Shown here: positions 1-64,000 of the stretch, piece after piece
How positions within the stretch are numbered: position 1 is the stretch's first letter
How the letters are laid out: every line of letters begins with the position of its first letter
Source: Escherichia phage T4
Direction: 5' to 3' (one strand)
Length of the DNA stretch: 64,000 nt
Sequence record: NC_000866.4
The notes under the pieces: generated by a model
Database searches by the model: none
What the model was told of the DNA's origin: nothing
What the model saw: only the letters and a program-made list of their open reading frames with translations
Translations under genes and position numbers: made by a program

Positions 1-253
1 GCGTAATTAATCCTTTAAAAGGTCCATCAATAAATTCCATGGTAAAATATGGAATTTTATTCATTAGCCGTGCATTAGGAGCAGTGCACAAAACTCTGCA
101 TCCTTTGAATACGCCTTTTTGTAATTTGTATTGCTTGGGATAAAATTCGCTCAAAATGTTATTTTTTGCCAAAATTTCAAAATGATTCACCAATTTATTT
201 TTAATAGTTTTTGGCGAAAAATAAAGATATTCGAAAAGCTGAGTGTCTGTCAT
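1..253 (-). CDS. hypothetical protein, N-terminal part only (gene runs off the window start)
   Basis: ATG at 253..251 overlaps the stop of the upstream ORF (ATGA); minus-strand frame stays open to position 1; no recognisable motif. Confidence 0.4.
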   Translation of the reverse strand, partial: MTDTQLFEYLYFSPKTIKNKLVNHFEILAKNNILSEFYPKQYKLQKGVFKGCRVLCTAPNARLMNKIPYFTMEFIDGPFKGLIT

Positions 254-912
254 CATTGCATTCCGATTACGAAAAACTGTGGACGAGTAATACCACCAAT
301 GCAACATTTACTATTACAGCAGTAGTGTACGGTGTCAATATGGACACTATAAATCTTATCCATATCAGGAGATTTGACAGGCTCATCAATTATATACAAA
401 ATTCGCGAAAGCTTTAAACCTCTGAACTTGCTTCCTTTATTACCAATAAAACTGCGTACAGAATCAGTAAATAAACGAAAACGTATATCATCATTAGAAT
501 AACGCGAAAATTCCTTTTTGATGTTATTTGCAGAAATTTTAGCATAAGCTGAAGTATTAGAAAGAACAATAACTGTTCCGCCATCATACAACCAATTAGC
601 AGCAAAGTTAGTCACAGCAATTGATTTACCGGATTGACGTCCACCATCTAGTCGAAGTGTACAATACTGTTTAAGTAAGTCTTCAAATGGCGGGATATAT
701 TCGTTTTTACAAATTTCTTCTACTCTAGCATCAGAATGGTGTGTAAAAGCATTCATCAGGGATAGATAAGGACCAGTTAAAAATGTTCTCATTTCTTCTC
801 TATAAGCTCTATAAGTTTGGGCCATTCCGTGGCACATGAATTGTCCATTTCTGTATTTACCCATTACCGCGCTTGGGCTCGACCTTATTACAGGTTGGCG
901 GGAATCCCTCAT
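253..912 (-). CDS. P-loop NTPase-like hypothetical protein
   Basis: 219-aa ORF from the track; Walker-A-like GGRQSGKS; same orientation as and immediately downstream of denV. Confidence 0.55.
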   Translation of the reverse strand: MRDSRQPVIRSSPSAVMGKYRNGQFMCHGMAQTYRAYREEMRTFLTGPYLSLMNAFTHHSDARVEEICKNEYIPPFEDLLKQYCTLRLDGGRQSGKSIAVTNFAANWLYDGGTVIVLSNTSAYAKISANNIKKEFSRYSNDDIRFRLFTDSVRSFIGNKGSKFRGLKLSRILYIIDEPVKSPDMDKIYSVHIDTVHYCCNSKCCIGGITRPQFFVIGMQ

Positions 913-938
913 ATAATCATGAGGTCCAGGTTGTTCCC

Positions 939-1355
939 TTATGCATAAATCGCCTTACCGTAGTATTTGTACCAAGTAGGACGTTGTGCAATTTTTTCAT
1001 CTAAACGAGCTTGTGATATAGCAATAGAAGCTTCATGGGGAATATAATCACCACGGAATTCCTGAGGAATATCACTAATATCCTGGACTGTAGTATCCTT
1101 GATATTAAAACCACGTTTTAAACATTCAGCTATAAGCTCAATTTGACGTTTACGTAAGAACTCGAGCTTATCGTAAAAGAATGTAACATGACCTGCGCCA
1201 AGGATAAAAGTAGGACTGATTTTAAAATCACGAACACGTTTACCGTTAGCAACATGCTTACGAACTGCACCAAAAACACGCGGCAATTCACGATATTCAG
1301 CCATTAAGTGTTGGTCAGCCAATTCAGATACTAAAGTAAGGTTGATACGAGTCAT
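939..1355 (-). CDS. denV: endonuclease V, pyrimidine-dimer DNA glycosylase/AP lyase
   Basis: 138-aa ORF ([28 protein letters not shown]...) matches my recollection of T4 endonuclease V. Confidence 0.95.
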
Positions 1356-1384
1356 TTTAGTGTTCTCCTGTAGTTGATAGGTCT

Positions 1385-1413
1385 ATAGTATCATACCTAC
1401 AGGAGATGTAAAC
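1385..1413 (-). promoter_or_regulatory. early promoter (sigma70-like, -35 GTTTAC, 17-nt spacer, -10 TACTAT) for denV
   Basis: minus-strand GTTTAC at 1413..1408 and TACTAT at 1390..1385; followed by conserved leader CTATCAACTAC and SD AGGAG. Confidence 0.55.
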
Positions 1414-1415
1414 TG

Positions 1416-1718
1416 TTATTTATCTTTAATTGCTTTAGCTGCTTCGATAGCCGCTTGCTGAAGGTCATCCATAGACATGCCGAACTTAGAAGCAAAGTTA
1501 TCAATTTTCTTTTCGACGGCATTCAAAGGCTTGGCCTGTTTACCTTCATTAGCGCCAGGAAGAGCGAGAATACGCTCTCTGTCAATATAAAGGCTTACAA
1601 GTTTCTTACGGTCTTTATCGGGCAAATCATGAAATGAATGGGCCTTTTTATTTACAGCGGCTTCTAATTTACCTGCGCCCACTCGCGCTTCGGCAATAAA
1701 TTCTTGATATGTTTTCAT
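1416..1718 (-). CDS. ipII: internal protein II (packaged head protein)
   Basis: 100-aa ORF starting MKTYQEFIAEA (capsid targeting sequence shared with ipIII); position between denV and ipIII as in T4. Confidence 0.9.
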   Translation of the reverse strand: MKTYQEFIAEARVGAGKLEAAVNKKAHSFHDLPDKDRKKLVSLYIDRERILALPGANEGKQAKPLNAVEKKIDNFASKFGMSMDDLQQAAIEAAKAIKDK

Positions 1719-1769
1719 ATGTTTCCTTTAAATGTAAATATTTTTATTATTCTATCCTAGAATTGTGAT

Positions 1770-1799
1770 AATATATTCACAATTCTAGGAGTTGTAAAC
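1770..1799 (-). promoter_or_regulatory. early promoter upstream of ipII (-35 GTTTAC, -10 TATATT)
   Basis: minus-strand GTTTAC at 1799..1794; -10 overlaps the centre of a 14-bp perfect inverted repeat (1755..1768 / 1777..1790). Confidence 0.45.
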
Positions 1800-1833
1800 T
1801 GCTTTTATTTAAGCGTCCCAAGTATAAGCTTTA

Positions 1834-2415
1834 TTAAGAATTACCACGGGCTGCATTAGCAACGGCGTAAGCGTACTGAATATTAGCGTCTTTAAACTTA
1901 CCTTTAGAGGTATCTATTTCTGCCTTAAAGCCGCCTTTAGTCATAACATCGGCAAATTCTTTACGGAAAGCCATTGCATCAAGACCTTTCCATGATGATT
2001 TATGCTTGGCAAATTCAAGACCTGCGAAGTTGACAGCTTTAGCCAATTTATTATCAATGACCCATTTACCGGCTTTAGGCACAAACTTCGGGCCTTTCTG
2101 TTTAGAGAACAGTTTTAAATTCCAGCGGCGAAGGTCTGCATCAGCTTTAACAAATTCTGAGTCTAAGTTACTAGCAACAACATCTTCAATATGAGCAAAT
2201 TTAAGTCCGTCAACTTCAATATTTAAATCGGTACGCCAGCGAAGTCCTTCCCAAGCGAAGGCTTTAAAGTCGGAAGCCTTTGTAGCTAAGTACCGTTCAA
2301 TAGGAGCTGTTTTAGGGTCAAAGCCGTTTCCTGATCGGTAGGTCCACTCATCTTTGTTAATGCCTTTGGCCTTTACTACAGAAGCTTCGGCAATAAATTC
2401 TTGATATGTTTTCAT
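1834..2415 (-). CDS. ipIII: internal protein III (packaged head protein)
   Basis: 193-aa ORF starting MKTYQEFIAEA; 5' end and RBS lie in a 47-bp perfect repeat shared with ipII. Confidence 0.9.
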   Translation of the reverse strand: MKTYQEFIAEASVVKAKGINKDEWTYRSGNGFDPKTAPIERYLATKASDFKAFAWEGLRWRTDLNIEVDGLKFAHIEDVVASNLDSEFVKADADLRRWNLKLFSKQKGPKFVPKAGKWVIDNKLAKAVNFAGLEFAKHKSSWKGLDAMAFRKEFADVMTKGGFKAEIDTSKGKFKDANIQYAYAVANAARGNS

Positions 2416-2464
2416 ATGTTTCCTTTAAATATTTTAATTAGTAATTGTCTATTCAAGTAATTGT

Positions 2465-2498
2465 GAATATACTATCACAATTCCAAGAGAAAGTAAAC
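2465..2498 (-). promoter_or_regulatory. early promoter upstream of ipIII (-35 GTTTAC)
   Basis: minus-strand GTTTAC at 2498..2493; AT-rich -10 (ATAGTA/TATATT) 17-19 nt downstream; 8-bp inverted repeat AATTGTGA/TCACAATT around the -10. Confidence 0.45.
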
Positions 2499-2502
2499 AG
2501 CT

Positions 2503-3490
<988 letters not shown>

Positions 3491-3651
3491 TCAGTGATAA
3501 AGTTATTTAAATTTTGAGCATATTTCTTTTCATCAAAAATCTTTTGCTGTCTGCGTAACCGCCATGGCATTTCAATGAACATACGCCATATCCCTAGATA
3601 ATACCGCTGCTGTAAAAATATTAACAAGTATAGTTAAAAGAATCCAATCGC

Positions 3652-3960
3652 CTATTCTGTCCATTGGATTTTTATAAAAAAGTAAAATACGAATGATGAT
3701 ATAGGAAGACTAATGATATACCACAGAAGAACCTTCTTATCTGTGAACCAATCAGCATTCGTTAACTTAGCGCGACCATTTTGAATACACACGAATTTAT
3801 CATCTGTTACAGTAAATGGCTTAGCTGCTTGATATCCCATTCTAAACTCCCTAATTAATCGTTTCTTTGTATCTTCGGAACAACCATTCCAATCAACTCT
3901 ATCAACTGGAATGCCATCATCCCCATCATCTAAATCATACCAGCGAGTTTTTAAAATCAT
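3652..3960 (-). CDS. hypothetical early protein with C-terminal hydrophobic segment (T4 e.2 position)
   Basis: 102-aa ORF; C-terminal LLWYIISLPISSFVFYFFI looks like a transmembrane helix. Confidence 0.55.
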   Translation of the reverse strand: MILKTRWYDLDDGDDGIPVDRVDWNGCSEDTKKRLIREFRMGYQAAKPFTVTDDKFVCIQNGRAKLTNADWFTDKKVLLWYIISLPISSFVFYFFIKIQWTE

Positions 3961-4319
3961 TTAATTTTCCTGCAATCAATCACAAACTCTTTCATTGATT
4001 CATTTTCAATATAAGACATGTAGCTATTATATTCTTTTAATTGTATTTTGTAATCCTTTTTTCTTTGCCAATTTATTTTAAAATTATCATAATGAAAATA
4101 TAAAATGATACCAAAGAATGAAAACAATGAAATAATTTTAGTATAACAAAGCTCGCTCCAAACTTCTATTATATCTACTGTACCACTGATTTTTAAAATA
4201 AAACAGTCAATTAATAGTCCAATAAGACTACCTGTAAGAGCTGCAGCCAACGCCACAGCAAAAATTAAAAATGACTCAGAAAACGAATATTTGACTTTAT
4301 TTAGCTTTGGCTTTTGCAT
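3957..4319 (-). CDS. hypothetical small membrane protein (T4 e.3 position)
   Basis: 120-aa ORF with two hydrophobic helices; ATGA overlap with the upstream ORF. Confidence 0.55.
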   Translation of the reverse strand: MQKPKLNKVKYSFSESFLIFAVALAAALTGSLIGLLIDCFILKISGTVDIIEVWSELCYTKIISLFSFFGIILYFHYDNFKINWQRKKDYKIQLKEYNSYMSYIENESMKEFVIDCRKIK

Positions 4320-4714
4320 CGTGATTCCTTAACAAATTTCATAATTTCATTAAATTCATACTCAGCAAGTTTAAGCTGGTGTTCCTTTTTAATCTTTTTG
4401 CACTGGGCTTTCCAATCACGTACGCGTTTACGATAATGTCTTCCTTGATACCAGTATCCTATCCAATTTACGGGTACTAATAAAAATGGAACTACCAATG
4501 GAAGAGTTAGCATTAACATAATTATTACGCCAGAATCAATATCAGTCATAACATCTAAAACACCTCCAATAATCAATAGAATTACAAATGATATAGCTAT
4601 CACAGGACCTATTAATACATCAGTAGAAATTATCTGGCGCTTTAATTCATACTTCAAAGGTTTACTTGGAAGGTATAGTGATGGCTTTGACATATTCTCT
4701 ACATTCCTTAACAA
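4301..4714 (-). CDS. hypothetical small membrane protein (T4 e.4 position)
   Basis: 137-aa ORF with long hydrophobic stretches; start codon uncertain because the annotated start overlaps the upstream ORF by 53 nt. Confidence 0.5.
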   Translation of the reverse strand: MLRNVENMSKPSLYLPSKPLKYELKRQIISTDVLIGPVIAISFVILLIIGGVLDVMTDIDSGVIIMLMLTLPLVVPFLLVPVNWIGYWYQGRHYRKRVRDWKAQCKKIKKEHQLKLAEYEFNEIMKFVKESRCKSQS

Positions 4715-5270
4715 ATTTTTCTAGTAATAAATCACTTTCAAAATTAGGATTTTCCACTAATTTATCAAAAAGATCATCAACAATATTCAAGATATTTCTT
4801 TTACTAAGAATACGTTTATTTTCATGCTTCGTTTCAGAATCAACTATAAGAGTAAAGAAATATTTCTTTCCCTGAAATTTTACCGTAGTATCAATATAAA
4901 ATAAATTTGACTTTTGTAAATTACGTTTAAACCATGCGTCACTTAAACTATAAACACCGAGATAATCAAAATCGTCGTTTAAATAACAAACTGACCATTC
5001 AGGAGAAATGAAATCAGTAAATTCAACATCAAAATCACATGTCAATGAATGAATTGATTCAATACTGTTAATAAGTATTCCAGGACGTATTAAAGACTTT
5101 TTACCTCTGGAAAATCTTCCAGAAAGACTTTCATCAGTTTCATATGAAGAACCCCAATAATAATTACGTCCTTTTGCCATATGTTTAAGAGCATTTAGTA
5201 ATTGGTCTGGAACATCAACGTGTCTTTGGAACTCTTCAAACATTGAATTGAAATCACTTTGCATTTTCAT
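4662..5270 (-). CDS. hypothetical early protein (T4 e.5 position)
   Basis: 202-aa ORF; no motif recognised. Confidence 0.6.
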   Translation of the reverse strand: MKMQSDFNSMFEEFQRHVDVPDQLLNALKHMAKGRNYYWGSSYETDESLSGRFSRGKKSLIRPGILINSIESIHSLTCDFDVEFTDFISPEWSVCYLNDDFDYLGVYSLSDAWFKRNLQKSNLFYIDTTVKFQGKKYFFTLIVDSETKHENKRILSKRNILNIVDDLFDKLVENPNFESDLLLEKFVKECREYVKAITIPSK

Positions 5271-5290
5271 TCCTATTTACTCCAAGTAAT

Positions 5291-5306
5291 AGGGGCCGAA
5301 GCCCCT
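5291..5306 (-). other. GC-rich tetraloop RNA hairpin (AGGGGC-UUCG-GCCCCU on the transcript)
   Basis: perfect 6-bp GC stem with UUCG loop between e.6 and e.5; identical 19-mer recurs at 46166..46184. Confidence 0.5.
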
Positions 5307-5311
5307 TATCA

Positions 5312-5905
5312 TTATTTCAGAGAATTAATATATTCCTGAACATCGGCAGAGGTAGTTTCAACCCCAGAAATATTACCATTAAAGGTTTCAACTCGAGCAA
5401 GAGTATCTTCAATATCAACCTTAGTCAGTGCTGCAATTTCAACTACATCATCAGCAGTACTAATTCCAAGGGCATTTGCTGCACGAGTTTCACGGATATA
5501 TTCCAATTTAACTGCAAGTTCTTGGCGAGCATCATCTAACTCAACTACTTTCTTGGCGATTTCAATTCGCATTTCAGCATAACCATCAGCTTTAGTAGTC
5601 AGCTGTTCAGCTGTTCGACGATATAGCAAGCCGAGTTTAGCATGCATTGTTACATCTTGACCTTCGGAAAGAAGCTTGCGAATTTCACGCTCTTTTGATT
5701 CGGCCTGTTTATTCTTTTCAACAATAAGTTCACGAATACGTTTTTCTTCATTAATAGATTTAACAGAAGCAGTTTTTAGGTCTTTAATTTTATCAAGTAG
5801 TTTTGCTGCTGCAGCAGTATACTGTTCTTCAACAGATAGATTTTTAGCCATTGCAGAACCAAGTTTAGTGCGAATAAACTCAACAATTTTCTTCAGTGTG
5901 TTCAT
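5312..5905 (-). CDS. hypothetical coiled-coil protein (T4 e.6 position)
   Basis: 197-aa ORF rich in K/E/R/A with coiled-coil character; possible PspA/IM30-like fold (speculative). Confidence 0.6.
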
Positions 5906-5934
5906 AGTATTTCCTTAGGTTGGTATAATTAGAT

Positions 5935-5967
5935 AATATAATATCACGTTTCTAATAGATTGTAAAC
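5935..5967 (-). promoter_or_regulatory. early promoter (-35 GTTTAC) upstream of e.6
   Basis: minus-strand GTTTAC at 5967..5962; AT-rich -10 (ATATTA/TATTAT) after a 17-nt spacer. Confidence 0.4.
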
Positions 5968-6303
5968 TTATTCTTCGTCTAGCTCGTCGATAAAGGCGTT
6001 GATGGCCTCGATAATGGCATCATTGATAGCCAATAAAATAAAATCATCGTCAGTACCTTTAGAAGATTCTAAAGCATTGATATATGCTTGGTTGACGAGT
6101 TCCCAAGCCTTTTTAAAATAAGGAGCTTCATCATCAGGACAAATATCCCGCACGCCTTCAAAGATACGTTTGGCATAATCTAACACCCATTGTACAGGCA
6201 TGTTTTGAGAACGTTCGTTAAACTCTTTAAAGTCCTTAGATTCAAAAAGCTCTTCAGGATAATTATTTCTATTACAAAAAGCTTTACTAAAGTTACGTTT
6301 CAT
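5968..6303 (-). CDS. hypothetical acidic protein (T4 e.7 position)
   Basis: 111-aa ORF; no motif recognised. Confidence 0.6.
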   Translation of the reverse strand: MKRNFSKAFCNRNNYPEELFESKDFKEFNERSQNMPVQWVLDYAKRIFEGVRDICPDDEAPYFKKAWELVNQAYINALESSKGTDDDFILLAINDAIIEAINAFIDELDEE

Positions 6304-6324
6304 AATGTTTTCCTCATTTGTATA

Positions 6325-6359
6325 GGCTCATAATATCTCAATCATCAGCCTATGTAAAC
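6325..6359 (-). promoter_or_regulatory. early promoter (-35 GTTTAC) upstream of e.7
   Basis: minus-strand GTTTAC at 6359..6354; 7-bp inverted repeat ATAGGCT/AGCCTAT flanks the -10 region. Confidence 0.4.
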
Positions 6360-6623
6360 TTATTTCATATTATTGAAATATTCTTCTGCGATTTCGTCGT
6401 TATCATGGTAAACTTTAGAAGACAGTTTAACATAACTTTCAGCAGTGAACATGTTAATCACAACCTTTACAGTATACCACTGACCGTCTTCATTACCCAT
6501 TACTGCGTAAGTTTCAAACATCGGATGGTCAGGACCGATAACTTTAATATCATTCACCGTACGACCGAAATCTTCTGAAACACATTTCATAAAGAAGTTG
6601 AAAAGTTCACCGTAATTATCCAT
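6360..6623 (-). CDS. hypothetical protein (T4 e.8 position)
   Basis: start moved to the internal ATG at 6623 (SD GGAGAATAAA upstream) because the longer track ORF (to 6686) would begin upstream of its own promoter. Confidence 0.55.
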   Translation of the reverse strand: MDNYGELFNFFMKCVSEDFGRTVNDIKVIGPDHPMFETYAVMGNEDGQWYTVKVVINMFTAESYVKLSSKVYHDNDEIAEEYFNNMK

Positions 6624-6666
6624 TTTATTCTCCAAGTTATTTTCTGTATCAGTAGTTGATAGTTGT

Positions 6667-6696
6667 ATAGTACCATGGAAGAACAAGGATGTAAAC
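6667..6696 (-). promoter_or_regulatory. early promoter (-35 GTTTAC, -10 TACTAT) upstream of e.8
   Basis: minus-strand GTTTAC at 6696..6691, TACTAT at 6672..6667, conserved CTATCAACTAC leader downstream. Confidence 0.5.
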
Positions 6697-6828
6697 AGTT
6701 TTGTGAAAAAATTTTTAAAAAGTTTTAGGGAATTCTAGGGCGGAGAGGGGCAATTAAAAGATAGGATAATATATTATAAAGGGTATAAACTAAATGATGC
6801 CTAGAGAGGTCTGGAAAGGCTTAGATAC

Positions 6829-6857
6829 CAAAAAGCCCCAACCTTTCGGTCGGGGCT
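6829..6857 (-). terminator. rho-independent terminator ending the tRNA / stable-RNA transcription unit
   Basis: minus-strand transcript forms GCCCCGACC-GAAA-GGUUGGGGC (9-bp stem, GNRA loop) followed by UUUUU. Confidence 0.65.
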
Positions 6858-7172
6858 AACCGTTGCGGCAACCTTGTCGGGGTTCCACCTGCCAAGGCAA
6901 GTGTTTGTACGAAACGCCGGGATTCGAACCCGGTTATTAAGTAGTTGACGCTACTCAATATTTTTAAAAGGCCATATCTCAACCATATCCGAACGTTCCG
7001 TCAAAAACGCTACTCGGCTTACGGCAAAGATATTTCCTCGAATCGATAATTTGGTGCGCCGTTTCTGCTGTGATGTAAGAGGGCATCAATAAACGCAAAG
7101 ATTATTAACGCAATTCCTTACTCAGGGAACCATCAGTCCGACGACTTACCGGTAGCGACCCGGTTTCTCATT
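6858..7172 (-). ncRNA. two small stable tRNA-like RNAs (T4 species 1 / species 2 RNAs, rnaC and rnaD); internal boundary not resolved
   Basis: non-coding ~315-nt interval between tRNA-Arg and the terminator; contains a tRNA-like T-arm (CCGGG-UUCGAAU-CCCGG); matches the position of the T4 stable RNAs. Confidence 0.45.
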
Positions 7173-7247
7173 TGGTATCCCGCCCTGGGATCGAACCAGG
7201 ACCGCAAACTTAGAAGGATCGTATGCTATCCATTACACCAGCGGGAC
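7173..7247 (-). tRNA. tRNA-Arg (anticodon TCT), CCA encoded
   Basis: reverse complement reads GTCCCGC...CCTTCTAAG...GGTTCGATCC...GCGGGATACCA with a paired acceptor stem and canonical T-arm. Confidence 0.85.
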
Positions 7248-7252
7248 GTAAT

Positions 7253-7918
7253 TTAAAATTTCATTTTTCGACCTTTAAACCATCCTTCTGGAATTGGGTC
7301 AGTTTTCTTAATACGTTTAGAAACTTTTTCATCTAATGAATGAATCCACATCATACCGAATTGGGAATTCTTTTCACCTTTCTGGTGATTATTTTTGGCG
7401 TGAGATTCTTTCATTTTATTAATAGTTTCAGGAGTATGATGCTTATTTAGAAATCTGCTATTATTTAAAAATTTTTCCCTGTATTCAGGAGTTGACCACA
7501 AACGTTTAAATACATTTGAACCAATTTTACGATATTTTTCTTGAAGTAAAATATCATTTTCAAAACGTGACTTAAACGATTTAGCTCCTTTTAAGCTAGC
7601 ATCTTTCTTCTGGTTTAGCATTCCAGGAATATTTACATGATCCCATCCACCTTCACCGCCAAGTTTTAAATTATACACATCTGGTCTATTTAAAAACTCT
7701 TCTGTGACAATATTTTTCTCGGCTTCAAGCATAGATTCTTTATCGTCAAAATACTCTAATATTTCTTTAGAAAAATTTTCTATACCATATTTATCTTGGG
7801 CTCTTTTTAATAATTTACCAGAACCCATATATCCATCATCTAAATTTTCGGTAGAATGCACACCAATATAAATTTTATTATTAATTTTATTTGTTATTTT
7901 ATAAGTGTAATAGAACAT
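7253..7918 (-). CDS. segB: GIY-YIG homing endonuclease
   Basis: 221-aa ORF with GIY-YIG motif (KIYIGVHSTENLDDGYMGSG); inserted between tRNA-Ile and tRNA-Arg as in T4. Confidence 0.85.
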   Translation of the reverse strand: MFYYTYKITNKINNKIYIGVHSTENLDDGYMGSGKLLKRAQDKYGIENFSKEILEYFDDKESMLEAEKNIVTEEFLNRPDVYNLKLGGEGGWDHVNIPGMLNQKKDASLKGAKSFKSRFENDILLQEKYRKIGSNVFKRLWSTPEYREKFLNNSRFLNKHHTPETINKMKESHAKNNHQKGEKNSQFGMMWIHSLDEKVSKRIKKTDPIPEGWFKGRKMKF

Positions 7919-7959
7919 AAATATCTCCTATTTCTAAGAGTATTTATGTTCTCAAAATA

Positions 7960-8033
7960 TGACCCAGACCAGATTTGAACTGGTAACCTTTCCCTTATGA
8001 GGGGACTGCTGCTAACCATTGAGCTACAGGGCC
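7960..8033 (-). tRNA. tRNA-Ile (anticodon CAT; would score as Met by anticodon alone)
   Basis: reverse complement GGCCCTGTAGCTCAATGG...CTCATAA...GGTTACCAGTTCAAATCTGGT; last tRNA of the 7-gene subcluster, the position of T4 tRNA-Ile. Confidence 0.8.
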
Positions 8034-8034
8034 T

Positions 8035-8110
8035 TGGTGCTGATTGACGGAATCGAACCGCCGACATCCTCATTACAAGTGAGGTGCTCTACCTACTGAG
8101 CTAAATCAGC
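8035..8110 (-). tRNA. tRNA-Thr (anticodon TGT), CCA encoded
   Basis: reverse complement GCTGATTTAGCTCAGTAGGTAGAGCACCTCACTTGTAATGAGG...GGTTCGATTCC...AATCAGCACCA; fully paired acceptor stem. Confidence 0.9.
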
Positions 8111-8117
8111 AAAATTA

Positions 8118-8204
8118 CGGAGGCGATAGGATTTGAACCTATGAGTCGCCGGAGCGACTGCCGGTTTTCAAGACCGGTGCATTAAACCACTCTGCCACGC
8201 CTCC
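8118..8204 (-). tRNA. tRNA-Ser (anticodon TGA), long variable arm
   Basis: reverse complement GGAGGCGTGGCAGAGTGG...CTTGAAA...GGTTCAAATCC...CGCCTCCG; acceptor stem GGAGGCG/CGCCTCC. Confidence 0.9.
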
Positions 8205-8206
8205 AG

Positions 8207-8280
8207 TCTCCATACAAGGATTTGAACCTTGGACCTCCTGATCCCAAATCAGGCGCTCTACCAAACTGAGCTACACGGAG
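8207..8280 (-). tRNA. tRNA-Pro (anticodon TGG)
   Basis: reverse complement CTCCGTGTAGCTCAGTTTGGTAGAGCGCCTGATTTGGGATCAGG...GGTTCAAATCC; anticodon stem CCTGA/TCAGG. Confidence 0.85.
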
Positions 8281-8290
8281 TAAATTAAAT

Positions 8291-8364
<74 letters not shown>

Positions 8365-8369
8365 AAATT

Positions 8370-8456
8370 TGGTGCGAGAAGTGGGACTCGAACCCACAAG
8401 GAAATCATTCCGCAGCATTTTAAGTGCTGTGCCTTTACCAATTTGACCATTCTCGC
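8370..8456 (-). tRNA. tRNA-Leu (anticodon TAA), long variable arm, CCA encoded
   Basis: reverse complement GCGAGAATGGTCAAATTGGTAAAGGCACAGCACTTAAAATGCTG...GGGTTCGAGTCCC...TTCTCGCACCA. Confidence 0.9.
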
Positions 8457-8457
8457 G

Positions 8458-8530
8458 CTGGGAATAAAGGACTCGAACCTTTGCATCTAGCAGTCAAAGT
8501 GCTATGCCTTACCAACTTGGCTAATTCCCA
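8458..8530 (-). tRNA. tRNA-Gln (anticodon TTG)
   Basis: reverse complement TGGGAATTAGCCAAGTTGGTAAGGCATAGCACTTTGACTGCTA...AGGTTCGAGTCCT...ATTCCCAG. Confidence 0.9.
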
Positions 8531-8594
8531 ATTATTAACAAAGGCTCTCTAACAAGAACCCTTGATGATAGAGGGTATTAATCAGTGCGGTATG

Positions 8595-8625
8595 AGTTAA
8601 TAATAACAAATAATTCTTAAAGCAT
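8595..8625 (-). promoter_or_regulatory. candidate middle promoter (MotA box ATGCTTTA plus AT-rich -10) for the tRNA cluster
   Basis: minus-strand ATGCTTTA at 8625..8618 matches the MotA-box consensus (a/t)(a/t)TGCTT(t/c)A; -10 assignment uncertain. Confidence 0.3.
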
Positions 8626-8627
8626 AT

Positions 8628-8921
8628 TTACCATTTATGATGATACGTATTTACGATACATTCAAGACCCAAAGGATTCTTGAAAATATCATATTCAAGA
8701 GGACCTTTTTCTGTTTCAATAAAGAAATCAAAATTTACTGTATTAAATTTACGGTCTTCCTTTACTAATTTAACTTGAGAAGATGAACGATCAATGTAAA
8801 CCTTTTCAACTTCAAAACACGTTAAAATGCCATAATCATCAATCAAGGCTTTAGCTGCTTCTTGATCATATTTATATCCATTTTCAACGGATGATACTTT
8901 CGCATAAAGAATCATCATCAA
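8628..8921 (-). CDS. hypothetical protein (T4 tRNA.2 position)
   Basis: 97-aa ORF; ATGA overlap with the upstream ORF. Confidence 0.55.
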   Translation of the reverse strand: MMMILYAKVSSVENGYKYDQEAAKALIDDYGILTCFEVEKVYIDRSSSQVKLVKEDRKFNTVNFDFFIETEKGPLEYDIFKNPLGLECIVNTYHHKW

Positions 8922-9328
8922 CCTCTATCAACAATAGCATGAGTATGGGCATTTACGATTTGCCACCAGTCGAAACGATTGGAACCATAATCTGGTTTAT
9001 TTTCATTTTCTTTAATGATATCACGCAGTTTATCTTCTGTTTCAGCATACGCAATTAAATCATCATATCCACCACAAGGATAATAATTATCACCTGCGAA
9101 TAAAAGAAAATTTACCTTAGATGGATTTACGTAATAATGGTCTTTAGGATATTTAGTTCCTCTCCAATCAGTTACTTCAACATAACGGTAAGAAAATCCA
9201 TTTTTACTTTCAATCCAACTCCACGCTTCAAAAGGAGTATTAAAAACTTTATCAGGTATTAAATTACCTTCAAAATGAGAAGGATTTGCATAATCCCCGG
9301 CATAAACATAATATTCGTTAATACTCAT
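8918..9328 (-). CDS. hypothetical protein (T4 tRNA.3 position)
   Basis: 136-aa ORF rich in aromatic residues; no motif recognised. Confidence 0.55.
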   Translation of the reverse strand: MSINEYYVYAGDYANPSHFEGNLIPDKVFNTPFEAWSWIESKNGFSYRYVEVTDWRGTKYPKDHYYVNPSKVNFLLFAGDNYYPCGGYDDLIAYAETEDKLRDIIKENENKPDYGSNRFDWWQIVNAHTHAIVDRG

Positions 9329-9514
9329 TTATTCACCTTTAGAAATTTTATCCATAACGATAGCAATTAAACCAATTAAAAATGCTACTACAAGTGAAAA
9401 CACATTTTCTGCTGTAGTTAATAATCCGCATATAAATCCAACAAACATTGAAAAACTAAAAGCAGAAGCAGAAATTGCAATAGCAACATTTCGAATTAAT
9501 TCACAGCGTTTCAT
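9329..9514 (-). CDS. hypothetical small membrane protein (T4 tRNA.4 position)
   Basis: 61-aa ORF with two hydrophobic helices; SD GAGGAG upstream; directly downstream of an early promoter. Confidence 0.5.
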   Translation of the reverse strand: MKRCELIRNVAIAISASAFSFSMFVGFICGLLTTAENVFSLVVAFLIGLIAIVMDKISKGE

Positions 9515-9542
9515 TTTATTCTCCTCAGTAGTTGATAGGGTA

Positions 9543-9572
9543 ATAGTATCACAGCTAAAACCCTATGTAAAC
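9543..9572 (-). promoter_or_regulatory. early promoter (-35 GTTTAC, 18-nt spacer, -10 TACTAT)
   Basis: minus-strand GTTTAC at 9572..9567, TACTAT at 9548..9543, conserved CTATCAACTAC leader; upstream AACTTTGTGAAA shared with the ipI promoter. Confidence 0.55.
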
Positions 9573-9590
9573 AACTTTGTGAAATATTTA

Positions 9591-9878
9591 TTACAAAAGA
9601 TTTTTAGCAATAATCTTGAGATGTGCCGCAGAAATGTGTTTAGCTTTAAACAACGCAGTTTCTTCAGCAGGAGAGATAACGATTGTAGCACCATCCTTTT
9701 TAGCAGACCACCCATCACCTAGGTAAACAGTACCTTTGATTTCTTCGCCATCAACCAGACTAATCATTGGTTTACCTTCTCGTCCTTTATTTGCTTTAAT
9801 AACTTCAGAAGTAAGAGTAGCTTCGGTAATGGTAGAAACCGGGGTAGTTGTAGAAGTAAATTCTTTAAATGTTTTCAT
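9591..9878 (-). CDS. ipI: internal protein I (packaged anti-restriction protein)
   Basis: 95-aa ORF (MKTFKEFTSTTTPVSTITEATL...) matching T4 IPI as I recall it. Confidence 0.9.
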   Translation of the reverse strand: MKTFKEFTSTTTPVSTITEATLTSEVIKANKGREGKPMISLVDGEEIKGTVYLGDGWSAKKDGATIVISPAEETALFKAKHISAAHLKIIAKNLL

Positions 9879-9909
9879 TTTTATTTTCCTAATTAATTTT
9901 GATGAGGTA

Positions 9910-9939
9910 ATAGTATCACTACCTCATCAGTATGTAAAC
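9910..9939 (-). promoter_or_regulatory. early promoter for ipI (-35 GTTTAC, -10 TACTAT)
   Basis: minus-strand GTTTAC at 9939..9934, TACTAT at 9915..9910; 9-bp inverted repeat GATGAGGTA/TACCTCATC flanks the -10. Confidence 0.55.
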
Positions 9940-9951
9940 AACTTTGTGAAA

Positions 9952-10648
<697 letters not shown>

Positions 10649-10649
<1 letters not shown>

Positions 10650-11374
10650 TATAGTACCTTTAGTGTATTTTTAATTTTAGAAAAAAGTTCTTCAAGAGAA
10701 CCATCGTTTGTAATTACTAAATCGCCATCACGAATTGGCAATCCAGCTTCTGTAATATGTGTATCATTGGATTTTTGACCAGGACGAACTACATGAATTA
10801 CTGTAGCACCCATCGCCCTAGCCGCATCCATTTCATGATCTTGACGGGTATCAGGAACGATATAATAATCATAACCTGAGTTAAATTTATCAAGATAATC
10901 TAAAGCAAATAATTTTACCCAGTACATGCGGTCGAAGTTATTAACAATCAAATCCGTACCTAGGGCTTGCATCAGACGACGGACTGACCATTGATCTTCA
11001 ATATTATTTATAACGTCAGTAATCTTATTAAATGCTACGAAATTAACTGATTCTTTTCCTTCGTCATCAAAAACAAACACACCTTTAATTGGGCTTTTAC
11101 CATTAAGATAACAAAATGCTTGTTCCATAATCGTGATTACTTCTAATTTAGTCAGATTTAAATTAGTCTCACGATCATAGTCAATTCCTTCAAACTCTTT
11201 ACGAGTTAAGCAAGGATAGTCAGTGTTTGCTGCAAATACTCCCCATGCATAAGCCAATGCATCCTTAATAGGACCAGCAAGTTGGTATTTAACTGCAGAA
11301 TAATTGCTCATGATAAAATCAGCAGTAGTATCTTTTCCACTACGCTTTACACCGCTTAAAAAGATTAGTTTCAT
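10649..11374 (-). CDS. 1: deoxynucleoside monophosphate kinase
   Basis: 241 aa from the ATG at 11374 (SD GAGGAG); P-loop GVKRSGKDT; the track ORF extends 13 codons further upstream. Confidence 0.9.
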
Positions 11375-11423
11375 GTGTTTCTCCTCAAATTTAATTAAGA
11401 TTATAACACACAAAACTGAAGCA

Positions 11424-11954
11424 TTAAACTTCTGCTATAATTTTACCATCTTTTTCTACTTGAAAATAGGTGTAAGGAATTGTTGCAGTACATACTAAAG
11501 CCGGGTCTGAATCTTCCGTGTAGCTAAATTCTACTTCAGATAGGTCAGAAACCCAAGGCTTATAAAAATTTATTGACATCACGATTTCAGTTTTGCTATT
11601 ATCTAAGATGTAAAGCGTAATGTACTCAGGACCTGTTTTTTGGGCAGTATTTTCACCTGTAAGATAGTTGCTAGTTCCTAGCATCCATTCATACATTCCT
11701 ATCCACGACTTAAGTTCTTCATCAACTATAAATCTCACAATGAGTGGATCATACTCAAATGTAACACCTGGACGTTGTGCTCGGCCCAGTCCAAACGGCC
11801 CAGTCACGGTATCAGTAACAGGTATTCTAATTCCTGGAATAGGAACTGACTGAGCATTTAAAGTAAAAGCAGATGTAGTATTACTATGTGGTATTGATAC
11901 TACAAAGTTAGTTGTATTTGCTTGGTTAAAAATTTGTTGCAGAGCTTGCGACAT
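11424..11954 (-). CDS. 3: tail completion / tail tube terminator protein gp3
   Basis: 176 aa from the ATG at 11954 (SD GAGGAA); the track ORF extends 27 codons upstream. Confidence 0.8.
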   Translation of the reverse strand: MSQALQQIFNQANTTNFVVSIPHSNTTSAFTLNAQSVPIPGIRIPVTDTVTGPFGLGRAQRPGVTFEYDPLIVRFIVDEELKSWIGMYEWMLGTSNYLTGENTAQKTGPEYITLYILDNSKTEIVMSINFYKPWVSDLSEVEFSYTEDSDPALVCTATIPYTYFQVEKDGKIIAEV

Positions 11955-12060
11955 ATATTCCTCATAATGCTTTATAACTGTTGGTGGTATAATGGGTCTA
12001 AGTCCCTTCCATTCAATTCCATTTAGAACAAACAACAGAAAAGAATGGAAGATAATAGAA

Positions 12061-12885
12061 TTAGATATTTGACCAGACTTTGTTTGCAGAGAAACGTTTT
12101 CCTTTTGAAACGAACTGCTGAAGTGGCATCAACACAACGTTCGCCCAGTCTTTCGGGGCGATTTCAACAAGGCTACCCATAATATTACCAGGTATATATG
12201 CCTTAATCATTTGGTCTGCACCCCTAAATCCTTTCACTTGACTCCAATCAATTTTTAATTTCGTTTTATTAGTAATAGTAGGTGTATTTGCATATTGCTT
12301 TAAAAGCTCTTCTAGGAATTGCTGACGAGCTTTAGGTGGAATATAGTGCAAGTTTAATCCGTACATTAAATTATGCTTACCTAAACCAAGGTAAATTATC
12401 AAAGGAAATTTATCCCAGTAAGGAAGAGTTTCCTTGTGTTTAGCATCATAAGCAAAAGCATATATTCGTCCCGGCTGCGGGCGAACAACTTTATGTCCTT
12501 TTACTTGCTTAATAGTTTCAGCAAACCACTTTCTGGTTTTATTATTAATTGCTGCGCCTTCATTACGAATTTTATCACGCAATGTTTGTCTGAATGAATT
12601 TATCATAAGCAGTTGTCTTTCTTGCTTATTGAGTTTATTCATTGGTTTTGATTCAAGTTTTTGAATCTTTTCAGCCGTTTTAATTCCTGAAGCATATTTT
12701 GACATTGCTGAAGTAAACGTAGAGTATTTGATTCCTCTTTCTTCAGCAAATTGCTTTCCTGTCATTCCTTTTGCTTTGGCCTTTTTATATTCAAGACCTA
12801 TCTGAATCCATTTCTTTTCGTTTAATGATTGCTTAACCTTTGGAACTTGGGGAGTGCTTTCATTAATTATTTGAAAAATAGCCAT
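12061..12885 (-). CDS. 2: DNA end-protector protein gp2
   Basis: 274-aa basic ORF, length and position as T4 gp2. Confidence 0.85.
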
Positions 12886-13337
12886 TATGCCCCCTTAAAG
12901 CCAAGAGCTCGTAATCCATCTTCTGTTAGAATTCTAAATTTTATTCCACGCTTTTCAGCTAAAGATTGTGCTGCTTTCCATTTGTCAGTGTTCACAGACC
13001 AGGTATAAATTTCATTCATAAATCTTTTCTTCGCTGCGGTCGTTAGATGTGCTGGTTTAACTGGTGGTTGTGTTTCTTTTTTAGGTTTTATTTCAATAAA
13101 AAATTCTTGTCCAGAAGAATCTTTCATCCAAATATCCATGAAGTATCTACGTTTTTTCCCTTCTGCATTACAAAAATAAGGAATTACTGCTGTTTCACTA
13201 CCCCATGCAATAATTTCTGGATTTTTATCTAACCATTCAAAAAAGAATTTTTCCCAATTTGATCTATACGTAATTTTTTTAGGGTCACCTCTATACTTTG
13301 ATATATTTTTAGGAACCCATTTTCCAGAATATGCCAT
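12885..13337 (-). CDS. 4: head completion protein gp4
   Basis: 150-aa ORF directly downstream of a minus-strand late promoter. Confidence 0.85.
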
Positions 13338-13348
13338 TGGATTCTCCT

Positions 13349-13356
13349 TATAAATA
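13349..13356 (+). promoter_or_regulatory. late promoter TATAAATA for gene 53
   Basis: exact TATAAATA 29 nt upstream of the gene 53 start codon. Confidence 0.65.
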
Positions 13357-13363
13357 GATAATA

Positions 13364-13371
13364 TATTTATA
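13364..13371 (-). promoter_or_regulatory. late promoter TATAAATA for gene 4 (divergent from the gene 53 promoter)
   Basis: plus-strand TATTTATA = minus-strand TATAAATA, 27 nt upstream of the gene 4 ATG. Confidence 0.65.
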
Positions 13372-13384
13372 AACAGGAGGGCCC

Positions 13385-13975
13385 ATGCTCTTTACATTTT
13401 TTGATCCGATTGAATATGCGGCCAAAACGGTGAATAAAAACGCGCCGACTATTCCTATGACAGATATTTTTAGAAACTATAAAGACTATTTTAAACGCGC
13501 TCTTGCGGGATACCGCTTACGTACTTATTATATTAAAGGTTCACCACGCCCGGAAGAATTAGCAAATGCTATATATGGAAATCCACAGCTGTATTGGGTT
13601 TTATTGATGTGTAATGATAATTATGACCCGTATTATGGATGGATTACTTCGCAAGAAGCTGCTTATCAAGCATCTATACAAAAATACAAAAACGTAGGTG
13701 GAGACCAAATAGTATATCATGTGAATGAGAACGGTGAAAAATTTTATAATTTAATATCATACGATGATAATCCATATGTTTGGTATGATAAAGGCGATAA
13801 AGCTAGAAAATATCCTCAATATGAAGGAGCGCTTGCTGCGGTCGATACGTATGAAGCTGCTGTTCTTGAAAATGAAAAACTTCGTCAAATAAAAATAATA
13901 GCAAAATCAGACATCAATTCATTTATGAACGACCTTATACGTATAATGGAGAAATCTTATGGAAATGATAAGTAA
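13385..13975 (+). CDS. 53: baseplate wedge protein gp53
   Basis: 196-aa ORF at the start of the late baseplate block. Confidence 0.85.
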   Translation: MLFTFFDPIEYAAKTVNKNAPTIPMTDIFRNYKDYFKRALAGYRLRTYYIKGSPRPEELANAIYGNPQLYWVLLMCNDNYDPYYGWITSQEAAYQASIQKYKNVGGDQIVYHVNENGEKFYNLISYDDNPYVWYDKGDKARKYPQYEGALAAVDTYEAAVLENEKLRQIKIIAKSDINSFMNDLIRIMEKSYGNDK

Positions 13976-15686
13976 TAACCTTAATTGGTTTGTCGGTGTT
14001 GTTGAAGATAGAATGGACCCATTAAAATTAGGTCGTGTTCGTGTTCGTGTGGTTGGTCTGCATCCACCTCAAAGAGCACAAGGTGATGTAATGGGTATTC
14101 CAACTGAAAAATTACCATGGATGTCAGTTATTCAACCTATAACTTCTGCAGCAATGTCTGGAATTGGAGGTTCTGTTACTGGACCAGTAGAAGGAACTAG
14201 AGTTTATGGTCATTTTTTAGACAAATGGAAAACTAATGGAATTGTCCTTGGCACGTATGGTGGAATAGTTCGCGAAAAACCGAATAGACTTGAAGGATTT
14301 TCTGACCCAACTGGGCAGTATCCTAGACGTTTAGGAAATGATACTAACGTACTAAACCAAGGTGGAGAAGTAGGATATGATTCGTCTTCTAACGTTATCC
14401 AAGATAGTAACTTAGACACCGCAATAAATCCCGATGATAGACCGCTATCAGAGATTCCGACCGATGATAATCCAAATATGTCAATGGCTGAAATGCTTCG
14501 CCGTGATGAAGGATTAAGATTAAAAGTTTATTGGGATACCGAAGGATATCCGACAATTGGTATTGGTCATCTTATCATGAAGCAGCCAGTTCGTGATATG
14601 GCTCAAATTAATAAAGTTTTATCAAAACAAGTTGGTCGTGAAATTACAGGAAATCCAGGTTCTATTACAATGGAAGAGGCGACGACTTTATTTGAGCGTG
14701 ATTTGGCTGATATGCAACGGGACATTAAATCACATTCTAAAGTAGGACCAGTCTGGCAAGCTGTCAACCGTTCTCGTCAAATGGCGTTAGAAAATATGGC
14801 ATTTCAGATGGGTGTTGGTGGTGTAGCTAAATTTAACACAATGTTAACTGCTATGTTAGCAGGAGATTGGGAAAAAGCGTATAAAGCCGGTCGTGATTCA
14901 TTGTGGTATCAACAAACAAAAGGCCGTGCATCCCGTGTTACCATGATTATTCTTACGGGGAATTTGGAATCATATGGTGTTGAAGTGAAAACCCCAGCTA
15001 GGTCTCTATCAGCAATGGCTGCTACTGTAGCTAAATCTTCTGACCCTGCTGACCCTCCTATTCCAAATGACTCGAGAATTTTATTCAAAGAACCAGTTTC
15101 TTCATATAAAGGTGAATATCCTTATGTGCATACAATGGAAACTGAAAGCGGACATATTCAGGAATTTGATGATACCCCTGGGCAAGAACGATATAGATTA
15201 GTTCATCCAACTGGAACTTATGAAGAAGTATCACCATCAGGAAGAAGAACAAGAAAAACTGTTGATAATTTGTATGATATAACCAATGCTGATGGTAATT
15301 TTTTGGTAGCCGGTGATAAAAAGACTAACGTCGGTGGTTCAGAAATTTATTATAACATGGATAATCGTTTACATCAAATCGATGGAAGCAATACAATATT
15401 TGTACGTGGAGACGAAACGAAAACTGTTGAAGGTAATGGAACTATCCTAGTTAAAGGTAATGTTACTATTATAGTTGAAGGTAATGCTGACATTACAGTT
15501 AAAGGAGATGCTACCACTTTAGTTGAAGGAAATCAAACTAACACAGTAAATGGAAATCTTTCTTGGAAAGTTGCCGGGACAGTTGATTGGGATGTCGGTG
15601 GTGATTGGACAGAAAAAATGGCATCTATGAGTTCTATTTCATCTGGTCAATACACAATTGATGGATCGAGGATTGACATTGGCTAA
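13959..15686 (+). CDS. 5: baseplate central spike with lysozyme domain, gp5
   Basis: 575-aa ORF; internal lysozyme domain (EMLRRDEGLRLKVYWDTEGYPTIGIGHLI) paralogous to e; C-terminal VxGxxxxx beta-helix repeats. Confidence 0.95.
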   Translation: MEMISNNLNWFVGVVEDRMDPLKLGRVRVRVVGLHPPQRAQGDVMGIPTEKLPWMSVIQPITSAAMSGIGGSVTGPVEGTRVYGHFLDKWKTNGIVLGTYGGIVREKPNRLEGFSDPTGQYPRRLGNDTNVLNQGGEVGYDSSSNVIQDSNLDTAINPDDRPLSEIPTDDNPNMSMAEMLRRDEGLRLKVYWDTEGYPTIGIGHLIMKQPVRDMAQINKVLSKQVGREITGNPGSITMEEATTLFERDLADMQRDIKSHSKVGPVWQAVNRSRQMALENMAFQMGVGGVAKFNTMLTAMLAGDWEKAYKAGRDSLWYQQTKGRASRVTMIILTGNLESYGVEVKTPARSLSAMAATVAKSSDPADPPIPNDSRILFKEPVSSYKGEYPYVHTMETESGHIQEFDDTPGQERYRLVHPTGTYEEVSPSGRRTRKTVDNLYDITNADGNFLVAGDKKTNVGGSEIYYNMDNRLHQIDGSNTIFVRGDETKTVEGNGTILVKGNVTIIVEGNADITVKGDATTLVEGNQTNTVNGNLSWKVAGTVDWDVGGDWTEKMASMSSISSGQYTIDGSRIDIG

Positions 15687-15720
15687 TATACTTCCAATGA
15701 GCGCTGATTTAGGAGAATCC

Positions 15721-16215
15721 ATGGAAGGTTCTTCTATCGACGTCACCTTTACCGCTCAATTAGAAACAGGTGAAACGTTAGTATCTATAAATATAACTAG
15801 TTACGAAGAAACTCCTGGGGTTTTAGTAGAAGAAAATCGCTTATATGGAACATATGAATCTGTATTTGGTTTCGGAAATGACGCGTTGAAATATCGTTTA
15901 GGCGATGAATTTAAAACTGCTGCTTCATGGGAAGAACTTCCTACTGATTCTGATACTCAGTTGTATTTGTGGAAAGCTCCTCAAAACCTCCAGAAGACAT
16001 TCACTTACGAAGTAACATTAATATATGACTACCAAGAACAAAGTGAATCTGGGGGTTCTGGCAGTAATTCTAGGTCATCTTCTGATACTACTGAACCGAC
16101 AGATCCTCCTGCTCCAGTAAGAAAAACTCTAGTTAAAAATTATACTAAAACTATAGTTGGAAATTGGAGTCGTTGGGCTAATAAACTGAGAAAATATGCC
16201 TATGCAAGACCATAA
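15721..16215 (+). CDS. hypothetical protein (T4 5.1 position)
   Basis: start chosen at the ATG at 15721 preceded by SD AGGAG; the track ORF (15658, TTG) overlaps the gene 5 end. Confidence 0.55.
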   Translation: MEGSSIDVTFTAQLETGETLVSINITSYEETPGVLVEENRLYGTYESVFGFGNDALKYRLGDEFKTAASWEELPTDSDTQLYLWKAPQNLQKTFTYEVTLIYDYQEQSESGGSGSNSRSSSDTTEPTDPPAPVRKTLVKNYTKTIVGNWSRWANKLRKYAYARP

Positions 16216-16618
16216 ATATTTTTATTTGTATTCAATAACTAATAAAACAACAGAAAAAATTTATGTAGGCGTCCACAAAACTTCAAATTTGGATGATGGG
16301 TATATGGGTTCTGGCGTTGCCATTAAAAATGCCATTAAAAAATATGGCATAGATAATTTTTATAAGCATATTATAAAATTCTTTGAATCTGAAAAAGCTA
16401 TGTATGACGCAGAGGCAGAAATAGTCACAGAGGAATTTGTTAAATCTAAGAAAACTTATAATATGAAACTAGGCGGTATCGGTGGCTTCCCAAAACATAA
16501 CACAGCGGGTGCTAAAAATGGATTTTACGGTAAATCTCATTCGCGTGAAACTAGATTGAAAATTAGCATTAAATCGTCTAGAAAAAGAGGGCCTAGAGGG
16601 CTAGAGGTAAAACTCTGA
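16196..16618 (+). CDS. segC: GIY-YIG homing endonuclease, catalytic N-terminal part
   Basis: 140-aa ORF with GIY-YIG motif (KIYVGVHKTSNLDDGYMGSG) and linker GKSHSRETRLKIS; ends at a TGA after which the homologous sequence continues in another frame. Confidence 0.7.
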   Translation: MPMQDHKYFYLYSITNKTTEKIYVGVHKTSNLDDGYMGSGVAIKNAIKKYGIDNFYKHIIKFFESEKAMYDAEAEIVTEEFVKSKKTYNMKLGGIGGFPKHNTAGAKNGFYGKSHSRETRLKISIKSSRKRGPRGLEVKL

Positions 16619-16620
16619 AG

Positions 16621-16791
16621 ATGTGTGGCGCCAATAACCCAAGGTATGGCAAAATAGCCCCTAATGCTAAATCTGTTATTATCAACGGCGTTTTATATAA
16701 AAGTATTAAAATCGCAGCTAAAGCTCTTAATATAAATTATAGTACCTTAAAGGGGCGAGTTAAAGCGGGGTATTATAAATGTCAGGATTAA
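16621..16791 (+). CDS. small ORF resembling the C-terminal DNA-binding region of a GIY-YIG endonuclease (T4 5.3 position)
   Basis: 56-aa [59 protein letters not shown] in frame 1, starting 3 nt after the stop of the GIY-YIG ORF (frame 2). Confidence 0.4.
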
Positions 16792-17072
16792 GTTATGATA
16801 AGTGTGTTACTGCTGGCCATGAAGCGTGGCCTCCAACAGTTGTGAATGCTACACAAAGTAAAGTATTCACTGGAGGAATTGCTGTTCTCGTAGCAGGCGA
16901 TCCAATTACAGAACATACAGAAATTAAAAAGCCGTATGAAACACATGGCGGAGTGACACAACCTAGAACTTCTAAGGTATATGTCACTGGAAAGAAAGCT
17001 GTTCAAATGGCTGATCCAATATCATGCGGTGATACTGTGGCTCAGGCATCATCTAAAGTATTCATTAAATAG
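16779..17072 (+). CDS. 5.4: PAAR-repeat spike-tip protein gp5.4
   Basis: 97-aa ORF, length and position as T4 gp5.4. Confidence 0.85.
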
Positions 17073-17080
17073 GATTTAAA

Positions 17081-19063
17081 ATGGCAAATACCCCTGTAAA
17101 TTATCAATTAACAAGAACAGCAAATGCTATTCCCGAGATATTCGTCGGGGGTACATTTGCTGAAATAAAACAAAACCTCATTGAATGGCTTAATGGCCAA
17201 AATGAATTTTTGGATTATGATTTTGAAGGCTCAAGATTAAACGTTCTGTGTGACCTTTTAGCTTATAATACATTATACATTCAGCAGTTTGGTAATGCTG
17301 CTGTGTATGAAAGCTTTATGCGTACTGCTAACTTACGAAGTTCAGTTGTTCAAGCTGCACAAGATAACGGATATTTACCTACTTCAAAATCCGCTGCGCA
17401 GACCGAAATTATGTTAACATGCACTGACGCATTGAATAGGAATTACATTACTATTCCTCGCGGAACTCGCTTTTTAGCATATGCAAAAGATACTTCTGTT
17501 AATCCATATAACTTCGTTTCTAGGGAAGACGTTATTGCTATTCGTGATAAAAATAACCAATATTTTCCGCGTTTAAAATTGGCCCAGGGACGTATAGTAA
17601 GAACTGAAATCATTTATGATAAATTAACACCTATTATCATTTATGATAAAAATATTGATAGAAACCAGGTTAAATTATACGTTGATGGAGCGGAATGGAT
17701 TAACTGGACGAGAAAGTCAATGGTTCATGCTGGTTCAACATCAACGATTTACTATATGCGTGAAACTATTGATGGAAACACTGAATTCTATTTTGGTGAA
17801 GGTGAAATTTCTGTTAATGCTTCTGAAGGAGCTTTGACCGCTAATTATATCGGAGGTCTTAAACCTACTCAGAACTCTACGATTGTTATTGAGTACATTA
17901 GTACTAATGGTGCTGACGCGAACGGAGCAGTCGGATTTTCATACGCAGATACATTAACAAATATAACTGTCATCAATATTAATGAAAATCCAAACGATGA
18001 TCCAGATTTTGTTGGGGCAGATGGAGGCGGTGATCCAGAAGATATTGAGCGTATTCGCGAATTGGGTACTATTAAACGCGAAACCCAACAACGATGCGTA
18101 ACTGCGACTGACTATGATACATTCGTTTCAGAGAGATTTGGTTCTATTATTCAAGCTGTTCAGACTTTCACTGATTCTACTAAACCTGGGTATGCATTTA
18201 TTGCTGCTAAACCTAAATCAGGATTGTATTTAACTACCGTACAGCGTGAAGATATTAAAAATTATCTCAAAGACTATAATTTAGCTCCTATTACGCCATC
18301 AATTATTTCTCCTAATTATCTTTTTATTAAGACTAATTTAAAAGTCACATATGCTTTAAATAAACTGCAAGAATCCGAACAGTGGCTTGAAGGTCAAATA
18401 ATTGATAAAATAGATCGCTATTATACCGAAGATGTAGAAATTTTTAACTCGTCTTTCGCTAAATCTAAGATGTTGACATATGTAGATGATGCAGATCATT
18501 CTGTCATTGGTTCATCAGCGACTATTCAAATGGTTCGTGAAGTACAAAACTTCTATAAAACGCCTGAAGCGGGTATTAAATACAATAATCAAATAAAAGA
18601 TCGTTCTATGGAATCTAATACGTTTTCATTTAATTCTGGACGAAAGGTTGTAAATCCTGATACTGGTTTAGAAGAAGATGTATTATATGACGTTCGTATA
18701 GTATCAACAGACCGAGATTCTAAAGGAATTGGTAAAGTTATTATTGGTCCATTTGCTTCTGGCGATGTTACAGAAAATGAAAACATTCAGCCGTATACAG
18801 GCAACGATTTTAACAAATTAGCAAATTCTGATGGACGCGACAAATACTATGTTATCGGTGAAATAAATTATCCAGCTGATGTGATTTATTGGAATATCGC
18901 TAAAATTAATTTAACATCTGAAAAATTTGAAGTTCAGACCATTGAATTATATTCTGACCCAACCGATGATGTTATCTTTACTCGCGATGGTTCACTGATT
19001 GTATTTGAAAATGACTTACGTCCACAATACTTAACTATCGATTTGGAGCCTATATCACAATGA
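17081..19063 (+). CDS. 6: baseplate wedge protein gp6
   Basis: 660-aa ORF, length and order as T4. Confidence 0.9.
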   Translation: MANTPVNYQLTRTANAIPEIFVGGTFAEIKQNLIEWLNGQNEFLDYDFEGSRLNVLCDLLAYNTLYIQQFGNAAVYESFMRTANLRSSVVQAAQDNGYLPTSKSAAQTEIMLTCTDALNRNYITIPRGTRFLAYAKDTSVNPYNFVSREDVIAIRDKNNQYFPRLKLAQGRIVRTEIIYDKLTPIIIYDKNIDRNQVKLYVDGAEWINWTRKSMVHAGSTSTIYYMRETIDGNTEFYFGEGEISVNASEGALTANYIGGLKPTQNSTIVIEYISTNGADANGAVGFSYADTLTNITVININENPNDDPDFVGADGGGDPEDIERIRELGTIKRETQQRCVTATDYDTFVSERFGSIIQAVQTFTDSTKPGYAFIAAKPKSGLYLTTVQREDIKNYLKDYNLAPITPSIISPNYLFIKTNLKVTYALNKLQESEQWLEGQIIDKIDRYYTEDVEIFNSSFAKSKMLTYVDDADHSVIGSSATIQMVREVQNFYKTPEAGIKYNNQIKDRSMESNTFSFNSGRKVVNPDTGLEEDVLYDVRIVSTDRDSKGIGKVIIGPFASGDVTENENIQPYTGNDFNKLANSDGRDKYYVIGEINYPADVIYWNIAKINLTSEKFEVQTIELYSDPTDDVIFTRDGSLIVFENDLRPQYLTIDLEPISQ

Positions 19064-22000
19064 CAGTAAAAGCACCTTCAGTCACTAGTCTCAGAATTTC
19101 CAAGTTATCCGCAAATCAGGTGCAAGTACGCTGGGATGACGTTGGTGCTAATTTCTACTATTTTGTAGAAATCGCTGAGACAAAAACAAACTCGGGGGAA
19201 AATCTCCCGAGTAATCAATATCGTTGGATTAATTTAGGATATACAGCAAATAATAGTTTCTTTTTTGATGATGCTGATCCATTAACAACATACATTATTA
19301 GAGTAGCCACAGCTGCGCAAGATTTTGAGCAGTCTGATTGGATTTATACCGAAGAGTTTGAAACTTTTGCTACAAATGCTTATACATTTCAAAACATGAT
19401 TGAAATGCAATTAGCCAATAAATTCATTCAGGAAAAATTTACTCTTAATAATTCTGATTATGTTAATTTTAATAATGATACTATAATGGCTGCATTGATG
19501 AATGAATCATTCCAATTCAGCCCATCGTATGTTGATGTTTCATCAATAAGTAATTTTATTATTGGTGAAAATGAGTATCATGAAATACAAGGTTCTATTC
19601 AGCAAGTATGTAAGGATATTAACCGAGTTTATTTGATGGAATCAGAAGGAATTCTATATCTTTTTGAGCGCTATCAACCTGTAGTTAAAGTATCCAATGA
19701 TAAAGGACAAACCTGGAAAGCTGTAAAGCTCTTCAATGACCGTGTAGGATATCCTTTATCTAAGACAGTATATTACCAATCTGCGAACACAACATACGTT
19801 CTAGGATACGACAAGATTTTCTATGGCCGCAAATCTACTGATGTTAGATGGTCAGCCGATGATGTCAGATTTAGTTCTCAGGATATAACATTTGCTAAAC
19901 TTGGCGACCAATTACATCTAGGATTTGATGTAGAAATTTTTGCCACTTACGCGACTTTACCAGCGAATGTATACCGCATTGCAGAAGCTATTACTTGCAC
20001 CGATGATTACATTTACGTTGTCGCCAGAGACAAAGTTAGATACATAAAAACGAGTAATGCACTTATAGATTTTGATCCATTATCTCCAACATATTCGGAA
20101 AGACTTTTTGAACCTGATACCATGACTATAACCGGAAATCCTAAAGCAGTATGCTATAAAATGGATTCTATCTGTGATAAAGTTTTTGCTCTTATTATTG
20201 GTGAAGTTGAAACATTAAATGCTAATCCTAGAACATCAAAAATAATTGATTCCGCTGATAAAGGAATATATGTTTTAAATCATGACGAAAAAACATGGAA
20301 AAGAGTTTTTGGTAATACCGAAGAAGAAAGAAGACGTATTCAACCCGGATATGCGAATATGTCAACTGACGGTAAATTAGTTTCTCTGTCTTCGAGTAAT
20401 TTTAAATTTTTAAGTGATAATGTTGTTAATGACCCTGAAACTGCAGCAAAATATCAGTTAATTGGCGCTGTTAAATATGAATTTCCTCGTGAATGGTTAG
20501 CTGATAAGCATTATCATATGATGGCATTTATAGCGGATGAAACATCTGATTGGGAGACTTTTACTCCTCAACCAATGAAATACTACGCAGAACCATTCTT
20601 TAACTGGTCTAAAAAATCTAACACACGTTGTTGGATAAACAACTCTGATAGAGCTGTGGTAGTTTATGCTGATTTAAAATACACTAAAGTTATAGAAAAT
20701 ATTCCGGAAACATCACCAGATAGATTAGTTCATGAATACTGGGATGATGGTGATTGCACTATAGTAATGCCAAATGTCAAATTCACTGGATTTAAAAAAT
20801 ACGCATCAGGAATGCTTTTCTATAAAGCCTCCGGTGAAATAATTTCTTACTATGATTTTAACTATCGTGTGAGAGATACAGTAGAAATTATTTGGAAGCC
20901 AACTGAAGTATTTTTAAAAGCATTTTTACAAAACCAAGAGCATGAGACTCCTTGGTCACCAGAAGAAGAGCGTGGATTAGCTGACCCTGATTTAAGACCA
21001 TTAATTGGCACAATGATGCCTGATTCTTATTTGTTACAGGATTCGAATTTTGAGGCATTTTGCGAAGCATATATTCAGTATCTTTCTGATGGATATGGAA
21101 CTCAATACAATAATTTACGAAATTTAATTCGTAACCAATATCCACGAGAAGAGCACGCATGGGAATATTTGTGGTCAGAGATATATAAAAGAAACATTTA
21201 TTTAAATGCTGATAAACGCGATGCTGTTGCGAGATTCTTTGAATCACGTAGCTATGATTTTTATTCTACTAAAGGAATTGAAGCATCATACAAGTTTCTT
21301 TTTAAAGTTCTTTATAATGAAGAAGTTGAAATTGAAATTGAATCTGGGGCTGGTACTGAATATGATATAATCGTTCAATCTGATTCTTTGACTGAAGATT
21401 TAGTAGGACAAACGATTTATACGGCAACAGGAAGATGTAATGTTACTTATATAGAAAGAAGCTATTCTAATGGTAAATTGCAATGGACCGTAACTATTCA
21501 TAATCTTTTGGGACGATTAATTGCTGGTCAAGAAGTTAAAGCAGAAAGACTCCCTAGTTTTGAAGGCGAAATTATTCGTGGGGTTAAAGGAAAGGATTTG
21601 CTTCAAAACAATATAGACTATATTAATAGAAGTAGATCATACTATGTAATGAAAATTAAATCCAATTTACCTTCTTCCCGCTGGAAATCTGACGTTATTC
21701 GTTTTGTTCATCCAGTAGGATTTGGATTTATAGCAATTACCCTTTTAACAATGTTTATTAATGTTGGTTTAACTCTTAAACATACAGAGACTATAATTAA
21801 TAAATACAAAAACTATAAATGGGATTCTGGATTGCCTACTGAATATGCCGACAGAATAGCTAAATTAACTCCAACCGGTGAAATTGAGCATGATTCAGTA
21901 ACAGGCGAAGCAATTTATGAGCCTGGCCCAATGGCTGGTGTAAAATATCCTCTTCCTGATGACTATAATGCTGAAAATAATAATTCAATATTTCAAGGTC

Positions 22001-22158
22001 AATTGCCGTCTGAACGACGTAAATTAATGAGTCCTTTATTTGATGCATCTGGAACAACATTTGCGCAATTTAGAGATTTAGTTAATAAACGTCTAAAAGA
22101 TAATATAGGAAATCCAAGAGACCCTGAAAATCCAACACAGGTTAAAATAGATGAATGA
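19060..22158 (+). CDS. 7: baseplate wedge protein gp7
   Basis: 1032-aa ORF, ATGA-coupled to gene 6. Confidence 0.9.
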   Translation: MTVKAPSVTSLRISKLSANQVQVRWDDVGANFYYFVEIAETKTNSGENLPSNQYRWINLGYTANNSFFFDDADPLTTYIIRVATAAQDFEQSDWIYTEEFETFATNAYTFQNMIEMQLANKFIQEKFTLNNSDYVNFNNDTIMAALMNESFQFSPSYVDVSSISNFIIGENEYHEIQGSIQQVCKDINRVYLMESEGILYLFERYQPVVKVSNDKGQTWKAVKLFNDRVGYPLSKTVYYQSANTTYVLGYDKIFYGRKSTDVRWSADDVRFSSQDITFAKLGDQLHLGFDVEIFATYATLPANVYRIAEAITCTDDYIYVVARDKVRYIKTSNALIDFDPLSPTYSERLFEPDTMTITGNPKAVCYKMDSICDKVFALIIGEVETLNANPRTSKIIDSADKGIYVLNHDEKTWKRVFGNTEEERRRIQPGYANMSTDGKLVSLSSSNFKFLSDNVVNDPETAAKYQLIGAVKYEFPREWLADKHYHMMAFIADETSDWETFTPQPMKYYAEPFFNWSKKSNTRCWINNSDRAVVVYADLKYTKVIENIPETSPDRLVHEYWDDGDCTIVMPNVKFTGFKKYASGMLFYKASGEIISYYDFNYRVRDTVEIIWKPTEVFLKAFLQNQEHETPWSPEEERGLADPDLRPLIGTMMPDSYLLQDSNFEAFCEAYIQYLSDGYGTQYNNLRNLIRNQYPREEHAWEYLWSEIYKRNIYLNADKRDAVARFFESRSYDFYSTKGIEASYKFLFKVLYNEEVEIEIESGAGTEYDIIVQSDSLTEDLVGQTIYTATGRCNVTYIERSYSNGKLQWTVTIHNLLGRLIAGQEVKAERLPSFEGEIIRGVKGKDLLQNNIDYINRSRSYYVMKIKSNLPSSRWKSDVIRFVHPVGFGFIAITLLTMFINVGLTLKHTETIINKYKNYKWDSGLPTEYADRIAKLTPTGEIEHDSVTGEAIYEPGPMAGVKYPLPDDYNAENNNSIFQGQLPSERRKLMSPLFDASGTTFAQFRDLVNKRLKDNIGNPRDPENPTQVKIDE

Positions 22159-23155
22159 TTCAAGTGTTATCTATCGTGCGATAGTTACTTCAAAATTTAG
22201 AACAGAAAAAATGTTGAATTTTTATAATTCAATTGGAAGTGGTCCGGATAAAAACACTATCTTTATCACATTTGGAAGATCAGAACCGTGGTCATCAAAT
22301 GAAAATGAGGTGGGCTTTGCCCCACCTTATCCAACCGATTCTGTATTAGGCGTAACTGACATGTGGACGCATATGATGGGAACAGTAAAAGTTCTTCCAT
22401 CAATGCTTGATGCTGTTATTCCTCGCAGAGATTGGGGAGATACTAGATATCCGGATCCATACACATTTAGAATTAACGATATTGTAGTGTGTAACTCAGC
22501 TCCTTACAACGCTACTGAATCAGGCGCTGGTTGGTTAGTGTATCGTTGTTTAGATGTTCCTGATACCGGAATGTGTTCAATAGCATCTTTAACTGATAAA
22601 GATGAATGCCTTAAGTTAGGTGGAAAATGGACTCCTTCTGCTAGGTCAATGACTCCGCCTGAAGGTCGAGGAGATGCTGAAGGAACAATTGAACCCGGAG
22701 ACGGGTATGTGTGGGAATATCTATTTGAGATTCCGCCTGATGTATCTATAAATAGATGCACGAATGAATATATCGTGGTTCCTTGGCCTGAGGAATTAAA
22801 AGAAGACCCGACTAGATGGGGATATGAAGATAATCTCACTTGGCAACAAGATGATTTTGGATTAATTTACCGTGTTAAGGCAAATACTATCCGTTTTAAA
22901 GCATATTTAGATTCAGTTTATTTTCCTGAAGCTGCATTACCAGGAAATAAAGGATTTAGACAAATATCAATAATCACGAATCCTCTTGAAGCTAAAGCTC
23001 ATCCAAATGACCCAAACGTTAAAGCTGAAAAGGATTATTATGACCCAGAAGATTTAATGAGGCATTCGGGTGAAATGATTTATATGGAAAATAGGCCACC
23101 TATTATTATGGCAATGGATCAAACAGAAGAAATCAATATTCTGTTTACATTTTAA
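22151..23155 (+). CDS. 8: baseplate wedge protein gp8
   Basis: 334-aa ORF overlapping the gene 7 end. Confidence 0.9.
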   Translation: MNDSSVIYRAIVTSKFRTEKMLNFYNSIGSGPDKNTIFITFGRSEPWSSNENEVGFAPPYPTDSVLGVTDMWTHMMGTVKVLPSMLDAVIPRRDWGDTRYPDPYTFRINDIVVCNSAPYNATESGAGWLVYRCLDVPDTGMCSIASLTDKDECLKLGGKWTPSARSMTPPEGRGDAEGTIEPGDGYVWEYLFEIPPDVSINRCTNEYIVVPWPEELKEDPTRWGYEDNLTWQQDDFGLIYRVKANTIRFKAYLDSVYFPEAALPGNKGFRQISIITNPLEAKAHPNDPNVKAEKDYYDPEDLMRHSGEMIYMENRPPIIMAMDQTEEINILFTF

Positions 23156-23160
23156 ATTAA

Positions 23161-23185
23161 GGGAGCCCATGGGCTCCCTTTTTCT
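23161..23185 (+). terminator. rho-independent terminator after gene 8
   Basis: GGGAGCCCATGGGCTCCC perfect hairpin followed by TTTTT. Confidence 0.7.
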
Positions 23186-23186
23186 T

Positions 23187-23194
23187 TATAAATA
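23187..23194 (+). promoter_or_regulatory. late promoter TATAAATA for gene 9
   Basis: exact TATAAATA 25 nt upstream of the gene 9 start. Confidence 0.65.
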
Positions 23195-23218
23195 CTATAA
23201 ACTCATAAGGAAACCGCT

Positions 23219-24085
23219 ATGTTCATTCAAGAACCAAAGAAATTGATTGATACCGGCGAAATTGGTAACGCTTCTACTGGTGATATCTTATTCGACGGTG
23301 GTAATAAAATTAATAGTGATTTTAACGCAATTTATAATGCGTTTGGCGATCAGCGTAAAATGGCAGTAGCAAATGGCACTGGAGCAGATGGTCAAATTAT
23401 CCATGCTACTGGATATTATCAAAAACACTCTATTACAGAGTACGCAACTCCAGTGAAAGTTGGCACTAGACATGATATTGATACCTCTACTGTAGGTGTT
23501 AAAGTTATCATTGAAAGAGGCGAACTCGGCGATTGTGTTGAATTCATTAACTCTAATGGATCAATATCAGTTACTAATCCTTTGACAATTCAAGCTATTG
23601 ATTCAATTAAAGGTGTTTCAGGTAATTTAGTAGTAACTAGCCCATATAGTAAAGTTACTTTACGCTGTATTTCATCTGATAATTCTACGTCGGTTTGGAA
23701 TTATTCTATTGAAAGTATGTTTGGACAAAAGGAATCACCAGCTGAAGGTACATGGAATATTTCTACATCTGGATCAGTTGACATTCCATTATTTCATCGT
23801 ACTGAATACAATATGGCTAAATTGCTAGTTACGTGCCAATCGGTAGATGGAAGAAAAATTAAAACAGCAGAAATAAATATTCTTGTGGATACTGTTAATT
23901 CAGAGGTAATTTCTTCTGAATATGCTGTCATGCGAGTTGGGAATGAAACCGAAGAAGACGAAATCGCTAATATTGCATTTAGTATTAAAGAAAATTATGT
24001 AACGGCGACTATAAGTTCTTCAACTGTCGGTATGAGAGCAGCAGTTAAAGTTATCGCTACGCAGAAAATCGGGGTGGCTCAATAA
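23219..24085 (+). CDS. 9: baseplate protein gp9 (long tail fibre socket)
   Basis: 288-aa ORF. Confidence 0.9.
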   Translation: MFIQEPKKLIDTGEIGNASTGDILFDGGNKINSDFNAIYNAFGDQRKMAVANGTGADGQIIHATGYYQKHSITEYATPVKVGTRHDIDTSTVGVKVIIERGELGDCVEFINSNGSISVTNPLTIQAIDSIKGVSGNLVVTSPYSKVTLRCISSDNSTSVWNYSIESMFGQKESPAEGTWNISTSGSVDIPLFHRTEYNMAKLLVTCQSVDGRKIKTAEINILVDTVNSEVISSEYAVMRVGNETEEDEIANIAFSIKENYVTATISSSTVGMRAAVKVIATQKIGVAQ

Positions 24086-25893
24086 TGAAACAAAATATTA
24101 ATATCGGTAATGTTGTAGATGATGGTACCGGTGACTACCTGCGTAAAGGTGGTATAAAAATAAATGAAAACTTTGATGAGCTTTATTATGAACTCGGTGA
24201 TGGTGATGTTCCATATTCAGCCGGTGCCTGGAAAACTTATAATGCTTCATCAGGACAAACATTAACAGCAGAATGGGGAAAATCATACGCTATTAATACA
24301 TCTTCTGGAAGAGTGACTATAAATCTTCCAAAGGGTACAGTTAATGATTACAACAAGGTAATTAGAGCTAGAGACGTATTTGCTACATGGAACGTCAACC
24401 CAGTTACACTAGTAGCTGCTTCCGGCGATACGATTAAAGGGTCTGCAGTACCAGTTGAAATTAATGTTCGATTCAGCGATTTAGAACTAGTGTATTGTGC
24501 CCCAGGACGTTGGGAATATGTCAAAAATAAACAAATTGACAAAATTACCAGTTCAGACATTAGTAATGTAGCTCGCAAAGAATTTTTAGTTGAAGTTCAA
24601 GGACAAACAGACTTTTTAGATGTTTTCCGTGGAACTAGTTATAATGTAAATAACATCAGAGTAAAACATCGTGGTAACGAATTGTATTACGGCGATGTGT
24701 TTAGCGAAAACAGCGATTTTGGCTCTCCAGGCGAAAATGAAGGAGAACTGGTTCCTCTTGATGGATTTAACATTCGATTAAGACAGCCTTGTAATATTGG
24801 TGACACTGTTCAAATTGAAACATTTATGGATGGTGTATCACAGTGGAGAAGTTCATATACAAGACGTCAAATTAGATTGTTAGATTCAAAATTAACGTCA
24901 AAAACTTCTTTAGAAGGAAGCATTTACGTTACTGATTTATCAACAATGAAATCAATTCCATTTTCTGCTTTTGGATTAATTCCAGGAGAACCTATTAATC
25001 CTAACTCTCTTGAGGTTCGTTTTAACGGGATTTTACAGGAATTGGCTGGCACAGTTGGAATGCCATTATTTCATTGTGTTGGTGCCGATTCAGACGATGA
25101 AGTAGAATGCTCTGTTTTAGGTGGAACTTGGGAACAATCTCATACCGATTATTCAGTTGAAACTGATGAAAACGGCATACCAGAAATTTTACATTTCGAT
25201 AGCGTATTTGAGCATGGTGACATTATCAATATCACCTGGTTTAATAATGATTTGGGTACATTATTAACAAAAGATGAGATTATTGATGAAACTGATAATC
25301 TCTATGTATCGCAAGGACCTGGAGTAGATATTTCTGGTGATGTAAATTTAACAGACTTCGATAAAATTGGTTGGCCAAATGTAGAAGCAGTTCAATCTTA
25401 TCAACGCGCATTTAATGCTGTTTCAAATATCTTTGATACGATTTATCCTATTGGAACTATATATGAAAACGCTGTTAATCCAAATAACCCTGTTACATAT
25501 ATGGGATTCGGCTCATGGAAATTATTTGGGCAAGGAAAAGTTTTAGTTGGATGGAATGAAGATATTTCGGACCCTAACTTTGCTCTAAATAACAACGATT
25601 TAGATTCGGGTGGAAATCCTTCACATACCGCAGGTGGAACAGGTGGTTCTACTTCTGTTACATTGGAAAATGCTAATCTTCCTGCAACTGAAACAGATGA
25701 AGAAGTTCTAATAGTTGATGAAAATGGATCAGTCATTGTTGGTGGGTGTCAATACGATCCAGATGAATCCGGTCCAATTTACACTAAATACCGTGAAGCT
25801 AAAGCATCTACTAACTCTACTCACACTCCGCCAACATCAATAACTAACATTCAACCATATATTACAGTTTATCGTTGGATAAGGATTGCATAA
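24085..25893 (+). CDS. 10: baseplate wedge protein gp10
   Basis: 602-aa ORF, coupled to gene 9. Confidence 0.9.
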
Positions 25894-26552
25894 TGAGTTT
25901 ACTTAATAATAAAGCGGGAGTTATTTCCCGCTTAGCCGATTTTCTTGGTTTTAGACCTAAAACTGGCGACATTGATGTAATGAATCGTCAATCAGTCGGG
26001 TCAGTGACAATATCTCAATTAGCGAAAGGATTTTATGAACCAAACATAGAATCAGCTATTAATGACGTTCATAATTTTTCTATAAAAGACGTTGGCACAA
26101 TTATTACTAATAAAACTGGTGTTTCTCCTGAGGGTGTTTCTCAAACTGATTATTGGGCATTTTCTGGAACTGTAACAGACGATTCTCTTCCTCCGGGTTC
26201 TCCTATTACGGTATTAGTATTTGGTCTTCCAGTTTCAGCAACAACTGGAATGACGGCAATTGAGTTTGTTGCAAAAGTTCGCGTTGCACTACAAGAAGCT
26301 ATTGCGTCATTTACTGCTATCAATTCATATAAAGACCATCCAACTGATGGTAGTAAATTAGAAGTTACTTATTTAGATAATCAAAAACATGTATTAAGCA
26401 CATATTCTACATATGGAATAACTATTTCCCAAGAAATTATATCTGAGTCTAAGCCTGGCTATGGTACATGGAATTTATTGGGCGCACAAACTGTAACTTT
26501 AGATAATCAGCAGACTCCTACAGTATTTTATCATTTTGAGAGAACAGCATGA
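25893..26552 (+). CDS. 11: baseplate wedge protein gp11 (short tail fibre attachment)
   Basis: 219 aa from the ATG at 25893 (TAATG overlap with the gene 10 stop); the track ORF starts 6 codons upstream. Confidence 0.9.
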
Positions 26553-28132
26553 GTAATAATACATATCAACACGTTTCTAATGAATCTCGTTATGTAAAAT
26601 TTGATCCTACCGATACGAATTTTCCACCGGAGATTACTGATGTTCACGCTGCTATAGCAGCCATTTCTCCTGCTGGAGTAAATGGAGTTCCTGATGCATC
26701 GTCAACAACAAAGGGAATTCTATTTATTCCCACTGAACAGGAAGTTATAGATGGAACTAATAATACCAAAGCAGTTACACCAGCAACGTTGGCAACAAGA
26801 TTATCTTATCCAAATGCAACTGAAACTGTTTACGGATTAACAAGATATTCAACCAATGATGAAGCCATTGCCGGAGTTAATAATGAATCTTCTATAACTC
26901 CAGCTAAATTTACTGTCGCCCTTAATAATGCGTTTGAAACGCGAGTTTCAACTGAATCCTCAAATGGTGTTATTAAAATTTCATCTCTACCGCAAGCATT
27001 AGCTGGTGCAGATGATACTACTGCAATGACTCCATTAAAAACACAGCAGTTAGCTATTAAATTAATTGCGCAAATTGCTCCTTCTGAAACCACAGCTACC
27101 GAATCGGACCAAGGTGTTGTTCAATTAGCAACAGTAGCGCAGGTTCGTCAGGGAACTTTAAGAGAAGGCTATGCAATTTCTCCTTATACGTTTATGAATT
27201 CATCTTCTACTGAAGAATATAAAGGCGTAATTAAATTAGGAACACAATCAGAAGTTAACTCGAATAATGCTTCTGTTGCGGTTACTGGCGCAACTCTTAA
27301 TGGTCGTGGTTCTACGACGTCAATGAGAGGCGTAGTTAAATTAACTACAACCGCCGGTTCACAGAGTGGAGGCGATGCTTCATCAGCCTTAGCTTGGAAT
27401 GCTGACGTTATCCAGCAAAGAGGTGGTCAAATTATCTATGGAACACTCCGCATTGAAGACACATTTACAATAGCTAATGGTGGAGCAAATATTACGGGTA
27501 CCGTCAGAATGACTGGCGGTTATATTCAAGGTAACCGCATCGTAACACAAAATGAAATTGATAGAACTATTCCTGTCGGAGCTATTATGATGTGGGCCGC
27601 TGATAGTCTTCCTAGTGATGCTTGGCGCTTCTGCCATGGTGGAACTGTTTCAGCGTCAGATTGTCCATTATATGCTTCTAGAATTGGAACAAGATATGGC
27701 GGAAACCCATCAAATCCTGGATTGCCTGACATGCGTGGTCTTTTTGTTCGTGGTTCTGGTCGTGGTTCTCACTTAACAAATCCAAATGTTAATGGTAATG
27801 ACCAATTTGGTAAACCTAGATTAGGTGTAGGTTGTACCGGTGGATATGTTGGTGAAGTACAGATACAACAGATGTCTTATCATAAACATGCTGGTGGATT
27901 TGGTGAGCATGATGATCTGGGGGCATTCGGTAATACCCGTAGATCAAATTTTGTTGGTACACGTAAAGGACTTGACTGGGATAACCGTTCATACTTCACC
28001 AATGACGGATATGAAATTGACCCAGAATCACAACGAAATTCCAAATATACATTAAATCGTCCTGAATTAATTGGAAATGAAACACGTCCATGGAACATTT
28101 CTTTAAACTACATAATTAAGGTAAAAGAATGA
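26549..28132 (+). CDS. 12: short tail fibre gp12
   Basis: 527-aa ORF, coupled to gene 11. Confidence 0.9.
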
Positions 28133-29592
28133 CAGATATTGTACTGAATGACTTACCATTCGTTGACGGCCCTCCTGCAGAGGGCCAGAGCCGCATTTCC
28201 TGGATTAAAAACGGCGAAGAAATATTAGGAGCTGACACACAGTATGGAAGTGAAGGCTCAATGAATAGACCTACGGTTTCTGTACTAAGAAATGTTGAAG
28301 TTCTTGATAAAAACATTGGAATACTTAAAACATCTTTAGAAACCGCAAATAGTGATATTAAAACAATTCAGGGCATCTTAGATGTATCTGGTGATATTGA
28401 AGCTTTGGCCCAAATAGGTATCAATAAAAAGGATATTTCTGACCTCAAAACGCTAACCAGTGAACACACAGAAATATTAAATGGAACTAATAATACGGTT
28501 GACAGTATTCTTGCCGATATTGGTCCATTTAACGCCGAGGCCAACTCTGTATACAGAACGATCAGAAATGATTTACTGTGGATAAAGCGTGAACTTGGAC
28601 AATACACTGGTCAAGATATTAATGGTCTTCCTGTTGTAGGAAATCCTAGTAGTGGAATGAAGCATCGCATTATTAATAATACTGATGTCATCACTTCGCA
28701 GGGAATACGTTTAAGCGAATTAGAAACAAAATTTATTGAATCTGATGTAGGTTCTTTGACCATTGAAGTTGGTAATCTTCGTGAAGAGCTTGGACCGAAA
28801 CCACCATCATTTTCACAGAACGTTTATAGTCGTTTAAATGAAATTGACACTAAACAGACAACAGTTGAGTCTGACATTAGTGCTATTAAGACCTCAATAG
28901 GATATCCAGGAAATAATTCGATTATCACGAGTGTTAATACAAACACTGATAATATTGCATCTATTAATTTAGAGCTAAATCAAAGTGGAGGTATTAAACA
29001 GCGTTTAACCGTTATTGAAACTTCCATTGGTTCAGATGATATTCCTTCGAGTATTAAAGGTCAAATCAAAGATAATACAACTTCAATCGAATCTCTAAAT
29101 GGAATCGTCGGTGAAAACACTTCATCTGGCTTAAGAGCGAATGTTTCATGGTTAAACCAAATTGTTGGAACTGATTCTAGCGGTGGACAACCTTCTCCTC
29201 CTGGGTCTCTTTTAAACCGAGTTTCTACAATTGAAACTTCTGTTTCAGGCTTGAATAACGCTGTTCAAAACCTACAAGTAGAGATTGGTAATAACAGCGC
29301 AGGAATTAAAGGGCAAGTTGTAGCGTTAAATACTTTAGTAAATGGAACTAATCCAAACGGTTCAACTGTTGAAGAGCGCGGATTAACCAATTCAATAAAA
29401 GCTAACGAAACTAACATTGCATCAGTTACACAAGAAGTGAATACAGCTAAAGGCAATATATCTTCTTTACAAGGTGATGTTCAAGCTCTCCAAGAAGCCG
29501 GTTATATTCCTGAAGCTCCAAGAGATGGGCAAGCTTACGTTCGTAAAGATGGCGAATGGGTATTCCTTTCTACCTTTTTATCACCAGCATAA
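28129..29592 (+). CDS. wac: fibritin (whisker antigen control)
   Basis: 487-aa ORF with long segmented coiled-coil and C-terminal [27 protein letters not shown] foldon. Confidence 0.95.
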
Positions 29593-29595
29593 CAT

Positions 29596-29611
29596 GGGGC
29601 CGCAAGGCCCC
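29596..29611 (+). other. GC-rich GNRA-tetraloop hairpin after wac
   Basis: GGGGCC-GCAA-GGCCCC immediately after the wac stop; no U-tract, so more likely an RNA-stability or processing element than a strong terminator. Confidence 0.45.
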
Positions 29612-29623
29612 AAAGGATTTTAA

Positions 29624-31325
<1,702 letters not shown>

Positions 31326-31366
31326 TAAATATTATAAACTAATTAAAGCCCGGATTAGGAGAAGTC

Positions 31367-34507
<3,141 letters not shown>

Positions 34508-34535
34508 TATTAAAGCATATTAAAGAGGATTAAAA

Positions 34536-36515
34536 ATGACTTTATTATCTCCGGGCATTGAGCTCAAAGAAACTACGGTTCAAAGCACCGTAGTTAATAA
34601 CTCTACTGGTACAGCAGCTTTGGCCGGTAAATTCCAGTGGGGTCCTGCTTTTCAGATTAAACAGGTTACAAATGAAGTAGATTTAGTTAATACTTTTGGT
34701 CAACCAACCGCTGAAACTGCTGACTATTTTATGTCTGCGATGAATTTCTTGCAGTACGGAAATGACTTACGAGTAGTTCGTGCTGTTGATAGAGATACCG
34801 CTAAAAACTCATCGCCAATTGCTGGTAATATTGATTACACAATTTCTACCCCAGGTAGTAACTATGCGGTTGGAGATAAAATCACGGTCAAATATGTTTC
34901 AGATGATATTGAAACTGAAGGTAAAATTACTGAAGTAGACGCAGATGGAAAAATTAAGAAAATTAATATTCCTACTGGCAAAAATTACGCTAAAGCGAAA
35001 GAAGTCGGTGAATATCCAACACTAGGTTCTAACTGGACTGCGGAAATTTCTTCATCTTCCTCTGGTTTAGCTGCAGTAATAACTCTTGGAAAAATTATTA
35101 CTGATTCTGGTATTTTATTAGCTGAAATTGAAAATGCTGAAGCTGCTATGACAGCGGTTGACTTTCAAGCAAATCTTAAAAAATATGGAATTCCAGGAGT
35201 AGTAGCGCTTTATCCAGGCGAATTAGGCGATAAAATTGAAATTGAAATCGTATCTAAAGCTGACTATGCAAAAGGAGCTTCTGCATTACTCCCAATTTAT
35301 CCAGGTGGTGGTACTCGTGCATCTACTGCTAAAGCAGTGTTTGGATATGGACCGCAAACTGATTCACAGTACGCTATTATAGTTCGTCGTAATGATGCTA
35401 TTGTTCAAAGCGTTGTTCTTTCAACTAAGCGTGGTGAAAAAGATATTTACGATAGTAACATCTATATCGATGACTTTTTCGCAAAAGGTGGTTCAGAATA
35501 TATTTTTGCAACTGCACAAAACTGGCCAGAAGGCTTCTCTGGAATTTTAACTCTGTCTGGTGGATTATCATCAAATGCTGAAGTAACAGCAGGAGATTTG
35601 ATGGAAGCTTGGGACTTCTTTGCTGACCGTGAATCTGTTGACGTTCAACTGTTTATTGCAGGTTCTTGTGCCGGTGAATCTTTAGAAACAGCATCTACTG
35701 TCCAAAAACACGTCGTTTCAATTGGGGATGCTCGCCAAGATTGCTTAGTATTGTGCTCTCCTCCGCGTGAAACTGTAGTTGGAATTCCTGTAACCCGTGC
35801 TGTTGATAACCTAGTCAATTGGAGAACTGCGGCAGGTTCATACACTGATAATAACTTTAATATCAGTTCAACCTATGCAGCAATTGATGGTAACCATAAG
35901 TATCAGTATGACAAATATAATGATGTGAATCGTTGGGTTCCATTAGCAGCTGATATTGCTGGTTTATGCGCAAGAACTGATAACGTATCTCAGACTTGGA
36001 TGTCTCCAGCTGGTTATAATCGTGGTCAGATTCTTAACGTTATTAAACTTGCTATTGAAACTCGCCAGGCTCAGCGCGACCGTTTATACCAAGAAGCTAT
36101 CAACCCGGTAACCGGTACAGGTGGTGATGGTTACGTATTGTATGGTGATAAAACAGCTACTTCTGTTCCTTCTCCATTTGATCGTATTAACGTTCGTCGT
36201 CTGTTTAATATGTTGAAAACGAATATCGGACGTAGTTCAAAATATCGTTTGTTCGAATTAAACAACGCGTTTACTCGTTCATCATTCCGCACAGAAACTG
36301 CCCAGTACTTACAAGGGAATAAAGCTCTCGGTGGAATTTATGAATATCGTGTAGTTTGCGATACAACAAATAACACTCCGTCAGTAATTGATAGAAATGA
36401 GTTTGTTGCAACATTCTACATCCAACCGGCTAGAAGCATTAACTACATTACCTTAAACTTCGTAGCAACTGCTACTGGTGCAGATTTCGATGAGTTAACT
36501 GGTCTTGCTGGTTAA
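34536..36515 (+). CDS. 18: tail sheath protein gp18
   Basis: 659-aa ORF. Confidence 0.95.
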   Translation: MTLLSPGIELKETTVQSTVVNNSTGTAALAGKFQWGPAFQIKQVTNEVDLVNTFGQPTAETADYFMSAMNFLQYGNDLRVVRAVDRDTAKNSSPIAGNIDYTISTPGSNYAVGDKITVKYVSDDIETEGKITEVDADGKIKKINIPTGKNYAKAKEVGEYPTLGSNWTAEISSSSSGLAAVITLGKIITDSGILLAEIENAEAAMTAVDFQANLKKYGIPGVVALYPGELGDKIEIEIVSKADYAKGASALLPIYPGGGTRASTAKAVFGYGPQTDSQYAIIVRRNDAIVQSVVLSTKRGEKDIYDSNIYIDDFFAKGGSEYIFATAQNWPEGFSGILTLSGGLSSNAEVTAGDLMEAWDFFADRESVDVQLFIAGSCAGESLETASTVQKHVVSIGDARQDCLVLCSPPRETVVGIPVTRAVDNLVNWRTAAGSYTDNNFNISSTYAAIDGNHKYQYDKYNDVNRWVPLAADIAGLCARTDNVSQTWMSPAGYNRGQILNVIKLAIETRQAQRDRLYQEAINPVTGTGGDGYVLYGDKTATSVPSPFDRINVRRLFNMLKTNIGRSSKYRLFELNNAFTRSSFRTETAQYLQGNKALGGIYEYRVVCDTTNNTPSVIDRNEFVATFYIQPARSINYITLNFVATATGADFDELTGLAG

Positions 36516-36531
36516 TACGGTGCATTCTAAA

Positions 36532-36549
36532 GGCCTGTTTCGGCAGGCC
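36532..36549 (+). other. RNA hairpin after gene 18
   Basis: GGCCTG-TTTCGG-CAGGCC (6-bp GC stem) directly upstream of a late promoter. Confidence 0.4.
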
Positions 36550-36550
36550 A

Positions 36551-36558
36551 TATAAATA
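36551..36558 (+). promoter_or_regulatory. late promoter TATAAATA (distal, gene 19)
   Basis: exact TATAAATA. Confidence 0.55.
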
Positions 36559-36609
36559 CACTATATCCTTAATTCTTTAATTCTATATGCCCTAGGTTAA
36601 ACATAGGGA

Positions 36610-36617
36610 TATAAATA
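36610..36617 (+). promoter_or_regulatory. late promoter TATAAATA (proximal, gene 19)
   Basis: exact TATAAATA 15 nt upstream of the gene 19 ATG. Confidence 0.6.
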
Positions 36618-36631
36618 CTACAGAGGCTAAT

Positions 36632-37123
36632 ATGTTTGTAGATGATGTAACACGAGCGTTTGAATCTGGTGATTTTGCTCGACCTAACTTATTCCAAGTA
36701 GAAATTTCTTATCTTGGACAAAATTTTACGTTCCAATGTAAAGCTACTGCTCTACCAGCTGGTATTGTAGAAAAAATTCCAGTCGGATTTATGAACCGTA
36801 AAATTAACGTAGCAGGCGATCGTACATTCGATGACTGGACTGTTACAGTAATGAACGATGAAGCTCATGATGCTCGTCAGAAGTTCGTTGATTGGCAAAG
36901 CATTGCTGCGGGGCAAGGAAACGAAATTACTGGTGGAAAACCTGCAGAGTATAAAAAGAGCGCTATCGTTCGTCAATATGCTCGTGACGCTAAAACAGTA
37001 ACAAAAGAAATTGAAATTAAAGGTCTGTGGCCTACTAACGTGGGTGAACTTCAATTAGATTGGGATTCAAACAATGAAATCCAAACTTTTGAAGTAACTC
37101 TTGCTCTCGATTATTGGGAATAA
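36632..37123 (+). CDS. 19: tail tube protein gp19
   Basis: 163-aa ORF. Confidence 0.95.
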   Translation: MFVDDVTRAFESGDFARPNLFQVEISYLGQNFTFQCKATALPAGIVEKIPVGFMNRKINVAGDRTFDDWTVTVMNDEAHDARQKFVDWQSIAAGQGNEITGGKPAEYKKSAIVRQYARDAKTVTKEIEIKGLWPTNVGELQLDWDSNNEIQTFEVTLALDYWE

Positions 37124-37130
37124 AATGAAT

Positions 37131-37144
37131 GGGGAGAAATCCCC
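37131..37144 (+). other. GNRA-tetraloop hairpin after gene 19
   Basis: GGGGA-GAAA-TCCCC. Confidence 0.4.
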
Positions 37145-37155
37145 ATCCTGCTTAA

Positions 37156-38780
<1,625 letters not shown>

Positions 38781-38781
<1 letters not shown>

Positions 38782-39023
38782 TGGAAGGTTTAATTGAAGC
38801 TATTAAATCAAACGACCTCGTAGCCGCTCGTAAATTATTTGCTGAAGCCATGGCTGCAAGAACGATTGATTTAATTAAAGAAGAAAAAATCGCTATCGCT
38901 CGCAATTTCTTAATCGAAGGTGAAGAACCTGAAGACGAGGATGAAGATGAAGATGACGAAGATAGTGATGATAAAGACGACAAAAAAGACGAAGACTCTG
39001 ACGAAGACGAGGATGATGAATAA
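38781..39023 (+). CDS. 67: prohead core protein gp67
   Basis: 80-aa ORF with an extremely acidic C-terminal tail ([32 protein letters not shown]). Confidence 0.8.
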
Positions 39024-39448
39024 TGCTTCTGATCCCTGAAACTCATGAATTAGTTCTCGAGAATGTCGAAGCACTTATTCCTGAAGCACAGGGTCGCTTT
39101 GACGAATTGTCTTCTGCTTTAAATAAAGACGATATAAATACAATTGTCGAGAATATGCTTGATGATGAAACTGATTTAGCGGTTGCATTAGCTTCTATTA
39201 ATGAAAATATGCCGTTAAATGAATTCATCGTTAAACATGTTTCTGCCCGTGGTGAAATTACTCGCACTAAAGACCGCAAAACGCGTGAACGAAATGCATT
39301 TCAAACCACTGGGCTGTCTAAAGCAAAACGTAGACAAATTGCTCGTAAAGCTACCAAAACGAAGATTGCCAATCCAGCAGGTCAATCTCGTGCTCAGCGT
39401 AAGCGTAAAAAAGCTCTTAAACGCCGTAAAGCATTAGGATTAAGCTAA
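39023..39448 (+). CDS. 68: prohead core protein gp68
   Basis: 141-aa ORF with basic C-terminus, coupled to 67 and 21. Confidence 0.8.
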
Positions 39449-40086
39449 TGAATGAACCCCAATTACTAATTGAAACTTGGGGTCAACCTGGCGAAATTAT
39501 TGATGGCGTACCAATGCTTGAATCTCATGATGGAAAAGACTTAGGTTTAAAACCGGGTTTATACATCGAAGGAATATTCATGCAAGCGGAAGTCGTCAAT
39601 AGAAATAAACGTCTTTATCCAAAACGTATATTAGAAAAAGCGGTAAAAGACTATATTAATGAGCAAGTTTTAACTAAACAAGCTCTCGGAGAATTAAATC
39701 ATCCTCCACGCGCTAATGTTGACCCGATGCAAGCCGCTATCATTATAGAAGATATGTGGTGGAAAGGAAATGACGTATACGGACGAGCTCGTGTTATTGA
39801 AGGTGACCATGGTCCTGGAGATAAATTAGCAGCTAATATTCGTGCCGGATGGATTCCAGGAGTTTCTTCTCGTGGATTAGGTTCATTGACTGACACAAAT
39901 GAAGGTTATCGTATCGTAAACGAAGGATTCAAATTAACTGTAGGTGTTGATGCAGTATGGGGTCCAAGTGCTCCAGATGCATGGGTAACTCCTAAGGAAA
40001 TTACCGAATCACAGACGGCGGAAGCCGATACAAGTGCCGATGACGCCTATATGGCTCTCGCAGAGGCCATGAAAAAAGCGTTATAA
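39448..40086 (+). CDS. 21: prohead core protease gp21
   Basis: 212-aa ORF. Confidence 0.9.
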   Translation: MNEPQLLIETWGQPGEIIDGVPMLESHDGKDLGLKPGLYIEGIFMQAEVVNRNKRLYPKRILEKAVKDYINEQVLTKQALGELNHPPRANVDPMQAAIIIEDMWWKGNDVYGRARVIEGDHGPGDKLAANIRAGWIPGVSSRGLGSLTDTNEGYRIVNEGFKLTVGVDAVWGPSAPDAWVTPKEITESQTAEADTSADDAYMALAEAMKKAL

Positions 40087-40089
40087 ATA
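40082..40089 (+). promoter_or_regulatory. late promoter TATAAATA for gene 22
   Basis: exact TATAAATA overlapping the gene 21 stop, 28 nt upstream of the gene 22 ATG. Confidence 0.65.
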
Positions 40090-40116
40090 TTATTATCTAA
40101 ACAACAGGACTACAAA

Positions 40117-40926
40117 ATGCTTAAAGAACAACTGATTGCCGAAGCGCAGAAAATTGATGCTTCCGTTGCTCTTGATAGTATTTTCGAATCAGTTAATATT
40201 TCTCCGGAAGCAAAAGAAACTTTCGGCACTGTATTCGAAGCTACCGTCAAGCAGCACGCCGTTAAATTAGCTGAATCTCATATCGCTAAAATTGCTGAAA
40301 AAGCAGAAGAAGAAGTAGAAAAAAATAAAGAAGAAGCCGAAGAAAAAGCTGAGAAGAAAATCGCTGAGCAAGCTTCTAAATTCATTGACCATCTTGCAAA
40401 AGAATGGCTCGCTGAAAATAAATTAGCAGTTGATAAAGGCATCAAAGCCGAACTGTTTGAATCCATGCTTGGTGGATTAAAAGAGCTCTTTGTTGAACAC
40501 AACGTTGTTGTTCCAGAAGAATCAGTTGATGTTGTAGCTGAAATGGAAGAAGAGCTGCAAGAACATAAAGAAGAATCGCCTCGTCTGTTCGAAGAACTGA
40601 ATATGCGCGACGCATATATCAATTATGTGCAGCGTGAAGTGGCATTGAGCGAAAGTACTAAAGATCTGACTGAGTCTCAAAAAGAAAAAGTCTCTGCTCT
40701 GGTCGAAGGTATGGATTATTCAGATGCATTCTCAAGTAAATTGAGTGCAATCGTAGAAATGGTGAAGAAATCTAATAAAGATGAAAGCACTATTACTGAG
40801 AGTATAAATACTCCTGATACTGAAGCAGCCGGACTGAATTTCGTCACTGAAGCTGTAGAAGATAAAGCTGCACAGGGTGCAGAAGATATTGTAAGTGTAT
40901 ATGCGAAAGTCGCATCTCGTTTCTAA
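40117..40926 (+). CDS. 22: prohead core scaffold protein gp22
   Basis: 269-aa acidic coiled-coil ORF. Confidence 0.9.
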   Translation: MLKEQLIAEAQKIDASVALDSIFESVNISPEAKETFGTVFEATVKQHAVKLAESHIAKIAEKAEEEVEKNKEEAEEKAEKKIAEQASKFIDHLAKEWLAENKLAVDKGIKAELFESMLGGLKELFVEHNVVVPEESVDVVAEMEEELQEHKEESPRLFEELNMRDAYINYVQREVALSESTKDLTESQKEKVSALVEGMDYSDAFSSKLSAIVEMVKKSNKDESTITESINTPDTEAAGLNFVTEAVEDKAAQGAEDIVSVYAKVASRF

Positions 40927-40944
40927 TTTTAAAGGTTAACACAA

Positions 40945-42510
40945 ATGACTATCAAAACTAAAGCTGAACTTTTGAACAAATGGAAGCCATTACTGGAAGG
41001 TGAAGGTTTACCGGAAATTGCTAATAGCAAACAAGCGATTATCGCTAAAATCTTTGAAAACCAGGAAAAAGATTTCCAGACAGCTCCGGAATATAAAGAC
41101 GAAAAAATTGCTCAGGCATTCGGTTCTTTCTTAACAGAAGCTGAAATCGGTGGTGACCACGGTTACAATGCTACCAACATCGCTGCAGGTCAGACTTCTG
41201 GCGCAGTAACTCAGATTGGCCCAGCTGTTATGGGTATGGTACGTCGTGCTATTCCTAACCTGATTGCTTTCGATATTTGTGGTGTTCAGCCGATGAACAG
41301 CCCGACTGGCCAGGTATTCGCACTGCGCGCAGTATATGGTAAAGACCCAGTGGCTGCCGGTGCTAAAGAAGCATTCCACCCAATGTATGGTCCAGATGCA
41401 ATGTTCTCTGGTCAGGGTGCTGCTAAGAAATTCCCAGCTCTGGCTGCTAGCACACAAACCACAGTAGGTGATATCTATACTCACTTCTTCCAGGAAACTG
41501 GTACTGTATATCTGCAAGCTTCTGTTCAAGTAACAATCGATGCTGGTGCGACTGATGCTGCTAAATTAGATGCTGAAATTAAGAAACAAATGGAAGCTGG
41601 TGCACTGGTAGAAATCGCTGAAGGTATGGCTACTTCTATCGCTGAACTCCAGGAAGGTTTCAATGGTTCTACCGATAACCCATGGAATGAAATGGGCTTC
41701 CGTATCGATAAGCAAGTTATCGAAGCTAAATCTCGTCAGCTGAAAGCTGCTTACTCTATTGAATTAGCACAAGACCTCCGCGCTGTTCACGGTATGGATG
41801 CTGATGCTGAACTGTCTGGTATTCTGGCTACAGAAATTATGCTGGAAATCAACCGTGAAGTTGTTGATTGGATTAACTACTCAGCTCAGGTTGGTAAATC
41901 TGGTATGACCCTGACTCCGGGTTCTAAAGCTGGTGTATTTGACTTCCAGGACCCAATTGATATTCGTGGTGCTCGCTGGGCGGGTGAATCCTTTAAAGCT
42001 CTGTTGTTCCAGATTGACAAAGAAGCAGTTGAAATTGCTCGTCAGACCGGTCGTGGTGAAGGTAACTTCATTATCGCTTCCCGTAACGTAGTTAACGTTT
42101 TGGCTTCAGTTGATACCGGCATTTCTTATGCTGCACAGGGTCTGGCTACCGGCTTTAGCACTGATACTACCAAGTCAGTATTTGCTGGTGTTCTGGGTGG
42201 TAAATACCGCGTATATATCGACCAGTATGCTAAACAGGATTATTTCACTGTAGGTTATAAAGGTCCGAACGAAATGGATGCTGGTATTTACTATGCTCCA
42301 TATGTAGCTCTGACTCCGCTGCGTGGTTCCGATCCGAAGAACTTCCAACCGGTAATGGGATTCAAAACTCGTTACGGTATCGGTATCAACCCATTTGCAG
42401 AATCCGCTGCTCAGGCTCCGGCTTCTCGCATCCAGAGCGGTATGCCTTCTATTCTGAATAGCCTTGGTAAAAACGCTTACTTTAGACGTGTATATGTTAA
42501 AGGTATCTAA
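40945..42510 (+). CDS. 23: major capsid protein gp23
   Basis: 521-aa ORF; high GC and codon bias typical of a highly expressed gene. Confidence 0.97.
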   Translation: MTIKTKAELLNKWKPLLEGEGLPEIANSKQAIIAKIFENQEKDFQTAPEYKDEKIAQAFGSFLTEAEIGGDHGYNATNIAAGQTSGAVTQIGPAVMGMVRRAIPNLIAFDICGVQPMNSPTGQVFALRAVYGKDPVAAGAKEAFHPMYGPDAMFSGQGAAKKFPALAASTQTTVGDIYTHFFQETGTVYLQASVQVTIDAGATDAAKLDAEIKKQMEAGALVEIAEGMATSIAELQEGFNGSTDNPWNEMGFRIDKQVIEAKSRQLKAAYSIELAQDLRAVHGMDADAELSGILATEIMLEINREVVDWINYSAQVGKSGMTLTPGSKAGVFDFQDPIDIRGARWAGESFKALLFQIDKEAVEIARQTGRGEGNFIIASRNVVNVLASVDTGISYAAQGLATGFSTDTTKSVFAGVLGGKYRVYIDQYAKQDYFTVGYKGPNEMDAGIYYAPYVALTPLRGSDPKNFQPVMGFKTRYGIGINPFAESAAQAPASRIQSGMPSILNSLGKNAYFRRVYVKGI

Positions 42511-42536
42511 TCTCTAACGATAGAAACACAATTTTA

Positions 42537-42560
42537 GGGAACCTTCGGGTTCCCTTTTTT
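42537..42560 (+). terminator. rho-independent terminator after gene 23
   Basis: GGGAACCTTCGGGTTCCC perfect hairpin followed by TTTTTT. Confidence 0.75.
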
Positions 42561-43235
42561 CTATTTTATACGATAGCAATCAGGCATATCATCCGCATTT
42601 ATCCAATTGCGAATAGTTTTAGGACTAACTTTAAAATGCTCCGCTGCGTAATCAGGATTATCAAATTTAACGCCCTTTATACATATTGGAATAAATTTTT
42701 TAATACCACCAAGTTTTTCAGAAATAGCTTTACGATGTGAAATCGATATAGGTTTGTTTTTTCGTGGATGAACATGTGTTTTATAATATTCATTGCGCCC
42801 TTTAACTCGCTTCGCAATAGTTTCATCAGATTGCTTAACGCCTGTTTTTGCCTTTGATATTTTTCGTTTAGCTTCCACAGTCATTCCTTCTTTTGTTCGT
42901 ATTGATAACATATTACGATATGAAGGATCTTGCAAATGAACTATAACTGGATTTCCTCTGCCACCAATAGCAGCATTATAGGTATCAGTTCTCATAACGA
43001 ATTCCTCATTAACTAGTAAAGCTTCCATTTTATACATCTCCTCAGATGAGGAGAAAGAATAAAGAATTTCTTTTTTAAAGTTATGAATACCATATTTTTT
43101 GATGGATTTTTTGATGTTTACGCCAGAACCCATATAACCATCGTTTTCGTCAAGAGTAGCATGAGCTCCGATGTAAATTTTTCCATTGATGATATTAGTA
43201 ATTTGATATATTAAATATTTCATTTTAAACATCAC
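42561..43235 (-). CDS. segD: GIY-YIG homing endonuclease
   Basis: 224-aa ORF with GIY-YIG motif (KIYIGAHATLDENDGYMGSG) between genes 23 and 24. Confidence 0.8.
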   Translation of the reverse strand: MMFKMKYLIYQITNIINGKIYIGAHATLDENDGYMGSGVNIKKSIKKYGIHNFKKEILYSFSSSEEMYKMEALLVNEEFVMRTDTYNAAIGGRGNPVIVHLQDPSYRNMLSIRTKEGMTVEAKRKISKAKTGVKQSDETIAKRVKGRNEYYKTHVHPRKNKPISISHRKAISEKLGGIKKFIPICIKGVKFDNPDYAAEHFKVSPKTIRNWINADDMPDCYRIK

Positions 43236-43287
43236 TCCGTTTGTATATGATTATAATATCATATTACTTTGGTCTTGTAAATAACTT

Positions 43288-43295
43288 TATAAATA
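43288..43295 (+). promoter_or_regulatory. late promoter TATAAATA for gene 24
   Basis: exact TATAAATA 28 nt upstream of the gene 24 ATG. Confidence 0.65.
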
Positions 43296-43322
43296 GTATT
43301 ATATTTCAACAAGGAAAATACA

Positions 43323-44606
43323 ATGGCTAAAATCAACGAACTTCTGCGCGAATCAACCACAACGAATAGCAACTCAATCGGTCGCCCAAATCTCGTTGCT
43401 TTGACTCGCGCTACCACTAAATTAATATATTCTGACATTGTAGCAACGCAAAGAACTAATCAACCTGTTGCTGCTTTTTATGGTATCAAATACCTTAACC
43501 CAGACAACGAATTTACATTTAAAACTGGTGCTACTTACGCTGGCGAAGCTGGATATGTAGACCGAGAACAAATCACAGAATTAACAGAAGAGTCTAAATT
43601 AACTCTCAATAAAGGCGATTTATTCAAATATAATAATATCGTTTATAAAGTATTAGAAGATACTCCATTTGCTACTATCGAAGAAAGTGATTTAGAATTA
43701 GCTCTTCAGATTGCAATCGTTCTTTTAAAGGTTCGTCTATTTTCTGACGCAGCGTCAACAAGCAAATTTGAAAGCTCTGATAGTGAAATTGCGGATGCTA
43801 GATTCCAGATTAATAAATGGCAAACTGCAGTTAAATCTCGTAAACTTAAAACTGGCATCACAGTTGAATTAGCGCAAGATTTAGAAGCAAATGGATTCGA
43901 TGCTCCTAATTTCTTGGAAGATTTGCTTGCAACTGAAATGGCAGATGAAATCAATAAAGACATTCTGCAGTCTTTGATTACAGTGTCAAAACGCTATAAA
44001 GTTACAGGAATTACTGATAGTGGATTCATCGATTTGAGTTATGCATCTGCTCCTGAAGCTGGTCGTTCATTATACCGAATGGTATGTGAAATGGTTTCGC
44101 ATATCCAAAAAGAATCAACTTATACAGCAACGTTCTGTGTTGCTTCAGCTCGTGCCGCTGCGATTCTTGCTGCATCAGGCTGGTTAAAACATAAACCAGA
44201 AGATGACAAATATCTTTCACAAAATGCCTACGGGTTCTTAGCTAATGGTTTACCGCTTTATTGCGATACTAACAGCCCATTAGATTATGTAATCGTTGGC
44301 GTAGTAGAAAATATCGGTGAAAAAGAAATTGTTGGATCAATTTTCTATGCTCCGTATACAGAAGGTCTCGACTTAGATGACCCTGAACATGTAGGTGCAT
44401 TTAAAGTTGTTGTTGATCCAGAAAGCTTACAACCATCTATCGGTTTATTAGTTAGATATGCTTTATCAGCAAATCCTTATACTGTAGCAAAAGATGAAAA
44501 AGAAGCAAGAATAATTGACGGTGGAGACATGGATAAAATGGCAGGTCGTTCAGATTTGTCTGTTTTATTAGGTGTTAAGCTACCAAAAATTATCATTGAT
44601 GAATAA
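43323..44606 (+). CDS. 24: capsid vertex protein gp24
   Basis: 427-aa ORF, paralogous in architecture to gp23. Confidence 0.9.
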   Translation: MAKINELLRESTTTNSNSIGRPNLVALTRATTKLIYSDIVATQRTNQPVAAFYGIKYLNPDNEFTFKTGATYAGEAGYVDREQITELTEESKLTLNKGDLFKYNNIVYKVLEDTPFATIEESDLELALQIAIVLLKVRLFSDAASTSKFESSDSEIADARFQINKWQTAVKSRKLKTGITVELAQDLEANGFDAPNFLEDLLATEMADEINKDILQSLITVSKRYKVTGITDSGFIDLSYASAPEAGRSLYRMVCEMVSHIQKESTYTATFCVASARAAAILAASGWLKHKPEDDKYLSQNAYGFLANGLPLYCDTNSPLDYVIVGVVENIGEKEIVGSIFYAPYTEGLDLDDPEHVGAFKVVVDPESLQPSIGLLVRYALSANPYTVAKDEKEARIIDGGDMDKMAGRSDLSVLLGVKLPKIIIDE

Positions 44607-44613
44607 AACAAAG

Positions 44614-44634
44614 GGACCTTTCGGTCCCTTTTTA
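44614..44634. terminator. terminator hairpin between convergent genes 24 and rnlB
   Basis: GGGACCTTTCGGTCCC followed by TTTTT on the plus strand; the same hairpin lies just past the rnlB stop on the minus strand. Confidence 0.7.
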
Positions 44635-44635
44635 T

Positions 44636-45640
44636 TTAACTTACCAACTCAATCCAAGCTGGACGAAGTACATCTTGTACCATTTTAACTAATTCCTTTT
44701 TAATCAAAGAAGGATTATCTGCTTGAGTTAGAGTAATACCTTCACGAGAAGTTTCTTCCAAAATATCTTGAACAGTTAGCCCCATCACCTTTCCAAAATC
44801 CTTTGGACCAATTTCGCCAATTTTAGAAATAACGTTATTTACGCGGTTCAGTGTAACGTAACAAGCTAAAATTCCCACCAATTTGTTATCAGCTTCTGAT
44901 AGCTCAACTTTAGCTTTAATAGGCTTATCAGACTTTTTCTTTTCACTAAATTTAGAGTTCTTGCATTTAATCGCTACACGATTTCCATTACGAAGCCAAG
45001 AAGGATAACAAGGTTTCAATACATATCCTTCAGCAGTAAATACTTCGCCTTTTGCTTCGGCATTCCAAACGCATTTATTTGCATCAACTAATCCAGCATG
45101 GTCTACTGTAAAATTATAATCTTGGACGACAGAATCTAAATCATTTGGCAATTTAATAAGCTCTTCAAATTTACCGCGACCTAAAAGTGGAGCCATTTTA
45201 AATTTAAATGTATTACAGAATGATTCCATCATATAATCATCTACATAAGTCACATCACCGCTTTCTGTAGTAACAATAATGTCAAATACATAAAAATCTT
45301 TATCACAATAATCAACATTCTTCTGAATGCCAGGTCCAGCGAATTCGCCAAAGACTTGATAAGATACAACCGCTGAGGTTTCCATAATATCTTGTACAGC
45401 TTTAATGGAATCAGCATAATTCTTCAAAATAATTTCATACCCAAAGAAATCTTCAGCAGGAAGAATCGGTCCAGTGCGTTTAGCGCAAGTCACTTTATCA
45501 CGCTCAATAATCAATGAGAAATTTGTGCCGTGAATCTTTTCACGAGCTACCCACTCCCCACCAGTCAATCCCAAGCTATAAAGTTTTTCAATAAATTTAG
45601 AGTTGTAATGATTTTCAAGACTGCTATACTTTTTAAACAT
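44636..45640 (-). CDS. rnlB: RNA ligase 2
   Basis: 334-aa ORF with nucleotidyltransferase motif I KIHGTN. Confidence 0.85.
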
Positions 45641-45649
45641 AATTAATCC

Positions 45650-45928
45650 TCAAAATGTAATTTCTAACCAATCACCATCACGCTGATCACTATTGACTTT
45701 AAAGCTGAATCCTTCTTTTCTCAGCCAATCACCAATTTCTTCTGTAATCAATTTATCACGAGCAATACAATAATAATTAAAATGTGTTTTACCTTGTTCA
45801 GCTGCTTTATTAGCAAGTTCTGAAAAATCTTTAATAAAACACTCTAGCTTAAACTGTTTACTTTTTAATGCTTTTTCGCGTAATTGATTAGCAAAAGATT
45901 CATTTTCATAAAGATCATACTGTTCCAT
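45650..45928 (-). CDS. hypothetical protein (T4 24.2 position)
   Basis: 92-aa ORF. Confidence 0.55.
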   Translation of the reverse strand: MEQYDLYENESFANQLREKALKSKQFKLECFIKDFSELANKAAEQGKTHFNYYCIARDKLITEEIGDWLRKEGFSFKVNSDQRDGDWLEITF

Positions 45929-46097
45929 TTTTCACCTTTTTATTGATATGTCTTTTTCTATAGACAACTTTTTCTCGAGCCCATAATACAGCCACTTCTT
46001 TTGCCTGTAAGTTTAATTCACGAGCAATTTCAATGAATGACTTTCCAGACTCATGAAGAGTAAACACCACAACCTCAGTTCTCATAATCAATCTCAT
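45915..46097 (-). CDS. hypothetical small protein with helix-turn-helix-like segment (T4 24.3 position)
   Basis: 60-aa ORF; SGKSFIEIARELNLQAKEV resembles an HTH. Confidence 0.45.
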   Translation of the reverse strand: MRLIMRTEVVVFTLHESGKSFIEIARELNLQAKEVAVLWAREKVVYRKRHINKKVKNGTV

Positions 46098-46165
46098 GTT
46101 ATCGAGTTGGTGCCATTATATACATCATTTTCTGATTGTGTTTTGTGTGCTTTCAAAATGAAGAA

Positions 46166-46181
46166 AGGGGCCGAAGCCCCT
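46166..46181 (-). other. GC-rich UUCG-tetraloop hairpin after hoc
   Basis: AGGGGC-CGAA-GCCCCT (plus strand); identical to the element at 5291..5306. Confidence 0.5.
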
Positions 46182-46186
46182 TATGA

Positions 46187-47317
46187 TTATGGATAGGTAT
46201 AGATGATACCAGTTTCTAAAGCAGTTTTATGAATGATGTATCCATTACGCGATTCTTGGACATCAACTTCTGGATAGTCTTTCATCATCTTCTGGAGAGT
46301 GTAACGATGCAGGTAATATTTACTATCTGGGTCGTCAGTTTTCCAATCTTTACCTTCTTCGGTCATTTTTTGGATTTCATCCATAACCCACCAACCGCAC
46401 CAGATGTAAGCTGAGCTACGGTGTGGAAGAGGATGAACATAAGGTAATTCACCTTCTGGTTCTGGAGCAACTTTAGCCGTGACTGTTACATTACCAGTTT
46501 TGGTAACGGTTACAGGGTTATAATCTGCAGCAGTAACAGTTGCAGTAACTTCAATAGTTTGACTTCCAACAGATGAGGTATCGACAGTATATACGTTAGT
46601 TGACCCTTCTACAGGAGAAGAATCTTTCTTCCATGAGTAAGTAATTTGTGCTTCTTCTGGAGCACCCGTAACATTAGCCGTAAATGTAGCCGAAGCATCT
46701 TGCTGAACATTAATAGAAGGAGGAGTCAATGTAACCTGTGGATTCATTGTCTTCTTATTAACCGTTAATGATACTTCATTAGAAGTAACGCTTAGTGCAT
46801 CATAATCTGTCGCGGTTACTTGGGCTACGCATTTAATTCTTTTTACTCCACTTGTAGTTGGAGTATAGCTAAATGTAGAGTTAGTTTCTCCACCAACTTG
46901 TGAATCATCTACATACCACTGATACGTAGCAGATGCTCCATCAGGTTGAGAAGCTAAGGCAGCAGTAAATTGAACTGGGGTTCCAATCACTCCAGCCGCA
47001 GGACTAGCAGGAGTTACGGCTAAGGTAGTCGTCTGTGTCTTATTTTTAACTGTGATAGTTGTTGTCGCTTCAGCCGTTTCCGGGCCTCCTTCAGAAAGTG
47101 TATTTGTTGCAACTACTTTAATAGTCTTTTGACCGGCAGGTCCTTTTAGTACATAACTAAAAGTTGCTTCAGCTCCATCTTGTGGAACATTATCTACGCT
47201 CCAAGCATATGTAATAGTTCCGCCTCCAGTTTGACCACTGGGTGTAGCAGTAAACTGCTTAGTTTCATCAATAACCCCTGTAGGTGTTTTAGGAGTTATA
47301 TCAACTGTAAAAGTCAT
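46187..47317 (-). CDS. hoc: highly immunogenic outer capsid protein
   Basis: 376-aa ORF with three tandem ~90-aa Ig-like repeats (each containing FTA...TYxW...G) and a distinct C-terminal domain. Confidence 0.85.
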   Translation of the reverse strand: MTFTVDITPKTPTGVIDETKQFTATPSGQTGGGTITYAWSVDNVPQDGAEATFSYVLKGPAGQKTIKVVATNTLSEGGPETAEATTTITVKNKTQTTTLAVTPASPAAGVIGTPVQFTAALASQPDGASATYQWYVDDSQVGGETNSTFSYTPTTSGVKRIKCVAQVTATDYDALSVTSNEVSLTVNKKTMNPQVTLTPPSINVQQDASATFTANVTGAPEEAQITYSWKKDSSPVEGSTNVYTVDTSSVGSQTIEVTATVTAADYNPVTVTKTGNVTVTAKVAPEPEGELPYVHPLPHRSSAYIWCGWWVMDEIQKMTEEGKDWKTDDPDSKYYLHRYTLQKMMKDYPEVDVQESRNGYIIHKTALETGIIYTYP

Positions 47318-47326
47318 AAGTTATCC

Positions 47327-48007
47327 TTATTTTAATGTTACGAAAGAAGAGTTGCGTGTTTCACGAATTAAAACTGATCCATCGCGATTAATGTAATAAA
47401 TTAAGCTAAATAAAGTTTGGTGTGCTGACGCATGTTCAAAACTAGTTGGGTGAGATTTCCAATCAGGAGTTTCAGCAATCCATTGATAAATCCACCAAGG
47501 AACAGTACAGAATCCTAGATTTTTTCCAATCAGTTGAAGATTCGGACTAAAGTTTTCCGGAAGAGTAAATACAGACGGCTTTTCAGATTCAATAATCTCA
47601 GCTACAGCCTGTTCGAATTTTTCTTCAACAAAAGGAGTATCTTCAATCAAAACATCGGTATTTTCAGGAATTTTATCCGTTTCTACTACTTCAATTTTAA
47701 TGTCAGATTTAATCGGAGAATCAATCAGAAGTGCTGCTTCTGGATTGACTTCTTCATCGTCATATTTTAATCCCTCTGCGGCATCAGCAGCATCAATTAA
47801 GTCTTTAATAGATAACCCATCAGTCTCTGGCATAGGTTCACTAGCGAGCTTCTGGAGGGCTTCTTCAATATCAACAACGATATTATCAAAAGATTTATTC
47901 TTTTTGACCTTTATACCAAACTGTTCAGCATATTCAGCTAATTTAGCTTTAGCTTCTTTGTTATCATCAAGAGCCTTCAGCTCTGCAATATAATCTTTAT
48001 CTATCAT
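47327..48007 (-). CDS. inh: inhibitor of prohead protease
   Basis: 226-aa acidic ORF between hoc and segE; assignment by position and length. Confidence 0.7.
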   Translation of the reverse strand: MIDKDYIAELKALDDNKEAKAKLAEYAEQFGIKVKKNKSFDNIVVDIEEALQKLASEPMPETDGLSIKDLIDAADAAEGLKYDDEEVNPEAALLIDSPIKSDIKIEVVETDKIPENTDVLIEDTPFVEEKFEQAVAEIIESEKPSVFTLPENFSPNLQLIGKNLGFCTVPWWIYQWIAETPDWKSHPTSFEHASAHQTLFSLIYYINRDGSVLIRETRNSSFVTLK

Positions 48008-48020
48008 AATATTTCCTCAG

Positions 48021-48028
48021 TATAAATA
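48021..48028 (+). promoter_or_regulatory. late promoter TATAAATA upstream of segE
   Basis: exact TATAAATA 29 nt upstream of the segE ATG. Confidence 0.5.
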
Positions 48029-48056
48029 TAGATATATTTATTACTCGGAAAATAGT

Positions 48057-48674
48057 ATGTACCACTTTGTATATGAAACAACAAATCTAATAAATGGTAA
48101 AAAGTATATAGGAAAGCACTCTACTGATGACTTGAATGATGGTTACCTTGGTTCCGGTAAGGCAATTCAGCAGGCTATAAAGAAATATGGTGAAAACAAT
48201 TTCTCTAGAACAATACTAAAAGAGTTTAAAACTTCCGAAGAAGCGTACATGTATGAAGAAGAAATTATAACTCCTGAACTAATAAAAAGCAAAAATTATT
48301 ATAATATGAAACCTGGTGGAATTGGTGGAATTGTTATGACTACAGATGTTATAGCAAAGATGAAAGAATCTTCCGCTAAAAGATTTGAAAACTCACCGGG
48401 CACGGTATTAGGTAAAACTTGTTATACTAATGGAACTAAAAATATTTTTATTAAACCTGGAGAACTTGTTCCAGAAGGATTTGTAAAAGGGATGGTTCAT
48501 CCTAATAGAAAGTCCAGAAAAGGATGTAAAGTCAAACCGACTACCACAGGAACTTTTTGGGTCAATAATGGCGCAATAAATAAATTAATACAACCAGACG
48601 GTATTATTCCCGACGGATTTATTAAAGGTCGTCTCATGAAAAGAGATTCTAAAGGCAAATTTAGTAAGGCATAA
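48057..48674 (+). CDS. segE: GIY-YIG homing endonuclease
   Basis: 205-aa ORF with GIY-YIG motif (KKYIGKHSTDDLNDGYLGSG). Confidence 0.85.
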   Translation: MYHFVYETTNLINGKKYIGKHSTDDLNDGYLGSGKAIQQAIKKYGENNFSRTILKEFKTSEEAYMYEEEIITPELIKSKNYYNMKPGGIGGIVMTTDVIAKMKESSAKRFENSPGTVLGKTCYTNGTKNIFIKPGELVPEGFVKGMVHPNRKSRKGCKVKPTTTGTFWVNNGAINKLIQPDGIIPDGFIKGRLMKRDSKGKFSKA

Positions 48675-48676
48675 TT

Positions 48677-50440
48677 ATGGATATTAAAGTACATTTTCAC
48701 GACTTCAGTCATGTACGCATCGATTGTGAAGAGAGCACGTTCCACGAATTAAGAGATTTCTTTTCGTTTGAGGCCGATGGATATAGATTTAATCCTCGCT
48801 TCAGATATGGCAACTGGGATGGACGAATCCGTCTTTTAGATTATAATCGTCTTCTTCCATTCGGCTTAGTCGGGCAAATTAAAAAATTCTGTGATAATTT
48901 TGGCTATAAAGCCTGGATTGACCCACAAATTAACGAAAAAGAAGAATTATCAAGAAAAGATTTTGATGAATGGCTTTCTAAATTAGAAATCTATTCAGGA
49001 AATAAAAGAATTGAACCGCACTGGTATCAAAAAGATGCAGTGTTCGAAGGATTAGTTAATCGTCGTAGAATTCTTAATCTTCCAACATCTGCAGGTAAAT
49101 CTTTAATTCAAGCTTTGCTTGCGCGATATTATTTGGAAAATTATGAAGGTAAAATTCTTATCATTGTTCCAACAACTGCTCTGACAACTCAGATGGCTGA
49201 TGACTTCGTCGACTATCGTTTATTCAGCCATGCAATGATAAAGAAAATTGGTGGCGGAGCATCAAAAGATGATAAATATAAAAATGATGCACCAGTCGTT
49301 GTTGGTACATGGCAAACTGTAGTAAAACAACCGAAAGAATGGTTCTCACAGTTTGGAATGATGATGAATGATGAATGCCATCTTGCTACAGGAAAAAGTA
49401 TTTCATCTATCATATCAGGTTTAAATAACTGCATGTTCAAATTCGGTTTGTCTGGTTCATTACGTGATGGCAAAGCCAATATCATGCAGTATGTTGGAAT
49501 GTTTGGTGAAATATTTAAACCAGTAACGACTTCTAAATTAATGGAAGATGGACAAGTAACTGAGCTAAAAATTAATAGTATTTTTCTTCGCTATCCCGAT
49601 GAGTTCACTACTAAATTAAAGGGAAAAACTTACCAAGAAGAAATAAAAATTATTACTGGGCTTAGTAAAAGAAATAAATGGATCGCTAAATTAGCTATTA
49701 AGCTTGCGCAAAAAGATGAAAACGCTTTTGTCATGTTTAAACATGTATCGCATGGTAAAGCTATTTTCGATTTAATTAAAAATGAATACGATAAAGTTTA
49801 TTACGTATCAGGGGAAGTTGATACCGAAACCCGCAATATAATGAAAACCTTAGCTGAAAATGGTAAAGGAATAATTATAGTAGCTAGTTATGGTGTATTT
49901 TCTACTGGTATTTCAGTTAAAAATCTGCATCACGTTGTTTTAGCGCACGGTGTTAAATCAAAAATCATTGTATTACAAACAATCGGTCGTGTATTACGTA
50001 AGCATGGTTCTAAGACAATAGCAACAGTCTGGGACCTCATAGATAGCGCAGGCGTCAAGCCAAAATCTGCTAATACGAAAAAGAAATATGTTCATTTGAA
50101 CTATCTTTTAAAACACGGCATTGATCGTATTCAGCGCTACGCAGATGAAAAATTTAATTACGTAATGAAAACAGTTAATTTAATAAGCTTCGGCCCTTTG
50201 GAGAAAAAGATGTTACTAGAATTTAAACAATTTCTTTATGAAGCTTCTATTGATGAATTTATGGGTAAAATTGCCTCTTGTCAAACATTAGAAGGTTTAG
50301 AAGAACTTGAAGCTTATTATAAGAAAAGAGTCAAAGAAACTGAATTAAAAGATACTGATGACATCTCTGTGAGAGATGCTTTGGCAGGAAAAAGAGCTGA
50401 ATTAGAAGATTCAGACGATGAAGTAGAAGAAAGCTTTTAA
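48677..50440 (+). CDS. uvsW: SF2 DNA helicase (recombination and repair)
   Basis: 587-aa ORF; Walker A PTSAGKS, DExH box DECH; continuous through the region once annotated as a separate small downstream ORF. Confidence 0.9.
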   Translation: MDIKVHFHDFSHVRIDCEESTFHELRDFFSFEADGYRFNPRFRYGNWDGRIRLLDYNRLLPFGLVGQIKKFCDNFGYKAWIDPQINEKEELSRKDFDEWLSKLEIYSGNKRIEPHWYQKDAVFEGLVNRRRILNLPTSAGKSLIQALLARYYLENYEGKILIIVPTTALTTQMADDFVDYRLFSHAMIKKIGGGASKDDKYKNDAPVVVGTWQTVVKQPKEWFSQFGMMMNDECHLATGKSISSIISGLNNCMFKFGLSGSLRDGKANIMQYVGMFGEIFKPVTTSKLMEDGQVTELKINSIFLRYPDEFTTKLKGKTYQEEIKIITGLSKRNKWIAKLAIKLAQKDENAFVMFKHVSHGKAIFDLIKNEYDKVYYVSGEVDTETRNIMKTLAENGKGIIIVASYGVFSTGISVKNLHHVVLAHGVKSKIIVLQTIGRVLRKHGSKTIATVWDLIDSAGVKPKSANTKKKYVHLNYLLKHGIDRIQRYADEKFNYVMKTVNLISFGPLEKKMLLEFKQFLYEASIDEFMGKIASCQTLEGLEELEAYYKKRVKETELKDTDDISVRDALAGKRAELEDSDDEVEESF

Positions 50441-50495
50441 ATTAAAAAAGGCCCAACCAAAAAGGAAGGGCCAAAACTATAGACTAAAGGTCACA

Positions 50496-50663
50496 CTATA
50501 GCAAAAGTTGTGTTTCATTTAATTGTTCTTCCGAACTTTCTGAAACTGGTAGTTCTTTAATGTAATTATAGCAAGGCCCAGGATGTACAGGACCTTTGTC
50601 TGTTTCAACAACCAATGCAGAATCGATTGGAGTTTTACAGACAACACAAATCTTATCTGACAT
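50496..50663 (-). CDS. small Cys-containing protein, possible zinc ribbon (T4 uvsY.-2 position)
   Basis: 55-aa ORF MSDKICVVCKTPIDSALVVETDKGPVHPGPCYNY... below the track length cut-off; CxxC plus a third Cys. Confidence 0.4.
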   Translation of the reverse strand: MSDKICVVCKTPIDSALVVETDKGPVHPGPCYNYIKELPVSESSEEQLNETQLLL

Positions 50664-50689
50664 GATTGTCTCCTCTGAATTATATCTAT

Positions 50690-50914
50690 TTATACAACTC
50701 TCATATGCATATCAATGCCCATATCTTTAGAATAAAAATATTCATCAAGATATCCGGCAAATTTTCCTTTAATATAAAGGACATCTTCACCACACGGGTG
50801 GTCGGCCAGGATACGAATATCCTGACGCTTAAGATTATGCTTTTTCATTAAGAATTGAATTTCCGTTTCAAATTCTTCTTCATAATTAAAAGCATCATCA
50901 ATGCTATATCTCAT
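50690..50914 (-). CDS. hypothetical protein (T4 uvsY.-1 position)
   Basis: 74-aa ORF, ATGA-coupled to uvsY. Confidence 0.55.
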   Translation of the reverse strand: MRYSIDDAFNYEEEFETEIQFLMKKHNLKRQDIRILADHPCGEDVLYIKGKFAGYLDEYFYSKDMGIDMHMRVV

Positions 50915-51327
50915 TATTTTCCAGCCTCAAATGCTCGCATGTCTTGAATATGCTTAATAGCAAATCCACGTGATTTAATAGCATCAAGAGCTCCGCTACA
51001 GAAATCTAATAAAATCCCCCAATACTGCAACGAGGTATCAACCTTTAAAACATCCTTATCCGCTGATAGAACTGTCTTCATTTCTGATTTCTCGTAACGA
51101 TCCATACTAAATTCATCACCATCTCCTCGTCCCGAGTAGTAGTCTAATCTAGCTTTAAGAGCAACTTTTTTCTGTGCTTCAATTCTAAGCATTTCCTTTT
51201 TAATACTTGAATGCTTATTAAGCCATTTACTATATAACATCACATTATTAGCTGCTTCATACTGTAATTTAGTCGAATCTATAAACACATCTTTCTTCAA
51301 TTCTTCTTGAAGATCTTCTAATCTCAT
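50914..51327 (-). CDS. uvsY: recombination mediator protein UvsY
   Basis: 137-aa ORF. Confidence 0.85.
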   Translation of the reverse strand: MRLEDLQEELKKDVFIDSTKLQYEAANNVMLYSKWLNKHSSIKKEMLRIEAQKKVALKARLDYYSGRGDGDEFSMDRYEKSEMKTVLSADKDVLKVDTSLQYWGILLDFCSGALDAIKSRGFAIKHIQDMRAFEAGK

Positions 51328-51377
51328 ATTGTTCTCTATTCAATTGTTATTGGTTGTTATTGGATGGACTTAGATTC

Positions 51378-51404
51378 ATTATACCACGTTTTAACGTGAA
51401 GCAT
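51378..51404 (-). promoter_or_regulatory. middle promoter for uvsY (MotA box ATGCTTCA, 13-nt spacer, -10 TATAAT)
   Basis: minus strand reads AATGCTTCACGTTAAAACGTGGTATAAT; MotA box overlaps the gene 25 stop. Confidence 0.5.
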
Positions 51405-51802
51405 TATACTCTATTACTGGAAGCCAGCTGCAGTTTTATCTGCTCAATATCATCAGGATTATCGATGACCGAAAAGCGTATTTCTACTATCAGAGTATAA
51501 TCGTCATAAACGGGTATCACATTAACTGCTAATTTATCAATACGTGGCTCATAGTTTCTTACTGCGCTTTCGATATTGCGTTCAACCGTGTCAGCAGTAA
51601 GAGGAGTCATATTTTCAAAAAGCTGGTCTGATAAATCACATCCAAATTCAGGGTCAAACGGTCTTGAACCTTTTCTTGTTGTAATAATTCCCAAAAGACT
51701 GTTTTTAATTGACCTTAATCCAAGCGATCTGGAAACGTCTTTGTTCCAATCCATTTTCATTTCCGGGTCAATATCAGAATAAAGCTTATTAATATTTGCC
51801 AT
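51404..51802 (-). CDS. 25: baseplate wedge protein gp25
   Basis: 132-aa ORF. Confidence 0.9.
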   Translation of the reverse strand: MANINKLYSDIDPEMKMDWNKDVSRSLGLRSIKNSLLGIITTRKGSRPFDPEFGCDLSDQLFENMTPLTADTVERNIESAVRNYEPRIDKLAVNVIPVYDDYTLIVEIRFSVIDNPDDIEQIKLQLASSNRV

Positions 51803-52428
51803 TATAGTAACTCAAAGAACTCTTTGAGGCCTCTTATTACGTGAGCATGGGTTTTTCCACACTCTGGACACTTAATTGGAACAGCCAAATAAACGGTAGG
51901 CTTTAAAAGCATATCTTTTATAGCTACAATATCTGACTCTGTGATGATAGAATATAAATCTTCTAGTTCCTTTTCATTTAAGTCTTCAACTGGAATGCTT
52001 TCCCCGTTAGCATGAATCGTTTCTATACATGATACTATCATGTGGGCTATATTTTTATCATCAAAAATTTTAGGGTATCGGAATTTAATTTTAATGTCAC
52101 CTAGTGTATACCAGAGGTCTTCTGGTGCATCTATTTGTGTATGTAATAGATTTATATGGGTTGGTATTTCAGTTCCACAGGTGCACTTCCAGGAGTTTTC
52201 GTGATTAACTTCACCGAGAGAATGTGCCCATAAATGAATCAACAATAGTTCTGATTCTTGGCGGTTTAAATCTTTTGCATTTGTGCAGTCTTTGATTAGC
52301 TTTTTAACAATTACTTCTACGGAACCATTATTTTTGGCAGTAATAAGTTCTAGATATTCTTTAAGCGTGAATGCGCGACAATTGATTATTTTAGAACCAA
52401 CTCTCACATCAAATTTGTATTCATACAT
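51802..52428 (-). CDS. 26: baseplate hub protein gp26
   Basis: 208-aa ORF, ATGA-coupled to gene 25. Confidence 0.85.
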
Positions 52429-52449
52429 ATTTAGCTCCTTTATTTATCA

Positions 52450-52457
52450 TATTTATA
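52450..52457 (-). promoter_or_regulatory. late promoter TATAAATA for gene 26
   Basis: plus-strand TATTTATA = minus-strand TATAAATA; overlaps the divergent gene 51 promoter by 4 bp. Confidence 0.6.
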
Positions 52458-52461
52458 AATA
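52454..52461 (+). promoter_or_regulatory. late promoter TATAAATA for gene 51
   Basis: exact TATAAATA 18 nt upstream of the gene 51 ATG. Confidence 0.6.
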
Positions 52462-52478
52462 GAATAAAAGGAGCATCT

Positions 52479-53228
52479 ATGGCAAACATTATTCGTTGTA
52501 AATTACCAGATGGTGTTCATCGTTTTAAACCATTTACGGTAGAAGATTATCGAGATTTTTTGTTAGTTCGAAACGATATAGAACATCGGTCACCACAAGA
52601 ACAAAAGCAAATAATTACTGATTTAATTGATGATTATTTTGGAGACTATCCGAAGACTTGGCAACCATTTATATTTTTGCAGGTATTTGTAGGGTCAATA
52701 GGTAAAACTAAAAGTACGGTCACATTTATATGTCCAAAATGTAAAAAAGAAAAGACAGTTCCATTTGAAATATATCAAAAAGAATTAAAGGACCTTGTTT
52801 TTGATGTAGCTAATGTTAAAATTAAATTAAAGTTTCCTTCTGAGTTTTATGAAAATAAAGCAAAGATGATTACTGAAAATATTCATTCTGTTCAAGTAGA
52901 TGAAATATGGTATGATTGGAAGGAAATTAGCGAGTCCAGTCAAATAGAACTAGTTGACGCCATCGAGATAGAAACATTAGAAAAAATTCTCGATGCAATG
53001 AATCCTATTAATTTAACTCTACACATGTCATGCTGTAATAAGTACATTAAAAAATACACTGATATAGTAGACGTGTTTAAGCTATTAGTTAACCCAGATG
53101 AGATATTTACTTTTTATCAAATTAATCACACACTCGTAAAAAGTAATTATAGCTTAAATTCAATAAGTAAAATGATTCCTGCCGAGCGCGGATTCGTATT
53201 AAAACTGATTGAGAAGGATAAACAATAA
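52479..53228 (+). CDS. 51: baseplate hub assembly protein gp51
   Basis: 249-aa ORF. Confidence 0.85.
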
Positions 53229-54403
53229 TGAGTATGTTGCAACGCCCCGGATATCCAAATCTCAGCGTTAAATTATTTGATAGCTACGACGCTTGGAGTA
53301 ATAATAGATTTGTTGAATTAGCTGCTACTATTACCACATTAACTATGCGGGATTCTCTTTATGGCCGAAATGAAGGAATGCTGCAGTTTTATGATTCTAA
53401 AAACATCCATACAAAAATGGATGGAAATGAAATAATTCAGATTTCTGTAGCTAATGCAAATGATATTAATAATGTTAAAACACGAATTTATGGATGTAAG
53501 CATTTTTCCGTGTCAGTAGATTCAAAAGGTGATAACATCATTGCTATTGAATTGGGAACTATTCATTCTATAGAAAATCTTAAATTTGGTAGACCATTTT
53601 TCCCTGATGCAGGTGAATCTATAAAAGAAATGCTTGGTGTCATTTATCAGGATCGCACATTATTAACTCCAGCAATAAATGCTATAAATGCTTATGTTCC
53701 TGATATTCCATGGACTAGCACATTTGAAAACTATTTGTCATATGTAAGAGAAGTTGCTCTAGCTGTAGGAAGCGACAAATTTGTATTTGTATGGCAAGAC
53801 ATCATGGGCGTTAACATGATGGACTATGATATGATGATAAATCAAGAACCATATCCAATGATTGTCGGTGAGCCATCTTTAATAGGTCAATTCATCCAAG
53901 AATTAAAATATCCATTAGCATATGATTTCGTTTGGTTGACTAAATCGAATCCTCACAAACGTGACCCAATGAAAAACGCTACTATCTATGCGCATTCATT
54001 TTTAGATTCTTCAATACCAATGATTACTACAGGAAAGGGTGAAAACTCTATTGTGGTGTCAAGGTCAGGTGCTTATTCTGAAATGACTTATAGGAATGGA
54101 TATGAAGAAGCTATTCGTCTTCAAACTATGGCACAATATGACGGCTATGCTAAATGTTCTACTATCGGTAATTTTAACTTGACTCCTGGTGTTAAAATTA
54201 TTTTTAATGATAGTAAAAACCAATTTAAAACAGAATTTTACGTTGATGAAGTTATCCATGAATTATCCAATAATAATTCAGTAACTCATCTATATATGTT
54301 CACTAATGCAACGAAACTGGAAACAATAGACCCAGTTAAGGTTAAAAATGAATTTAAATCTGATACTACCACTGAAGAAAGTAGTTCTTCCAATAAGCAA
54401 TAA
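53228..54403 (+). CDS. 27: baseplate hub protein gp27
   Basis: 391-aa ORF. Confidence 0.9.
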
Positions 54404-54881
54404 AGAAGTTTCTATTCCTAAAATGGGTCTTAAACATTATAACATTTTAAAAGATGTTAAAGGTCCTGATGAAAATTTAAAACTTCTCATTGATTCTATT
54501 TGTCCGAATTTATCACCGGCAGAAGTTGATTTCGTTTCTATTCATTTATTGGAATTTAATGGAAAGATTAAATCTCGTAAAGAAATAGATGGTTATACTT
54601 ATGACATTAATGATGTTTATGTATGCCAAAGATTGGAATTTCAATACCAAGGAAATACATTTTATTTTAGACCTCCTGGAAAATTTGAACAATTTTTAAC
54701 GGTGAGCGATATGTTATCTAAATGCTTACTTAGGGTCAACGATGAAGTTAAAGAAATTAATTTTCTTGAGATGCCAGCATTCGTTTTAAAATGGGCAAAT
54801 GATATTTTTACAACTTTAGCAATTCCTGGCCCTAATGGTCCAATAACTGGAATTGGCAATATTATTGGATTATTTGAATGA
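54348..54881 (+). CDS. 28: baseplate hub distal protein gp28
   Basis: 177-aa ORF overlapping the gene 27 end by 56 nt; SD AAGG. Confidence 0.8.
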
Positions 54882-56650
54882 AAAAGCCACAAGAAATGCA
54901 AACGATGCGTAGAAAAGTTATTTCAGATAATAAACCAACACAGGAAGCGGCTAAATCCGCTTCTAATACTTTATCTGGGCTTAATGACATATCTACGAAA
55001 TTGGATGATGCTCAAGCTGCTTCTGAATTAATAGCTCAAACTGTCGAAGAAAAATCGAATGAAATAATTGGAGCAATTGACAATGTAGAAAGCGCAGTGA
55101 GTGATACATCTGCCGGTTCTGAGTTAATTGCTGAAACTGTCGAAATTGGCAACAATATTAATAAAGAAATCGGTGAATCGCTCGGAAGCAAATTAGATAA
55201 ATTAACAAGTTTACTAGAGCAAAAAATCCAGACAGCTGGAATTCAACAGACTGGAACTAGTTTAGCTACGGTTGAAAGCGCTATTCCTGTTAAAGTCGTT
55301 GAGGATGATACTGCTGAATCTGTGGGTCCTTTATTACCAGCTCCTGAAGCAGTTAATAATGATCCTGACGCTGATTTTTTCCCTACCCCTCAGCCAGTTG
55401 AGCCAAAGCAAGAATCACCAGAAGAAAAACAGAAAAAAGAAGCATTTAACTTAAAATTATCTCAAGCTTTAGATAAATTAACGAAGACTGTTGATTTTGG
55501 ATTTAAAAAATCCATTTCAATTACTGATAAAATATCAAGCATGCTATTTAAGTACACCGTCAGTGCTGCTATTGAAGCTGCTAAAATGACTGCAATGATA
55601 TTGGCTGTTGTTGTTGGAATAGACCTTTTGATGATTCACTTTAAATACTGGTCAGATAAATTTTCAAAAGCCTGGGATTTGTTTAGTACAGACTTTACCA
55701 AATTCTCTAGCGAAACCGGAACTTGGGGTCCTTTATTACAGAGCATCTTTGATTCTATTGATAAAATTAAACAACTTTGGGAAGCGGGAGATTGGGGTGG
55801 ATTGACAGTAGCTATTGTTGAAGGGCTTGGAAAGGTTCTTTTTAATTTAGGTGAACTTATTCAATTAGGTATGGCTAAATTATCTGCAGCAATTCTTCGA
55901 GTCATTCCTGGTATGAAGGATACTGCTGATGAAGTAGAAGGAAGAGCATTAGAAAATTTCCAAAATTCTACTGGAGCATCTCTCAATAAAGAAGACCAAG
56001 AAAAAGTAGCAAATTATCAAGATAAACGAATGAATGGAGACCTTGGCCCAATAGCAGAAGGACTAGACAAAATCTCTAACTGGAAAACTCGTGCATCTAA
56101 CTGGATTCGTGGTGTAGATAATAAAGAAGCGCTGACTACCGACGAAGAGCGTGCGGCAGAAGAAGAAAAATTAAAGCAACTTTCACCGGAAGAAAGAAAA
56201 AATGCTTTAATGAAGGCTAATGAAGCTCGTGCTGCGATGATTCGTTTTGAAAAATATGCCGATTCAGCTGATATGAGTAAAGACTCAACGGTTAAATCAG
56301 TTGAAGCTGCCTATGAAGACCTTAAAAAACGGATGGATGACCCGGATTTAAATAATTCACCGGCAGTTAAAAAAGAACTTGCTGCTAGATTTTCTAAAAT
56401 TGATGCTACTTATCAAGAGCTCAAGAAAAATCAGCCTAATGCCAAACCTGAAACTTCTGCTAAATCACCAGAAGCGAAACAAGTCCAGGTGATTGAAAAG
56501 AACAAAGCACAGCAAGCTCCTGTTCAACAAGCATCTCCTTCGATCAATAATACTAATAATGTTATTAAGAAAAATACTGTCGTTCATAATATGACACCTG
56601 TAACGAGCACGACTGCTCCTGGTGTATTTGATGCGACTGGAGTTAATTAA
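54878..56650 (+). CDS. 29: tail tape measure / baseplate hub protein gp29
   Basis: 590-aa ORF. Confidence 0.9.
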   Translation: MKKPQEMQTMRRKVISDNKPTQEAAKSASNTLSGLNDISTKLDDAQAASELIAQTVEEKSNEIIGAIDNVESAVSDTSAGSELIAETVEIGNNINKEIGESLGSKLDKLTSLLEQKIQTAGIQQTGTSLATVESAIPVKVVEDDTAESVGPLLPAPEAVNNDPDADFFPTPQPVEPKQESPEEKQKKEAFNLKLSQALDKLTKTVDFGFKKSISITDKISSMLFKYTVSAAIEAAKMTAMILAVVVGIDLLMIHFKYWSDKFSKAWDLFSTDFTKFSSETGTWGPLLQSIFDSIDKIKQLWEAGDWGGLTVAIVEGLGKVLFNLGELIQLGMAKLSAAILRVIPGMKDTADEVEGRALENFQNSTGASLNKEDQEKVANYQDKRMNGDLGPIAEGLDKISNWKTRASNWIRGVDNKEALTTDEERAAEEEKLKQLSPEERKNALMKANEARAAMIRFEKYADSADMSKDSTVKSVEAAYEDLKKRMDDPDLNNSPAVKKELAARFSKIDATYQELKKNQPNAKPETSAKSPEAKQVQVIEKNKAQQAPVQQASPSINNTNNVIKKNTVVHNMTPVTSTTAPGVFDATGVN

Positions 56651-56658
56651 GGAATAAT

Positions 56659-57753
56659 ATGGCAATTGTTAAAGAAATAACTGCTGATTTAATTAAAAAG
56701 TCCGGTGAGAAAATTTCAGCCGGACAGAGTACTAAATCAGAAGTAGGAACTAAAACATACACAGCCCAGTTTCCAACTGGGCGTGCTAGTGGTAATGACA
56801 CTACAGAGGACTTCCAGGTAACAGATCTATATAAGAATGGATTATTATTTACTGCATACAATATGTCATCTAGGGATTCTGGAAGTCTTAGATCGATGAG
56901 ATCTAACTACTCTTCTTCATCTTCGAGTATTTTACGTACAGCTAGAAACACTATTAGTAGTACAGTATCAAAACTATCAAATGGATTAATATCAAATAAT
57001 AATTCAGGAACAATAAGTAAATCTCCTATCGCAAACATTCTTTTACCGAGATCTAAATCTGATGTTGATACATCATCACATAGATTTAATGATGTTCAAG
57101 AAAGCCTTATCAGTAGAGGCGGAGGTACTGCTACTGGTGTGCTAAGTAATATTGCTTCAACCGCAGTATTTGGGGCACTGGAAAGTATAACACAAGGTAT
57201 AATGGCTGATAATAATGAACAGATTTATACGACAGCCAGAAGTATGTATGGTGGTGCTGAAAATAGAACTAAAGTGTTTACATGGGATTTGACTCCACGT
57301 TCAACAGAAGATTTAATGGCTATTATTAATATCTATCAATATTTTAACTATTTTTCTTATGGTGAAACGGGTAAATCTCAATATGCTGCTGAAATAAAGG
57401 GGTATTTAGATGATTGGTATCGTTCTACGTTAATTGAACCTTTATCTCCGGAAGACGCAGCTAAAAATAAAACACTATTTGAGAAAATGACATCGAGTTT
57501 AACTAACGTTCTAGTAGTTTCAAACCCGACAGTTTGGATGGTGAAAAACTTTGGCGCAACATCTAAGTTTGATGGAAAAACGGAAATATTTGGTCCATGT
57601 CAAATACAGAGCATTAGATTTGATAAAACACCTAATGGTAACTTTAACGGATTAGCTATTGCTCCAAACCTCCCTAGTACATTTACTCTCGAGATTACTA
57701 TGAGAGAAATTATCACGTTAAACCGTGCTTCTTTATATGCGGGGACTTTTTAA
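56659..57753 (+). CDS. 48: baseplate-tail tube junction protein gp48
   Basis: 364-aa ORF. Confidence 0.9.
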   Translation: MAIVKEITADLIKKSGEKISAGQSTKSEVGTKTYTAQFPTGRASGNDTTEDFQVTDLYKNGLLFTAYNMSSRDSGSLRSMRSNYSSSSSSILRTARNTISSTVSKLSNGLISNNNSGTISKSPIANILLPRSKSDVDTSSHRFNDVQESLISRGGGTATGVLSNIASTAVFGALESITQGIMADNNEQIYTTARSMYGGAENRTKVFTWDLTPRSTEDLMAIINIYQYFNYFSYGETGKSQYAAEIKGYLDDWYRSTLIEPLSPEDAAKNKTLFEKMTSSLTNVLVVSNPTVWMVKNFGATSKFDGKTEIFGPCQIQSIRFDKTPNGNFNGLAIAPNLPSTFTLEITMREIITLNRASLYAGTF

Positions 57754-58715
57754 TGTATTCTTTAGAGGAATTTAATAATCAAGCAATAAACGCAGATTTC
57801 CAACGTAATAATATGTTTAGCTGCGTTTTTGCGACAACTCCATCAACTAAAAGCTCTTCGTTGATAAGTTCAATTAGCAACTTTTCTTATAATAACTTGG
57901 GCCTAAATTCAGATTGGTTAGGATTAACTCAAGGTGATATTAATCAGGGAATTACCACGCTAATTACAGCTGGCACACAAAAACTGATAAGAAAATCAGG
58001 AGTCAGTAAATATCTTATTGGTGCCATGAGTCAACGTACAGTTCAAAGTTTATTAGGCTCATTTACAGTTGGTACATATTTAATTGACTTCTTTAACATG
58101 GCATATAACTCATCTGGATTGATGATATACTCTGTAAAAATGCCAGAGAATAGATTATCCTATGAAACTGACTGGAACTATAATTCTCCTAATATTCGTA
58201 TAACCGGAAGAGAATTAGACCCTTTGGTTATTTCATTTAGAATGGATTCAGAAGCTTGTAACTATCGTGCAATGCAAGACTGGGTTAACTCCGTTCAAGA
58301 CCCAGTAACTGGACTGCGTGCTTTGCCACAAGATGTCGAGGCAGATATTCAGGTTAATCTTCATTCTCGCAATGGATTACCTCATACTGCGGTGATGTTC
58401 ACGATGCATTCAATATCAGTGAGCGCTCCTGAGTTATCATATGATGGAGATAACCAAATAACTACATTTGATGTTACTTTTGCGTACAGAGTGATGCAGG
58501 CTGGAGCAGTTGATAGGCAACGTGCGCTTGAATGGCTTGAATCTGCTGCTATAAATGGTATTCAAAGCGTTCTCGGAAATAGTGGAGGTGTTACTGGACT
58601 ATCTAATTCGCTTTCACGACTTAGTAGATTAGGGGGAACTGCAGGAAGCATTTCAAACATTAATACTATGACAGGAATTGTCAATTCGCAGAGTAAAATA
58701 TTAGGAGCAATATAA
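57753..58715 (+). CDS. 54: baseplate-tail tube initiator gp54
   Basis: 320-aa ORF, coupled to gene 48. Confidence 0.9.
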   Translation: MYSLEEFNNQAINADFQRNNMFSCVFATTPSTKSSSLISSISNFSYNNLGLNSDWLGLTQGDINQGITTLITAGTQKLIRKSGVSKYLIGAMSQRTVQSLLGSFTVGTYLIDFFNMAYNSSGLMIYSVKMPENRLSYETDWNYNSPNIRITGRELDPLVISFRMDSEACNYRAMQDWVNSVQDPVTGLRALPQDVEADIQVNLHSRNGLPHTAVMFTMHSISVSAPELSYDGDNQITTFDVTFAYRVMQAGAVDRQRALEWLESAAINGIQSVLGNSGGVTGLSNSLSRLSRLGGTAGSISNINTMTGIVNSQSKILGAI

Positions 58716-58721
58716 CAATGG

Positions 58722-58740
58722 GGACCGAAAGGTCCATATT
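58722..58740. terminator. terminator-like hairpin between convergent genes 54 and alt.-3
   Basis: GGACC-GAAA-GGTCC followed by ATATTTTTATTT. Confidence 0.45.
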
Positions 58741-58741
58741 T

Positions 58742-59032
58742 TTATTTACGGAATGAAATGAAAGCAGCAACTGAAGCAACTAAACTGTCTTCAATATAAA
58801 CTTCAATTTTTACAGGAGCTTCTGACTCAAATTTACCTGTTACTACACCCTGAAAAATACTTTCAGTCTGTTCTGGCTTTGAAAAATTTTCAGAAGGAAA
58901 AATTCCGAACTTTTTATCTGTTCCAAAAATTTTGATAAATTCATCGTAAACCGCTTCGTTAAAAGCATTATCAGCAGGAATAACGCCTTCAACTACAAGT
59001 TCTTGACCTAAAAAGCGTAAAGAAGATTTCAT
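58742..59032 (-). CDS. hypothetical protein (T4 alt.-3 position)
   Basis: 96-aa ORF downstream of an early promoter. Confidence 0.55.
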   Translation of the reverse strand: MKSSLRFLGQELVVEGVIPADNAFNEAVYDEFIKIFGTDKKFGIFPSENFSKPEQTESIFQGVVTGKFESEAPVKIEVYIEDSLVASVAAFISFRK

Positions 59033-59057
59033 TTTGTGTTCCTCATGTTATGTTAGT

Positions 59058-59093
59058 AAGACTACTATAACACAACACGAGGGACTTGTAAAC
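59058..59093 (-). promoter_or_regulatory. early promoter (-35 GTTTAC, -10 TATAGT) upstream of alt.-3
   Basis: minus-strand GTTTAC at 59093..59088 with TATAGT after an 18-nt spacer. Confidence 0.45.
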
Positions 59094-59450
59094 TACATTT
59101 TGAACTTTTTAGTACGCGTAATAGGCATGCGTCGATTTTATACTGTTTCATTGTTTGAAGAGCAGTATCAAAAACAGCATTAATGACACCAATTGGATTT
59201 CCACCCAAGTTTTTAAGCTTAACTAATGATAGTTTCTCATTAACACCTATCATTACGATATGCATCATTTTATCGCCTGGTTTAACGTTTTATTTGTATC
59301 ACCGCCAGAGGTGTATGTACAAAATCTAAATCCAGGAAGTACACTTTCTTCACCGGCTTGAATAGCAAAAATTTGTGGTATTTTATGCTTAGGATTTAAT
59401 GTAACAACCGGCGCCGAAGCGCCGTCAAATAATTCTGTAATAAGTTCCAT
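59065..59450 (-). pseudogene. frameshifted partial duplicate of the alt 5' region (two ORFs of 61 and 67 aa; T4 alt.-1 and alt.-2 positions)
   Basis: ORF 59265..59450 aligns to Alt residues 1-55 and ORF 59065..59268 to Alt residues ~64-130; one nucleotide missing relative to alt between 59268 and 59300 shifts the frame; 28-bp identity with the alt 5' end. Confidence 0.6.
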
Positions 59451-59453
59451 GAT

Positions 59454-61502
59454 TTATCCTTGAACGAACTTGTAAGGCATGTTTGCAATATCTATGCAAG
59501 ACGCAATAATTCCAAGAGATGATTCTACTTTCTGTTTAACATTTGATGAAACAAATGATGCAAAGTCAACTCTATCTTCTATATCACCTGTCATTGTAAC
59601 CAATTCACCAGTTTCCATTAAATGGTCTCCGTCATAGATTACCGATTCGGTGAGTTCTTCTGTGGTCATAACTTCAGCTTGAATAAGCTTGTTGTTAGTT
59701 TTAACTGTTCCATCATTGTAAGATGCATCGGTTATTTTATTAACTTTGACCATTAATCCACGTGGCAAAATGACTTCCATTTCATTTGAAGGCGCTAAAC
59801 TTCCACCGGGTAAAACAACATTGACCTTATCAGCCCCAGTAATAACCCATCCAATTCCAACTAAATTATCGCTAGAATTTACAAGTCCTTCATCAGTTTT
59901 ATCAATAGAAACGCTTAAACGCTTTTCGTCTGGTAAAACACCTATAGATGAATCAGTCATCCAAGTACCAAAAATATTTGGATATAATGATGTTGACACA
60001 AAGTTTCTAAAATAAAAAACTCGATTTTTTACCATTGCTTCGTATATTGAAGGTAACATTCGTTGTGAACGATACAAAGTAATACCTTTTGGTAATCGTT
60101 CACCATTTTTAAAGGCTGAATCTAAATTATCAATAGCTTTTTCTATGTCAGATGCTGTCAAAATACTTGTACGCTCATCTGGATTATATAATCCCAAAAG
60201 AGCATTATTTATGTCTACATATCCTGAACCTACGTATTCACGAATTCCGCGTTTTTGCGCTGGTGTGTATTTAGATGAATCTTTATTTTCGACTATAGGA
60301 TGTAATGACCATCCAGCGGTAAGAGCATATCCACGTAATTCTCTTCGAATAATCTTTGTTTTTATTGCATTCCAAGAATTTTGTACTAACTCATTTGCAG
60401 CATCTTGGTTTAAATGCGAATGTTTGTTAATATTTCTTTCAAACCAAGCACCCTTATATTTTTCTAAAGTATCATCGACGATAGAAGCAATAGTTTCTAA
60501 GGTTTTTATTGAAGTAATAGATTCTTTTCGTAATCTTTCTAAAGCTTTATTTTTTATTTCTGCGTTAATAATGGATTCTTTATCTTCAGGAATTATAGAA
60601 GCTTCTCTGAATGCCATCCCAGCTGTAACACTGCTAAGAGCATTCTCTAGTGCAAATCCTGAAGTAGAAATTACCGTTAATTCATTAGAATCAGAAATTA
60701 AAGGCGCGTCCGCTGGTTTATTTAATTCGGCCGCTGAAGCCTCAAATTTTTGAAACATTGGTGTTTCAAATCTAGAAGATTCCAATGACTGACTTTGCGC
60801 AATTGCTCTACGGGAAATTTTAACTTTAACGATTACAGCTTGGTCAGAACGTTTATCATTTTCTTGCGCAATAGATGCTGCAATTGCCTCATTTTTAGTT
60901 ACTTGAGCCCCAGTATCTTTATTGATATAAACATCACCGACCTTCGATTCAACTTTAGTAAAGAGCTCGGTACTAATTTCCGGAACTCCTGGAATGTCTT
61001 CTAGTGATACATTTTTGCGATGTATAAGAATATATGCATACTTTTTATCGTAATCCCAGAGTTCCTTAAGAAGGACGTATCTACCACCTGAACGACTACG
61101 GATAAGTCTATCAGCAATAACTTGAATTTGTCGAGCTTGGCCAGCAGTTTTAGACTTAAGAATACGGAGCATACAGGCATCAATTTTATACTGGCGCATT
61201 GTTTGCATTGCAACAGTAAAAACTGAATTGATATAATTAATTGGGCTTGGACCAAGACCTTTTAATTTAGCAATTGAACCTTTAGCAGTTAATGTAAAAG
61301 GAACAATATGCATCATTTTATCGCCCATCTTTAAATCACGATTAGTATCACCTCCAGATGTATAGGTACATAAACGAAAGCCTGGTTGTTCAATTGCATC
61401 ATCAACATGAACTGAAAAAATTTGCGGTATTTTCTTCTTTGGATATAAGTTTGTAATTGGAAGAGTAGTATCTTCGTCAAATAATTCTGTAATAAGTTCC
61501 AT
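59454..61502 (-). CDS. alt: ADP-ribosyltransferase Alt (packaged, modifies host RNA polymerase)
   Basis: large ORF (683 codons from the first of two adjacent ATGs at 61505; 682 aa from the second); ADP-ribosyltransferase-like R / STS / ExE elements (YRSQR, FVSTSL, EMEV); N-terminus MELITELF resembles a capsid targeting sequence. Confidence 0.9.
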   Translation of the reverse strand: MELITELFDEDTTLPITNLYPKKKIPQIFSVHVDDAIEQPGFRLCTYTSGGDTNRDLKMGDKMMHIVPFTLTAKGSIAKLKGLGPSPINYINSVFTVAMQTMRQYKIDACMLRILKSKTAGQARQIQVIADRLIRSRSGGRYVLLKELWDYDKKYAYILIHRKNVSLEDIPGVPEISTELFTKVESKVGDVYINKDTGAQVTKNEAIAASIAQENDKRSDQAVIVKVKISRRAIAQSQSLESSRFETPMFQKFEASAAELNKPADAPLISDSNELTVISTSGFALENALSSVTAGMAFREASIIPEDKESIINAEIKNKALERLRKESITSIKTLETIASIVDDTLEKYKGAWFERNINKHSHLNQDAANELVQNSWNAIKTKIIRRELRGYALTAGWSLHPIVENKDSSKYTPAQKRGIREYVGSGYVDINNALLGLYNPDERTSILTASDIEKAIDNLDSAFKNGERLPKGITLYRSQRMLPSIYEAMVKNRVFYFRNFVSTSLYPNIFGTWMTDSSIGVLPDEKRLSVSIDKTDEGLVNSSDNLVGIGWVITGADKVNVVLPGGSLAPSNEMEVILPRGLMVKVNKITDASYNDGTVKTNNKLIQAEVMTTEELTESVIYDGDHLMETGELVTMTGDIEDRVDFASFVSSNVKQKVESSLGIIASCIDIANMPYKFVQG

Positions 61503-61530
61503 CATATCCTCTCTAGTGTTTATTCTATTC

Positions 61531-61538
61531 TATTTATA
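61531..61538 (-). promoter_or_regulatory. late promoter TATAAATA for alt
   Basis: plus-strand TATTTATA = minus-strand TATAAATA 29 nt upstream of the alt start. Confidence 0.6.
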
Positions 61539-61543
61539 AAATT

Positions 61544-61561
61544 AAAGGCCCGAAGGCCTTT
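61544..61561 (-). other. UUCG-tetraloop hairpin upstream of the alt late promoter
   Basis: AAAGGCC-CGAA-GGCCTTT (7-bp stem) immediately after the stop of the upstream small ORF. Confidence 0.45.
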
Positions 61562-61748
61562 AATAATCTATTGGTAAGAGAGTACGATATATTTCAAACT
61601 TTGGACCTTTTTCATAAGCATCAAATGTTTCTGTGAATTTATTATAAGCATATGCATCTATAAATTCAATCATGATTTGTGATACAGAAGTAGAAACATC
61701 TCCACCTTCTTTTTGAGCCACGACAATTGTTTCTAAGTAAGCTTTCAT
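61560..61748 (-). CDS. hypothetical small protein between gene 30 and alt
   Basis: 62-aa ORF, ATGA-coupled to gene 30. Confidence 0.5.
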   Translation of the reverse strand: MKAYLETIVVAQKEGGDVSTSVSQIMIEFIDAYAYNKFTETFDAYEKGPKFEIYRTLLPIDY

Positions 61749-63208
61749 AGACCAGTTACCTCATGAAAATCACCAAATACATCTTCGAATGTATTAGCTT
61801 TAGTTTTATCTTCACGTAAACGAATCGCAATCGGAAGAAATAATTTAACGTAATCAGTGCGGCCATCAGATTTTAACCAACCGTTGCATTCGCACTCTAG
61901 AATTTTTCCAATATAATAATTTTGGTTTTCCATAATGCGAGTACGGTCAAGTTCATGCGATTTTACACCGGCTTTATCTTTTAAGCCTGAACCAGCATTT
62001 ACCTTAATTTTTCCACACTCTGACTCAAGAATAAATCCACCCGCTTTAGTAGGGTCTTTACGGTGAGGATAAATTCCTACAATTTTTAAATCAACATCAA
62101 TTACTTCTTTAAATTTATAAAGATTTTTTGAACGAGCATTTTCCCATAATCCATCGATATTTTTGAGAATAATACCTTCAAGACCTTGGTCAATATACTT
62201 TTTATAAATTACCTTAGCTTCATCTAGGTTATTTACTACCTGGTTTTCAATTAAAATTACTTTATCATATCCAGATGTCATTTGTTCTAGTTTAGAAAAA
62301 CGTACATCATATTTCAAACGAAATGCAGGAAGACTGTATATTTCTACCAACGGGACATAATCCCAGACCTGAAACTTCATGCATTGTGCTTCTTTTTCAG
62401 AAATGGTTCCCTTTAAAGATTTATTGGCGATTCCATTAGAAGCAGTACGTGATTCAGCTACTTCGGCGAATTCTTTAGCTTTACTGTTTTCAGGATAAGC
62501 ATCAAAAAGAAAATCTAGGCCTTCTGGCTCCTTTTTAACTTGCTCATGGTATACCAATTCGCCATCAATCAACACACCTTCTGGATGAATCTGGCGGGCT
62601 TCAGCGGTCATTTTAATTAACTCTTCCTTAAGAAGATCTAATCCTAGATATTCATTACCAGCTCGTGATAAAAGACGAACATCATCTAATTCATCACCTC
62701 TAACTTCAGCAAAACACCGAGCTCCATCAGCTTTTAACTGAGCAAAGGCTGGAAATTTGATATTCTTATTAATGCCTTTTTCATCATAAGAACTTGCGAG
62801 CATTTGAGGTTGTTCAGGAATTAAACCTGGCCAAACTTTGTTTGCAATAGATACTGAAGCACCACATTCAAGGTCTCGCATCATCACTCGACGCAAAACT
62901 TCAACATCATCTTTTTTACCATCGGTGATATATCCAGTTAATTCCTCAATTGCTGCATTTCCAGTCAATTTCCGAGTAGCTAATGTGAATTCAATGAAGT
63001 CAAGCATATCGGTAAGAGTCAACATTCCAAAACTCTGGGTAGCAATACCAGGTTTAGGCCATTTCTTGATATAATACTGTAACCCACGAGAATAAGTCAG
63101 ACGATATACTCGTTTAAGCAATTCATTATCTTTATTCTTTTCAAGAATTGCTTGCTTCTGTTTAGTTGAACCAATAGATGCTATTTCGTTCAGAATTTTA
63201 AGAATCAT
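61745..63208 (-). CDS. 30: ATP-dependent DNA ligase
   Basis: 487-aa ORF with adenylation motif KADGARC (KxDG). Confidence 0.95.
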   Translation of the reverse strand: MILKILNEIASIGSTKQKQAILEKNKDNELLKRVYRLTYSRGLQYYIKKWPKPGIATQSFGMLTLTDMLDFIEFTLATRKLTGNAAIEELTGYITDGKKDDVEVLRRVMMRDLECGASVSIANKVWPGLIPEQPQMLASSYDEKGINKNIKFPAFAQLKADGARCFAEVRGDELDDVRLLSRAGNEYLGLDLLKEELIKMTAEARQIHPEGVLIDGELVYHEQVKKEPEGLDFLFDAYPENSKAKEFAEVAESRTASNGIANKSLKGTISEKEAQCMKFQVWDYVPLVEIYSLPAFRLKYDVRFSKLEQMTSGYDKVILIENQVVNNLDEAKVIYKKYIDQGLEGIILKNIDGLWENARSKNLYKFKEVIDVDLKIVGIYPHRKDPTKAGGFILESECGKIKVNAGSGLKDKAGVKSHELDRTRIMENQNYYIGKILECECNGWLKSDGRTDYVKLFLPIAIRLREDKTKANTFEDVFGDFHEVTGL

Positions 63209-63474
63209 TGTTCATCCTTTAGAGTTTGGTTTACAGCTCTATTATAAATCAATTCATCATTAAGCTCAGTCAAAGACCTGTGGTACGTGGTTCTAACTTT
63301 ATTTCCTTGCATCCAGTGCTTGATATAAATGAAACCTTGCTCTACACATTTTTTAAAAATTCGTTCGTCTTTTTGAGCTCGGAATTCTGGATTGCATCTA
63401 AAAAATTGATTTACGTGACCGTAATCACGTGTAGTATTACCTTCATTTTCATAAATAGTGTGAACAACAAACAT
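63205..63474 (-). CDS. hypothetical protein (T4 30.1 position)
   Basis: 89-aa ORF coupled to gene 30. Confidence 0.55.
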   Translation of the reverse strand: MFVVHTIYENEGNTTRDYGHVNQFFRCNPEFRAQKDERIFKKCVEQGFIYIKHWMQGNKVRTTYHRSLTELNDELIYNRAVNQTLKDEQ

Positions 63475-63977
63475 TAGAATGCTCCTTGGAAAATATTATC
63501 ACCACAAGTAGGTCTATTATACAAATACTCTATACCGCCGGGCTTAATATAGTTCCATGTCTGAAACGGATGCGTCTGATATGGATGATATGGATTATAA
63601 GGATTAAATCCAGGAGTTCTCCAGGTAGTGTTCCAAGGAAAAGAATCGTTTTTAATCATCTTTTCAATTACATCTTTTATAGCTTTTTCACTATCAAAAC
63701 TTTCTTTATTTTCCTTTGGTGAAAAAAGCTTATTCTCTACATCGTTCCATGTATAAACTCGCTGAGCAGTTTTTGGAATATTGTCACGCTCTCCTCGAGC
63801 CATCCAATACACAGGAACACGTAATATTTCACTCGCGTGATCGCAGTGGTGAGCGAGATCGTCAATATAACAAATTACGTTATATTTCTCTTTTGCTTTT
63901 TTGAACAACTCTTCTTTTGAAGAATCATGACTACACATCAGTACTTCTGAGAAAGCACCAGGAAAAAGAGCATTCAA
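63474..63977 (-). CDS. hypothetical protein (T4 30.2 position)
   Basis: 167-aa ORF. Confidence 0.55.
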   Translation of the reverse strand: MNALFPGAFSEVLMCSHDSSKEELFKKAKEKYNVICYIDDLAHHCDHASEILRVPVYWMARGERDNIPKTAQRVYTWNDVENKLFSPKENKESFDSEKAIKDVIEKMIKNDSFPWNTTWRTPGFNPYNPYHPYQTHPFQTWNYIKPGGIEYLYNRPTCGDNIFQGAF

Positions 63978-64000
63978 ATTAAATTGACGATTTAATAGAG

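Follow-up and report, generated by a model that had tools for sequence, protein, structure and literature searches.

The two small RNAs at the distal end of the bacteriophage T4 tRNA operon, rnaC (species 1 RNA) and rnaD (species 2 RNA), are under selection for structure across phage genera, as compensatory base changes in both of them show. The locus itself is already known, and the two RNAs have long been catalogued. Sequenced in the 1970s and abundant in infected cells, they are among the oldest orphan non-coding RNAs. What is new is a covariation-backed structure for each RNA, a tertiary contact in rnaC that can be mutated, and a set of invariant features that are the likeliest to be contacted by protein. 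Also new are a survey of which phage genera carry both RNAs, only one or neither, the finding that Rfam lacks them, and the recognition that misannotation is common. The structures and the predicted kissing loop make the question of function more testable without answering it. As a combined explanation, which joins the identity of the RNAs, their structures, their maturation and a guess at a protein-binding function, the account given here is one that we hold with high confidence, the guess at function taken by itself being tentative.

Layout of the locus

How is the distal end of the operon arranged? All of its elements lie on the minus strand of the window (the whole stretch of T4 DNA that was analysed, 64,000 nt from NC_000866.4), in the order rnaD, rnaC, trailer and terminator. 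GenBank X03016, the T4 tRNA region, matches the 268 nt at 6905..7172 with 100% identity, and the minus strand of 6800..7260 shows 99.3% identity to T4 genomes and 99.6% to X03016. The latter record annotates, in this order, tRNA-Arg, 'species 2 RNA', 'species 1 RNA' and 'pot. terminator', while the genomes of T4T and RB55/RB59 have rnaC and rnaD at the same places, each labelled 'small, stable RNA'. The locus is thus identical to that of the T4 species 1 and species 2 RNAs in sequence, position, order past tRNA-Arg and terminator. An earlier sequence-only reading had placed the two small stable RNAs of T4 at this position and had drawn the bounds exactly, from the first base past tRNA-Arg through the end of the terminator.

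The upstream neighbour of rnaD on the same transcript is tRNA-Arg(TCT) at 7247..7173, which has an encoded CCA and is identified by ARAGORN, by Rfam (tRNA, 48.8 bits) and by the annotations of X03016 and T4T. One nucleotide past it begins rnaD (7171..7052; 120 nt, ending in GGCGCACCA), which corresponds to the misc_feature 'species 2 RNA' of X03016 and to rnaD of T4T, and which the rnaD covariance model (R2) matches with 127 bits over 7050..7172. The copy in the window has one extra G compared with T4T, a feature common to the 1985 record. A 6-nt spacer, AAUUAU (7051..7046), fills the gap between the two RNAs in the sequence and in the annotation of X03016, and its last base is the U at position -1 of rnaC.

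The second RNA, rnaC, has 137 encoded nucleotides running from C1 to a U in the discriminator position (7045..6909 in both X03016 and T4T), and the rnaC covariance model (R1) finds a single match in the window, of 160.4 bits, at 6906..7045. The X03016 species 1 feature stops at 6909; the next three nucleotides are ACA (6908..6906), and [A/C]CA is kept at this place in all copies. A 48-nt 3' trailer (6905..6858), outside both annotated RNAs and forming small hairpins on folding, leads from rnaC to an intrinsic terminator at 6857..6830. This terminator, AGCCCCGACC-GAAA-GGUUGGGGCU followed by UUUUU, was found by a terminator scan, coincides with the 'pot. terminator' of X03016 and has a 10-bp stem with seven G-C pairs, a GAAA loop and a U run, in agreement with the strong terminator of the sequence-only reading. 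Its description of the interval as a tRNA-like stable RNA region stands in so far as the RNAs are real; it does not stand as one region, since there are two RNAs and a 48-nt trailer, and the T arm belongs to rnaC only.

Does the interval encode a protein? Only two short TTG-initiated ORFs, of 39 and 53 amino acids, overlap it on the transcribed strand, and neither frame stays open across 33 homologs. Open frames vary by clade, 1-nt indels separate close relatives, and in one homolog no forward frame stays free of stops for at least 25 codons. A hidden conserved ORF is ruled out by these broken frames, which bears out the claim that the transcribed strand holds no plausible ORF and leaves no conserved ORF among the 33 homologs from related phages.

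The RNAs have also been seen experimentally. RNAC was detected by Northern blot in a 2022 dual-omics study that classed both RNAs as late (PMC9697503), so a discrete stable species is documented. The functions of both are called unknown in a 2010 review of post-transcriptional control in T4, in the 2022 study and in a 2025 paper (PMC3014915, PMC9697503, PMC12685909), as the sequence-only reading had supposed.

Structures of rnaC and rnaD

Folding of the single T4 sequences gives a different answer for each RNA. The minimum free energy of rnaC is -50.1 kcal/mol (z = -4.36; none of 200 shuffles equals it), whereas the fold of rnaD is not above chance (z = -0.76), and its structure becomes visible only on comparison with other phages. 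Thus, the extensive pairing potential once claimed for the whole interval holds from a single sequence for the rnaC half but not for the rnaD half. When alignments are compared, compensatory changes are abundant in both RNAs.

Copies of rnaC were taken from GenBank (Tequatro-, Gapriver-, Karam-, Kanagawa-, Gelderland-, Winkler-, Moon- and Marfavirus), from IMG/VR and from at least four metagenome contigs; the matches listed in the metagenome scan were mostly due to chance, and at least four were true. A first alignment of 30 distinct sequences, made with MAFFT and folded with RNAalifold, has 38 pairs, with compensatory changes in 23. A covariance model built from this alignment was then used to align 37 copies (33 distinct), in which 98.8% of cells are paired (shuffles, 87.2%) and compensatory changes occur in 24 of 42 pairs; this second alignment is fitted to its model, and the independent MAFFT result concurs. 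None of 500 shuffles reaches any of the observed measures, and slid controls are 36-52% paired.

Covariation shows rnaC to be a cloverleaf-like four-way junction, composed of an acceptor-like stem, a T arm, a long arm and a hairpin of 9-10 bp. The acceptor-like stem stacks on the canonical T arm, and the D and anticodon arms are replaced by an irregular arm (P2-P3), a 9-nt A-rich joiner and the hairpin P4. In the acceptor-like stem, P1, the 5' strand CGAUUCG (7045..7039) pairs with CGUUUCG (6916..6910) over seven positions, made up of five Watson-Crick pairs and an invariant tandem U.U (C1-G, G2-C, R3-Y, U4U5 opposite UU, C6-G, G7-C). Position 3 is A-U in 13 and G-C in 20 of the 33 distinct sequences and is never unpaired; the remaining four Watson-Crick pairs are invariant.

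P1 continues with no linker into P2, an invariant AGG/CCU stem (7038..7036 with 6971..6969), and then into the long arm P3, the stretch from the start of P2 to the end of P3 being 7038..6972. Compensatory changes occur in 13 of the 14 P3 pairs, and the stems of this arm are of two clade types that differ wholly in sequence and retain the pairing. At the apex of P3 is a 6-nt loop, UUGACG (7004..6999). The single-stranded joiner UUUAAAAAU (6968..6960) is unpaired in the consensus and has four invariant positions. P4 (6959..6936) takes the place that the variable arm has in class II tRNAs; its conserved loop, CGUCAA (6950..6945), has 6 nt, eight of nine pairs show compensatory changes, and the hairpin stops 1 nt short of the T stem.

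The T arm, CCGGG-UUCGAAU-CCCGG (6933..6917), had been picked out by the sequence-only reading. It adjoins the 3' strand of P1, its middle pair is seen as G-C, U-A and A-U, and it is the sole part of rnaC that a tRNA-type covariance model sees. The copies from Kanagawavirus and Winklervirus have a non-canonical T loop, UGCAUGC, so strict mimicry of the tRNA elbow is not required. Most copies end in U followed by ACA, and the Marfavirus-type copies encode U-CCA.

Do the two apical loops touch? The P3 and P4 loops, each of 6 nt, are perfect Watson-Crick complements in all 37 copies, a match (6/6) with a chance of about 2.5e-4, and in the five Marfavirus-type copies both loops have switched jointly to UUGGCG/CGCCAA, an A-U to G-C change. 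The computed energy of the loop-loop duplex is -7.5 to -9.4 kcal/mol. From one covariation event together with invariance, we infer that the loops pair as a kissing loop, which is a strong prediction and not a demonstration. The loops could alternatively pair between molecules, or each could bind a third party. The kissing complexes of ColE1 RNA I/RNA II and HIV TAR/TAR* likewise join fully complementary hairpin loops; in rnaC, by contrast, both loops are in one molecule and the contact is predicted. If formed, this contact would close the body of rnaC, and no anticodon would therefore be presented.

For rnaD, 23 distinct close homologs gave hairpin H1, at the 5' end, and an irregular long hairpin. 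The covariance model then built from them found divergent copies in Marfavirus and in IMG/VR contigs, and a weaker match in a Kanagawavirus record; the IMG/VR contigs in question carry an rnaC that resembles the Karamvirus and Kanagawavirus types. Among 27 distinct sequences, in an alignment fitted to the model, 95.3% of cells are paired and 14 of 24 pairs show compensatory changes, values that none of 500 shuffles reaches.

These changes show that rnaD begins with a short hairpin and continues as a long rod, in which a C-rich internal loop is invariant. Each of the five H1 pairs (ACCGG-GUCGCUA-CCGGU, 7164..7148) has compensatory changes among the 27 distinct homologs. The rod is closed by a terminal stem, in which GUCGUCG (7145..7139) pairs with CGGCG[C]AC at 7061..7054; this 3' strand, CGGCGCAC, is assigned by comparative pairing, and the stem has 98% of cells paired and one compensatory change (G-C to C-G). 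Within the rod, the motif GUUCCCUG (7130..7123), whose UC.CUG core is invariant in 29 of 29 aligned copies, lies opposite AUCACAGC (7074..7067), and the two jointly form the C-rich asymmetric internal loop. In the 29-sequence alignment the invariant pieces AAG.CGUC, UC.CUG, CA.A and GGCG make up the terminal stem and this loop.

A tRNA-like character was also considered for rnaD and rejected. Its CCA end is specific to T4, with CCG, CAG or CCU elsewhere, H1 is on the wrong side of the terminal stem for a minihelix, and no tRNA match was obtained. Since the CCA end is not conserved and nothing tRNA-like was detected, rnaD is not a tRNA mimic.

Maturation and distribution

How are the two RNAs released? 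Judging from the anatomy of the RNAs, their tight packing between tRNAs in other phages and the literature of the 1970s-80s, the polycistronic transcript would be cut by host tRNA-processing enzymes. RNase P would recognise the 12-layer acceptor/T minihelix of rnaC and cleave at C1, and exonucleases would trim the 3' ends. The anatomy of rnaC fits an RNase P substrate in having this minihelix, the U at position -1 and the [A/C]CA tail. Species I RNA was reportedly sequenced by Paddock and Abelson as a molecule of 140 nt. The difference between this length and the 137-nt feature of X03016 suggests that CCA is added after trimming, and in mature T4 rnaC the encoded ACA is probably replaced by CCA. 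Processing of this type would give both RNAs a tRNA-like stability, and excision by the host tRNA machinery would account for their obligatory residence in tRNA clusters as well. RNase III cuts species I RNA in vitro, and a joint precursor, p2Sp1, is said to have been studied by Apirion's group.

The locus is found by BLAST in approximately 800 phage records, and tRNA clusters from at least eight T4-like genera contain homologs of rnaC. This RNA is set flush between tRNAs in Karam-, Gelderland- and Winklervirus, as well as in Citrobacter phage Ursula. The two RNAs do not always occur together. In Dhakavirus (MX01, AnYang and IME08) rnaD is present and rnaC was not found, while several loci of Karamvirus and Gelderlandvirus have rnaC between tRNA-Trp and tRNA-Gly and no match to the rnaD model. 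Judged by this distribution, rnaC and rnaD are independent accessory modules.

Neither model matches in more distant T4-like phages (gp2 identity of 62% or less), in which gp2-anchored loci with tRNA clusters were searched, and the rnaC model still matched nothing on one such locus with its filters off. An orphan T arm at one locus (L179) belongs to an uncalled tRNA-Tyr-like gene. In bacteria, a blastn search with rnaD and rnaC against 5,426 E. coli genomes gave no match, and 185,579 bacterial and archaeal species genomes gave no credible one; the sole pattern matches there, in Actinobacteria, are not recognised by the rnaC model.

Possible functions of rnaC and rnaD

What do these RNAs do? 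The reading that we favour, tentatively, is that both act in trans as protein-binding, host-dependent accessory fitness factors, with rnaC as a non-decoding tRNA mimic that would occupy a tRNA-recognising protein of the host or the phage. It is favoured because of the pattern of conservation, the patchy distribution and a single-nucleotide change linked to host adaptation: in the T4-like phage BW1, a convergent SNP in the rnaD homolog appeared in every line that evolved on a semi-permissive host (PMC12685909). The stems P1 (with its U.U) and P2, both invariant, together with the predicted pairing of the two loops in rnaC and the internal loop in rnaD, argue that a protein reads an exact three-dimensional shape, rather than that a seed is presented for base pairing. 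Phages that carry deletions of the tRNA region still grow on laboratory hosts.

A more specific proposal, put forward as speculation, is that rnaC represents an undescribed RNA family absent from Rfam, made up of tRNA-processed mimics in which the anticodon half has become a domain closed by a kissing loop. With the rod-shaped rnaD, it may serve the phage as a counter-measure or for hijacking, by binding a specific tRNA-recognising host protein through the invariant U.U acceptor stem. Candidate partners would be, for example, a tRNA-targeting defence enzyme, a tRNA-maturation factor or a translation factor. Other RNAs borrow the shape of tRNA for tRNA enzymes or for protein binding, among them YrlA (bacterial, Y-RNA-like), mascRNA and the tRNA-like structures of plant viruses. 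In contrast to these, rnaC has a body predicted to be closed by a kissing loop and matches no Rfam family at threshold; we know of no Ro/Rsr partner in E. coli.

Host tRNA biology has gained new importance, as tRNAs are the target of many anti-phage systems and the tRNA region of T-even phages behaves as an anti-defence locus (PMC13096335, PMC11555353). The function of rnaC and rnaD, once shown, would add an RNA layer to the management of host tRNA biology by T-even phages. A 2026 paper shows that in T6 the neighbouring segB/tRNA region serves as an anti-defence locus, open to amplification, against Septu, a system that cleaves tRNA-Tyr; T4 cannot escape Septu, and rnaC and rnaD go unmentioned there.

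Might rnaC be a decoy for nucleases of the Septu/retron type that cut class II variable loops? The reported cut in E. coli tRNA-Tyr, at C48/A49, falls by our count within CGUCA, and the P4 loop of rnaC is CGUCAA. According to the 2026 Septu paper, T4 and wild-type T6 remain Septu-sensitive, so the match is treated as a coincidence and the decoy scenario is unsupported.

Could the RNAs instead be parts of the operon that act only in cis, as structured spacers that both offer entry sites to RNase P and RNase E and protect adjacent tRNAs from exonucleases, with their stability a by-product? Their place is always inside a tRNA cluster or at its end, a few nucleotides from neighbouring tRNAs, and rnaC bears the exact minihelix that tRNA-processing enzymes recognise. 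However, a processing handle needs the acceptor/T minihelix only, yet the 6-nt loops, joiner, P2 and long arm of rnaC are preserved by selection, through compensatory change, across at least eight genera, and the invariant internal loop of rnaD likewise exceeds what a handle needs. Moreover, most tRNA clusters of related phages manage without either RNA. A role purely in cis is thus unlikely.

Base pairing with phage or host mRNAs, as regulatory small RNAs, is a rather improbable function. The label 'small regulatory RNAs' was given in the 2022 omics paper without evidence (PMC9697503), and the conserved A/U-rich joiner of rnaC is single-stranded. The conserved nucleotides, on the other hand, lie in stems, in internal loops and in two hairpin loops that are complementary to each other, which leaves no accessible seed, and the mature forms of rnaC and rnaD lack a terminator hairpin and U tail. 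By 2010, T4 had yielded no trans-acting regulatory RNA with a characterised function (PMC3014915).

It is very improbable that rnaC is aminoacylated and has a role on the ribosome or as a donor of an aminoacyl group, as the tRNA-like domain of tmRNA does. In favour of this reading, rnaC has an acceptor-like stem, a T arm, a discriminator with CCA (encoded in Marfavirus) and a hairpin like a class II variable arm, together with a weak likeness to tRNA-Sec. As in tmRNA, which is processed by tRNA enzymes, an acceptor/T-arm module is fused to a large body that is not tRNA. Unlike tmRNA, rnaC has no G3.U70 (position 3:70 is A-U or G-C), no conserved tag ORF, no series of pseudoknots and no match by Rfam or by ARAGORN, which also finds tmRNA and calls nothing here. 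Most copies encode ACA and not CCA, and we know of no E. coli tRNA identity set that C1-G72 with U73 would fit. The probability left over from all of these readings goes to something else.

How close is rnaC to a true tRNA? Like the class II tRNAs (Ser, Leu, Tyr and Sec), it stacks a 7-position acceptor helix on a T arm of 5 bp whose loop is UUCGAAU, places a stem-loop 1 nt ahead of the T stem, and ends in a discriminator and an [A/C]CA tail. It differs from them in its acceptor tandem U.U, in a 'variable arm' of 9-10 bp whose loop is predicted to be tied to another loop, and in having no D or anticodon arm; the place of a 7-nt anticodon loop is taken by P2-P3, the joiner and P4, with loops of 6 nt. 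The combination of acceptor stem, 5-bp T stem and 7-nt T loop is found, with covariation, in rnaC only, and tRNA models score it below threshold.

Accordingly, neither ARAGORN nor Rfam at gathering thresholds calls a tRNA at 6829..7172, and the full cloverleaf of the Rfam tRNA family (RF00005) is absent from the rnaC/rnaD interval. Across the whole window Rfam reports eight tRNAs only at these thresholds, and no rnaC or rnaD family. The Rfam search that had been suggested for this region, run permissively over 6600..7400 (E up to 10), returned noise-level matches only, with no 6S, SRP/4.5S, Y RNA or known sRNA; the best was tRNA-Sec (RF01852) at 6909..7001, with 17.5 bits against a gathering threshold of 47.

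This weak match belongs to the least credible of the readings, in which the rnaC region is a degenerate or odd tRNA gene of 93-94 nt, a 'tRNA-Lys(UUU)' or tRNA-Sec-like, that starts at ACGGAACG. In MK327928 and MK327940 the 94 nt at the 3' end of rnaC are labelled tRNA-Lys(ttt), the tRNA-Sec match covers the 93-nt form, and the alternative acceptor helix is 89.6% paired across the rnaC alignment. Covariation rules this fold out. The alternative helix, ACGGAACG with CGUUUCGU, has no compensatory changes, shuffles do equally well or better, and 14 of 30 sequences leave its fourth pair open; in the 137-nt form, by contrast, this 3' column covaries perfectly with position 3. The tRNA-Sec score is far under threshold, and the 'UUU anticodon' sits in the P2/joiner region, where the supposed anticodon loop is not conserved beyond Tequatrovirus. 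The annotated mature rnaC begins 44 nt upstream of the 93-nt form, and strong purifying selection across genera excludes a decaying pseudogene. The 'tRNA-Lys' annotation and the weak tRNA-Sec match are one and the same alignment, and the locus is widely misannotated, either as 'tRNA-Lys' or as 'hypothetical protein'.

Annotation of the rnaC and rnaD genes

Many deposited phage genomes carry a 'hypothetical protein' coding sequence overlaid on the genes for rnaC (species 1 RNA, 7045..6909, minus strand) and rnaD (species 2 RNA, 7171..7052, minus strand). An alternative label found over the same RNAs is a 94-nt 'tRNA-Lys(ttt)'. The overlap was noted for 6906..7172 of the window and for the homologous loci L003, L004, L006, L017, L226, and L227. 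Comparison of the homologous loci revealed no conserved ORF in this region; thus, the coding sequence and tRNA-Lys(ttt) labels are misannotations of structured RNA genes.

Variation within the two RNAs

Does rnaC need the canonical elbow of a tRNA? In rnaC of the Kanagawavirus/Winklervirus type, the T loop UUCGAAU is replaced by UGCAUGC or UGCAUCC while the T stem is retained (L005 810..950 and L019 527..667, as well as L025, L037, and L039), and this pattern of substitution indicates that the canonical T-loop elbow is dispensable. The T-arm string GGUUCGA (within 6921..6931) recurs in the invariant 5' end of rnaC, CGRUUCGAGG (7036..7045), which reads CGGUUCGAGG in most genera. This repeat may be the trace of an internal duplication or, alternatively, may provide a second site for an enzyme that reads the T loop.

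The rnaD homolog of Marfavirus (L017 41..185; also L022 and L024) has an insertion of ~47 nt in the 5' hairpin H1, and the distal part of the long rod that forms the remainder of the fold is shortened. A tRNA-Met lies between this homolog and rnaC, which is ~415 nt farther downstream. In T4, a terminator-like site on the plus strand (7148..7164) consists simply of the antisense of H1 and a T-rich run after it; this site is probably not functional.

Compared with T4T, a T4 genome in which both RNAs are annotated, and with all 22 other distinct rnaD homologs, rnaD of the window has one additional G at 7131 (GAUGGUUCC), which is common only to the window and the 1985 GenBank record X03016. Two further differences, C/G swaps at positions 6862 and 6860, occur just 5' of the terminator (6857..6830, minus strand). 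Both the extra G and the swaps are possibly a legacy sequencing difference.

The tRNA cluster and orphan T arms

The T4 tRNA cluster is interrupted by the homing endonuclease gene segB (7253..7918, minus strand), just upstream of tRNA-Arg. The tRNA gene at 7960..8033 (minus strand) is called tRNA-Met(CAT) by ARAGORN and tRNA-Ile in the T4T annotation; presumably, this is a case of a lysidine-type CAU anticodon. Upstream of the cluster lies an exact match to the T4 late-promoter consensus, TATAAATA (8869..8876, minus strand). This putative promoter could be the source of the 'late' class to which RNA-seq assigned rnaC and rnaD (PMC9697503). A 2026 paper described segmental amplification of anti-defence loci driven by SegB, and the amplified loci include the T6 tRNA-Tyr locus adjoining segB.

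The more distant T4-like contig L179 has an 'orphan' T arm (16753..16843) in its tRNA cluster, and this arm belongs to a tRNA-Tyr-like gene with a GUA anticodon and a long variable arm, which was called neither by ARAGORN nor by Rfam at E up to 0.01. Several more orphan T arms are found in L186.

Follow-up and report, generated by a model that had tools for sequence, protein, structure and literature searches.

The flagged interval (9527-9939) of the phage T4 DNA analysed here, a 64,000-nt stretch hereafter called the window, contains two promoter-like elements built around the hexamer GTTTAC, and similar elements occur at seven other minus-strand sites of the same window. Several share an 11-mer immediately downstream, and most show inverted repeats bracketing the -10 hexamer. 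The questions raised by this locus are whether the nine elements are a genuine promoter family, what the 11-mer represents, and what the repeats might do.

Source of the DNA and existing annotation

A 2-kb stretch around the flagged interval matched several phage T4 records at 100% identity, X03016 and T4T (HM137666) among them, and these two records supplied the annotation used. The window corresponds approximately to T4T 63,990-128,000, apart from a small number of short indels, and in the T4T annotation the flagged interval lies between 57B, ipI and trna.4, which are all minus-strand genes. The focal sites, before ipI and trna.4, are labelled in X03016 as putative ('put.') promoters PE2 and PE1, each overlapped by a potential stem-loop (window position = 11787 - X03016 position). 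The AF158101 and NC_000866 records carry promoter features. The parts of the focal promoters are as follows.

9934..9939, minus strand: -35 GTTTAC of the ipI promoter (PE2); X03016 'put. -35 region (PE2)' 1849-1855 = window 9938-9932
9910..9915, minus strand: -10 TACTAT of the ipI promoter, with GTGA before it (extended -10 TGn); X03016 1872-1877
9903, minus strand: predicted +1 (A) of the ipI promoter, placed by spacing
9940..9951, minus strand: proximal part of the ipI UP region, TTTCACAAAGTT; motif match, T4 logo, PMC2988021
9900..9929, minus strand: ipI hairpin, its loop containing the -10; z -5.62, -17.4 kcal/mol; in X03016, 'pot. stem-loop structure' at 1850-1894
9567..9572, minus strand: -35 GTTTAC of the trna.4 promoter (PE1); X03016 2216-2222 = window 9571-9565
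9543..9548, minus strand: -10 TACTAT of the trna.4 promoter; X03016 2239-2245 = window 9548-9542
9573..9584, minus strand: UP-region element TTTCACAAAGTT of the trna.4 promoter; motif match
9528..9538, minus strand: 11-mer CTATCAACTAC of the trna.4 promoter, -2..+9, with the predicted +1 A at 9536; exact match
9535..9566, minus strand: weaker trna.4 hairpin, ATAGGGT/ACCCTAT around the -10; z -1.61; over PE1, X03016 has 'pot. stem-loop structure pot. IpI terminator' 2213-2250

Counts and location of the promoter motif

All nine predicted minus-strand GTTTAC sites were recovered (plus-strand coordinates 1408, 1794, 2493, 5962, 6354, 6691, 9567, 9934 and 59088), and the fuller form GTTTAC(A/T) was found at 9/9. 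Promoter and gene follow one another in that order, co-oriented and on the early strand, at denV, ipII, ipIII, e.6, e.7, e.8, trna.4, ipI and alt.-3. The seven promoters outside the flagged interval are listed below.

1364..1413, minus strand: denV promoter; GTTTAC 1408-1413, TACTAT 1385-1390, 11-mer 1370-1380
1364-1406, minus strand: denV hairpin; z -4.25; 3' arm CUACAGGAGA includes the denV Shine-Dalgarno sequence
1755..1799, minus strand: ipII promoter; GTTTAC 1794-1799, TATATT 1770-1775
1755-1790, minus strand: 14-bp ipII hairpin around the -10; z -6.79
2460..2498, minus strand: ipIII promoter; GTTTAC 2493-2498, TAGTAT 2469-2474, arms AATTGTGA/TCACAATT; z -1.91
5938..5967, minus strand: e.6 promoter, GTTTAC ... 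TATTAT; hairpin not significant, z +1.00
6322..6359, minus strand: e.7 promoter; GTTTAC 6354-6359, TATTAT 6330-6335, hairpin 6322-6353; z -6.05
6652..6708, minus strand: e.8 promoter; TTTCACAAAACT 6697-6708, GTTTAC 6691-6696, TACTAT 6667-6672, 11-mer 6652-6662; fold z -1.25
59039..59093, minus strand: alt.-3 promoter; GTTTAC 59088-59093, TATAGT 59064-59069, 3' arm of the hairpin over the Shine-Dalgarno GAGG; z -6.02

The original prediction had combined GTTTAC with a spacer of 17-18 nt and a TACTAT-like -10. The hexamer proved more variable than that wording implies, TACTAT being exact at no more than five of the nine sites and replaced elsewhere by TATATT, TAGTAT, TATTAT (twice) or TATAGT. 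The spacing held: TTTACA-N17-TAnnnT was present at seven of the nine sites, those listed by a generic promoter scan besides denV, which has N16, and at ipIII and alt.-3, which fall outside the list or range of that scan, the gap from GTTTAC to the -10 is 18 nt, as at the N17 sites. When the window was searched with GTTTAC-N16-19-TANNAT, nine matches were obtained against 1.10 expected, a number reached in 0/100 shuffles. Seven of the nine matches were predicted sites; the ipII and alt.-3 promoters (-10 TATATT and TATAGT) were missed by this pattern and recovered with TAnnnT.

Unannotated DNA makes up 4.0% of the region. Eight of the nine predicted sites lie wholly within such gaps, each just 5' of a co-oriented gene (denV, ipII, ipIII, e.6, e.7, e.8, trna.4 and ipI); the remaining site, that of alt.-3, overlaps the degenerate alt.-2 ORF at its 3' end. 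Among all motif matches, 8 of the 11 checked were wholly in gaps, or 8/12 with the inclusion of a plus-strand match at 15367 that falls, by coordinates, in gene 5; apart from the alt.-3 promoter, the others were intragenic, in genes 2 and 12. The binomial tail, computed for 9/12 matches in gaps, was 5e-11. The original prediction had named a similar density of the motif inside coding sequence as evidence against the family, and the family survives this comparison, since eight sites lie wholly within 4% of the DNA and next to co-oriented genes.

A generic sigma-70 consensus scan gave 55 sites against 47.3 expected in shuffled sequence, with no separation from background in this AT-rich DNA, and the promoter argument consequently rests on the T4-specific consensus. 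The same scan result is what would be expected if the nine sites were chance matches and no real family existed, but that reading is already refuted by the counts, namely nine T4-specific motifs against 1.1 expected, three UP-element 18-mers against none, and 8/12 matches inside 4% of the sequence, to which the X03016 promoter annotation at the focal sites can be added, and it retains practically no credibility. Over the whole T4T genome, about 35 promoters of the GTTTAC type were found on the early strand.

Promoter structure and predicted start sites

In the published T4 early consensus, GTTTAC occupies -36..-31 and an A-rich stretch at -40..-44 resembles an UP element (PMC1524935). The T4 early promoters have been described as 'uber' promoters combining UP, -35, TGn and -10 elements, which outcompete host promoters for the sigma-70 polymerase (PMC2988021), and a dRNA-seq study of T4 gave TGTG(A/G)TA(C/T)(A/T)AT as the early -10 motif, with A at 90/150 T4 start sites (bioRxiv 10.1101/2024.04.04.588121). 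A public T4 dRNA-seq dataset is deposited as GSE255091.

A logo of 35 T4 promoters had T-12, A-11 and T-7 in 35/35, positions that are fixed by the search pattern, and G at -14 in 32/35, corresponding to an extended -10. In the window, the TG of the extended -10 was flagged at 1412, 5966, 6695, 9571 and 9938 and can also be read at 2498 and 59093; it is missing at e.7 and lies one base further upstream at ipII. The UP region of the same logo was rich in A (31/35 at -40, 25/35 at -41 and 26/35 at -44). The upstream element claimed for the two focal sites was found as described, with TTTCACAAAGTT adjoining GTTTAC at 9573-9584 and 9940-9951 and the variant TTTCACAAAACT at 6697-6708 (three matches, none expected), and TTTCACAAARYT lies directly 5' of GTTTAC at three window sites.

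The identity of the DNA as T4, the match to the consensus and the X03016 labels all agree with early promoter cassettes standing before individual small early genes, and the nine GTTTAC cassettes are almost certainly T4 early promoters (Pe) served by the host sigma-70 polymerase. Unmodified E. coli sigma-70 polymerase would use them straight after DNA injection. The A/T-rich UP region, including TTTCACAAAGTT at about -48..-37, would be contacted by the alpha C-terminal domains, and the remaining recognition would fall to the -35 GTTTAC at -36..-31, the extended -10 TGn (-15..-13) and TAnnnT at -12..-7. Transcription is predicted to begin at the A seven bases past the -10. Start sites were placed by the published spacing of GTTTAC at -36..-31 (PMC1524935), which puts the predicted +1 positions on the minus strand at 1378, 1763, 2462, 5931, 6323, 6660, 9536, 9903 and 59057. 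The base read from the sequence at these positions is A at 8/9 window sites and T at e.6.

The shared 11-mer

Three promoters had been reported to share an 11-mer, CTATCAACTAC, and exact copies were indeed present at 1370-1380, 6652-6662 and 9528-9538, the second of which had been placed one position off (6651..6661). At trna.4 the 11-mer runs into the Shine-Dalgarno sequence GAGGAG. Seven exact copies occur in the T4 genome, all 4 nt past an early -10 hexamer, and the genes that follow them are imm.1, nrdC.9, denV, e.8, trna.4, motA and ndd.6. With GTTTAC at -36..-31, the 11-mer spans -2..+9, its A is +1, and its +1..+9 portion is AUCAACUAC. The logo of 35 T4 promoters showed moderate conservation of C-3 C-2 T-1 A+1 T+2 C+3 A+4 A+5, and in many promoters of relatives the -10 is followed by CTATCAA or something close to it. 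The shared sequence continues well past the 11-mer in several T4 promoters, as aaaaattttttcacaaaacNGTTTAC...TACTATACAACTATCAACTACTGATACGGATTTGGAGAATAAAATG.

A processing site, the other role suggested for the 11-mer, was rejected, since a fixed offset from the -10 is what a start site predicts, and all seven copies have such an offset, their A falling where +1 is expected. Most likely the 11-mer is the visible core of one promoter-plus-leader subfamily, a core made up of the start-site surroundings and the first transcribed bases, with the start placed by spacing. It has been kept through common ancestry or through recombinational exchange of cassettes, and the CCT-A-TCAA start context probably suits a strong promoter, which would be a further reason for its conservation.

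Inverted repeats and spacer:leader complementarity

Short inverted repeats bracketing the -10 had been claimed for most of the sites. When each of the nine window sites was folded from its spacer as far as the start codon, promoter and stem-loop were found combined in one short intergenic element at five of them with strong support (z <= -4.25) and more weakly at three others, so that the claim stands in graded form, and at e.6 the repeat is absent. In every hairpin the -35/-10 spacer contains the 5' arm, and the 3' arm extends from just after the -10, at or past the predicted start site; in the ipI hairpin, for example, the 5' arm is within the spacer and the 3' arm covers -6..+4. The 3' arm lies over the Shine-Dalgarno sequence at denV and alt.-3, and weakly so at e.8. 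In the same folds of the nine window sites, the Shine-Dalgarno sequence was outside the hairpin at ipI, trna.4, ipII, ipIII and e.7. A search of window positions 1-12000 against Rfam returned eight tRNAs only.

Complementarity between spacer and leader was then evaluated across promoters. Covariation at fixed registers (-17:-6, -18:-5 and others) was weak among 100 promoters, with z at most 2.8, and the arm registers vary between promoters, for which reason the fixed-register test was replaced by a comparison of cognate and non-cognate duplex energies. In a MAFFT alignment of 23 promoters of the anti-Shine-Dalgarno class, the 3' arms stayed out of register. For 37 T4 promoters, the cognate spacer:leader duplex averaged -11.55 kcal/mol against -6.86 for non-cognate pairs, and 0/20,000 permutations were as good. 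Promoters of relatives were taken from IMG/VR, fetched through gp57B and DenV, which together with T4 gave 97 distinct promoters; here the mean duplex energies were -12.65 (cognate), -7.55 (unrelated non-cognate) and -6.58 kcal/mol (shuffled spacer), and for 49% of the 97 the cognate pairing was better than that with at least 95% of unrelated leaders. In 39/97 the Shine-Dalgarno sequence falls within the best cognate duplex, in 25/97 that duplex lies directly beside the -10, and in 22/97 the pairing is no more than weak.

Orthologous promoters of trna.4 have GGGCTA/TAGCCC or GGGTTA/TAACCC, arms that differ and yet pair, and those of denV have the arm pairs ATCTCCTGTAG/CTACAGGAGA, TTCCTCCAAG/CTTGGAGGAA and ATCTCCGTTTG/CAAACGGAGAT. 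Judged from these sequence comparisons, the complementarity of spacer and leader is selected and not accidental, because the arms differ between orthologous promoters while remaining complementary, and because cognate pairs outperform non-cognate ones. In a test of strand, the sense duplex was the better one in 59 cases against 32 (p = 2e-4), about half of the difference being compositional, and the sense advantage was -1.18 kcal/mol for cognate against -0.54 for non-cognate pairs.

Possible roles of the hairpins

The geometry restricts where such hairpins could act. The start of each promoter, as placed by spacing, lies inside its own hairpin, and the 5' arm, being upstream of the predicted +1, would be absent from the promoter's own transcript. 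The hairpin is therefore impossible in that transcript, and would form only in read-through RNA from an upstream promoter, or in DNA.

A tentative reading, drawn by analogy and less likely than not, is that the repeats act as a translation switch governed by transcript origin: in read-through RNA the 5' arm encoded by the spacer would pair with the leader, in many promoters with the Shine-Dalgarno sequence itself, and mask it, and the RNA from the cassette's own promoter would remain open. The principle is established for the genes e, soc, 49 and I-TevI, in which a promoter lies inside a hairpin, the long transcript hides the Shine-Dalgarno sequence and the promoter's own transcript is without the 5' arm, and RNA folding is known to keep RegB from its target (PMC3014915). 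Masking in read-through RNA might also shield GGAG, the RegB target and often the Shine-Dalgarno sequence of these genes, from that enzyme. This reading is favoured by the 39/97 promoters in which the best cognate duplex covers the Shine-Dalgarno sequence, by denV (CUCCUGUAG/CUACAGGAG, z -4.25) and alt.-3 (z -6.02), whose hairpins mask it in T4, and by the relatives, which keep the pairing of anti-Shine-Dalgarno and Shine-Dalgarno sequences within other flanks (ATCTCCATTTGG/CCAAATGGAGAT, ATCTCCTTTTAGT/ACTAAAAGGAGAT and TTCCTCCAAG/CTTGGAGGAA). It sits less easily with the hairpins of ipI, trna.4, ipII, ipIII and e.7, which leave the Shine-Dalgarno sequence untouched, with the 22/97 promoters that pair only weakly, and with the small size of the sense-strand advantage (-1.18 against -0.54 kcal/mol).

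It is also possible, with only slightly lower probability, that the repeats are RNA attenuators or terminators that thin transcripts arriving from upstream cassettes and so insulate each cassette. Stem-loops of phages RB49 and phi1, for which promoter and terminator tests were made in lacZ reporters, were read as a terminator/attenuator (PMC2839356), the hairpin at the trna.4 promoter carries the X03016 label 'pot. IpI terminator', and the hairpins stand just 3' of the preceding gene's stop codon. However, the promoter-embedded stems are without a T run and are followed by A-rich leaders, and none of them is among the 11 terminator-like sites found in window positions 1-12000. The authors who described the RB49/phi1 elements regarded those of the T-even phages as analogs with weaker, AT-rich stems (PMC2839356), and the PST/T4 stem-loop has been placed upstream of the promoter (PMC4122927). 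Many 3' arms also reach the Shine-Dalgarno sequence, which is needless for a terminator. Overall, the strong complementarity, the frequent involvement of the Shine-Dalgarno sequence and the absence of a T tail fit translational gating better than classical termination.

The portable expression module that the original prediction saw in these cassettes corresponds to a concept already published for the PeSL (promoter-early stem-loop) and the IP locus, with which the relatives agree; PeSL cassettes have been put forward as mediators of modular shuffling in T4-type phages (PMC2839356; PMC4122927), and PeSL mini-circles, the product expected of recombination between copies, were detected by inverse PCR in RB49/phi1 (PMC2839356). 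For PeSL-like elements at T-even IP loci, the PeSL authors cite Repoila 1994 (PMC2839356). In the relatives, the segment from 57B to trna.4 holds one to three promoter cassettes, accompanied by differing IP-type genes, so that the number of both varies, and recombinant and duplicated cassettes were seen: in the T4 trna.4 promoter, the spacer of one relative's promoter is joined to the leader of another, and at L021 3677 the -10 and leader are duplicated in tandem. T4 itself has almost the same 50-nt cassette in front of alt.-3 and in front of alc, at two loci (T4T 123110 and 136352). These observations, like the mini-circles, speak for a third reading, in which the repeats and shared leader matter in DNA only, as recombination substrates, as scars of shuffling, or in tuning promoter melting or escape. 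As the whole explanation this is improbable: recombination leaves unexplained why arms that differ remain complementary within each promoter, and 99/1056 pairs are G-U on the sense strand, which correspond to A-C mismatches on the other strand and to G-T in a DNA cruciform.

Gating, attenuation and roles at the DNA level are not mutually exclusive. Returning to translational gating, its broadest form would hold that Tevenvirinae early promoters pair spacer with leader as a rule, that compensatory change has preserved this pairing, and that it acts as a transcript-origin switch; this is offered tentatively, as a proposition open to considerable doubt. If it is true, the mechanism of e, soc, 49 and I-TevI would no longer be confined to those four genes but would apply to much of the early gene set, and the 'terminator' half of the PeSL-like elements of T-even phages would be reinterpreted. 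Any interest for specialists lies here, in the possibility that spacer:leader pairing, above all that of the anti-Shine-Dalgarno class, works generally as a switch responding to transcript origin and not as a terminator.

Comparison with known systems

The early-promoter family, the focal stem-loops and a shuffling role around the internal-protein genes were all previously annotated or published, and as such constitute an ordinary finding. Among very strong sigma-70 promoters the early ones of T4 are a textbook case, and their identification carries little discovery value, although a genuine regulatory family was recognised correctly by a reader working without tools. Compared with Pe as already known, the organism and sites are the same and nothing essential differs; the 11-mer and the spacer:leader complementarity are not spelled out in the Pe papers cited above.

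Early promoters of phage N4 contain a short inverted repeat that is extruded as a hairpin and read by a phage-encoded single-subunit virion RNA polymerase. The T4 sites, in contrast, are ordinary duplex sigma-70 promoters, and the sequences of their arms vary freely. The hairpin geometry of denV and alt.-3 resembles that of e, soc, 49 and I-TevI, but in the latter a late or middle internal promoter is combined with an early long transcript, whereas here both are early, and many of the early-promoter hairpins do not include the Shine-Dalgarno sequence.

A further parallel is with the PeSLs (Arbiol 2010; Comeau 2014) and the IP-locus repeats of Repoila 1994, which likewise flank small variable genes, here at the ipI, ipII and ipIII loci, and for which modular shuffling was proposed. 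The PeSLs of RB49 and phi1 have near-perfect TTGACA/TATAAT promoters and stems made of G-runs and C-runs, from which the T4 promoters differ, and their describers consider the T-even IP elements to be analogs, not homologs (PMC2839356). Relative to the RB49/phi1 elements, the stems of T4 are AT-richer, are without a T tail, and often reach the Shine-Dalgarno sequence.

Duplication of early promoter cassettes

The alt.-3 early promoter cassette, a minus-strand sigma-70 promoter at window 59039-59093, reads GTTTAC AAGTCCCTCGTGTTGTGT TATAGT AGTCTTACTAACATAACATGAGGA, and the 3' end of the degenerate alt.-2 ORF runs into this copy. Over approximately 50 nt it is nearly identical to a cassette found 13 kb away in the rnlA-alc interval, and the two are a single promoter-plus-leader unit that has been duplicated. 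The promoters of imm.1 and ndd.6 have the UP element, the -10 and the entire 5' leader in common, together with the opening codons (ATGAAAATCGCT), and in their case the duplicated unit also seems to extend into the beginning of a membrane or signal peptide. Both pairs were located in the T4 record HM137666 (T4T):

T4T 123110 and 136352: near-identical cassettes of about 50 nt, the second outside the window
T4T 27065 and 167101: imm.1 and ndd.6 promoters, both outside the window

A partial duplication was also observed in L021, an IMG/VR relative compared at the promoter cassettes between 57B and trna.4, where the -10 plus leader is partly repeated in tandem at 3677-3740 (TACTATTACCTCATCAAGATACTATTACCTCATCAAAATTAATTAGG); this looks like a scar of recombination or slippage within the cassette.

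Differences between the window and T4T

Window 800-9000 and the T4T record are not identical in sequence. The offset between them is 63,989 where the window begins and has fallen to 63,978 by position 9000, which indicates small indels, and e.2, annotated as split in T4T, is one candidate region for these. The stretch is probably from a different T4 isolate, or is the reference sequence itself. The spacer of the e.7 promoter (window 6330-6359) also differs, being ATAGGCTGATG in the window and ATAGGCTCATG in T4T. With the T4T base, the hairpin has 9 contiguous pairs instead of 7 (ATAGGCTCA/TGAGCCTAT), and the difference is a strain polymorphism within a stem.

Neighboring features

Three further features were noted in the window:

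15367-15397, plus strand: GTTTAC-N19-TACAAT, a match within gene 5 and close to repEA/oriE
7176-8530, minus strand: T4 tRNA cluster, 8 tRNA genes (Rfam)
6834-6857, minus strand: strong hairpin resembling an intrinsic terminator, AGCCCCGACCGAAAGGTTGGGGCT and then TTTTTGG

The N19 spacing of the gene 5 match is longer than a standard early promoter allows. Among or adjoining the tRNA genes are segB and two small stable RNAs. The terminator-like hairpin, with a stem of 10 pairs (7 of them G-C), has the small RNA genes rnaC/rnaD upstream of it, and the e.8 early promoter follows about 140 nt further downstream. It is a local example of the canonical terminator form, unlike the promoter-embedded stems, inverted repeats that have their 5' arm in the -35/-10 spacer and their 3' arm at or after the start site.

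Follow-up and report, generated by a model that had tools for sequence, protein, structure and literature searches.

The GIY-YIG motif A consists of GIY, a spacer of 10–11 residues and YIG (Edgell, 2010). SegC of phage T4 is entered as 'Active: Yes' in Table 1 of that paper, where Shcherbakov (2002) is cited for the entry, and a 20-bp overlap of the start of segC with gene 5.1 has also been reported (Edgell, 2010). The T4 record NC_000866 (168,903 bp) was compiled from the data of many laboratories (Petrov et al., PMC2993671), and a single stock was the source of the T4T genome sequence (HM137666; PMC2993671). Here, we analyze the segC region in a stretch of 64,000 nucleotides of NC_000866.4, which we refer to as the window. 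In the window segC is split, and we consider it very likely that the split gene is in fact an intact gene for a 198-aa SegC into which the compiled record has introduced a legacy sequencing error.

The segC region of the window contains two open reading frames (ORFs) in different frames. An earlier note, made from the sequence alone, had described them as a GIY-YIG homing endonuclease divided by a frame change, and both the 140-aa and the 56-aa ORF are present as described. The second ORF starts two bases after the first, and its frame is open from 16597, immediately after a TAG in that frame at 16594-16596. The genes around segC are those for gp5 (baseplate lysozyme), 5.1, 5.4 (PAAR protein) and gp6. 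segC sits between 5.1 and 5.4, with the same position and overlaps as in T4T and MT984581, and its end overlaps the start of 5.4 (16779). A promoter and terminator scan of 15600..17200 gave nothing over the shuffled expectation that is relevant to the segC split. The features of the region are listed in Table 1.

Table 1. Features of the segC region, with positions in the window.
Feature	Position	Strand	Basis or remark
140-aa ORF (ORF1)	16196..16618	+	ORF reading of the window; TGA at 16616-16618
56-aa ORF (ORF2)	16621..16791	+	Frame different from that of ORF1
segC codons 1-135	16196..16600	+	Frame of the 140-aa ORF; tblastn with 198-aa SegC, 100% identity
Overlap of segC start and 5.1 end, 20 nt	16196..16215	+	T4T annotation
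GIY-YIG catalytic domain, ~residues 9-83	16220..16444	+	Profile match
NUMOD3 motif, residues 105-124	16508..16567	+	Profile match
GC-rich 9-nt tandem repeat GGGCCTAGA / GGG^CTAGA / GG	16586..16607	+	Tandem Repeats Finder and alignments
segC codons 136-198 and stop	16601..16791	+	Frame of the 56-aa ORF (legacy 'gene 5.3')
I-TevI-type helix-turn-helix	~16648..16767	+	Within codons 136-198
segC cassette	16218..16774	+	557 nt in the window, 558 nt in intact T4

Alignment with T4T and MT984581, and a three-way alignment with T4T and T4 'wild', show directly that the window is without one C between 16600 and 16601. The intact site reads GGGCCTAGAGGG[C]CTAGAGG, in which the bracketed C is the base missing in the window; the form of the site without this C reads GGGCCTAGAGGGCTAGAGG, and the form with it reads GGGCCTAGAGGGCCTAGAGG. 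The missing base belongs to a GGGCC run within the 9-nt tandem repeat of Table 1, which in intact T4 encodes GPRGPRG. Restoring the C at 16600/16601 yields a 198-aa ORF that equals the SegC annotated in T4T and MT984581, where segC is one 597-nt gene of 198 aa. This confirms the suggestion that a single indel within 16597..16618 would fuse the two ORFs, and the missing C is the sole cause of the segC frame change. With one C missing the frame is shifted, and an artificial 140-aa 'SegC' and an artificial 56-aa 'gp5.3' result. ORF1 of the window ends with LEVKL and a stop, where intact SegC goes on as PRGKTLKM..., and the ATG of ORF2 at 16621 is the internal Met143 of intact SegC. Residues 137-198 of SegC were found by tblastn at 16603..16788, with 100% identity.

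Profile searches bear out the homology that had been claimed for the two ORFs, namely to GIY-YIG nucleases for the first and to DNA-binding domains for the second. ORF1 matched SegE_GIY-YIG (PF19835) at 27.9 bits (cut-off 25) and NUMOD3 (PF07460) at 23.5 bits (cut-off 20.4); with the general GIY-YIG model (PF01541) it scored 19.9 bits, below the cut-off of 22.6. ORF2 alone matched I-TevI_DNA-bd (PF20987) at 27.2 bits (cut-off 27). In the fused 198-aa protein, NUMOD3 scored 28.3 bits and I-TevI_DNA-bd 23.8 bits, the latter under its cut-off. The sequence GANNPRYGK in the segC tail forms a second NUMOD3-like stretch. Motif A of SegC is made up of YLY (residues 10-12), 10 residues and YVG (residues 23-25). 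In an alignment of 14 homologues Y12, Y23 and G25 are invariant, as are E73 and N89, candidates for the Glu of motif D and the Asn of motif E, which lie near the expected places of I-TevI E75 and N90 by position rather than by residue-level mapping. For the catalytic Arg of motif B, no conserved arginine was seen after YVG, where SegC has H27-K28.

The AlphaFold model of the 198-aa protein is in keeping with this assignment. Its N-terminal domain was predicted with pLDDT 75-87, and its C-terminus was predicted, at moderate confidence (pLDDT 54-74), as a hairpin followed by two helices. The top three matches of a Foldseek search in the PDB were all the I-TevI catalytic domain (probability 0.99-1.00, TM 0.60-0.63, E = 0.012-0.05). 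In the same whole-protein search the I-TevI DNA-binding domain appeared at rank 4 and was not significant (E = 0.64), and phmmer with the 198-aa SegC as a single sequence gave no match among PDB sequences.

The DNA-binding region is continuous over the junction. The homologues P0016, P0017 and P0018, with 93%, 74% and 61% identity to SegC, run across it uninterrupted, and the residues conserved there follow the pattern ...RG..KG...K.G..NP.[YF]GK...NAKS..I.GV.YKSIK.A..AL.INY.TLKGR. A profile built from six homologues and extending from NUMOD3 in ORF1 through the helix-turn-helix in ORF2 gave one unbroken alignment to PDB 1I3J residues 46-108 (E = 3.1e-8). Hence the artificial break lies within the DNA-binding region, where it separates the NUMOD3 helix from the helix-turn-helix, and not at the boundary of the catalytic and DNA-binding parts where the earlier note had placed it.

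This position of the break bears on the idea of a two-piece enzyme, in which the 140-aa nuclease would associate non-covalently with a separately translated 56-aa DNA-binding peptide. The 56-aa ORF does have an ATG start and encodes the whole helix-turn-helix. However, the break cuts a region whose counterpart in I-TevI forms one uninterrupted domain, all SegC homologues are single chains, and the split is unique to the compiled record. In addition, the nearest Shine-Dalgarno-like sequence, GAGG (16604-16607), lies 13 nt from the ATG, whereas the optimum is 6-9 nt (Edgell, 2010). We therefore regard a two-piece SegC, which had been put forward as one way of reading the split, as very improbable.

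The cassette that contains segC points in the same direction as the protein alignments. Phage T2 is without it as one block: in a blastn comparison with the T2 locus, homology ends at 16217 and restarts at 16775, and the junction alignment places ATAAAT at both borders of the cassette. The two 'halves' of segC are acquired or lost as a unit. It is present in ~35 of 683 matching records. Together with motif A, the PF19835 match, the fold and the C-terminal DNA-binding module, the mobile cassette completes the set of GIY-YIG homing endonuclease features found for SegC.

At the empty site of T2 (870..960 of locus L005, compared with window 16170..16217 and 16769..16790), the stop codon of 5.1 and the start codon of 5.4 overlap in the sequence TAAATG, and in T4 the cassette lies between two copies of ATAAAT. 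The first seven codons of SegC are in sequence common to T2. Substitutions between T4 and T2 are clustered in the last ~25 nt of 5.1; they could be a co-conversion tract or could provide target-site immunity.

The presence of the C was then traced in other records. A 91-nt query across the site retrieved 35 other phage records that hold this stretch. In all 35 it spans 92 nt rather than the 91 nt of the window, which not one of them matches exactly. Twelve of these records, from different laboratories, are named T4; also among them are RB55 and RB59, as well as natural isolates with Shigella, Salmonella and Citrobacter as hosts, which have 95-99% identity and keep the ORF. Over 1.6 kb around segC, the window shares 99.9% identity with a dozen genomes of phage T4. 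At the protein level, the exact 198-aa SegC, which is also UniProt SEGC_BPT4, was found on 199 contigs of the protein collection, and close variants of 196-198 aa on several dozen further contigs, so that full-length variants occur on more than 240 in all. The 140-aa form (AAD42656.1, NP_049761.1) was counted on 1 contig, the 168,903-bp compiled T4 record; the compiled reference and one Logan contig that copies it base for base are the only places where this form occurs.

The same records bear on programmed −1 frameshifting or P-site slippage on GUA-AAA-C (16607..16613), which would join the two ORFs while keeping the endonuclease low. Tight down-regulation is common among homing endonucleases (Edgell, 2010), the tRNA-Lys on AAA at 16610-16612 could re-pair at AAA 16609-16611, and the target frame is open there. 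Nevertheless, the frame break is conserved in 0 of the 35 records; the homologues are single ORFs, and a frameshift is unnecessary in all other T4 genomes. The local sequence is no more favorable. The full X XXY YYZ heptamer is absent from the open interval 16597..16618, which offers a single-codon A AAA C slip only, and a slip on the A-run upstream would meet the TAG in the target frame. The 77 nt downstream have a fold z of +0.45, with 138 of 200 shuffles folding at least as well. A frameshifted enzyme, another of the earlier proposals, is thus scarcely conceivable.

Gene decay, which had been suggested as well, likewise finds no support: segC has one lesion only, apart from which its two parts match the intact gene at 100% identity, and the natural relatives keep the ORF, which is intact in all 35 other records.

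Several of the records show irregularities of their own. In some newer ones, 'gp5.3' is a transferred annotation inside an intact segC. Namely, MT984581 and KJ477684-KJ477686 carry the annotation 'gp5.3 conserved hypothetical protein' even though their DNA encodes intact segC, and in KJ477684 the full segC is left without any annotation; a phantom gene 5.3 is spreading by annotation transfer. Two records named 'Mutant Escherichia phage T4 clone' (MZ375356 and OL964745) have 9-11 nt fewer in the 1.6-kb region, and segC is called in them from a start further downstream, with a product of 134 aa. Both are engineered mutants with reduced genomes and not cases of natural decay, and theirs are the sole other shortened segC calls. 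The homologue P0017, a 186-aa protein from Logan, differs from SegC by changes that are nearly all of the C-to-T type (T>I, S>F, A>V, P>F/L, H>Y, R>C/W), with its frame intact and GFRGFRG where SegC has GPRGPRG. The pattern of these substitutions suggests that P0017 was assembled from reads of T4 DNA that had undergone bisulfite or deaminase conversion.

To place the missing C among the other peculiarities of the record, we aligned all 64 kb of the window with two genomes from different laboratories, T4T and T4 'wild' (KJ477684). The alignment has ~129 differing columns, in ~75 events, and in all but 3 columns the window is the odd one out while T4T and 'wild' agree. Among the private differences are transpositions of adjacent bases (CG/GC, GT/TG, AT/TA) and pairs of compensating indels separated by a few bases. 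A further ten private indels are uncompensated, the segC base being one of them. The others include +9 at 798-806 (a tandem CTCTATAAG, vs.8), +1 at 3596 (e.2 region), +1 at 7130 (rnaC/rnaD region), +1 at 42555 and −2 at 58733 (alt.-3 region); −2 at 58402 and −1 at 58410, in the gene 54 region, together restore the frame. At 45973 the window is missing 33 nt of T4T and 'wild', with CTCGAG (XhoI) on both sides, and judging from these flanking sites the loss looks like a small XhoI fragment missed in clone-based sequencing. Gene 24.3 (minus strand, 45915..46097) encodes 60 aa in the window and is annotated with 67 aa in T4T.

For one of these differences the verdict has been published. In the window, uvsW is a fused ORF of 587 aa at 48677..50440, produced by a private difference at 50182; at 50182-50186, T4T and 'wild' differ from the window by one additional T and by other changes, which give uvsW (502 aa) and uvsW.1 (76 aa). 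Crystallography and resequencing have established that T4 really has the two ORFs uvsW and uvsW.1 (Nolan et al., 2006, PMC1524935). The class of differences to which the segC base belongs therefore includes at least one proven error. Other reference-private alleles are as isolated as the 140-aa form: the gp12 of the window, with 7 amino-acid differences, occurs on 1 contig and the T4T allele on 105, and for gp6 the counts are 1 contig for the window's allele and 205 for the other. When T4 reads were compared with AF158101, 55 short indels were reported (Rihtman, 2016, PMC4893331), and the same report states that some of those differences would have gone uncalled had T4T been the reference (Rihtman et al., PMC4893331). 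Taken as a whole, the private differences of the window look like legacy sequencing or cloning artefacts.

The evidence to the contrary is a single Logan contig. SRR33189851_3883 (52,429 bp, 2 samples) encodes the exact 140-aa protein and matches window 8196..24618 at 100% identity over 16.4 kb; it shares the missing C and nine further differences that are private to the reference. If an actual phage stock were the source of the SRR33189851 reads, a T4 lineage would genuinely carry the frame break and these other differences as alleles. The contig is an exact copy of a compilation from many laboratories, found in a sample with thousands of contigs, and it therefore probably derives from simulated or reference-derived reads; DNA synthesised to match the reference would give the same result. 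A literature search found no paper that names SRR33189851.

This contig is also part of the case for a real private mutation, according to which the sequenced clone or stock carried a 1-nt deletion in the 9-nt repeat and so represents a lineage with an inactivated, decaying SegC. Replication slippage would be plausible at a short tandem repeat, and homing endonuclease genes are dispensable and often decay, which speaks for such a mutation, as does the reproduction of the deletion in one Logan contig. However, the deletion occurs in 0 of the 35 other phage records and in none of the more than 240 contigs with full-length SegC variants. The Logan contig, moreover, repeats every reference-private difference in its 16.4 kb, as expected of reads derived from the reference and not of a natural lineage. 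The other private differences are themselves artefact-like, with the one at uvsW/uvsW.1 a published error. On balance, we find a private mutation of this kind unlikely. It is decidedly unlikely that some living T4 lineage, represented by the original stock and possibly by the material of SRR33189851, truly lacks this C. If it were, the SegC of that lineage would be cut off from its helix-turn-helix, and the lineage would be a natural test of whether the nuclease with the NUMOD3 helix, alone or with a separate 56-aa peptide, still homes. Given that SegC is listed as active and that site-specific activity would need the DNA-binding tail, an enzyme without the helix-turn-helix is hard to square with that listing.

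We infer instead that the missing base is a sequencing error and not a real mutation of the sequenced stock. A loss of this kind is typical of band compression or of a reading error in gel-based sequencing, and GGGCC runs tend to compress on sequencing gels. The real product of segC would then be one free-standing GIY-YIG homing endonuclease of 198 residues, predicted to consist of an N-terminal GIY-YIG nuclease, a linker helix (NUMOD3) and, at the C-terminus, a helix-turn-helix of the I-TevI type that confers site specificity. By analogy with what the literature describes for Seg enzymes, its C-terminal domain would bind DNA, the DNA of phage without segC would be cut, and the gene would be copied in by repair.

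The segC split is already corrected in T4T and in UniProt, and we found no explicit comment on the segC/5.3 frame problem in the accessible literature. The legacy 168,903-bp record is still a widely used T4 reference, and it carries both the split segC and the phantom 'gene 5.3'. Anyone who scans this compiled reference for frameshifts, split genes or small ORFs will continue to meet such artefacts, of which the fused uvsW/uvsW.1 and the shortened 24.3 are similar examples. The split of segC thus holds no new homing-endonuclease biology, and its value is as a warning about the reference.

Compared with known systems, the locus is the same gene as SegC of T4 (SEGC_BPT4; ADJ39869.1 in T4T HM137666), its ORFs being 100% identical to residues 1-135 and 137-198, and it differs from the corrected SegC by the one C at 16600/16601. 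Its GIY-YIG paralogues in the window are SegB (~7250..7920, minus strand), SegD (~42540..43220, minus strand) and SegE (48057..48674, plus strand). The earlier note had likened the tail to the C-termini of Seg and I-TevI-type enzymes and had called for an alignment with segB, segD and segE. The N-terminal domain aligned by tblastn with all three at 50-53% identity over ~90-100 residues, whereas the 56-aa tail gave no alignment: the C-terminal regions of SegB, SegD and SegE have no BLAST-detectable likeness to it, and SegE has no match to I-TevI_DNA-bd in Pfam. The likeness to I-TevI itself held, both in PF20987 and in 1I3J.

SegC shares the layout of I-TevI (1MK0 and 1LN0 for the catalytic domain, 1I3J for the DNA-binding domain), with a GIY-YIG domain, a NUMOD3-type linker helix and a C-terminal helix-turn-helix. 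I-TevI is intron-encoded, whereas SegC is free-standing, shorter (198 aa) and ~20% identical in the fold alignment; on limited inspection, a zinc finger was not seen in the SegC linker. The closest parallel to the lesion is uvsW/uvsW.1, where a one-base discrepancy private to the compiled sequence likewise alters ORFs. The two cases are opposite in their effect, as the uvsW error fuses two real ORFs and the error in segC splits one.

Follow-up and report, generated by a model that had tools for sequence, protein, structure and literature searches.

Gene 67 of the Escherichia phage T4 and its acidic product have been annotated and described since the early 1980s and are a textbook component of this phage. 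T-even phages have been known since the 1950s to contain an acidic internal peptide, and the sequence of gene 67 itself was reportedly determined by Völker et al. (1982), a reference listed in PMC1079782. The name PIP stands for "precursor of internal peptide", and the Asp/Glu/Lys-rich, acid-soluble peptide of T-even heads that derives from gp67 is what we take to be internal peptide II. The gp67 protein has been listed as cleaved and essential, with 341 copies in the prohead and 139, as a 3.9 kDa fragment, in the mature head (PMC9026906, Table 1). Cleavage by the prohead protease gp21 takes place after the Glu of the motif L/I-x-E (PMC9026906). Mutants in gp67 and gp68 give isometric heads, and isometric cyanomyoviruses are devoid of both genes (PMC1079782). 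The nearest counterpart within the same phage is gp22, also an acidic core protein that gp21 cuts at L/I-x-E sites and from which a charged low-complexity fragment is kept in the head. Unlike gp67, gp22 is 269 aa long and contains many cleavage sites, and its fragment is internal, a mixture of E and K with a net charge of -4 and likely helical, whereas that of gp67 is C-terminal, nearly pure D/E, with a net charge of -24 and predicted to be disordered. Residues 62-84 of gp22, KAEEEVEKNKEEAEEKAEKKIAE (40300..40368), form a segment of 23 aa and 2,689 Da with IAE motifs on both sides, which is likely to be the 2.5 kDa piece of gp22 that persists in mature heads according to PMC9026906. Another group of acidic proteins that invites comparison is that of T7 Ocr, ArdA and T4 Arn, which, like the C-terminal tail of gp67, are dense in Asp/Glu, phage-encoded and present early enough to meet host DNA-binding proteins; these proteins are folded and their carboxylates copy the geometry of B-DNA. 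Finally, HMGB1 and the nucleoplasmin-type histone chaperones carry a D/E run on a folded domain, act through its charge on basic partners and vary its length by codon slippage, although there is no homology with the gp67 tail and the likeness is one of functional analogy only. As for the function of the acidic gp67 peptide retained in the head, no explanation was found in the accessible literature, which consists mainly of reviews giving copy numbers. The descriptive additions made here are a survey of tail length and a survey of junction conservation in gp67.

The window, that is, the whole stretch of 64,000 nucleotides of the T4 record NC_000866.4 that was analysed, contains gene 67 (pip) as an ATG-initiated open reading frame (ORF) on the + strand at 38781..39023, stop codon included, coding for the 80-aa prohead core protein gp67. 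A 1-kb query around this gene matched 790 phage records by megablast and was 100% identical to T4T (HM137666), KJ477684, MT984581 and other T4 records. Subtracting 63,979 from a T4T position gives the window position, and gene 67 is thus T4T 102760..103002, with 100% identity and the annotation "67, prohead core protein, gp67; pip". The protein matches the Pfam family PF17634 (GP67) with an E value of 1.8e-48 and 163.2 bits (cut-off 27) over residues 1-80 of 80, and PHROG 1064 ("prohead") with an E value of 1.7e-30, and its UniRef name is "Prehead core component PIP". The genomic context agrees with the T4T annotation of the matching stretch, which reads 20 (portal), 67, 68, 21, 21', 22 and 23. 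In the window the gene order is 18-19-20-67-68-21-22-23, with gene 67 lying between the portal gene 20 and the core genes 68/21/22 on the same strand and with ORF sizes of 659 aa for gp18, 163 for gp19, 80 for gp67, 141 for gp68, 212 for gp21, 269 for gp22 and 521 for gp23. No evidence contradicting the identification was found, and in sequence, position and full-length profile match the locus does not differ from the described gp67/PIP (PF17634, PHROG 1064). The first-pass annotation, in which the gene had been recognized as that of the prohead core protein, is therefore borne out by the identity to T4 records and the full-length Pfam match. The range given there, 38781..39046, takes in gene 67 from its first base and extends as far as the start codon of an antisense ORF, while gene 67 ends at 39023. 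We consider that the feature is, with a probability of about 0.9, T4 gene 67 (pip), coding for a prohead core (scaffold) protein made of a helical domain and a polyanionic tail joined by a protease site.

Several minor features of the neighbourhood can be mentioned. Genes 20/67 (38781), 67/68 (39023) and 68/21 (39448) each overlap by one base, with stop/start junctions of the TAATG type, an arrangement that points to coupled translation of the core genes. The start of gene 20 is TTG at 37195 (528 aa) in the mechanical ORF list and an ATG 12 nt downstream, at 37207, in T4T (524 aa). Late-promoter motifs of the form TATAAATA are found on the + strand at 37171, at 39133..39140 (inside gene 68) and at 40082..40089 (the end of gene 21, upstream of gene 22). 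There are 22 such motifs in the window versus 10.4 expected, and of those located between 13349 and 48028 all but one are on the + strand.

The gp67 protein can be divided into two modules. In an AlphaFold2 model, built from a shallow alignment of near-identical sequences and reaching a pTM of only 0.37, helices span residues 2-9 and 13-46 with pLDDT values of 80-92, and residues 47-80 are coil with pLDDT values of 52-66. No solved structure of gp67 or of any relative was found. The N-terminal module therefore comprises residues 1-46 (38781..38918, + strand), with the two predicted helices, and the tail that follows is predicted to be disordered. A motif scan for L/I-x-E returned three matches in gp67, LIE ending at residue 6, IKE ending at residue 34 and LIE ending at residue 46. 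The last of them lies in the junction LIE|GEE (residues 44-49; 38910..38927, + strand), where the cut would fall after E46, and the helical domain ends precisely at E46, the last residue of the motif match. From the published specificity of gp21 we infer that gp67 is cleaved after E46. The computed masses are 3,992.5 Da for the 34-aa fragment 47-80 and 4,458 Da for the fragment 7-46, and the tail 47-80 is the best candidate for the retained gp67 fragment because its mass fits the published 3.9 kDa, 3,992 Da being close to this value, not identical. In fact, gp67 is annotated as "precursor to internal peptides" in several relatives. On the basis of mass, composition and annotation, the tail is taken here to be the classical acidic internal peptide II. 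It is a defined module whose boundary with the helical domain is a motif conserved in position, a point that had been missed in the earlier annotation.

The tail itself (residues 47-80; 38919..39020, + strand) contains 27 D/E and 3 K and has a net charge of -24. The nearly pure E/D end that had been described for the 80-aa product is exactly the quoted string, residues 49-80, in which 26 of the 32 positions are D/E; the binomial probability of at least 26/32 is 4.4e-18, given that D+E make up 13.1% of the ORF background. Among all ORFs of at least 60 aa in the 64-kb window, the 32-aa segment that comes second in acidity has 14 D/E. By its composition the tail is thus a low-complexity acidic segment, as had been proposed. 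Its codons are GAA (9), GAC (8), GAT (8), GAG (2) and AAA (3), together with four singletons, and its DNA is 76% purine on the + strand. The earlier description of the encoding DNA as GAA/GAT/GAC repeats holds for codon usage and fails as regards a clean tandem repeat, since Tandem Repeats Finder detects only imperfect GAN-codon repeats at 38930..38963 (+ strand), in the form of weak period-6 and period-9 arrays with 75-80% matches. The scores of these arrays, 40 and 31, are below the default of 50, which speaks against a true tandem repeat, although a 9-nt duplication of slippage type occurs in relatives. The tail DNA would thus show cryptic simplicity at the codon level more than a regular tandem repeat.

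Distant relatives were collected without using the tail. In a tblastn search against phage records the low-complexity tail was masked, so that residues 1-47 alone account for the 950 records matched. The T4 locus was compared with 14 loci from other genera (15 in all): Mosigvirus RB69, Mosugukvirus PM2, Kanagawavirus IME523 and PEi26, Dhakavirus IME08, Tegunavirus phiR1-RT, a Karamvirus, two Biquartavirus, a Lazarusvirus, a Zedzedvirus, a Gualtarvirus and two unclassified phages. Gene 67 lies between genes 20 and 68 in all 14, where the identity of the N-terminal domain to that of T4 is 46-62%. A junction of the form [IVMT]-x-E|GE occupies residues 44-48, the same position, in 15/15 aligned genera, and it is followed by D/E/K-rich tails of 20-47 aa, with 15-28 D/E and net charges from -11 to -24, whose sequences cannot be aligned. 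Likewise, a phmmer search with residues 1-46 only against 1.84 billion representatives returned 8 proteins, too few for a deep profile. Six of the eight are intact, more divergent orthologues, in all of which the EGE junction is followed by 19-40 aa of acidic tail. Of the other two, P0049 is of Tequatrovirus type, with a 98% identical N-terminal domain, and is also present among the 509 homologues considered below, and P0121 is a chimera in which residues 1-33 of gp67 are fused to unrelated sequence. Judged from these alignments, the acidic tail and its boundary are universal features of the gp67 family, recovered without the tail as bait, and what is conserved in the tails is charge and rough length, not sequence. 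The conserved module boundary consists of a helix, an E|GE protease site and a tail that is free in sequence and constrained in charge. Some database labels of these proteins are misleading: mislabelled gp67 copies (among P0005, P0047, P0053, P0105, P0121 and H31) appear as "Enterococcus faecalis hypothetical protein", and others as "long tail fiber distal subunit [phage HY03]" or "guanine nucleotide-binding protein subunit alpha". In addition, the gp67 N-terminal domain in a record entitled "Pseudomonas phage vB_PSGBLB0006" is identical to that of T4.

Among close relatives, studied in the best 120 of 509 gp67 homologues, the two modules evolve in different ways. In the 46-aa N-terminal domain, 119 of these 120 proteins show 0-3 substitutions and keep the length unchanged (22 distinct N-terminal domains), and the same 120 carry 81 distinct tails, of 30-39 aa with the exception of one of 25 aa in a partial sequence. 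The homologue alignment reveals a tail core conserved within Tequatrovirus, SDDKDDKKD (residues 62-70; 38964..38990, + strand), which is present in 98 of the 120 and replaced by near variants in the rest. Length changes are concentrated in two hot spots flanking this core. The first, which coincides with the imperfect GAN-codon repeats described above, measures 8-14 residues in 113 close homologues, and the second (38991..39020, + strand, from the DNA alignment) measures 10 or 13 residues in 105 of the 113. At the DNA level, alignment of six Tequatrovirus sequences showed indels of 3, 6 and 9 nt in the tail only, those of 3 and 6 nt being in the first hot spot. The 9-nt change is a duplication in the second hot spot, where TGACGAAGA occurs once in T4 versus twice in tandem in SP1, SHFML-11 and G50. 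This tandem duplication is a slippage signature. Megablast matches that span 1,004 or 998 bases of the records against the 1,001 bases of the query are also consistent with the same changes of +/-3 nt. Therefore, the comparison of tail length across related phages that the first-pass annotation had called for reveals tails lengthened and shortened by in-frame indels among close relatives. Mechanistically, since runs of GAN codons encode the tail, its length would be altered by in-frame slippage during replication.

The variability of the tail could mean that it is a neutral low-complexity appendage, produced by slippage, without function and tolerated since gp21 removes it anyway. The 81 tail variants found in the 120 near-identical proteins that were the best of the 509 homologues, the slippage signature in the DNA and the lack of sequence conservation between genera all fit this explanation, which would nevertheless predict the loss of the tail or a randomised composition in some lineage. 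On the contrary, an acidic tail is present in 15/15 genera and in the 6 representatives retrieved with a query devoid of it, the net charge is always -11 or more negative and the length 19-47 aa, the E|GE junction does not vary, none of the indels breaks the frame and the tail has been lost in no homologue. A functionless appendage is consequently very unlikely. Selection would rather keep the charge and the approximate length of the tail, and not its sequence.

A role in the prohead core can be proposed for both modules of this essential core protein of 9.1 kDa. Residues 1-46 would assemble together with gp22, gp68, gp21 and the internal proteins to give the scaffolding core that supports the building of the prolate shell. 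Within the core the tail would act electrostatically, keeping the helical module soluble and spaced, and might pair with basic core components such as the C-terminal half of gp68 (+23) and the basic internal proteins. Once the shell is assembled, gp21 would cut gp67 after residues 6 and 46, and possibly after residue 34, freeing the tail as an Asp/Glu/Lys peptide of about 3.9 kDa, of which about 40% of the copies stay in the DNA-filled head; proteolysis would then dissolve the core. We infer that an electrostatic role in the core is the most likely one for the gp67 tail. The product of the adjacent gene 68 (39023..39448) is charge-bipolar, with a net charge of -14 in residues 1-70 and of +23 in residues 71-141, where 26 of the 71 residues are K/R. 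Its basic half has a net charge of +20 to +24 in 15/15 genera, so that neighbouring genes encode one core protein with an acidic tail and one with a basic tail. The charge of the gp67 tail (-11 to -24) does not covary with that of the C-terminal half of gp68 (+20 to +24) across the 15 genera (Spearman -0.19, p 0.5), in a test that has little power since the gp68 charge is almost constant. Three further ORFs in the window start with the capsid-targeting-type sequence MKT[YF][QK]EF, at 1718, 2415 and 9878 (-), with 100, 193 and 95 aa and net charges of +4, +9 and +2; they are presumably IPII, IPIII and IPI, respectively, basic cargo of the same prohead core.

The first-pass annotation had suggested that the tail could mimic DNA inside the prohead. 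The tail would then stand in for DNA in the prohead, where until packaging it could occupy the surfaces by which the basic internal proteins or the inner shell bind DNA, or else serve after injection as a decoy for host DNA-binding defence proteins. The tail is certainly strongly and universally anionic, and part of it stays in the mature head beside basic internal proteins, the IPIII-, IPII- and IPI-like precursors having net charges of +9, +4 and +2. However, 341 copies with a charge of -24 amount to about 8,200 charges versus about 340,000 phosphates in a genome of about 170 kb, and because the tails account for about 2% of the DNA charge, bulk replacement of DNA by them is ruled out. The structural comparison also argues against mimicry. 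Ocr, ArdA and Arn are folded, and Ocr and ArdA present rigid carboxylates at B-DNA spacing; the gp67 tail, unlike them, is a low-complexity segment of 34 aa with predicted disorder (pLDDT 52-66) and neither its sequence nor its K interruptions are conserved. To this must be added the lack of covariation with the basic tail of gp68, in the low-power test mentioned above, and the fact that the accessible literature, mainly reviews, yielded no experiment on mimicry and likewise no binding partner. DNA mimicry is on the whole very unlikely; bulk mimicry by the gp67 tail is implausible, and a local role as decoy or chaperone toward basic proteins has a low probability.

The fate of the retained peptides after infection deserves a separate comment. 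A T-even acid-soluble peptide has been reported to enter the cell with the DNA. The excised peptide might be more than scaffold debris: the approximately 139 copies retained per head could be injected with the DNA and work inside the host cell as a polyanionic decoy or chaperone, for instance by keeping the basic internal proteins away from the DNA up to ejection or by titrating a defence factor of the host that binds DNA. We regard such an activity in the host as quite improbable. If it were true, the rapid variation in tail length would reflect host-driven selection and not neutral slippage.

The antisense strand of gene 67 offers a different type of problem. A Ser-rich ORF of 104 aa with an ATG start was indeed found at 38732..39046 (- strand), as the first-pass annotation had described, and it contains 36 Ser, 29 of them within the first 45 residues. 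Its frame is such that each antisense codon pairs with the third base of sense codon n-1 and the first two bases of sense codon n. In this frame any GAN codon reads TCN (Ser), which holds for 35 of the 35 D/E codons of gp67, and the Lys codons AAR read TTN (Phe/Leu). An antisense stop requires a sense codon beginning with TA or CA (Tyr, His, Gln) after a codon ending in a pyrimidine, and gp67 has no Tyr, His or Gln. Therefore, both the open antisense frame and its Ser run follow from the reading of GAN as TCN and from the absence of these three amino acids. A real overlapping gene might be argued from the ATG start and the 104 codons, from the absence of stops in this frame over 47-100% of gene 67 in 14/14 other genera, and from the silence of the gp67 D/E exchanges in it. 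A dN/dS-type test was discarded as biased in favour of the artefact, because these exchanges fall at third positions and are silent there. The openness and the Ser run are imposed by the code. Moreover, the start is not conserved: apart from T4, an ATG upstream of the Ser run is present only in Shark_ER15 and VIPECLUMC02 (far upstream in the latter), that is, in 2 of the 14 other genera, and of the remaining 12 genera 7 have no ATG in the antisense frame and in the other 5 an ATG occurs only downstream of the Ser run. The 104-aa product has no match in Pfam or PHROG, and the ORF carries no annotation in T4T. The late-promoter motif TATAAATA is absent from the minus strand between 13364 and 50687, so that over 11 kb separate the ORF from the nearest one upstream, at 50687. 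Nor was a sigma-70-like site found upstream of the ORF, the only one on the minus strand being downstream of its start. Antisense ORFs of at least 100 aa are also common locally, with three others within 5 kb (36752..37054, 40278..40622 and 41131..41529). Consequently, the chance that the antisense ORF is a gene is practically negligible; it is an artefact of the genetic code, a by-product of the sense codons, as the first-pass annotation had held.

The same DNA run produces other spurious frames. Because of the 76% purine run, multiple frames are open across the T4 tail, including all three antisense ones (49, 105 and 54 codons). A second antisense ORF of 54 aa, F/I/V-rich, is found at 38910..39074 (- strand) and corresponds to the codon-aligned reverse of the GAN run, in which GAA, GAT and GAC become TTC, ATC and GTC, that is, F, I and V. 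An alternative + frame ORF of 39 aa, rich in K/M/T, at 38920..39039, derives from the same purine-rich run; both are artefacts. In practical terms, long Ser-rich ORFs opposite D/E runs are predictable products of the code (GAN to TCN with a one-base offset) that should be filtered out of ORF lists. Another example is probably the 114-aa Ser-rich antisense ORF at 40278..40622 (- strand), which faces the stretch of gene 22 that encodes its acidic, E-rich part and would arise from the same GAN-to-TCN effect.

Follow-up and report, generated by a model that had tools for sequence, protein, structure and literature searches.

The 64,000-nucleotide stretch of phage T4 DNA analysed here (hereafter, the window; record NC_000866.4) carries four open reading frames that we identify, with a probability of about 0.95, as the free-standing GIY-YIG homing endonuclease genes segB, segC, segD and segE; this figure covers the identity of the genes, their spread by intronless homing and the reading of a split in segC as a likely base-calling error. 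The four genes are already known and belong to textbook T4 biology: seg genes have had their names since 1992, and both biochemical and genetic studies of them have followed. Their identification carries little weight as a discovery, recent work having added the amplification of anti-defence genes by SegB (see below), and they serve as a model for selfish nucleases that make phage genomes mosaic and exclude the markers of a competitor.

Identity and family of the four genes

The DNA of the window agrees with other T4 records at 99.9% identity, and the homologous positions in the T4T record carry annotated segB, segC, segD and segE. Two proteins encoded in the window, SegC (140 aa as read here) and UvsW (587 aa), are exact matches to NP_049761.1/AAD42656.1 and NP_049796.1, respectively. 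On the minus strand, segB (7253..7918) codes for 221 aa and segD (42561..43232) for 223 aa if the annotated ATG is taken as the start, the frame being open from a GTG at 43235; on the plus strand, segE (48057..48674) codes for 205 aa, and segC (16196..16791) is split by a frameshift in NC_000866.4. The open reading frames, Pfam, PHROG and the T4T annotation all agree with an earlier note on this DNA, made from the sequence, as to the gene names, the GIY-YIG family and the free-standing, intergenic position of the genes, and the limits that it gave for the open reading frames were exact.

In a six-frame translation of the window the motif DGY[LM]GSG occurs exactly four times, once per gene, and 30 shuffles yielded no instance of it; with the generic pattern GIY-x(9-12)-Y[IV]G, the same four genes are recovered, plus one spurious match. 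SegB is recognized by the Pfam GIY-YIG model PF01541 (28.3 bits; cut-off 22.6), and SegC, SegD and SegE by PF19835, SegE_GIY-YIG (27.9, 27.5 and 36.5 bits; cut-off 25). All four proteins match phrog_314, annotated as 'homing endonuclease', with E-values from 3e-43 to 5e-57 (5e-52 for segB and 3e-43 for segE), and the family comprises 4182 proteins at E<=0.001. SegA, SegF and SegG of T4 and the Seg-like genes of T4-like phages (phrog_314; PF19835) belong to the same family, which is associated with intronless homing and marker exclusion (PMC2988022), but SegA, SegF and SegG lie at other junctions, outside the window, and have other target sites. The Mob proteins of T4 are likewise encoded by free-standing mobile endonuclease genes between conserved T4 genes (PMC2988022), but have an unrelated HNH catalytic fold, and none is found within the window.

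Catalytic domain and C-terminal modules

In each Seg protein about 95 aa at the N-terminus form a catalytic domain akin to that of I-TevI, and a linker joins this domain to a C-terminal DNA-binding module. The earlier note was right that the N-terminal parts are alike, but the conserved length is about 95 residues rather than the roughly 45 that it gave. A profile built from the four N-termini matches the I-TevI structures 1mk0/1ln0 with an E-value of 8.5e-4, placing residues 4-6 on GIY and residues 17-19 on YVG; when the PDB was searched with the SegE sequence alone only chance matches were obtained, and the four-sequence profile was needed to reach I-TevI. The actual motifs are thus [YF]-x-Y at residues 4-6 and, after ten residues, Y-[IV]-G at residues 17-19. 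The 'GIY' motif, on strand 1, reads YTY in SegB, YLY in SegC, LIY in SegD and FVY in SegE; its last Tyr, which all 49 family members share, belongs to the segment that aligns with G4-I5-Y6 of I-TevI. Y-[IV]-G lies exactly 10 residues past GIY in all four proteins, aligns with Y17-V18-G19 of I-TevI, and has an invariant Tyr and an invariant Gly.

This profile alignment corrects the motif assignment of the earlier note, in which 'KIYIG' and 'DGYMGSG' had been taken as the catalytic signature: the former is the YIG motif and the latter a Seg-specific loop. The distance from 'KIY' to 'GYMG' is 12 residues rather than the 10 claimed, and neither is the true GIY or YIG. As typed, the earlier pattern gives no matches, being one residue short between the T and DGY, and segE has KKYIG in place of KIYIG; with the spacing mended and K[IK]Y allowed, it finds all four genes. 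A reading of Seg proteins from motifs alone readily mislabels GIY and YIG.

Among 49 family members Y9, Y20, G22, E70 and N86 (SegD numbering) are invariant, and the catalytic Glu and Asn, as well as both Tyr residues, are present in all four Seg proteins. In the profile alignment the Y-N of the Seg proteins falls on Y89-N90 of I-TevI and their Glu within one residue of E75; GIY, YIG, Glu75 and Asn90 of I-TevI each have a Seg equivalent. For SegB, the Y17A/G19A substitutions give a catalytically dead protein (PMC13096335). The definition of the GIY-YIG superfamily includes a conserved central Arg, Arg27 in I-TevI (PMC1564403); no invariant central Arg was found among the 49 family members, and the stretch from YIG to the catalytic Glu is free of Arg in both SegC and SegD. 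Against the Seg profile, the segment of about nine residues that bears R27 in I-TevI stands out as an insertion. The earlier note had proposed that loss of the conserved R and E from all copies would mark the genes as inactive relics; the canonical Arg is indeed not conserved, but the Glu is invariant and, by that measure, the genes are not relics. We regard as doubtful, though worth stating, the idea that the Seg branch may work without the canonical Arg, an invariant D-G-Y-x-G-S-G loop standing in place of the Arg27 helix of I-TevI and the conserved basic residues of the family, H24, K46 and K/R54 (SegD numbering; H21, K43 and K51 in SegB), possibly substituting for it. If so, enzymes known to be active would have a variant active site, one that may already appear in older alignments.

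The three-dimensional fold was compared for SegD, whose AlphaFold model keeps a pLDDT of 95 or more throughout residues 1-90. The best Foldseek matches of the model were to the I-TevI catalytic domain (1mk0/1ln0; probability 1.00, target-normalised TM 0.65), and its C-terminal helix-turn-helix matched the I-TevI DNA-binding domain (1i3j; probability 0.98). I-TevI, encoded by a T4 group I intron, is built likewise: its GIY-YIG nuclease forms the N-terminus and its DNA-binding helix-turn-helix the C-terminus, with NUMOD3-type repeats in the linker between them (PDB 1mk0, 1ln0, 1i3j). It differs from the Seg proteins in being intron-encoded, whereas the seg genes are free-standing, and the catalytic domains share just 22-23% identity; in addition, the SegD model has one helix between strands 2 and 3, following the D-G-Y-x-G-S-G loop. 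The C-terminal halves of the four proteins do differ from one another, as the earlier note had it: SegC and SegD carry a helix-turn-helix of the I-TevI type, and SegB and SegE share another module of 38 aa, IP[ED]G[WF]xKGRxMK, which differs from the C-terminal module of I-TevI and which we assume to bind DNA. No similarity was detected by BLASTP between the C-termini of SegC and SegD (E 1.5), though both are helix-turn-helix by Pfam and by structure.

Insertion sites, distribution and homing

In intronless homing, a mechanism that we take from the literature, the present analysis being computational, T4 infects a cell together with a relative that does not carry the seg gene, and the enzyme would cut the DNA of this relative near the empty site; as the break is repaired by recombination, the seg gene and the T4 markers flanking it would be copied into the relative's genome. 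This would account for the patchy occurrence of the genes in T-even phages and for the exclusion of markers from T2. Activity has been demonstrated for SegB, SegC and SegE (review table in PMC2988022). In the window, segB lies between two tRNA genes, segC between genes 5.1 and 5.4, segD between genes 23 and 24, and segE between inh and uvsW; none is inside an intron or an intein. The genome of T2 carries none of the four genes and has empty sites with clean junctions, and T6 carries segD and segE. Counting as present those matching records that cover at least 80% of the flank-plus-gene query, segB was found in 112 of 872 records, segC in 34 of 658, segD in 51 of 960 and segE in 157 of 723, and each seg gene is found in only about 7-30% of close relatives. 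The expectation that these sites are variable between T4 and its relatives was thus confirmed, both by the T2 genome and by the minority of close relatives that carry each gene. Divergence of the target region beside the insertion is seen at segE and is absent at segD, and at segB a whole block has been replaced.

The segE gene is preceded by inh, on the minus strand, and followed by uvsW, on the plus strand. The T2 genome has inh, 50 nt and then uvsW at this site, with no segE. On the inh side T4 and T2 are 100% identical over about 300 nt. On the other side the 5' end of uvsW (48677..48853, plus strand) has diverged between segE-carrying T4 and segE-free T2, with identities of 77%, 73% and 88% in successive 60-nt windows, as against 93-100%, and mostly 98-100%, over the next 1 kb. 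The target of SegE is uvsW (review table in PMC2988022), and this divergence is as expected for the SegE target region. The consensus of T4 late promoters, TATAAATA, occurs at 48021..48028 (plus strand), 29 nt upstream of the segE ATG. It is also found, base for base, in T2, in which the sequence is identical up to window position 48044 and then continues directly into uvsW; the promoter is the ancestral late promoter of uvsW and not segE's own.

The neighbours of segB are tRNA-Arg (7173..7247) and tRNA-Ile (7960..8033; called Met(cat) by ARAGORN). In T2 the place of window positions 7169..8094 is taken by a 1.2-kb block with different tRNA genes and open reading frames. A predicted RNA hairpin (7912..7952, minus strand) covers the segB start, pairing the Shine-Dalgarno sequence AGGAG (7929..7925) and the AUG (7918); its fold has an energy of -19.4 kcal/mol (z = -6.5), none of 200 shuffles being as stable, and its 5' arm holds the late-promoter-like sequence CATAAATA. 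The review places segB among the endonuclease genes with a promoter/hairpin arrangement (PMC2988022). SegB is a site-specific endonuclease with nearly 100% inheritance in T4 x T2L crosses (PMC2330249), and in T6 it drives segmental amplification of anti-defence genes (PMC13096335). Upstream of position 6600 the window is offset by about 10 nt relative to T4T.

The segD gene is antisense to both of its neighbours, genes 23 and 24. The earlier note held that the genes are often on the opposite strand, which is true of segD only, since segB, segC and segE are not opposite to both neighbours. A terminator-like, GC-rich hairpin with a T-run (42536..42555, plus strand) follows gene 23 and adjoins the segD stop codon; a like hairpin is found in T2, which is without segD. 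No match to the late promoter TATAAATA was found upstream of segD on the segD strand, and segD is listed without a promoter in the review (PMC2988022). A sigma-70-like TTTACA-17-TATTAT sequence (43281..43253, minus strand) was discounted as a segD promoter, since the region shows no enrichment of matches of this kind: 24 would be expected and 17 were counted. The flanks of segD are 100% identical between T4 and T2 over 200-300 nt, and a 58%-identical segD is found in a Mosigvirus, in the same gap between genes 23 and 24 and in the same orientation. A SegD paper is cited in PMC10448857.

At least segD, and perhaps segB, could have been kept for a role other than spreading, such as recombining useful loci, amplifying them or competing with co-infecting phages. 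The amplification brought about by SegB in T6 (PMC13096335) would suit such a role, as would, for segD, the lack of target-site divergence between T4 and T2, the antisense orientation and the absence of a listed promoter (PMC2988022), the retention of site and orientation by segD-like genes across two genera and the title of the study by Sokolov et al. We nevertheless consider this alternative unlikely, since only some 10% of close relatives have segD, and a gene so sparsely spread looks like a dispensable selfish element rather than a useful gene. Intronless homing is our preferred reading of the four genes, with the reservation that the mechanism may not be applicable to segD today, because of its identical flanks in T4 and T2 and of the title of Sokolov et al.

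The segC frameshift

Relative to T2, the junction of genes 5.1 and 5.4 holds a T4-specific insert (16218..16774, plus strand) whose boundaries were set by blastn: window positions 15400..16217 correspond to 11964..12780 of the T2 locus, and 16775..17600 to 12775..13600. The segC gene begins within the last part of gene 5.1, with an overlap of 20 bp, and its stop codon falls in the first part of gene 5.4. The earlier note had counted an own promoter among the frequent features of these genes; segC has none (PMC2988022).

The region assigned to segC in the earlier note (16196..16618, plus strand; 140 aa) contains the GIY-YIG domain and the NUMOD3 linker by open reading frame and Pfam analysis, but leaves the C-terminal DNA-binding part in the next open reading frame. 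The latter, 'gene 5.3' (16621..16791, plus strand; 56 aa, in another frame), matches the Pfam model I-TevI_DNA-bd with an E-value of 3.7e-6 (27.2 bits; cut-off 27), and constitutes the missing DNA-binding end of SegC, a helix-turn-helix domain put out of frame; the corresponding stretch is in frame with segC in every other record. Alignment with T4T places the cause in a deletion of one nucleotide (C) at 16600..16602 (plus strand), inside the tandem GGGCCTAGA-GGGCCTAGA, a GC-rich repeat that reads GGGCCTAGAGGGCCTAGAGG in the undeleted form. The gene is intact, at 597 nt, in T4T and MT984581. None of 35 other records, among them more than 10 independent T4 sequences, has the deletion, all spanning 72 nt against the 71-nt query, and the 198-aa form of SegC is found in 199 contigs as compared to one for the 140-aa form. 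The split is most likely a base-calling error in an old reference sequence and not a biological pseudogene. A programmed frameshift was ruled out since all other records are plainly in frame. A literature search found no published note on the segC frameshift.

As NC_000866.4 reads, segC codes for a nuclease domain without its DNA-binding domain, and it is highly improbable that some or all of the seg copies are decayed, inactive relics, segC in particular being a true pseudogene cut before that domain: the division of segC into 140 and 56 aa by a single-nucleotide deletion, the lack of a conserved canonical Arg in the family and the finding that SegB truncated at its C-terminus is non-toxic (PMC13096335), by which a truncated SegC would probably be inert, are outweighed by the invariance of Glu, Asn and both Tyr in the four proteins and 49 relatives, by the full length of the other three open reading frames, by the published activity of SegB, SegC and SegE (PMC2988022, PMC2330249, PMC13096335) and by the restriction of the deletion to this one record. 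With segC read as an intact homing endonuclease gene, both its split and a spurious gene 5.3 stem from a probable error in the T4 reference record. A second difference of NC_000866.4, in the uvsW stop region, likewise lies in a GC hairpin.

Four seg genes in the T4 reference sequence

More than 10 independent T4 records are 99.9% identical to the window when 12-kb and 24-kb pieces are compared. An exact-sequence look-up returned NP_049761.1 (AAD42656.1) for its 140-aa SegC and NP_049796.1 for its 587-aa UvsW, both of them seen on one contig only. By sequence, the window is the phage T4 reference, beginning at gene vs.7. The four ORFs lie exactly where the earlier note had placed them: segB at 7253..7918 (minus strand, 221 aa), the N-terminal ORF of segC at 16196..16618 (plus strand, 140 aa), segD at 42561..43235 (minus strand, 223 aa from the annotated ATG at 43232) and segE at 48057..48674 (plus strand, 205 aa). 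GIY-YIG homing endonucleases with these names are annotated at homologous positions in T4T, another T4 genome record. All four proteins match PHROG 314 ('homing endonuclease'; E 3e-43 to 5e-57) and exceed curated Pfam cut-offs, SegB for GIY-YIG and SegC, SegD and SegE for SegE_GIY-YIG. The motif DGY[LM]GSG has four matches in the six-frame translation of the window, one in each seg gene, and none in 30 shuffles; this search of the 64 kb yielded no fifth seg copy. The four genes are textbook T4 biology and their recognition is correct; what is new is confined to small annotation points.

Split segC and other private differences of the record

Relative to T4T, one C is absent from the window in the tandem GGGCCTAGA-GGGCCTAGA at about 16601 (16600..16602); the 140-aa ORF therefore stops early and the DNA-binding domain of SegC becomes a 56-aa ORF of its own, annotated in the reference as 'gene 5.3' (16621..16791). 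A review places segC between 5.1 and 5.3 (PMC2988022). T4T and T4 resequenced in 2020 carry a single 597-nt segC gene, and the extra C is present in 35/35 phage-collection records containing the segC segment. The 198-aa form of SegC, which is also that of UniProt SEGC_BPT4, is found on 199 contigs versus one for the 140-aa form. The site of the deletion is GC-rich, with a 9-bp tandem repeat. Of the record's other private differences, one, at the uvsW stop, likewise affects a GC hairpin, and a second is a 33-bp gap in 24.3. We infer that the missing C is probably a miscalled base in the old reference; less probably, it is a mutation private to the stock that was sequenced. Gene 5.3 is probably spurious, a product of the 1-nt deletion in the reference T4 record.

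At the end of uvsW (50182..50186) the window has one 587-aa read-through ORF. T4T and T2 share TTATAAGGGCTTCGGCCCTT at this place: the stop codon is followed by a perfectly paired GC hairpin looped by TTCG, and then by the ribosome-binding site and start codon (ATG) of uvsW.1. The window differs in the 5′ arm of this hairpin (ATAAGC). In the UvsW protein cluster, most of the relatives listed have 503 aa. In gene 24.3, 33 bp (CTCGAGTTTCAAATTTATTCTTAGCAGTCATAG) present in T4T are missing from the window at 45973; every T4 record among the matches listed spans the longer length, and the gene is 204 nt in the T2 and T6 annotation, as in T4T. The 60-aa 24.3 ORF of the window is absent from a collection of 15 billion proteins. 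The window is longer than T4T by 1 nt in rnaD (at about 7130) and by about 10 nt somewhere upstream of position 6600 (in 1..6600).

Catalytic residues and domain architecture

The earlier note had taken KIY[IV]G for the GIY motif and DGYMGSG for the YIG motif, and neither half of this assignment holds. A profile of the four Seg N-terminal domains matched the catalytic-domain structures 1mk0 and 1ln0 of I-TevI, the intron-encoded GIY-YIG enzyme of T4 (E 8.5e-4). In the profile alignment Seg residues 4-6 ([YF]-x-Y) fall on G4-I5-Y6 of I-TevI and residues 17-19 (Y-[IV]-G) on Y17-V18-G19, the two motifs being spaced by exactly ten residues. Thus, KIYIG contains YIG, in agreement with the catalytically dead SegB mutant Y17A/G19A (PMC13096335). 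D-G-Y-x-G-S-G is a family-specific loop, almost invariant among 49 family members. The conserved N-terminal part, put at about 45 residues in the earlier note, extends over about 95, and SegC, SegD and SegE are 43-55% identical to SegB across the first 100 aa.

Defining features of the superfamily are the GIY and YIG motifs, an Arg in the centre and a C-terminal Glu (PMC1564403), to which the review added an Asn (PMC2988022). The four Seg proteins and 45 database relatives show no variation at the two Tyr, at the YIG Gly or at the Glu (E70 in SegD numbering) and Asn (N86). No column of this alignment holds a conserved Arg, and in SegC and SegD the stretch from YIG to the Glu lacks Arg altogether; the I-TevI segment bearing Arg27 is an insertion relative to the Seg proteins in the profile alignment. 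The basic residues conserved across the family are H24, K46 and K/R54. AlphaFold predicts residues 1-90 of SegD with a pLDDT of 95 or more; in this model strands 2 and 3 are joined by a single helix, which the DGYxGSG loop precedes. Loss of both Arg and Glu from all copies had been proposed as the mark of inactive relics; the Arg is not conserved, but the Glu is present in every copy, so this mark is absent. Since activity of Seg enzymes has been published (PMC2988022, PMC2330249, PMC13096335), the absent Arg is a peculiarity of the family and no sign of decay.

The predicted SegD resembles I-TevI in both catalytic and DNA-binding domains, matching the former with a probability of 1.00 (TM 0.65 on target) and, separately, the latter (1i3j) with a probability of 0.98. 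SegC has a NUMOD3 repeat and I-TevI_DNA-bd (Pfam). No helix-turn-helix can be recognised in SegB or SegE. These two have a 38-aa C-terminal module in common (E 3e-5), which ends in IP[ED]G[WF]xKGRxMK and matched no Pfam family. That the C-terminal parts differ is borne out, with two types among the four proteins. By eye, the SegE C-terminus (48357..48674) apparently has two copies of P[ED]G[FW][IV]KG, LVPEGFVKG and IIPDGFIKGRLMK, and SegB has one.

Junctions in related phages and expression signals

Each gene was searched together with its flanks, and the records in which 80% or more of the query was covered were set against all those that matched it, of which roughly 500-730 per query are close relatives: 157/723 for segE, 112/872 for segB, 51/960 for segD and 34/658 for segC. 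Phage T2 lacks all four genes, and phage T6 has segD and segE. T6 also has an extra annotated homing endonuclease gene exactly between uvsW and uvsW.1 (10216..10908 of locus L005), making this junction another insertion hot spot.

Homology to T2 ends at 16217 and restarts at 16775, a seamless segC insert; the start codon of segC therefore lies within the end of 5.1, with a 20-bp overlap, and its stop codon within the start of 5.4. In place of the segB block (7169..8094) T2 has 1.2 kb of different tRNA genes and ORFs, which fits the published description (PMC2330249). A stable hairpin (-19.4 kcal/mol, z -6.5) buries the Shine-Dalgarno sequence and AUG of segB, an arrangement described in the review (PMC2988022). 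Upstream of segE, T4 and T2 agree through the late promoter TATAAATA (48021) until 13 nt before the segE ATG. Because the identical promoter stands immediately upstream of uvsW in T2, it is ancestral to the site, not imported with segE. Over the first ~170 nt of uvsW T4 and T2 are 73-88% identical, and beyond this 93-100% (mostly 98-100%); this 5′ divergence is what differences in the target site and co-conversion are expected to leave behind. The segD flanks are 100% identical between T4 and T2 for 200-300 nt on each side. Sokolov et al. reportedly found the SegD site identical in segD+ and segD- phages, and the identical flanks fit the title of their work. One Mosigvirus phage has a 58%-identical segD in the same 23/24 gap, likewise antisense. 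In Mosigvirus phages this gap also holds a short antisense ORF (about 89 aa) without assigned function (869..1138 of L008 and 1532..1798 of L007, two Mosigvirus loci), both with and without an adjoining segD-like gene.

The seg genes had been said to lie often on the opposite strand or to have their own promoter; segD alone is antisense to both neighbours, and neither segC, by promoter search in the window and the review (PMC2988022), nor segE has a promoter of its own. No late promoter precedes segD on its own strand, and sigma-70-like matches near segD are no commoner than chance. Candidate segD starts are GTG 43235, the annotated ATG 43232, 2 nt past GGAG, and ATG 43223, 11 nt past GGAG. 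The real start may be 43223; the Mosigvirus SegD homologue starts at the equivalent residue (MNYLIY, versus MKYLIY in T4).

Follow-up and report, generated by a model that had tools for sequence, protein, structure and literature searches.

The two identical GC-rich hairpins that the genome of Escherichia phage T4 carries after gene e.6 and after hoc are real, and they are ordinary members of the long-known set of UUCG hairpins located after T4 genes. It is very probable that they represent independent members of the T4 intercistronic C(UUCG)G hairpins, acting on the mRNA, and that their identity is convergent, with the hoc copy serving as a terminator and the e.6 copy as a decay barrier or attenuator. 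The original report of C(UUCG)G hairpins in the intercistronic mRNA of T4 is said to be that of Tuerk et al. in PNAS in 1988. The present elements resemble those hairpins in the UUCG loop closed by a C-G pair, in the short GC stem, in the location between cistrons and in the use of the sense strand, and nothing substantive differs. The reading of T4 UUCG hairpins as terminators or stabilisers is supported here and is not new: it was in the mRNA of T4 that the UUCG tetraloop first came to light, and the hairpin found there served for the characterisation of its stability (PMC4371310). Both sites, moreover, carry prior annotation: GenBank entry L13089.1 (T4 msp1-msp8) marks the exact position of the e.6/e.5 hairpin as 'stem_loop, putative', and the hairpin orthologous to that of hoc in phage G4498 (MK327939) is annotated as an ARNold terminator.

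The window analysed here, a stretch of 64,000 nucleotides from record NC_000866.4, was aligned to the T4T record HM137666 (about 63990-128017, 99.9% identity), whose annotation was transferred onto it. The 19-mer AGGGGCCGAAGCCCCTTAT has exactly two matches in the window, at 5291-5309 and 46166-46184, with no third match even when three mismatches are allowed, and none was found in 100 dinucleotide shuffles of the window. The exact duplication at two loci put forward in the initial annotation is thus confirmed. Megablast searches with both sites returned 100% matches to T4 records, and in T4T the 19-mer occurs solely at the two intergenic sites, frequent occurrence within genes in both orientations not being seen, in agreement with a position-specific element. 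Since e.6, e.5, hoc and 24.3 all lie on the minus strand, the mRNA reads AAGGGGC-UUCG-GCCCCU(U) at both sites, and a C-G pair closes the UUCG loop (GGGGC-UUCG-GCCCC when the minus strand, which is the sense strand, is read); the gene strands and the sequence hence bear out the UUCG tetraloop stem that had been proposed for the minus-strand RNA of both loci. The sense-strand identity between the sites extends to 26 nt with one mismatch, ATAAT[G/C]ATAAGGGGCTTCGGCCCCT, a block in which the UAA stop codon is separated by three bases from another TAA in the same frame, and outside of which the flanks of the e.6 and hoc sites are unrelated. The 5' flanks agree at 9 of 10 positions, which is somewhat above the expectation from AT-richness (a rough estimate of about 0.02, for the six positions outside the 19-mer). 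The nearest-neighbour energy of the 18-mer is -12.1 kcal/mol, in a model that gives UUCG no advantage over GNRA or UUUU loops, and the folding z-scores of the 64-71 nt contexts (-1.6 and -2.5) are modest because the shuffles retain the local G and C.

The coordinates of both sites and of the other hairpins considered are collected in the table below.

Coordinates of the hairpins and of their associated elements (window numbering unless a record is named)
Feature	Position	Strand	Remarks
e.6/e.5 intercistronic hairpin AGGGGC-UUCG-GCCCCU	5291..5306	-	5 nt past e.6 stop; no U tract after
Shared 5' flank A-UAA-UGA-UA on mRNA	5307..5316	-	e.6 stop UAA 5312-5314, then in-frame UGA and UAA
GGAG Shine-Dalgarno of e.5	5280..5283	-	7 nt 3' of hairpin; possible RegB cleavage motif
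Hairpin after gene 8, AAGGGAGCC-CAUG-GGCUCCCUU	23159..23180	+	U-rich tail, then late-promoter motif at 23187; same class, absent from the initial annotation
Hairpin after wac, UGGGGCC-GCAA-GGCCCCA	29595..29612	+	tetraloop GCAA
Hairpin after gene 18, GGCCUG-UUUCGG-CAGGCC	36532..36549	+	hexaloop; TATAAATA follows at 36551
Hairpin after gene 19, AUGGGGA-GAAA-UCCCCAU	37129..37146	+	loop GAAA
Hairpin after gene 23, AGGGAACC-UUCG-GGUUCCCU, then UUUUUCUAUUUU	42536..42555	+	between convergent genes 23 and segD
Hairpin of genes 24/rnlB (convergent), AAAGGGACC-UUUC/GAAA-GGUCCCUUU	44610..44631	.	bidirectional: UUUC on +, GAAA on -; T-rich tails on both strands
U-rich tail UCUUCAUUUUGA	46153..46164	-	directly after hoc hairpin; with the two closing U of the stem, UUUCUUCAUUUU
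hoc 3' hairpin AAGGGGC-UUCG-GCCCCUU, 7-bp stem	46165..46182	-	4 nt past hoc stop
Shared 5' flank A-UAA-UCA-UA on mRNA	46183..46191	-	hoc stop UAA 46187-46189 and second in-frame UAA
Hairpin of genes 54/alt.-3 (convergent), GGACC-GAAA/UUUC-GGUCC	58722..58735	.	loop GAAA
Hairpin at alt.1 stop (alt.1/alt), AUUAAAGGCC-UUCG-GGCCUUUAAU	61541..61564	-	late-promoter motif TATAAATA (61531-61538) directly after
soc / 30.9 duplicate AGGACUCCUUCGGGAGUCCUUUUUU	HM137666 15289-15310 and 130357-130376		outside the window; loci L005 and L007

Hairpins of this kind are far more abundant than base composition would produce. In the window, 15 GC-rich tetraloop hairpins with perfect stems were counted, compared with 2.3 +/- 1.6 in dinucleotide shuffles, an excess of about 7-fold, and 5 with UUCG or CGAA loops, compared with 0.02; over the whole T4T genome the counts are 50 against 5.6 for GC-rich tetraloop hairpins and 22 against 0.03 for those of UUCG type. 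Their placement is similarly uneven: non-genic DNA makes up 4.0% of the window yet holds 12 of the 35 GC-rich hairpins with loops of 3-8 nt, and in the window scan most of the intergenic ones start 2-6 nt past a stop codon. That the match between e.6 and hoc is a coincidence without function would find an argument in the small size of the element and in nothing else; with no match at all in the shuffles, hairpin counts 7-fold to several-hundred-fold above them and, as shown below, a hairpin position conserved across phages, the probability of a chance match is next to nil and this reading was rejected. All the hairpins listed as related in the initial annotation (those of wac, 18, 19, 23, 24, 54 and alt) are present, with the correction that the loop after gene 18 has 6 nt and is not a tetraloop.

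The orientation of the loop is informative about the level at which the hairpins act. In the T4T genome UUCG lies on the sense strand of the upstream gene in 18 of the 18 intergenic GC-rich hairpins with this loop, an outcome with odds of about 4 in a million if orientation were random, and it is on the transcribed sense strand in all 5 window cases too. This asymmetry points to a function in RNA and not as a DNA palindrome. The palindromes, being perfect inverted repeats in DNA, could in principle work as such, that is, as a cruciform or hairpin target of a DNA-binding protein or endonuclease VII or as a recombination initiator, the RNA hairpin being incidental, and Arbiol et al. speculate that a GGGG...CCCC stem is the target of a DNA-binding recombination protein (PMC2839356). 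A palindrome, however, should ignore the orientation of its loop; the loop classes observed, UUCG and GNRA, are RNA-specific stabilisers and the hairpins keep a fixed relation to stop codons and U tracts, so that an action as DNA was discarded as very unlikely. The results support the hairpins being position-specific RNA-level elements at gene 3' ends. The notion that they form a deliberate set of 3'-end stabilisers or terminators gains support from the enrichment, the non-genic placement, the sense asymmetry, the conserved position and the terminator score of the hoc copy, the activities themselves being predicted from these features.

Several further observations were made in the course of the scan. 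Hairpins begin 2-6 nt past the stops of wac, 8, 24, rnlB, hoc, e.6, 19, segD, 54 and alt.-3, so near the stop codon that a terminating ribosome would cover the hairpin, which could therefore fold only once the ribosome has gone. Inside the alt.-1 reading frame, annotated as the remnant of a decayed second alt copy, there is a hairpin CGGCGC-UUCG-GCGCCG (59409-59424, minus strand), a rare sense-oriented UUCG case outside intergenic spacers. The Rfam scan of the whole window returned eight tRNAs only and no family match at any hairpin. One of these tRNAs, at 7176-7247 on the minus strand, is full-length with 72 nt, and the T4T record annotates this tRNA-Arg as 51 nt only; owing to the short annotation, the hairpin scan labelled the T-arm of the tRNA (7176-7247) as 'intergenic'.

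The hoc copy, located 79 nt upstream of gene 24.3, scores as an intrinsic terminator in the terminator scan, with a 7-bp stem containing 5 GC pairs followed by UUUCUUCAUUUU. It shares with rho-independent terminators the GC-rich stem of at least 5 bp, the short loop and the U-rich tract directly 3', and differs from them in that the U tract is interrupted, being broken by a C and an A, so that termination at hoc may be partial. Judging from its sequence, the hoc copy is most likely a rho-independent terminator that leaves an exonuclease-resistant hairpin at the 3' end. It would terminate transcripts reading through inh-hoc, and the folded hairpin would then shield the new 3' end from host 3'-to-5' exonucleases; the host RNase II, RNase R and PNPase degrade T4 mRNA, on which RegB also acts (PMC3014915). 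As a result, the expression of hoc would be set apart from that of the downstream 24.3, 24.2 and rnlB. A literature search for T4 Term-seq, 3'-end maps, a characterised hoc terminator or reporter data on the two sites yielded nothing specific. An early or middle promoter downstream of the hoc hairpin was considered and rejected, as a TATAAT lies 46 nt downstream but has no convincing -35 element; the promoter scan of the hoc/24.3 spacer gave no more than a weak site with 9 of 12 matches (TTGAAA, spacer of 18 nt, GAAAAT). A MotA-box-like motif near hoc, TGCTTTCA, lies on the other strand, lacks a following -10 element and was likewise rejected.

The surroundings of the e.6 copy are of another kind. 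The e.6 stop codon is at 5312-5314 and the e.5 start at 5270, with 20 nt between the hairpin and the start codon; the tail of the copy is AUUACUUGGAG, and the hairpin runs directly into the e.5 ribosome-binding site. The U tract required by the terminator scan is absent 3' of it (tail AUUACUUGGAGU). This copy thus departs from rho-independent terminators both in lacking a U tract and in having the e.5 start 20 nt on, and the absence of the tract together with the abutting ribosome-binding site makes a decay barrier or attenuator more likely than a terminator. Efficient termination would be unlikely here. More probably the hairpin constitutes an intercistronic barrier against 3' exonucleases, shielding the e.6 segment after cleavage downstream, for example at the GGAG of e.5; it may in addition attenuate transcription weakly, or serve as a nucleus of folding by which the ribosome-binding site of e.5 is insulated. 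The resemblance to the 3' stem-loop barriers that act against PNPase and RNase II in E. coli operons (REP-type) lies in a stable hairpin past a stop codon, the lack of a terminator tail and the polycistronic message, and the difference in that e.6/e.5 is a single 16-nt hairpin, the REP consensus being 35-40 nt. A RegB cut at the e.5 GGAG would place the hairpin close to the new 3' end, and from its sequence this GGAG is a possible RegB target, with a context, GGAGUAAAUAG, that matches poorly the strong-site consensus GGAGRAYARAA established for RegB specificity (PMC3014915). An extended helix between the e.5 GGAG and a CUCU of the e.6 3' end appeared in the minimum-free-energy fold but, with a z-score of only -1.6, was not relied on.

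The pair formed by e.6 and hoc is not unique, for T4T contains four copies of the 16-mer AGGGGCUUCGGCCCCU and a second exact duplicate. The four copies (regA/43, e.6/e.5, hoc/24.3 and 37/38) are all intercistronic and sense-oriented; five copies of AAGGGCUUCGGCCCUU and two of AAGGCC-UUCG-GGCCUU are also present; the second exact duplicate is a 25-nt sequence, AGGACUCCUUCGGGAGUCCUUUUUU on the sense strand, found after soc and after 30.9. Such repetition could be taken to mean that one site received a physical copy of the element from the other, or that the sites were kept identical, by short-patch gene conversion, template switching or stem-loop recombination, and the 26 nt common to both sites, which include flank and hold one mismatch, would fit with it. 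T4-type phages do recombine at stem-loop/promoter cassettes, and the T4 deletions of Mosig often ended at GGGC...GCCC (PMC2839356; PMC4122927). Copying is nevertheless improbable, in the first place because the similarity ends at 26 nt, and further because of the behaviour of both sites among relatives and the recurrence of the same sequence elsewhere.

For the relatives, 15 e.6 loci and 21 Hoc loci were retrieved from IMG/VR. A hairpin stands right after the stop codon at every one of them, and stems and loops vary. Variants at the e.6 site include GGGAGAC-UUCG, GGAGGAC-UCCG, GGGGGC-UUU and GGGGGC-AAA, and those at the hoc site GGGACC-UUCG, GGAGCC-UUCG, AUGGGGC-UUCG, GGGCC-GCAA, GGGCC-UUGC, GCGCGCUC-UCAC and others. 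In an alignment of 14 distinct hoc-site hairpins, anchored on the hairpin and hence biased to structure, 96.9% of cells were paired and 6 of the 7 stem pairs showed double compensatory changes; hairpins that correspond in position may have replaced one another instead of sharing descent. The 3' environments are maintained as well, with a U tract nearly always 3' of the hoc-site hairpin, in some relatives stronger than that of T4, and the e.5 ribosome-binding site 3' of the e.6-site hairpin. In some relatives a GTTTAC-type early promoter follows the hoc-site hairpin. No indels, deletions or replacements were found beside either site among the retrieved relatives, flanking genes and hairpin being always present, and this lack of presence/absence polymorphism speaks against a copied element. 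Where both sites are on one contig, in five lineages, their stems differ, as where e.6 has GGGAGAC-UUCG and hoc has GGGCC-UUGC or GCAA, from which it follows that the two sites do not evolve in concert. GGGGC-UUCG at both sites is restricted to the T4/T2-type clade among the relatives examined, and two members of that clade (L023/L024) keep the 16-mer at hoc behind another 5' flank (TAATCTCAGGGGC), a further point against transfer of the block. The prefix TAATGATAA of the T4 sites also precedes the hoc-site hairpin in L035-L037. As a separate observation, the hoc-site hairpin of L035/L036 and that of L037, about 8-26 nt past the hoc stop, have the same stem AAAGGGCC/GGCCCUUU and differ in the loop, UUGC versus GCAA, a 4-nt loop inversion as expected of intrastrand template switching within a palindrome.

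The 19-mer also recurs outside T4. The sense 19-mer ATAAGGGGCTTCGGCCCCT occurs in at least 120 IMG/VR stretches, and the 80 loci examined resolve into 50 unrelated flank contexts on contigs of 31-57% GC, T4-like flanks being found at one of the 80 (L098). A T tract comes next in 37 of the 50 contexts and a Shine-Dalgarno plus start codon in 22, so that both T4 arrangements are represented. A control 19-mer of identical composition, its loop permuted to UCUG, gave no matches in IMG/VR. The 19-mer was found in addition in 57 bacterial genomes of many phyla, where our own calculation gives about 4 expected in uniform random sequence of that size. When all 1024 possible 5-bp Watson-Crick stems were placed on a UUCG loop and ranked in the nearest-neighbour model, GGGGC tied for the top with GGGCC, GGCCC and GCCCC, and these four stems are those used by T4 and its relatives. 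Identity by convergence would arise because no 5-bp hairpin is thermodynamically more favourable than GGGGC/GCCCC on UUCG; the flank that the sites share upstream would be a tandem-stop arrangement (UAA-NNN-UAA) in an AT-rich spacer. Convergence on this optimum suffices to explain the identity without any copying event. The suggestion of the initial annotation that the exact duplication points to copying between sites accordingly does not stand, in view of the recurrence in unrelated contexts, the empty result for the permuted control, the differing stems per contig and the optimality of the stem. A weaker form of it, where the T4 UUCG hairpins are partly non-independent and occasional short-patch gene conversion or template switching homogenises their sequences, giving the four AGGGGCUUCGGCCCCU and the soc/30.9 25-mer pair, is held to be equally doubtful; if true, the hairpins would have a second role, offering microhomology for the modular shuffling known from the stem-loop cassettes described next.

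Those cassettes, the PeSLs (promoter-early stem-loops) of T4-type phages (Arbiol 2010, PMC2839356; Comeau 2014, PMC4122927), consist of a stem-loop, an early promoter (-35, a spacer of about 17 nt, -10), a Shine-Dalgarno and a start codon, and intergenic stem-loops in T4-like phages work as terminators (PMC2839356). The sites studied here resemble them as intergenic G-run/C-run stem-loops with a putative terminator function in T4-like genomes, and the cassettes provide the framework for stem-loop-mediated shuffling. They differ in the promoter: none exists between the e.6/e.5 hairpin and the start codon, where there is no room for one, and hoc/24.3 has a TATAAT only. Neither T4 site was therefore identified as a PeSL, which for e.6 counts against copying. 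A mobile REP- or MITE-like repeat was rejected on the grounds that identity ends at 26 nt, that the hairpin is in all relatives retrieved, that stems differ per contig and that no Rfam family matches.

Convergent identity of the two hairpins carries a caution, namely that an exact repeat of 19-26 nt in a phage genome is not by itself a sign of duplication or mobility. Unrelated phage contexts, at least dozens of them, and many bacterial phyla have arrived independently at an optimal small hairpin with tandem stops. The T4 copies, moreover, could be a clean natural pair for separating terminator from decay-barrier activity, since one and the same stem-loop is followed by a U tract at hoc and by a ribosome-binding site at e.6.

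The comparison with other records disclosed some differences in the reference sequence itself. In gene 24.3, at 45973/45974, the window lacks 33 bp (CTCGAGTTTCAAATTTATTCTTAGCAGTCATAG) that each of the other 11 T4-type records among the hits contains. The absent segment is in frame, corresponds to 11 codons of gp24.3 and is bounded by two CTCGAG (XhoI) sites; from its sequence the gap looks like a small restriction fragment lost in the original clone-based reference sequencing, rather than biology. In vs.8, at 798-806, the window has an in-frame insertion of 9 bp (CTCTATAAG) with respect to T4T. In all, the window and T4T are separated by about 85 small differences, many of which are adjacent-base swaps typical of old sequencing errors.
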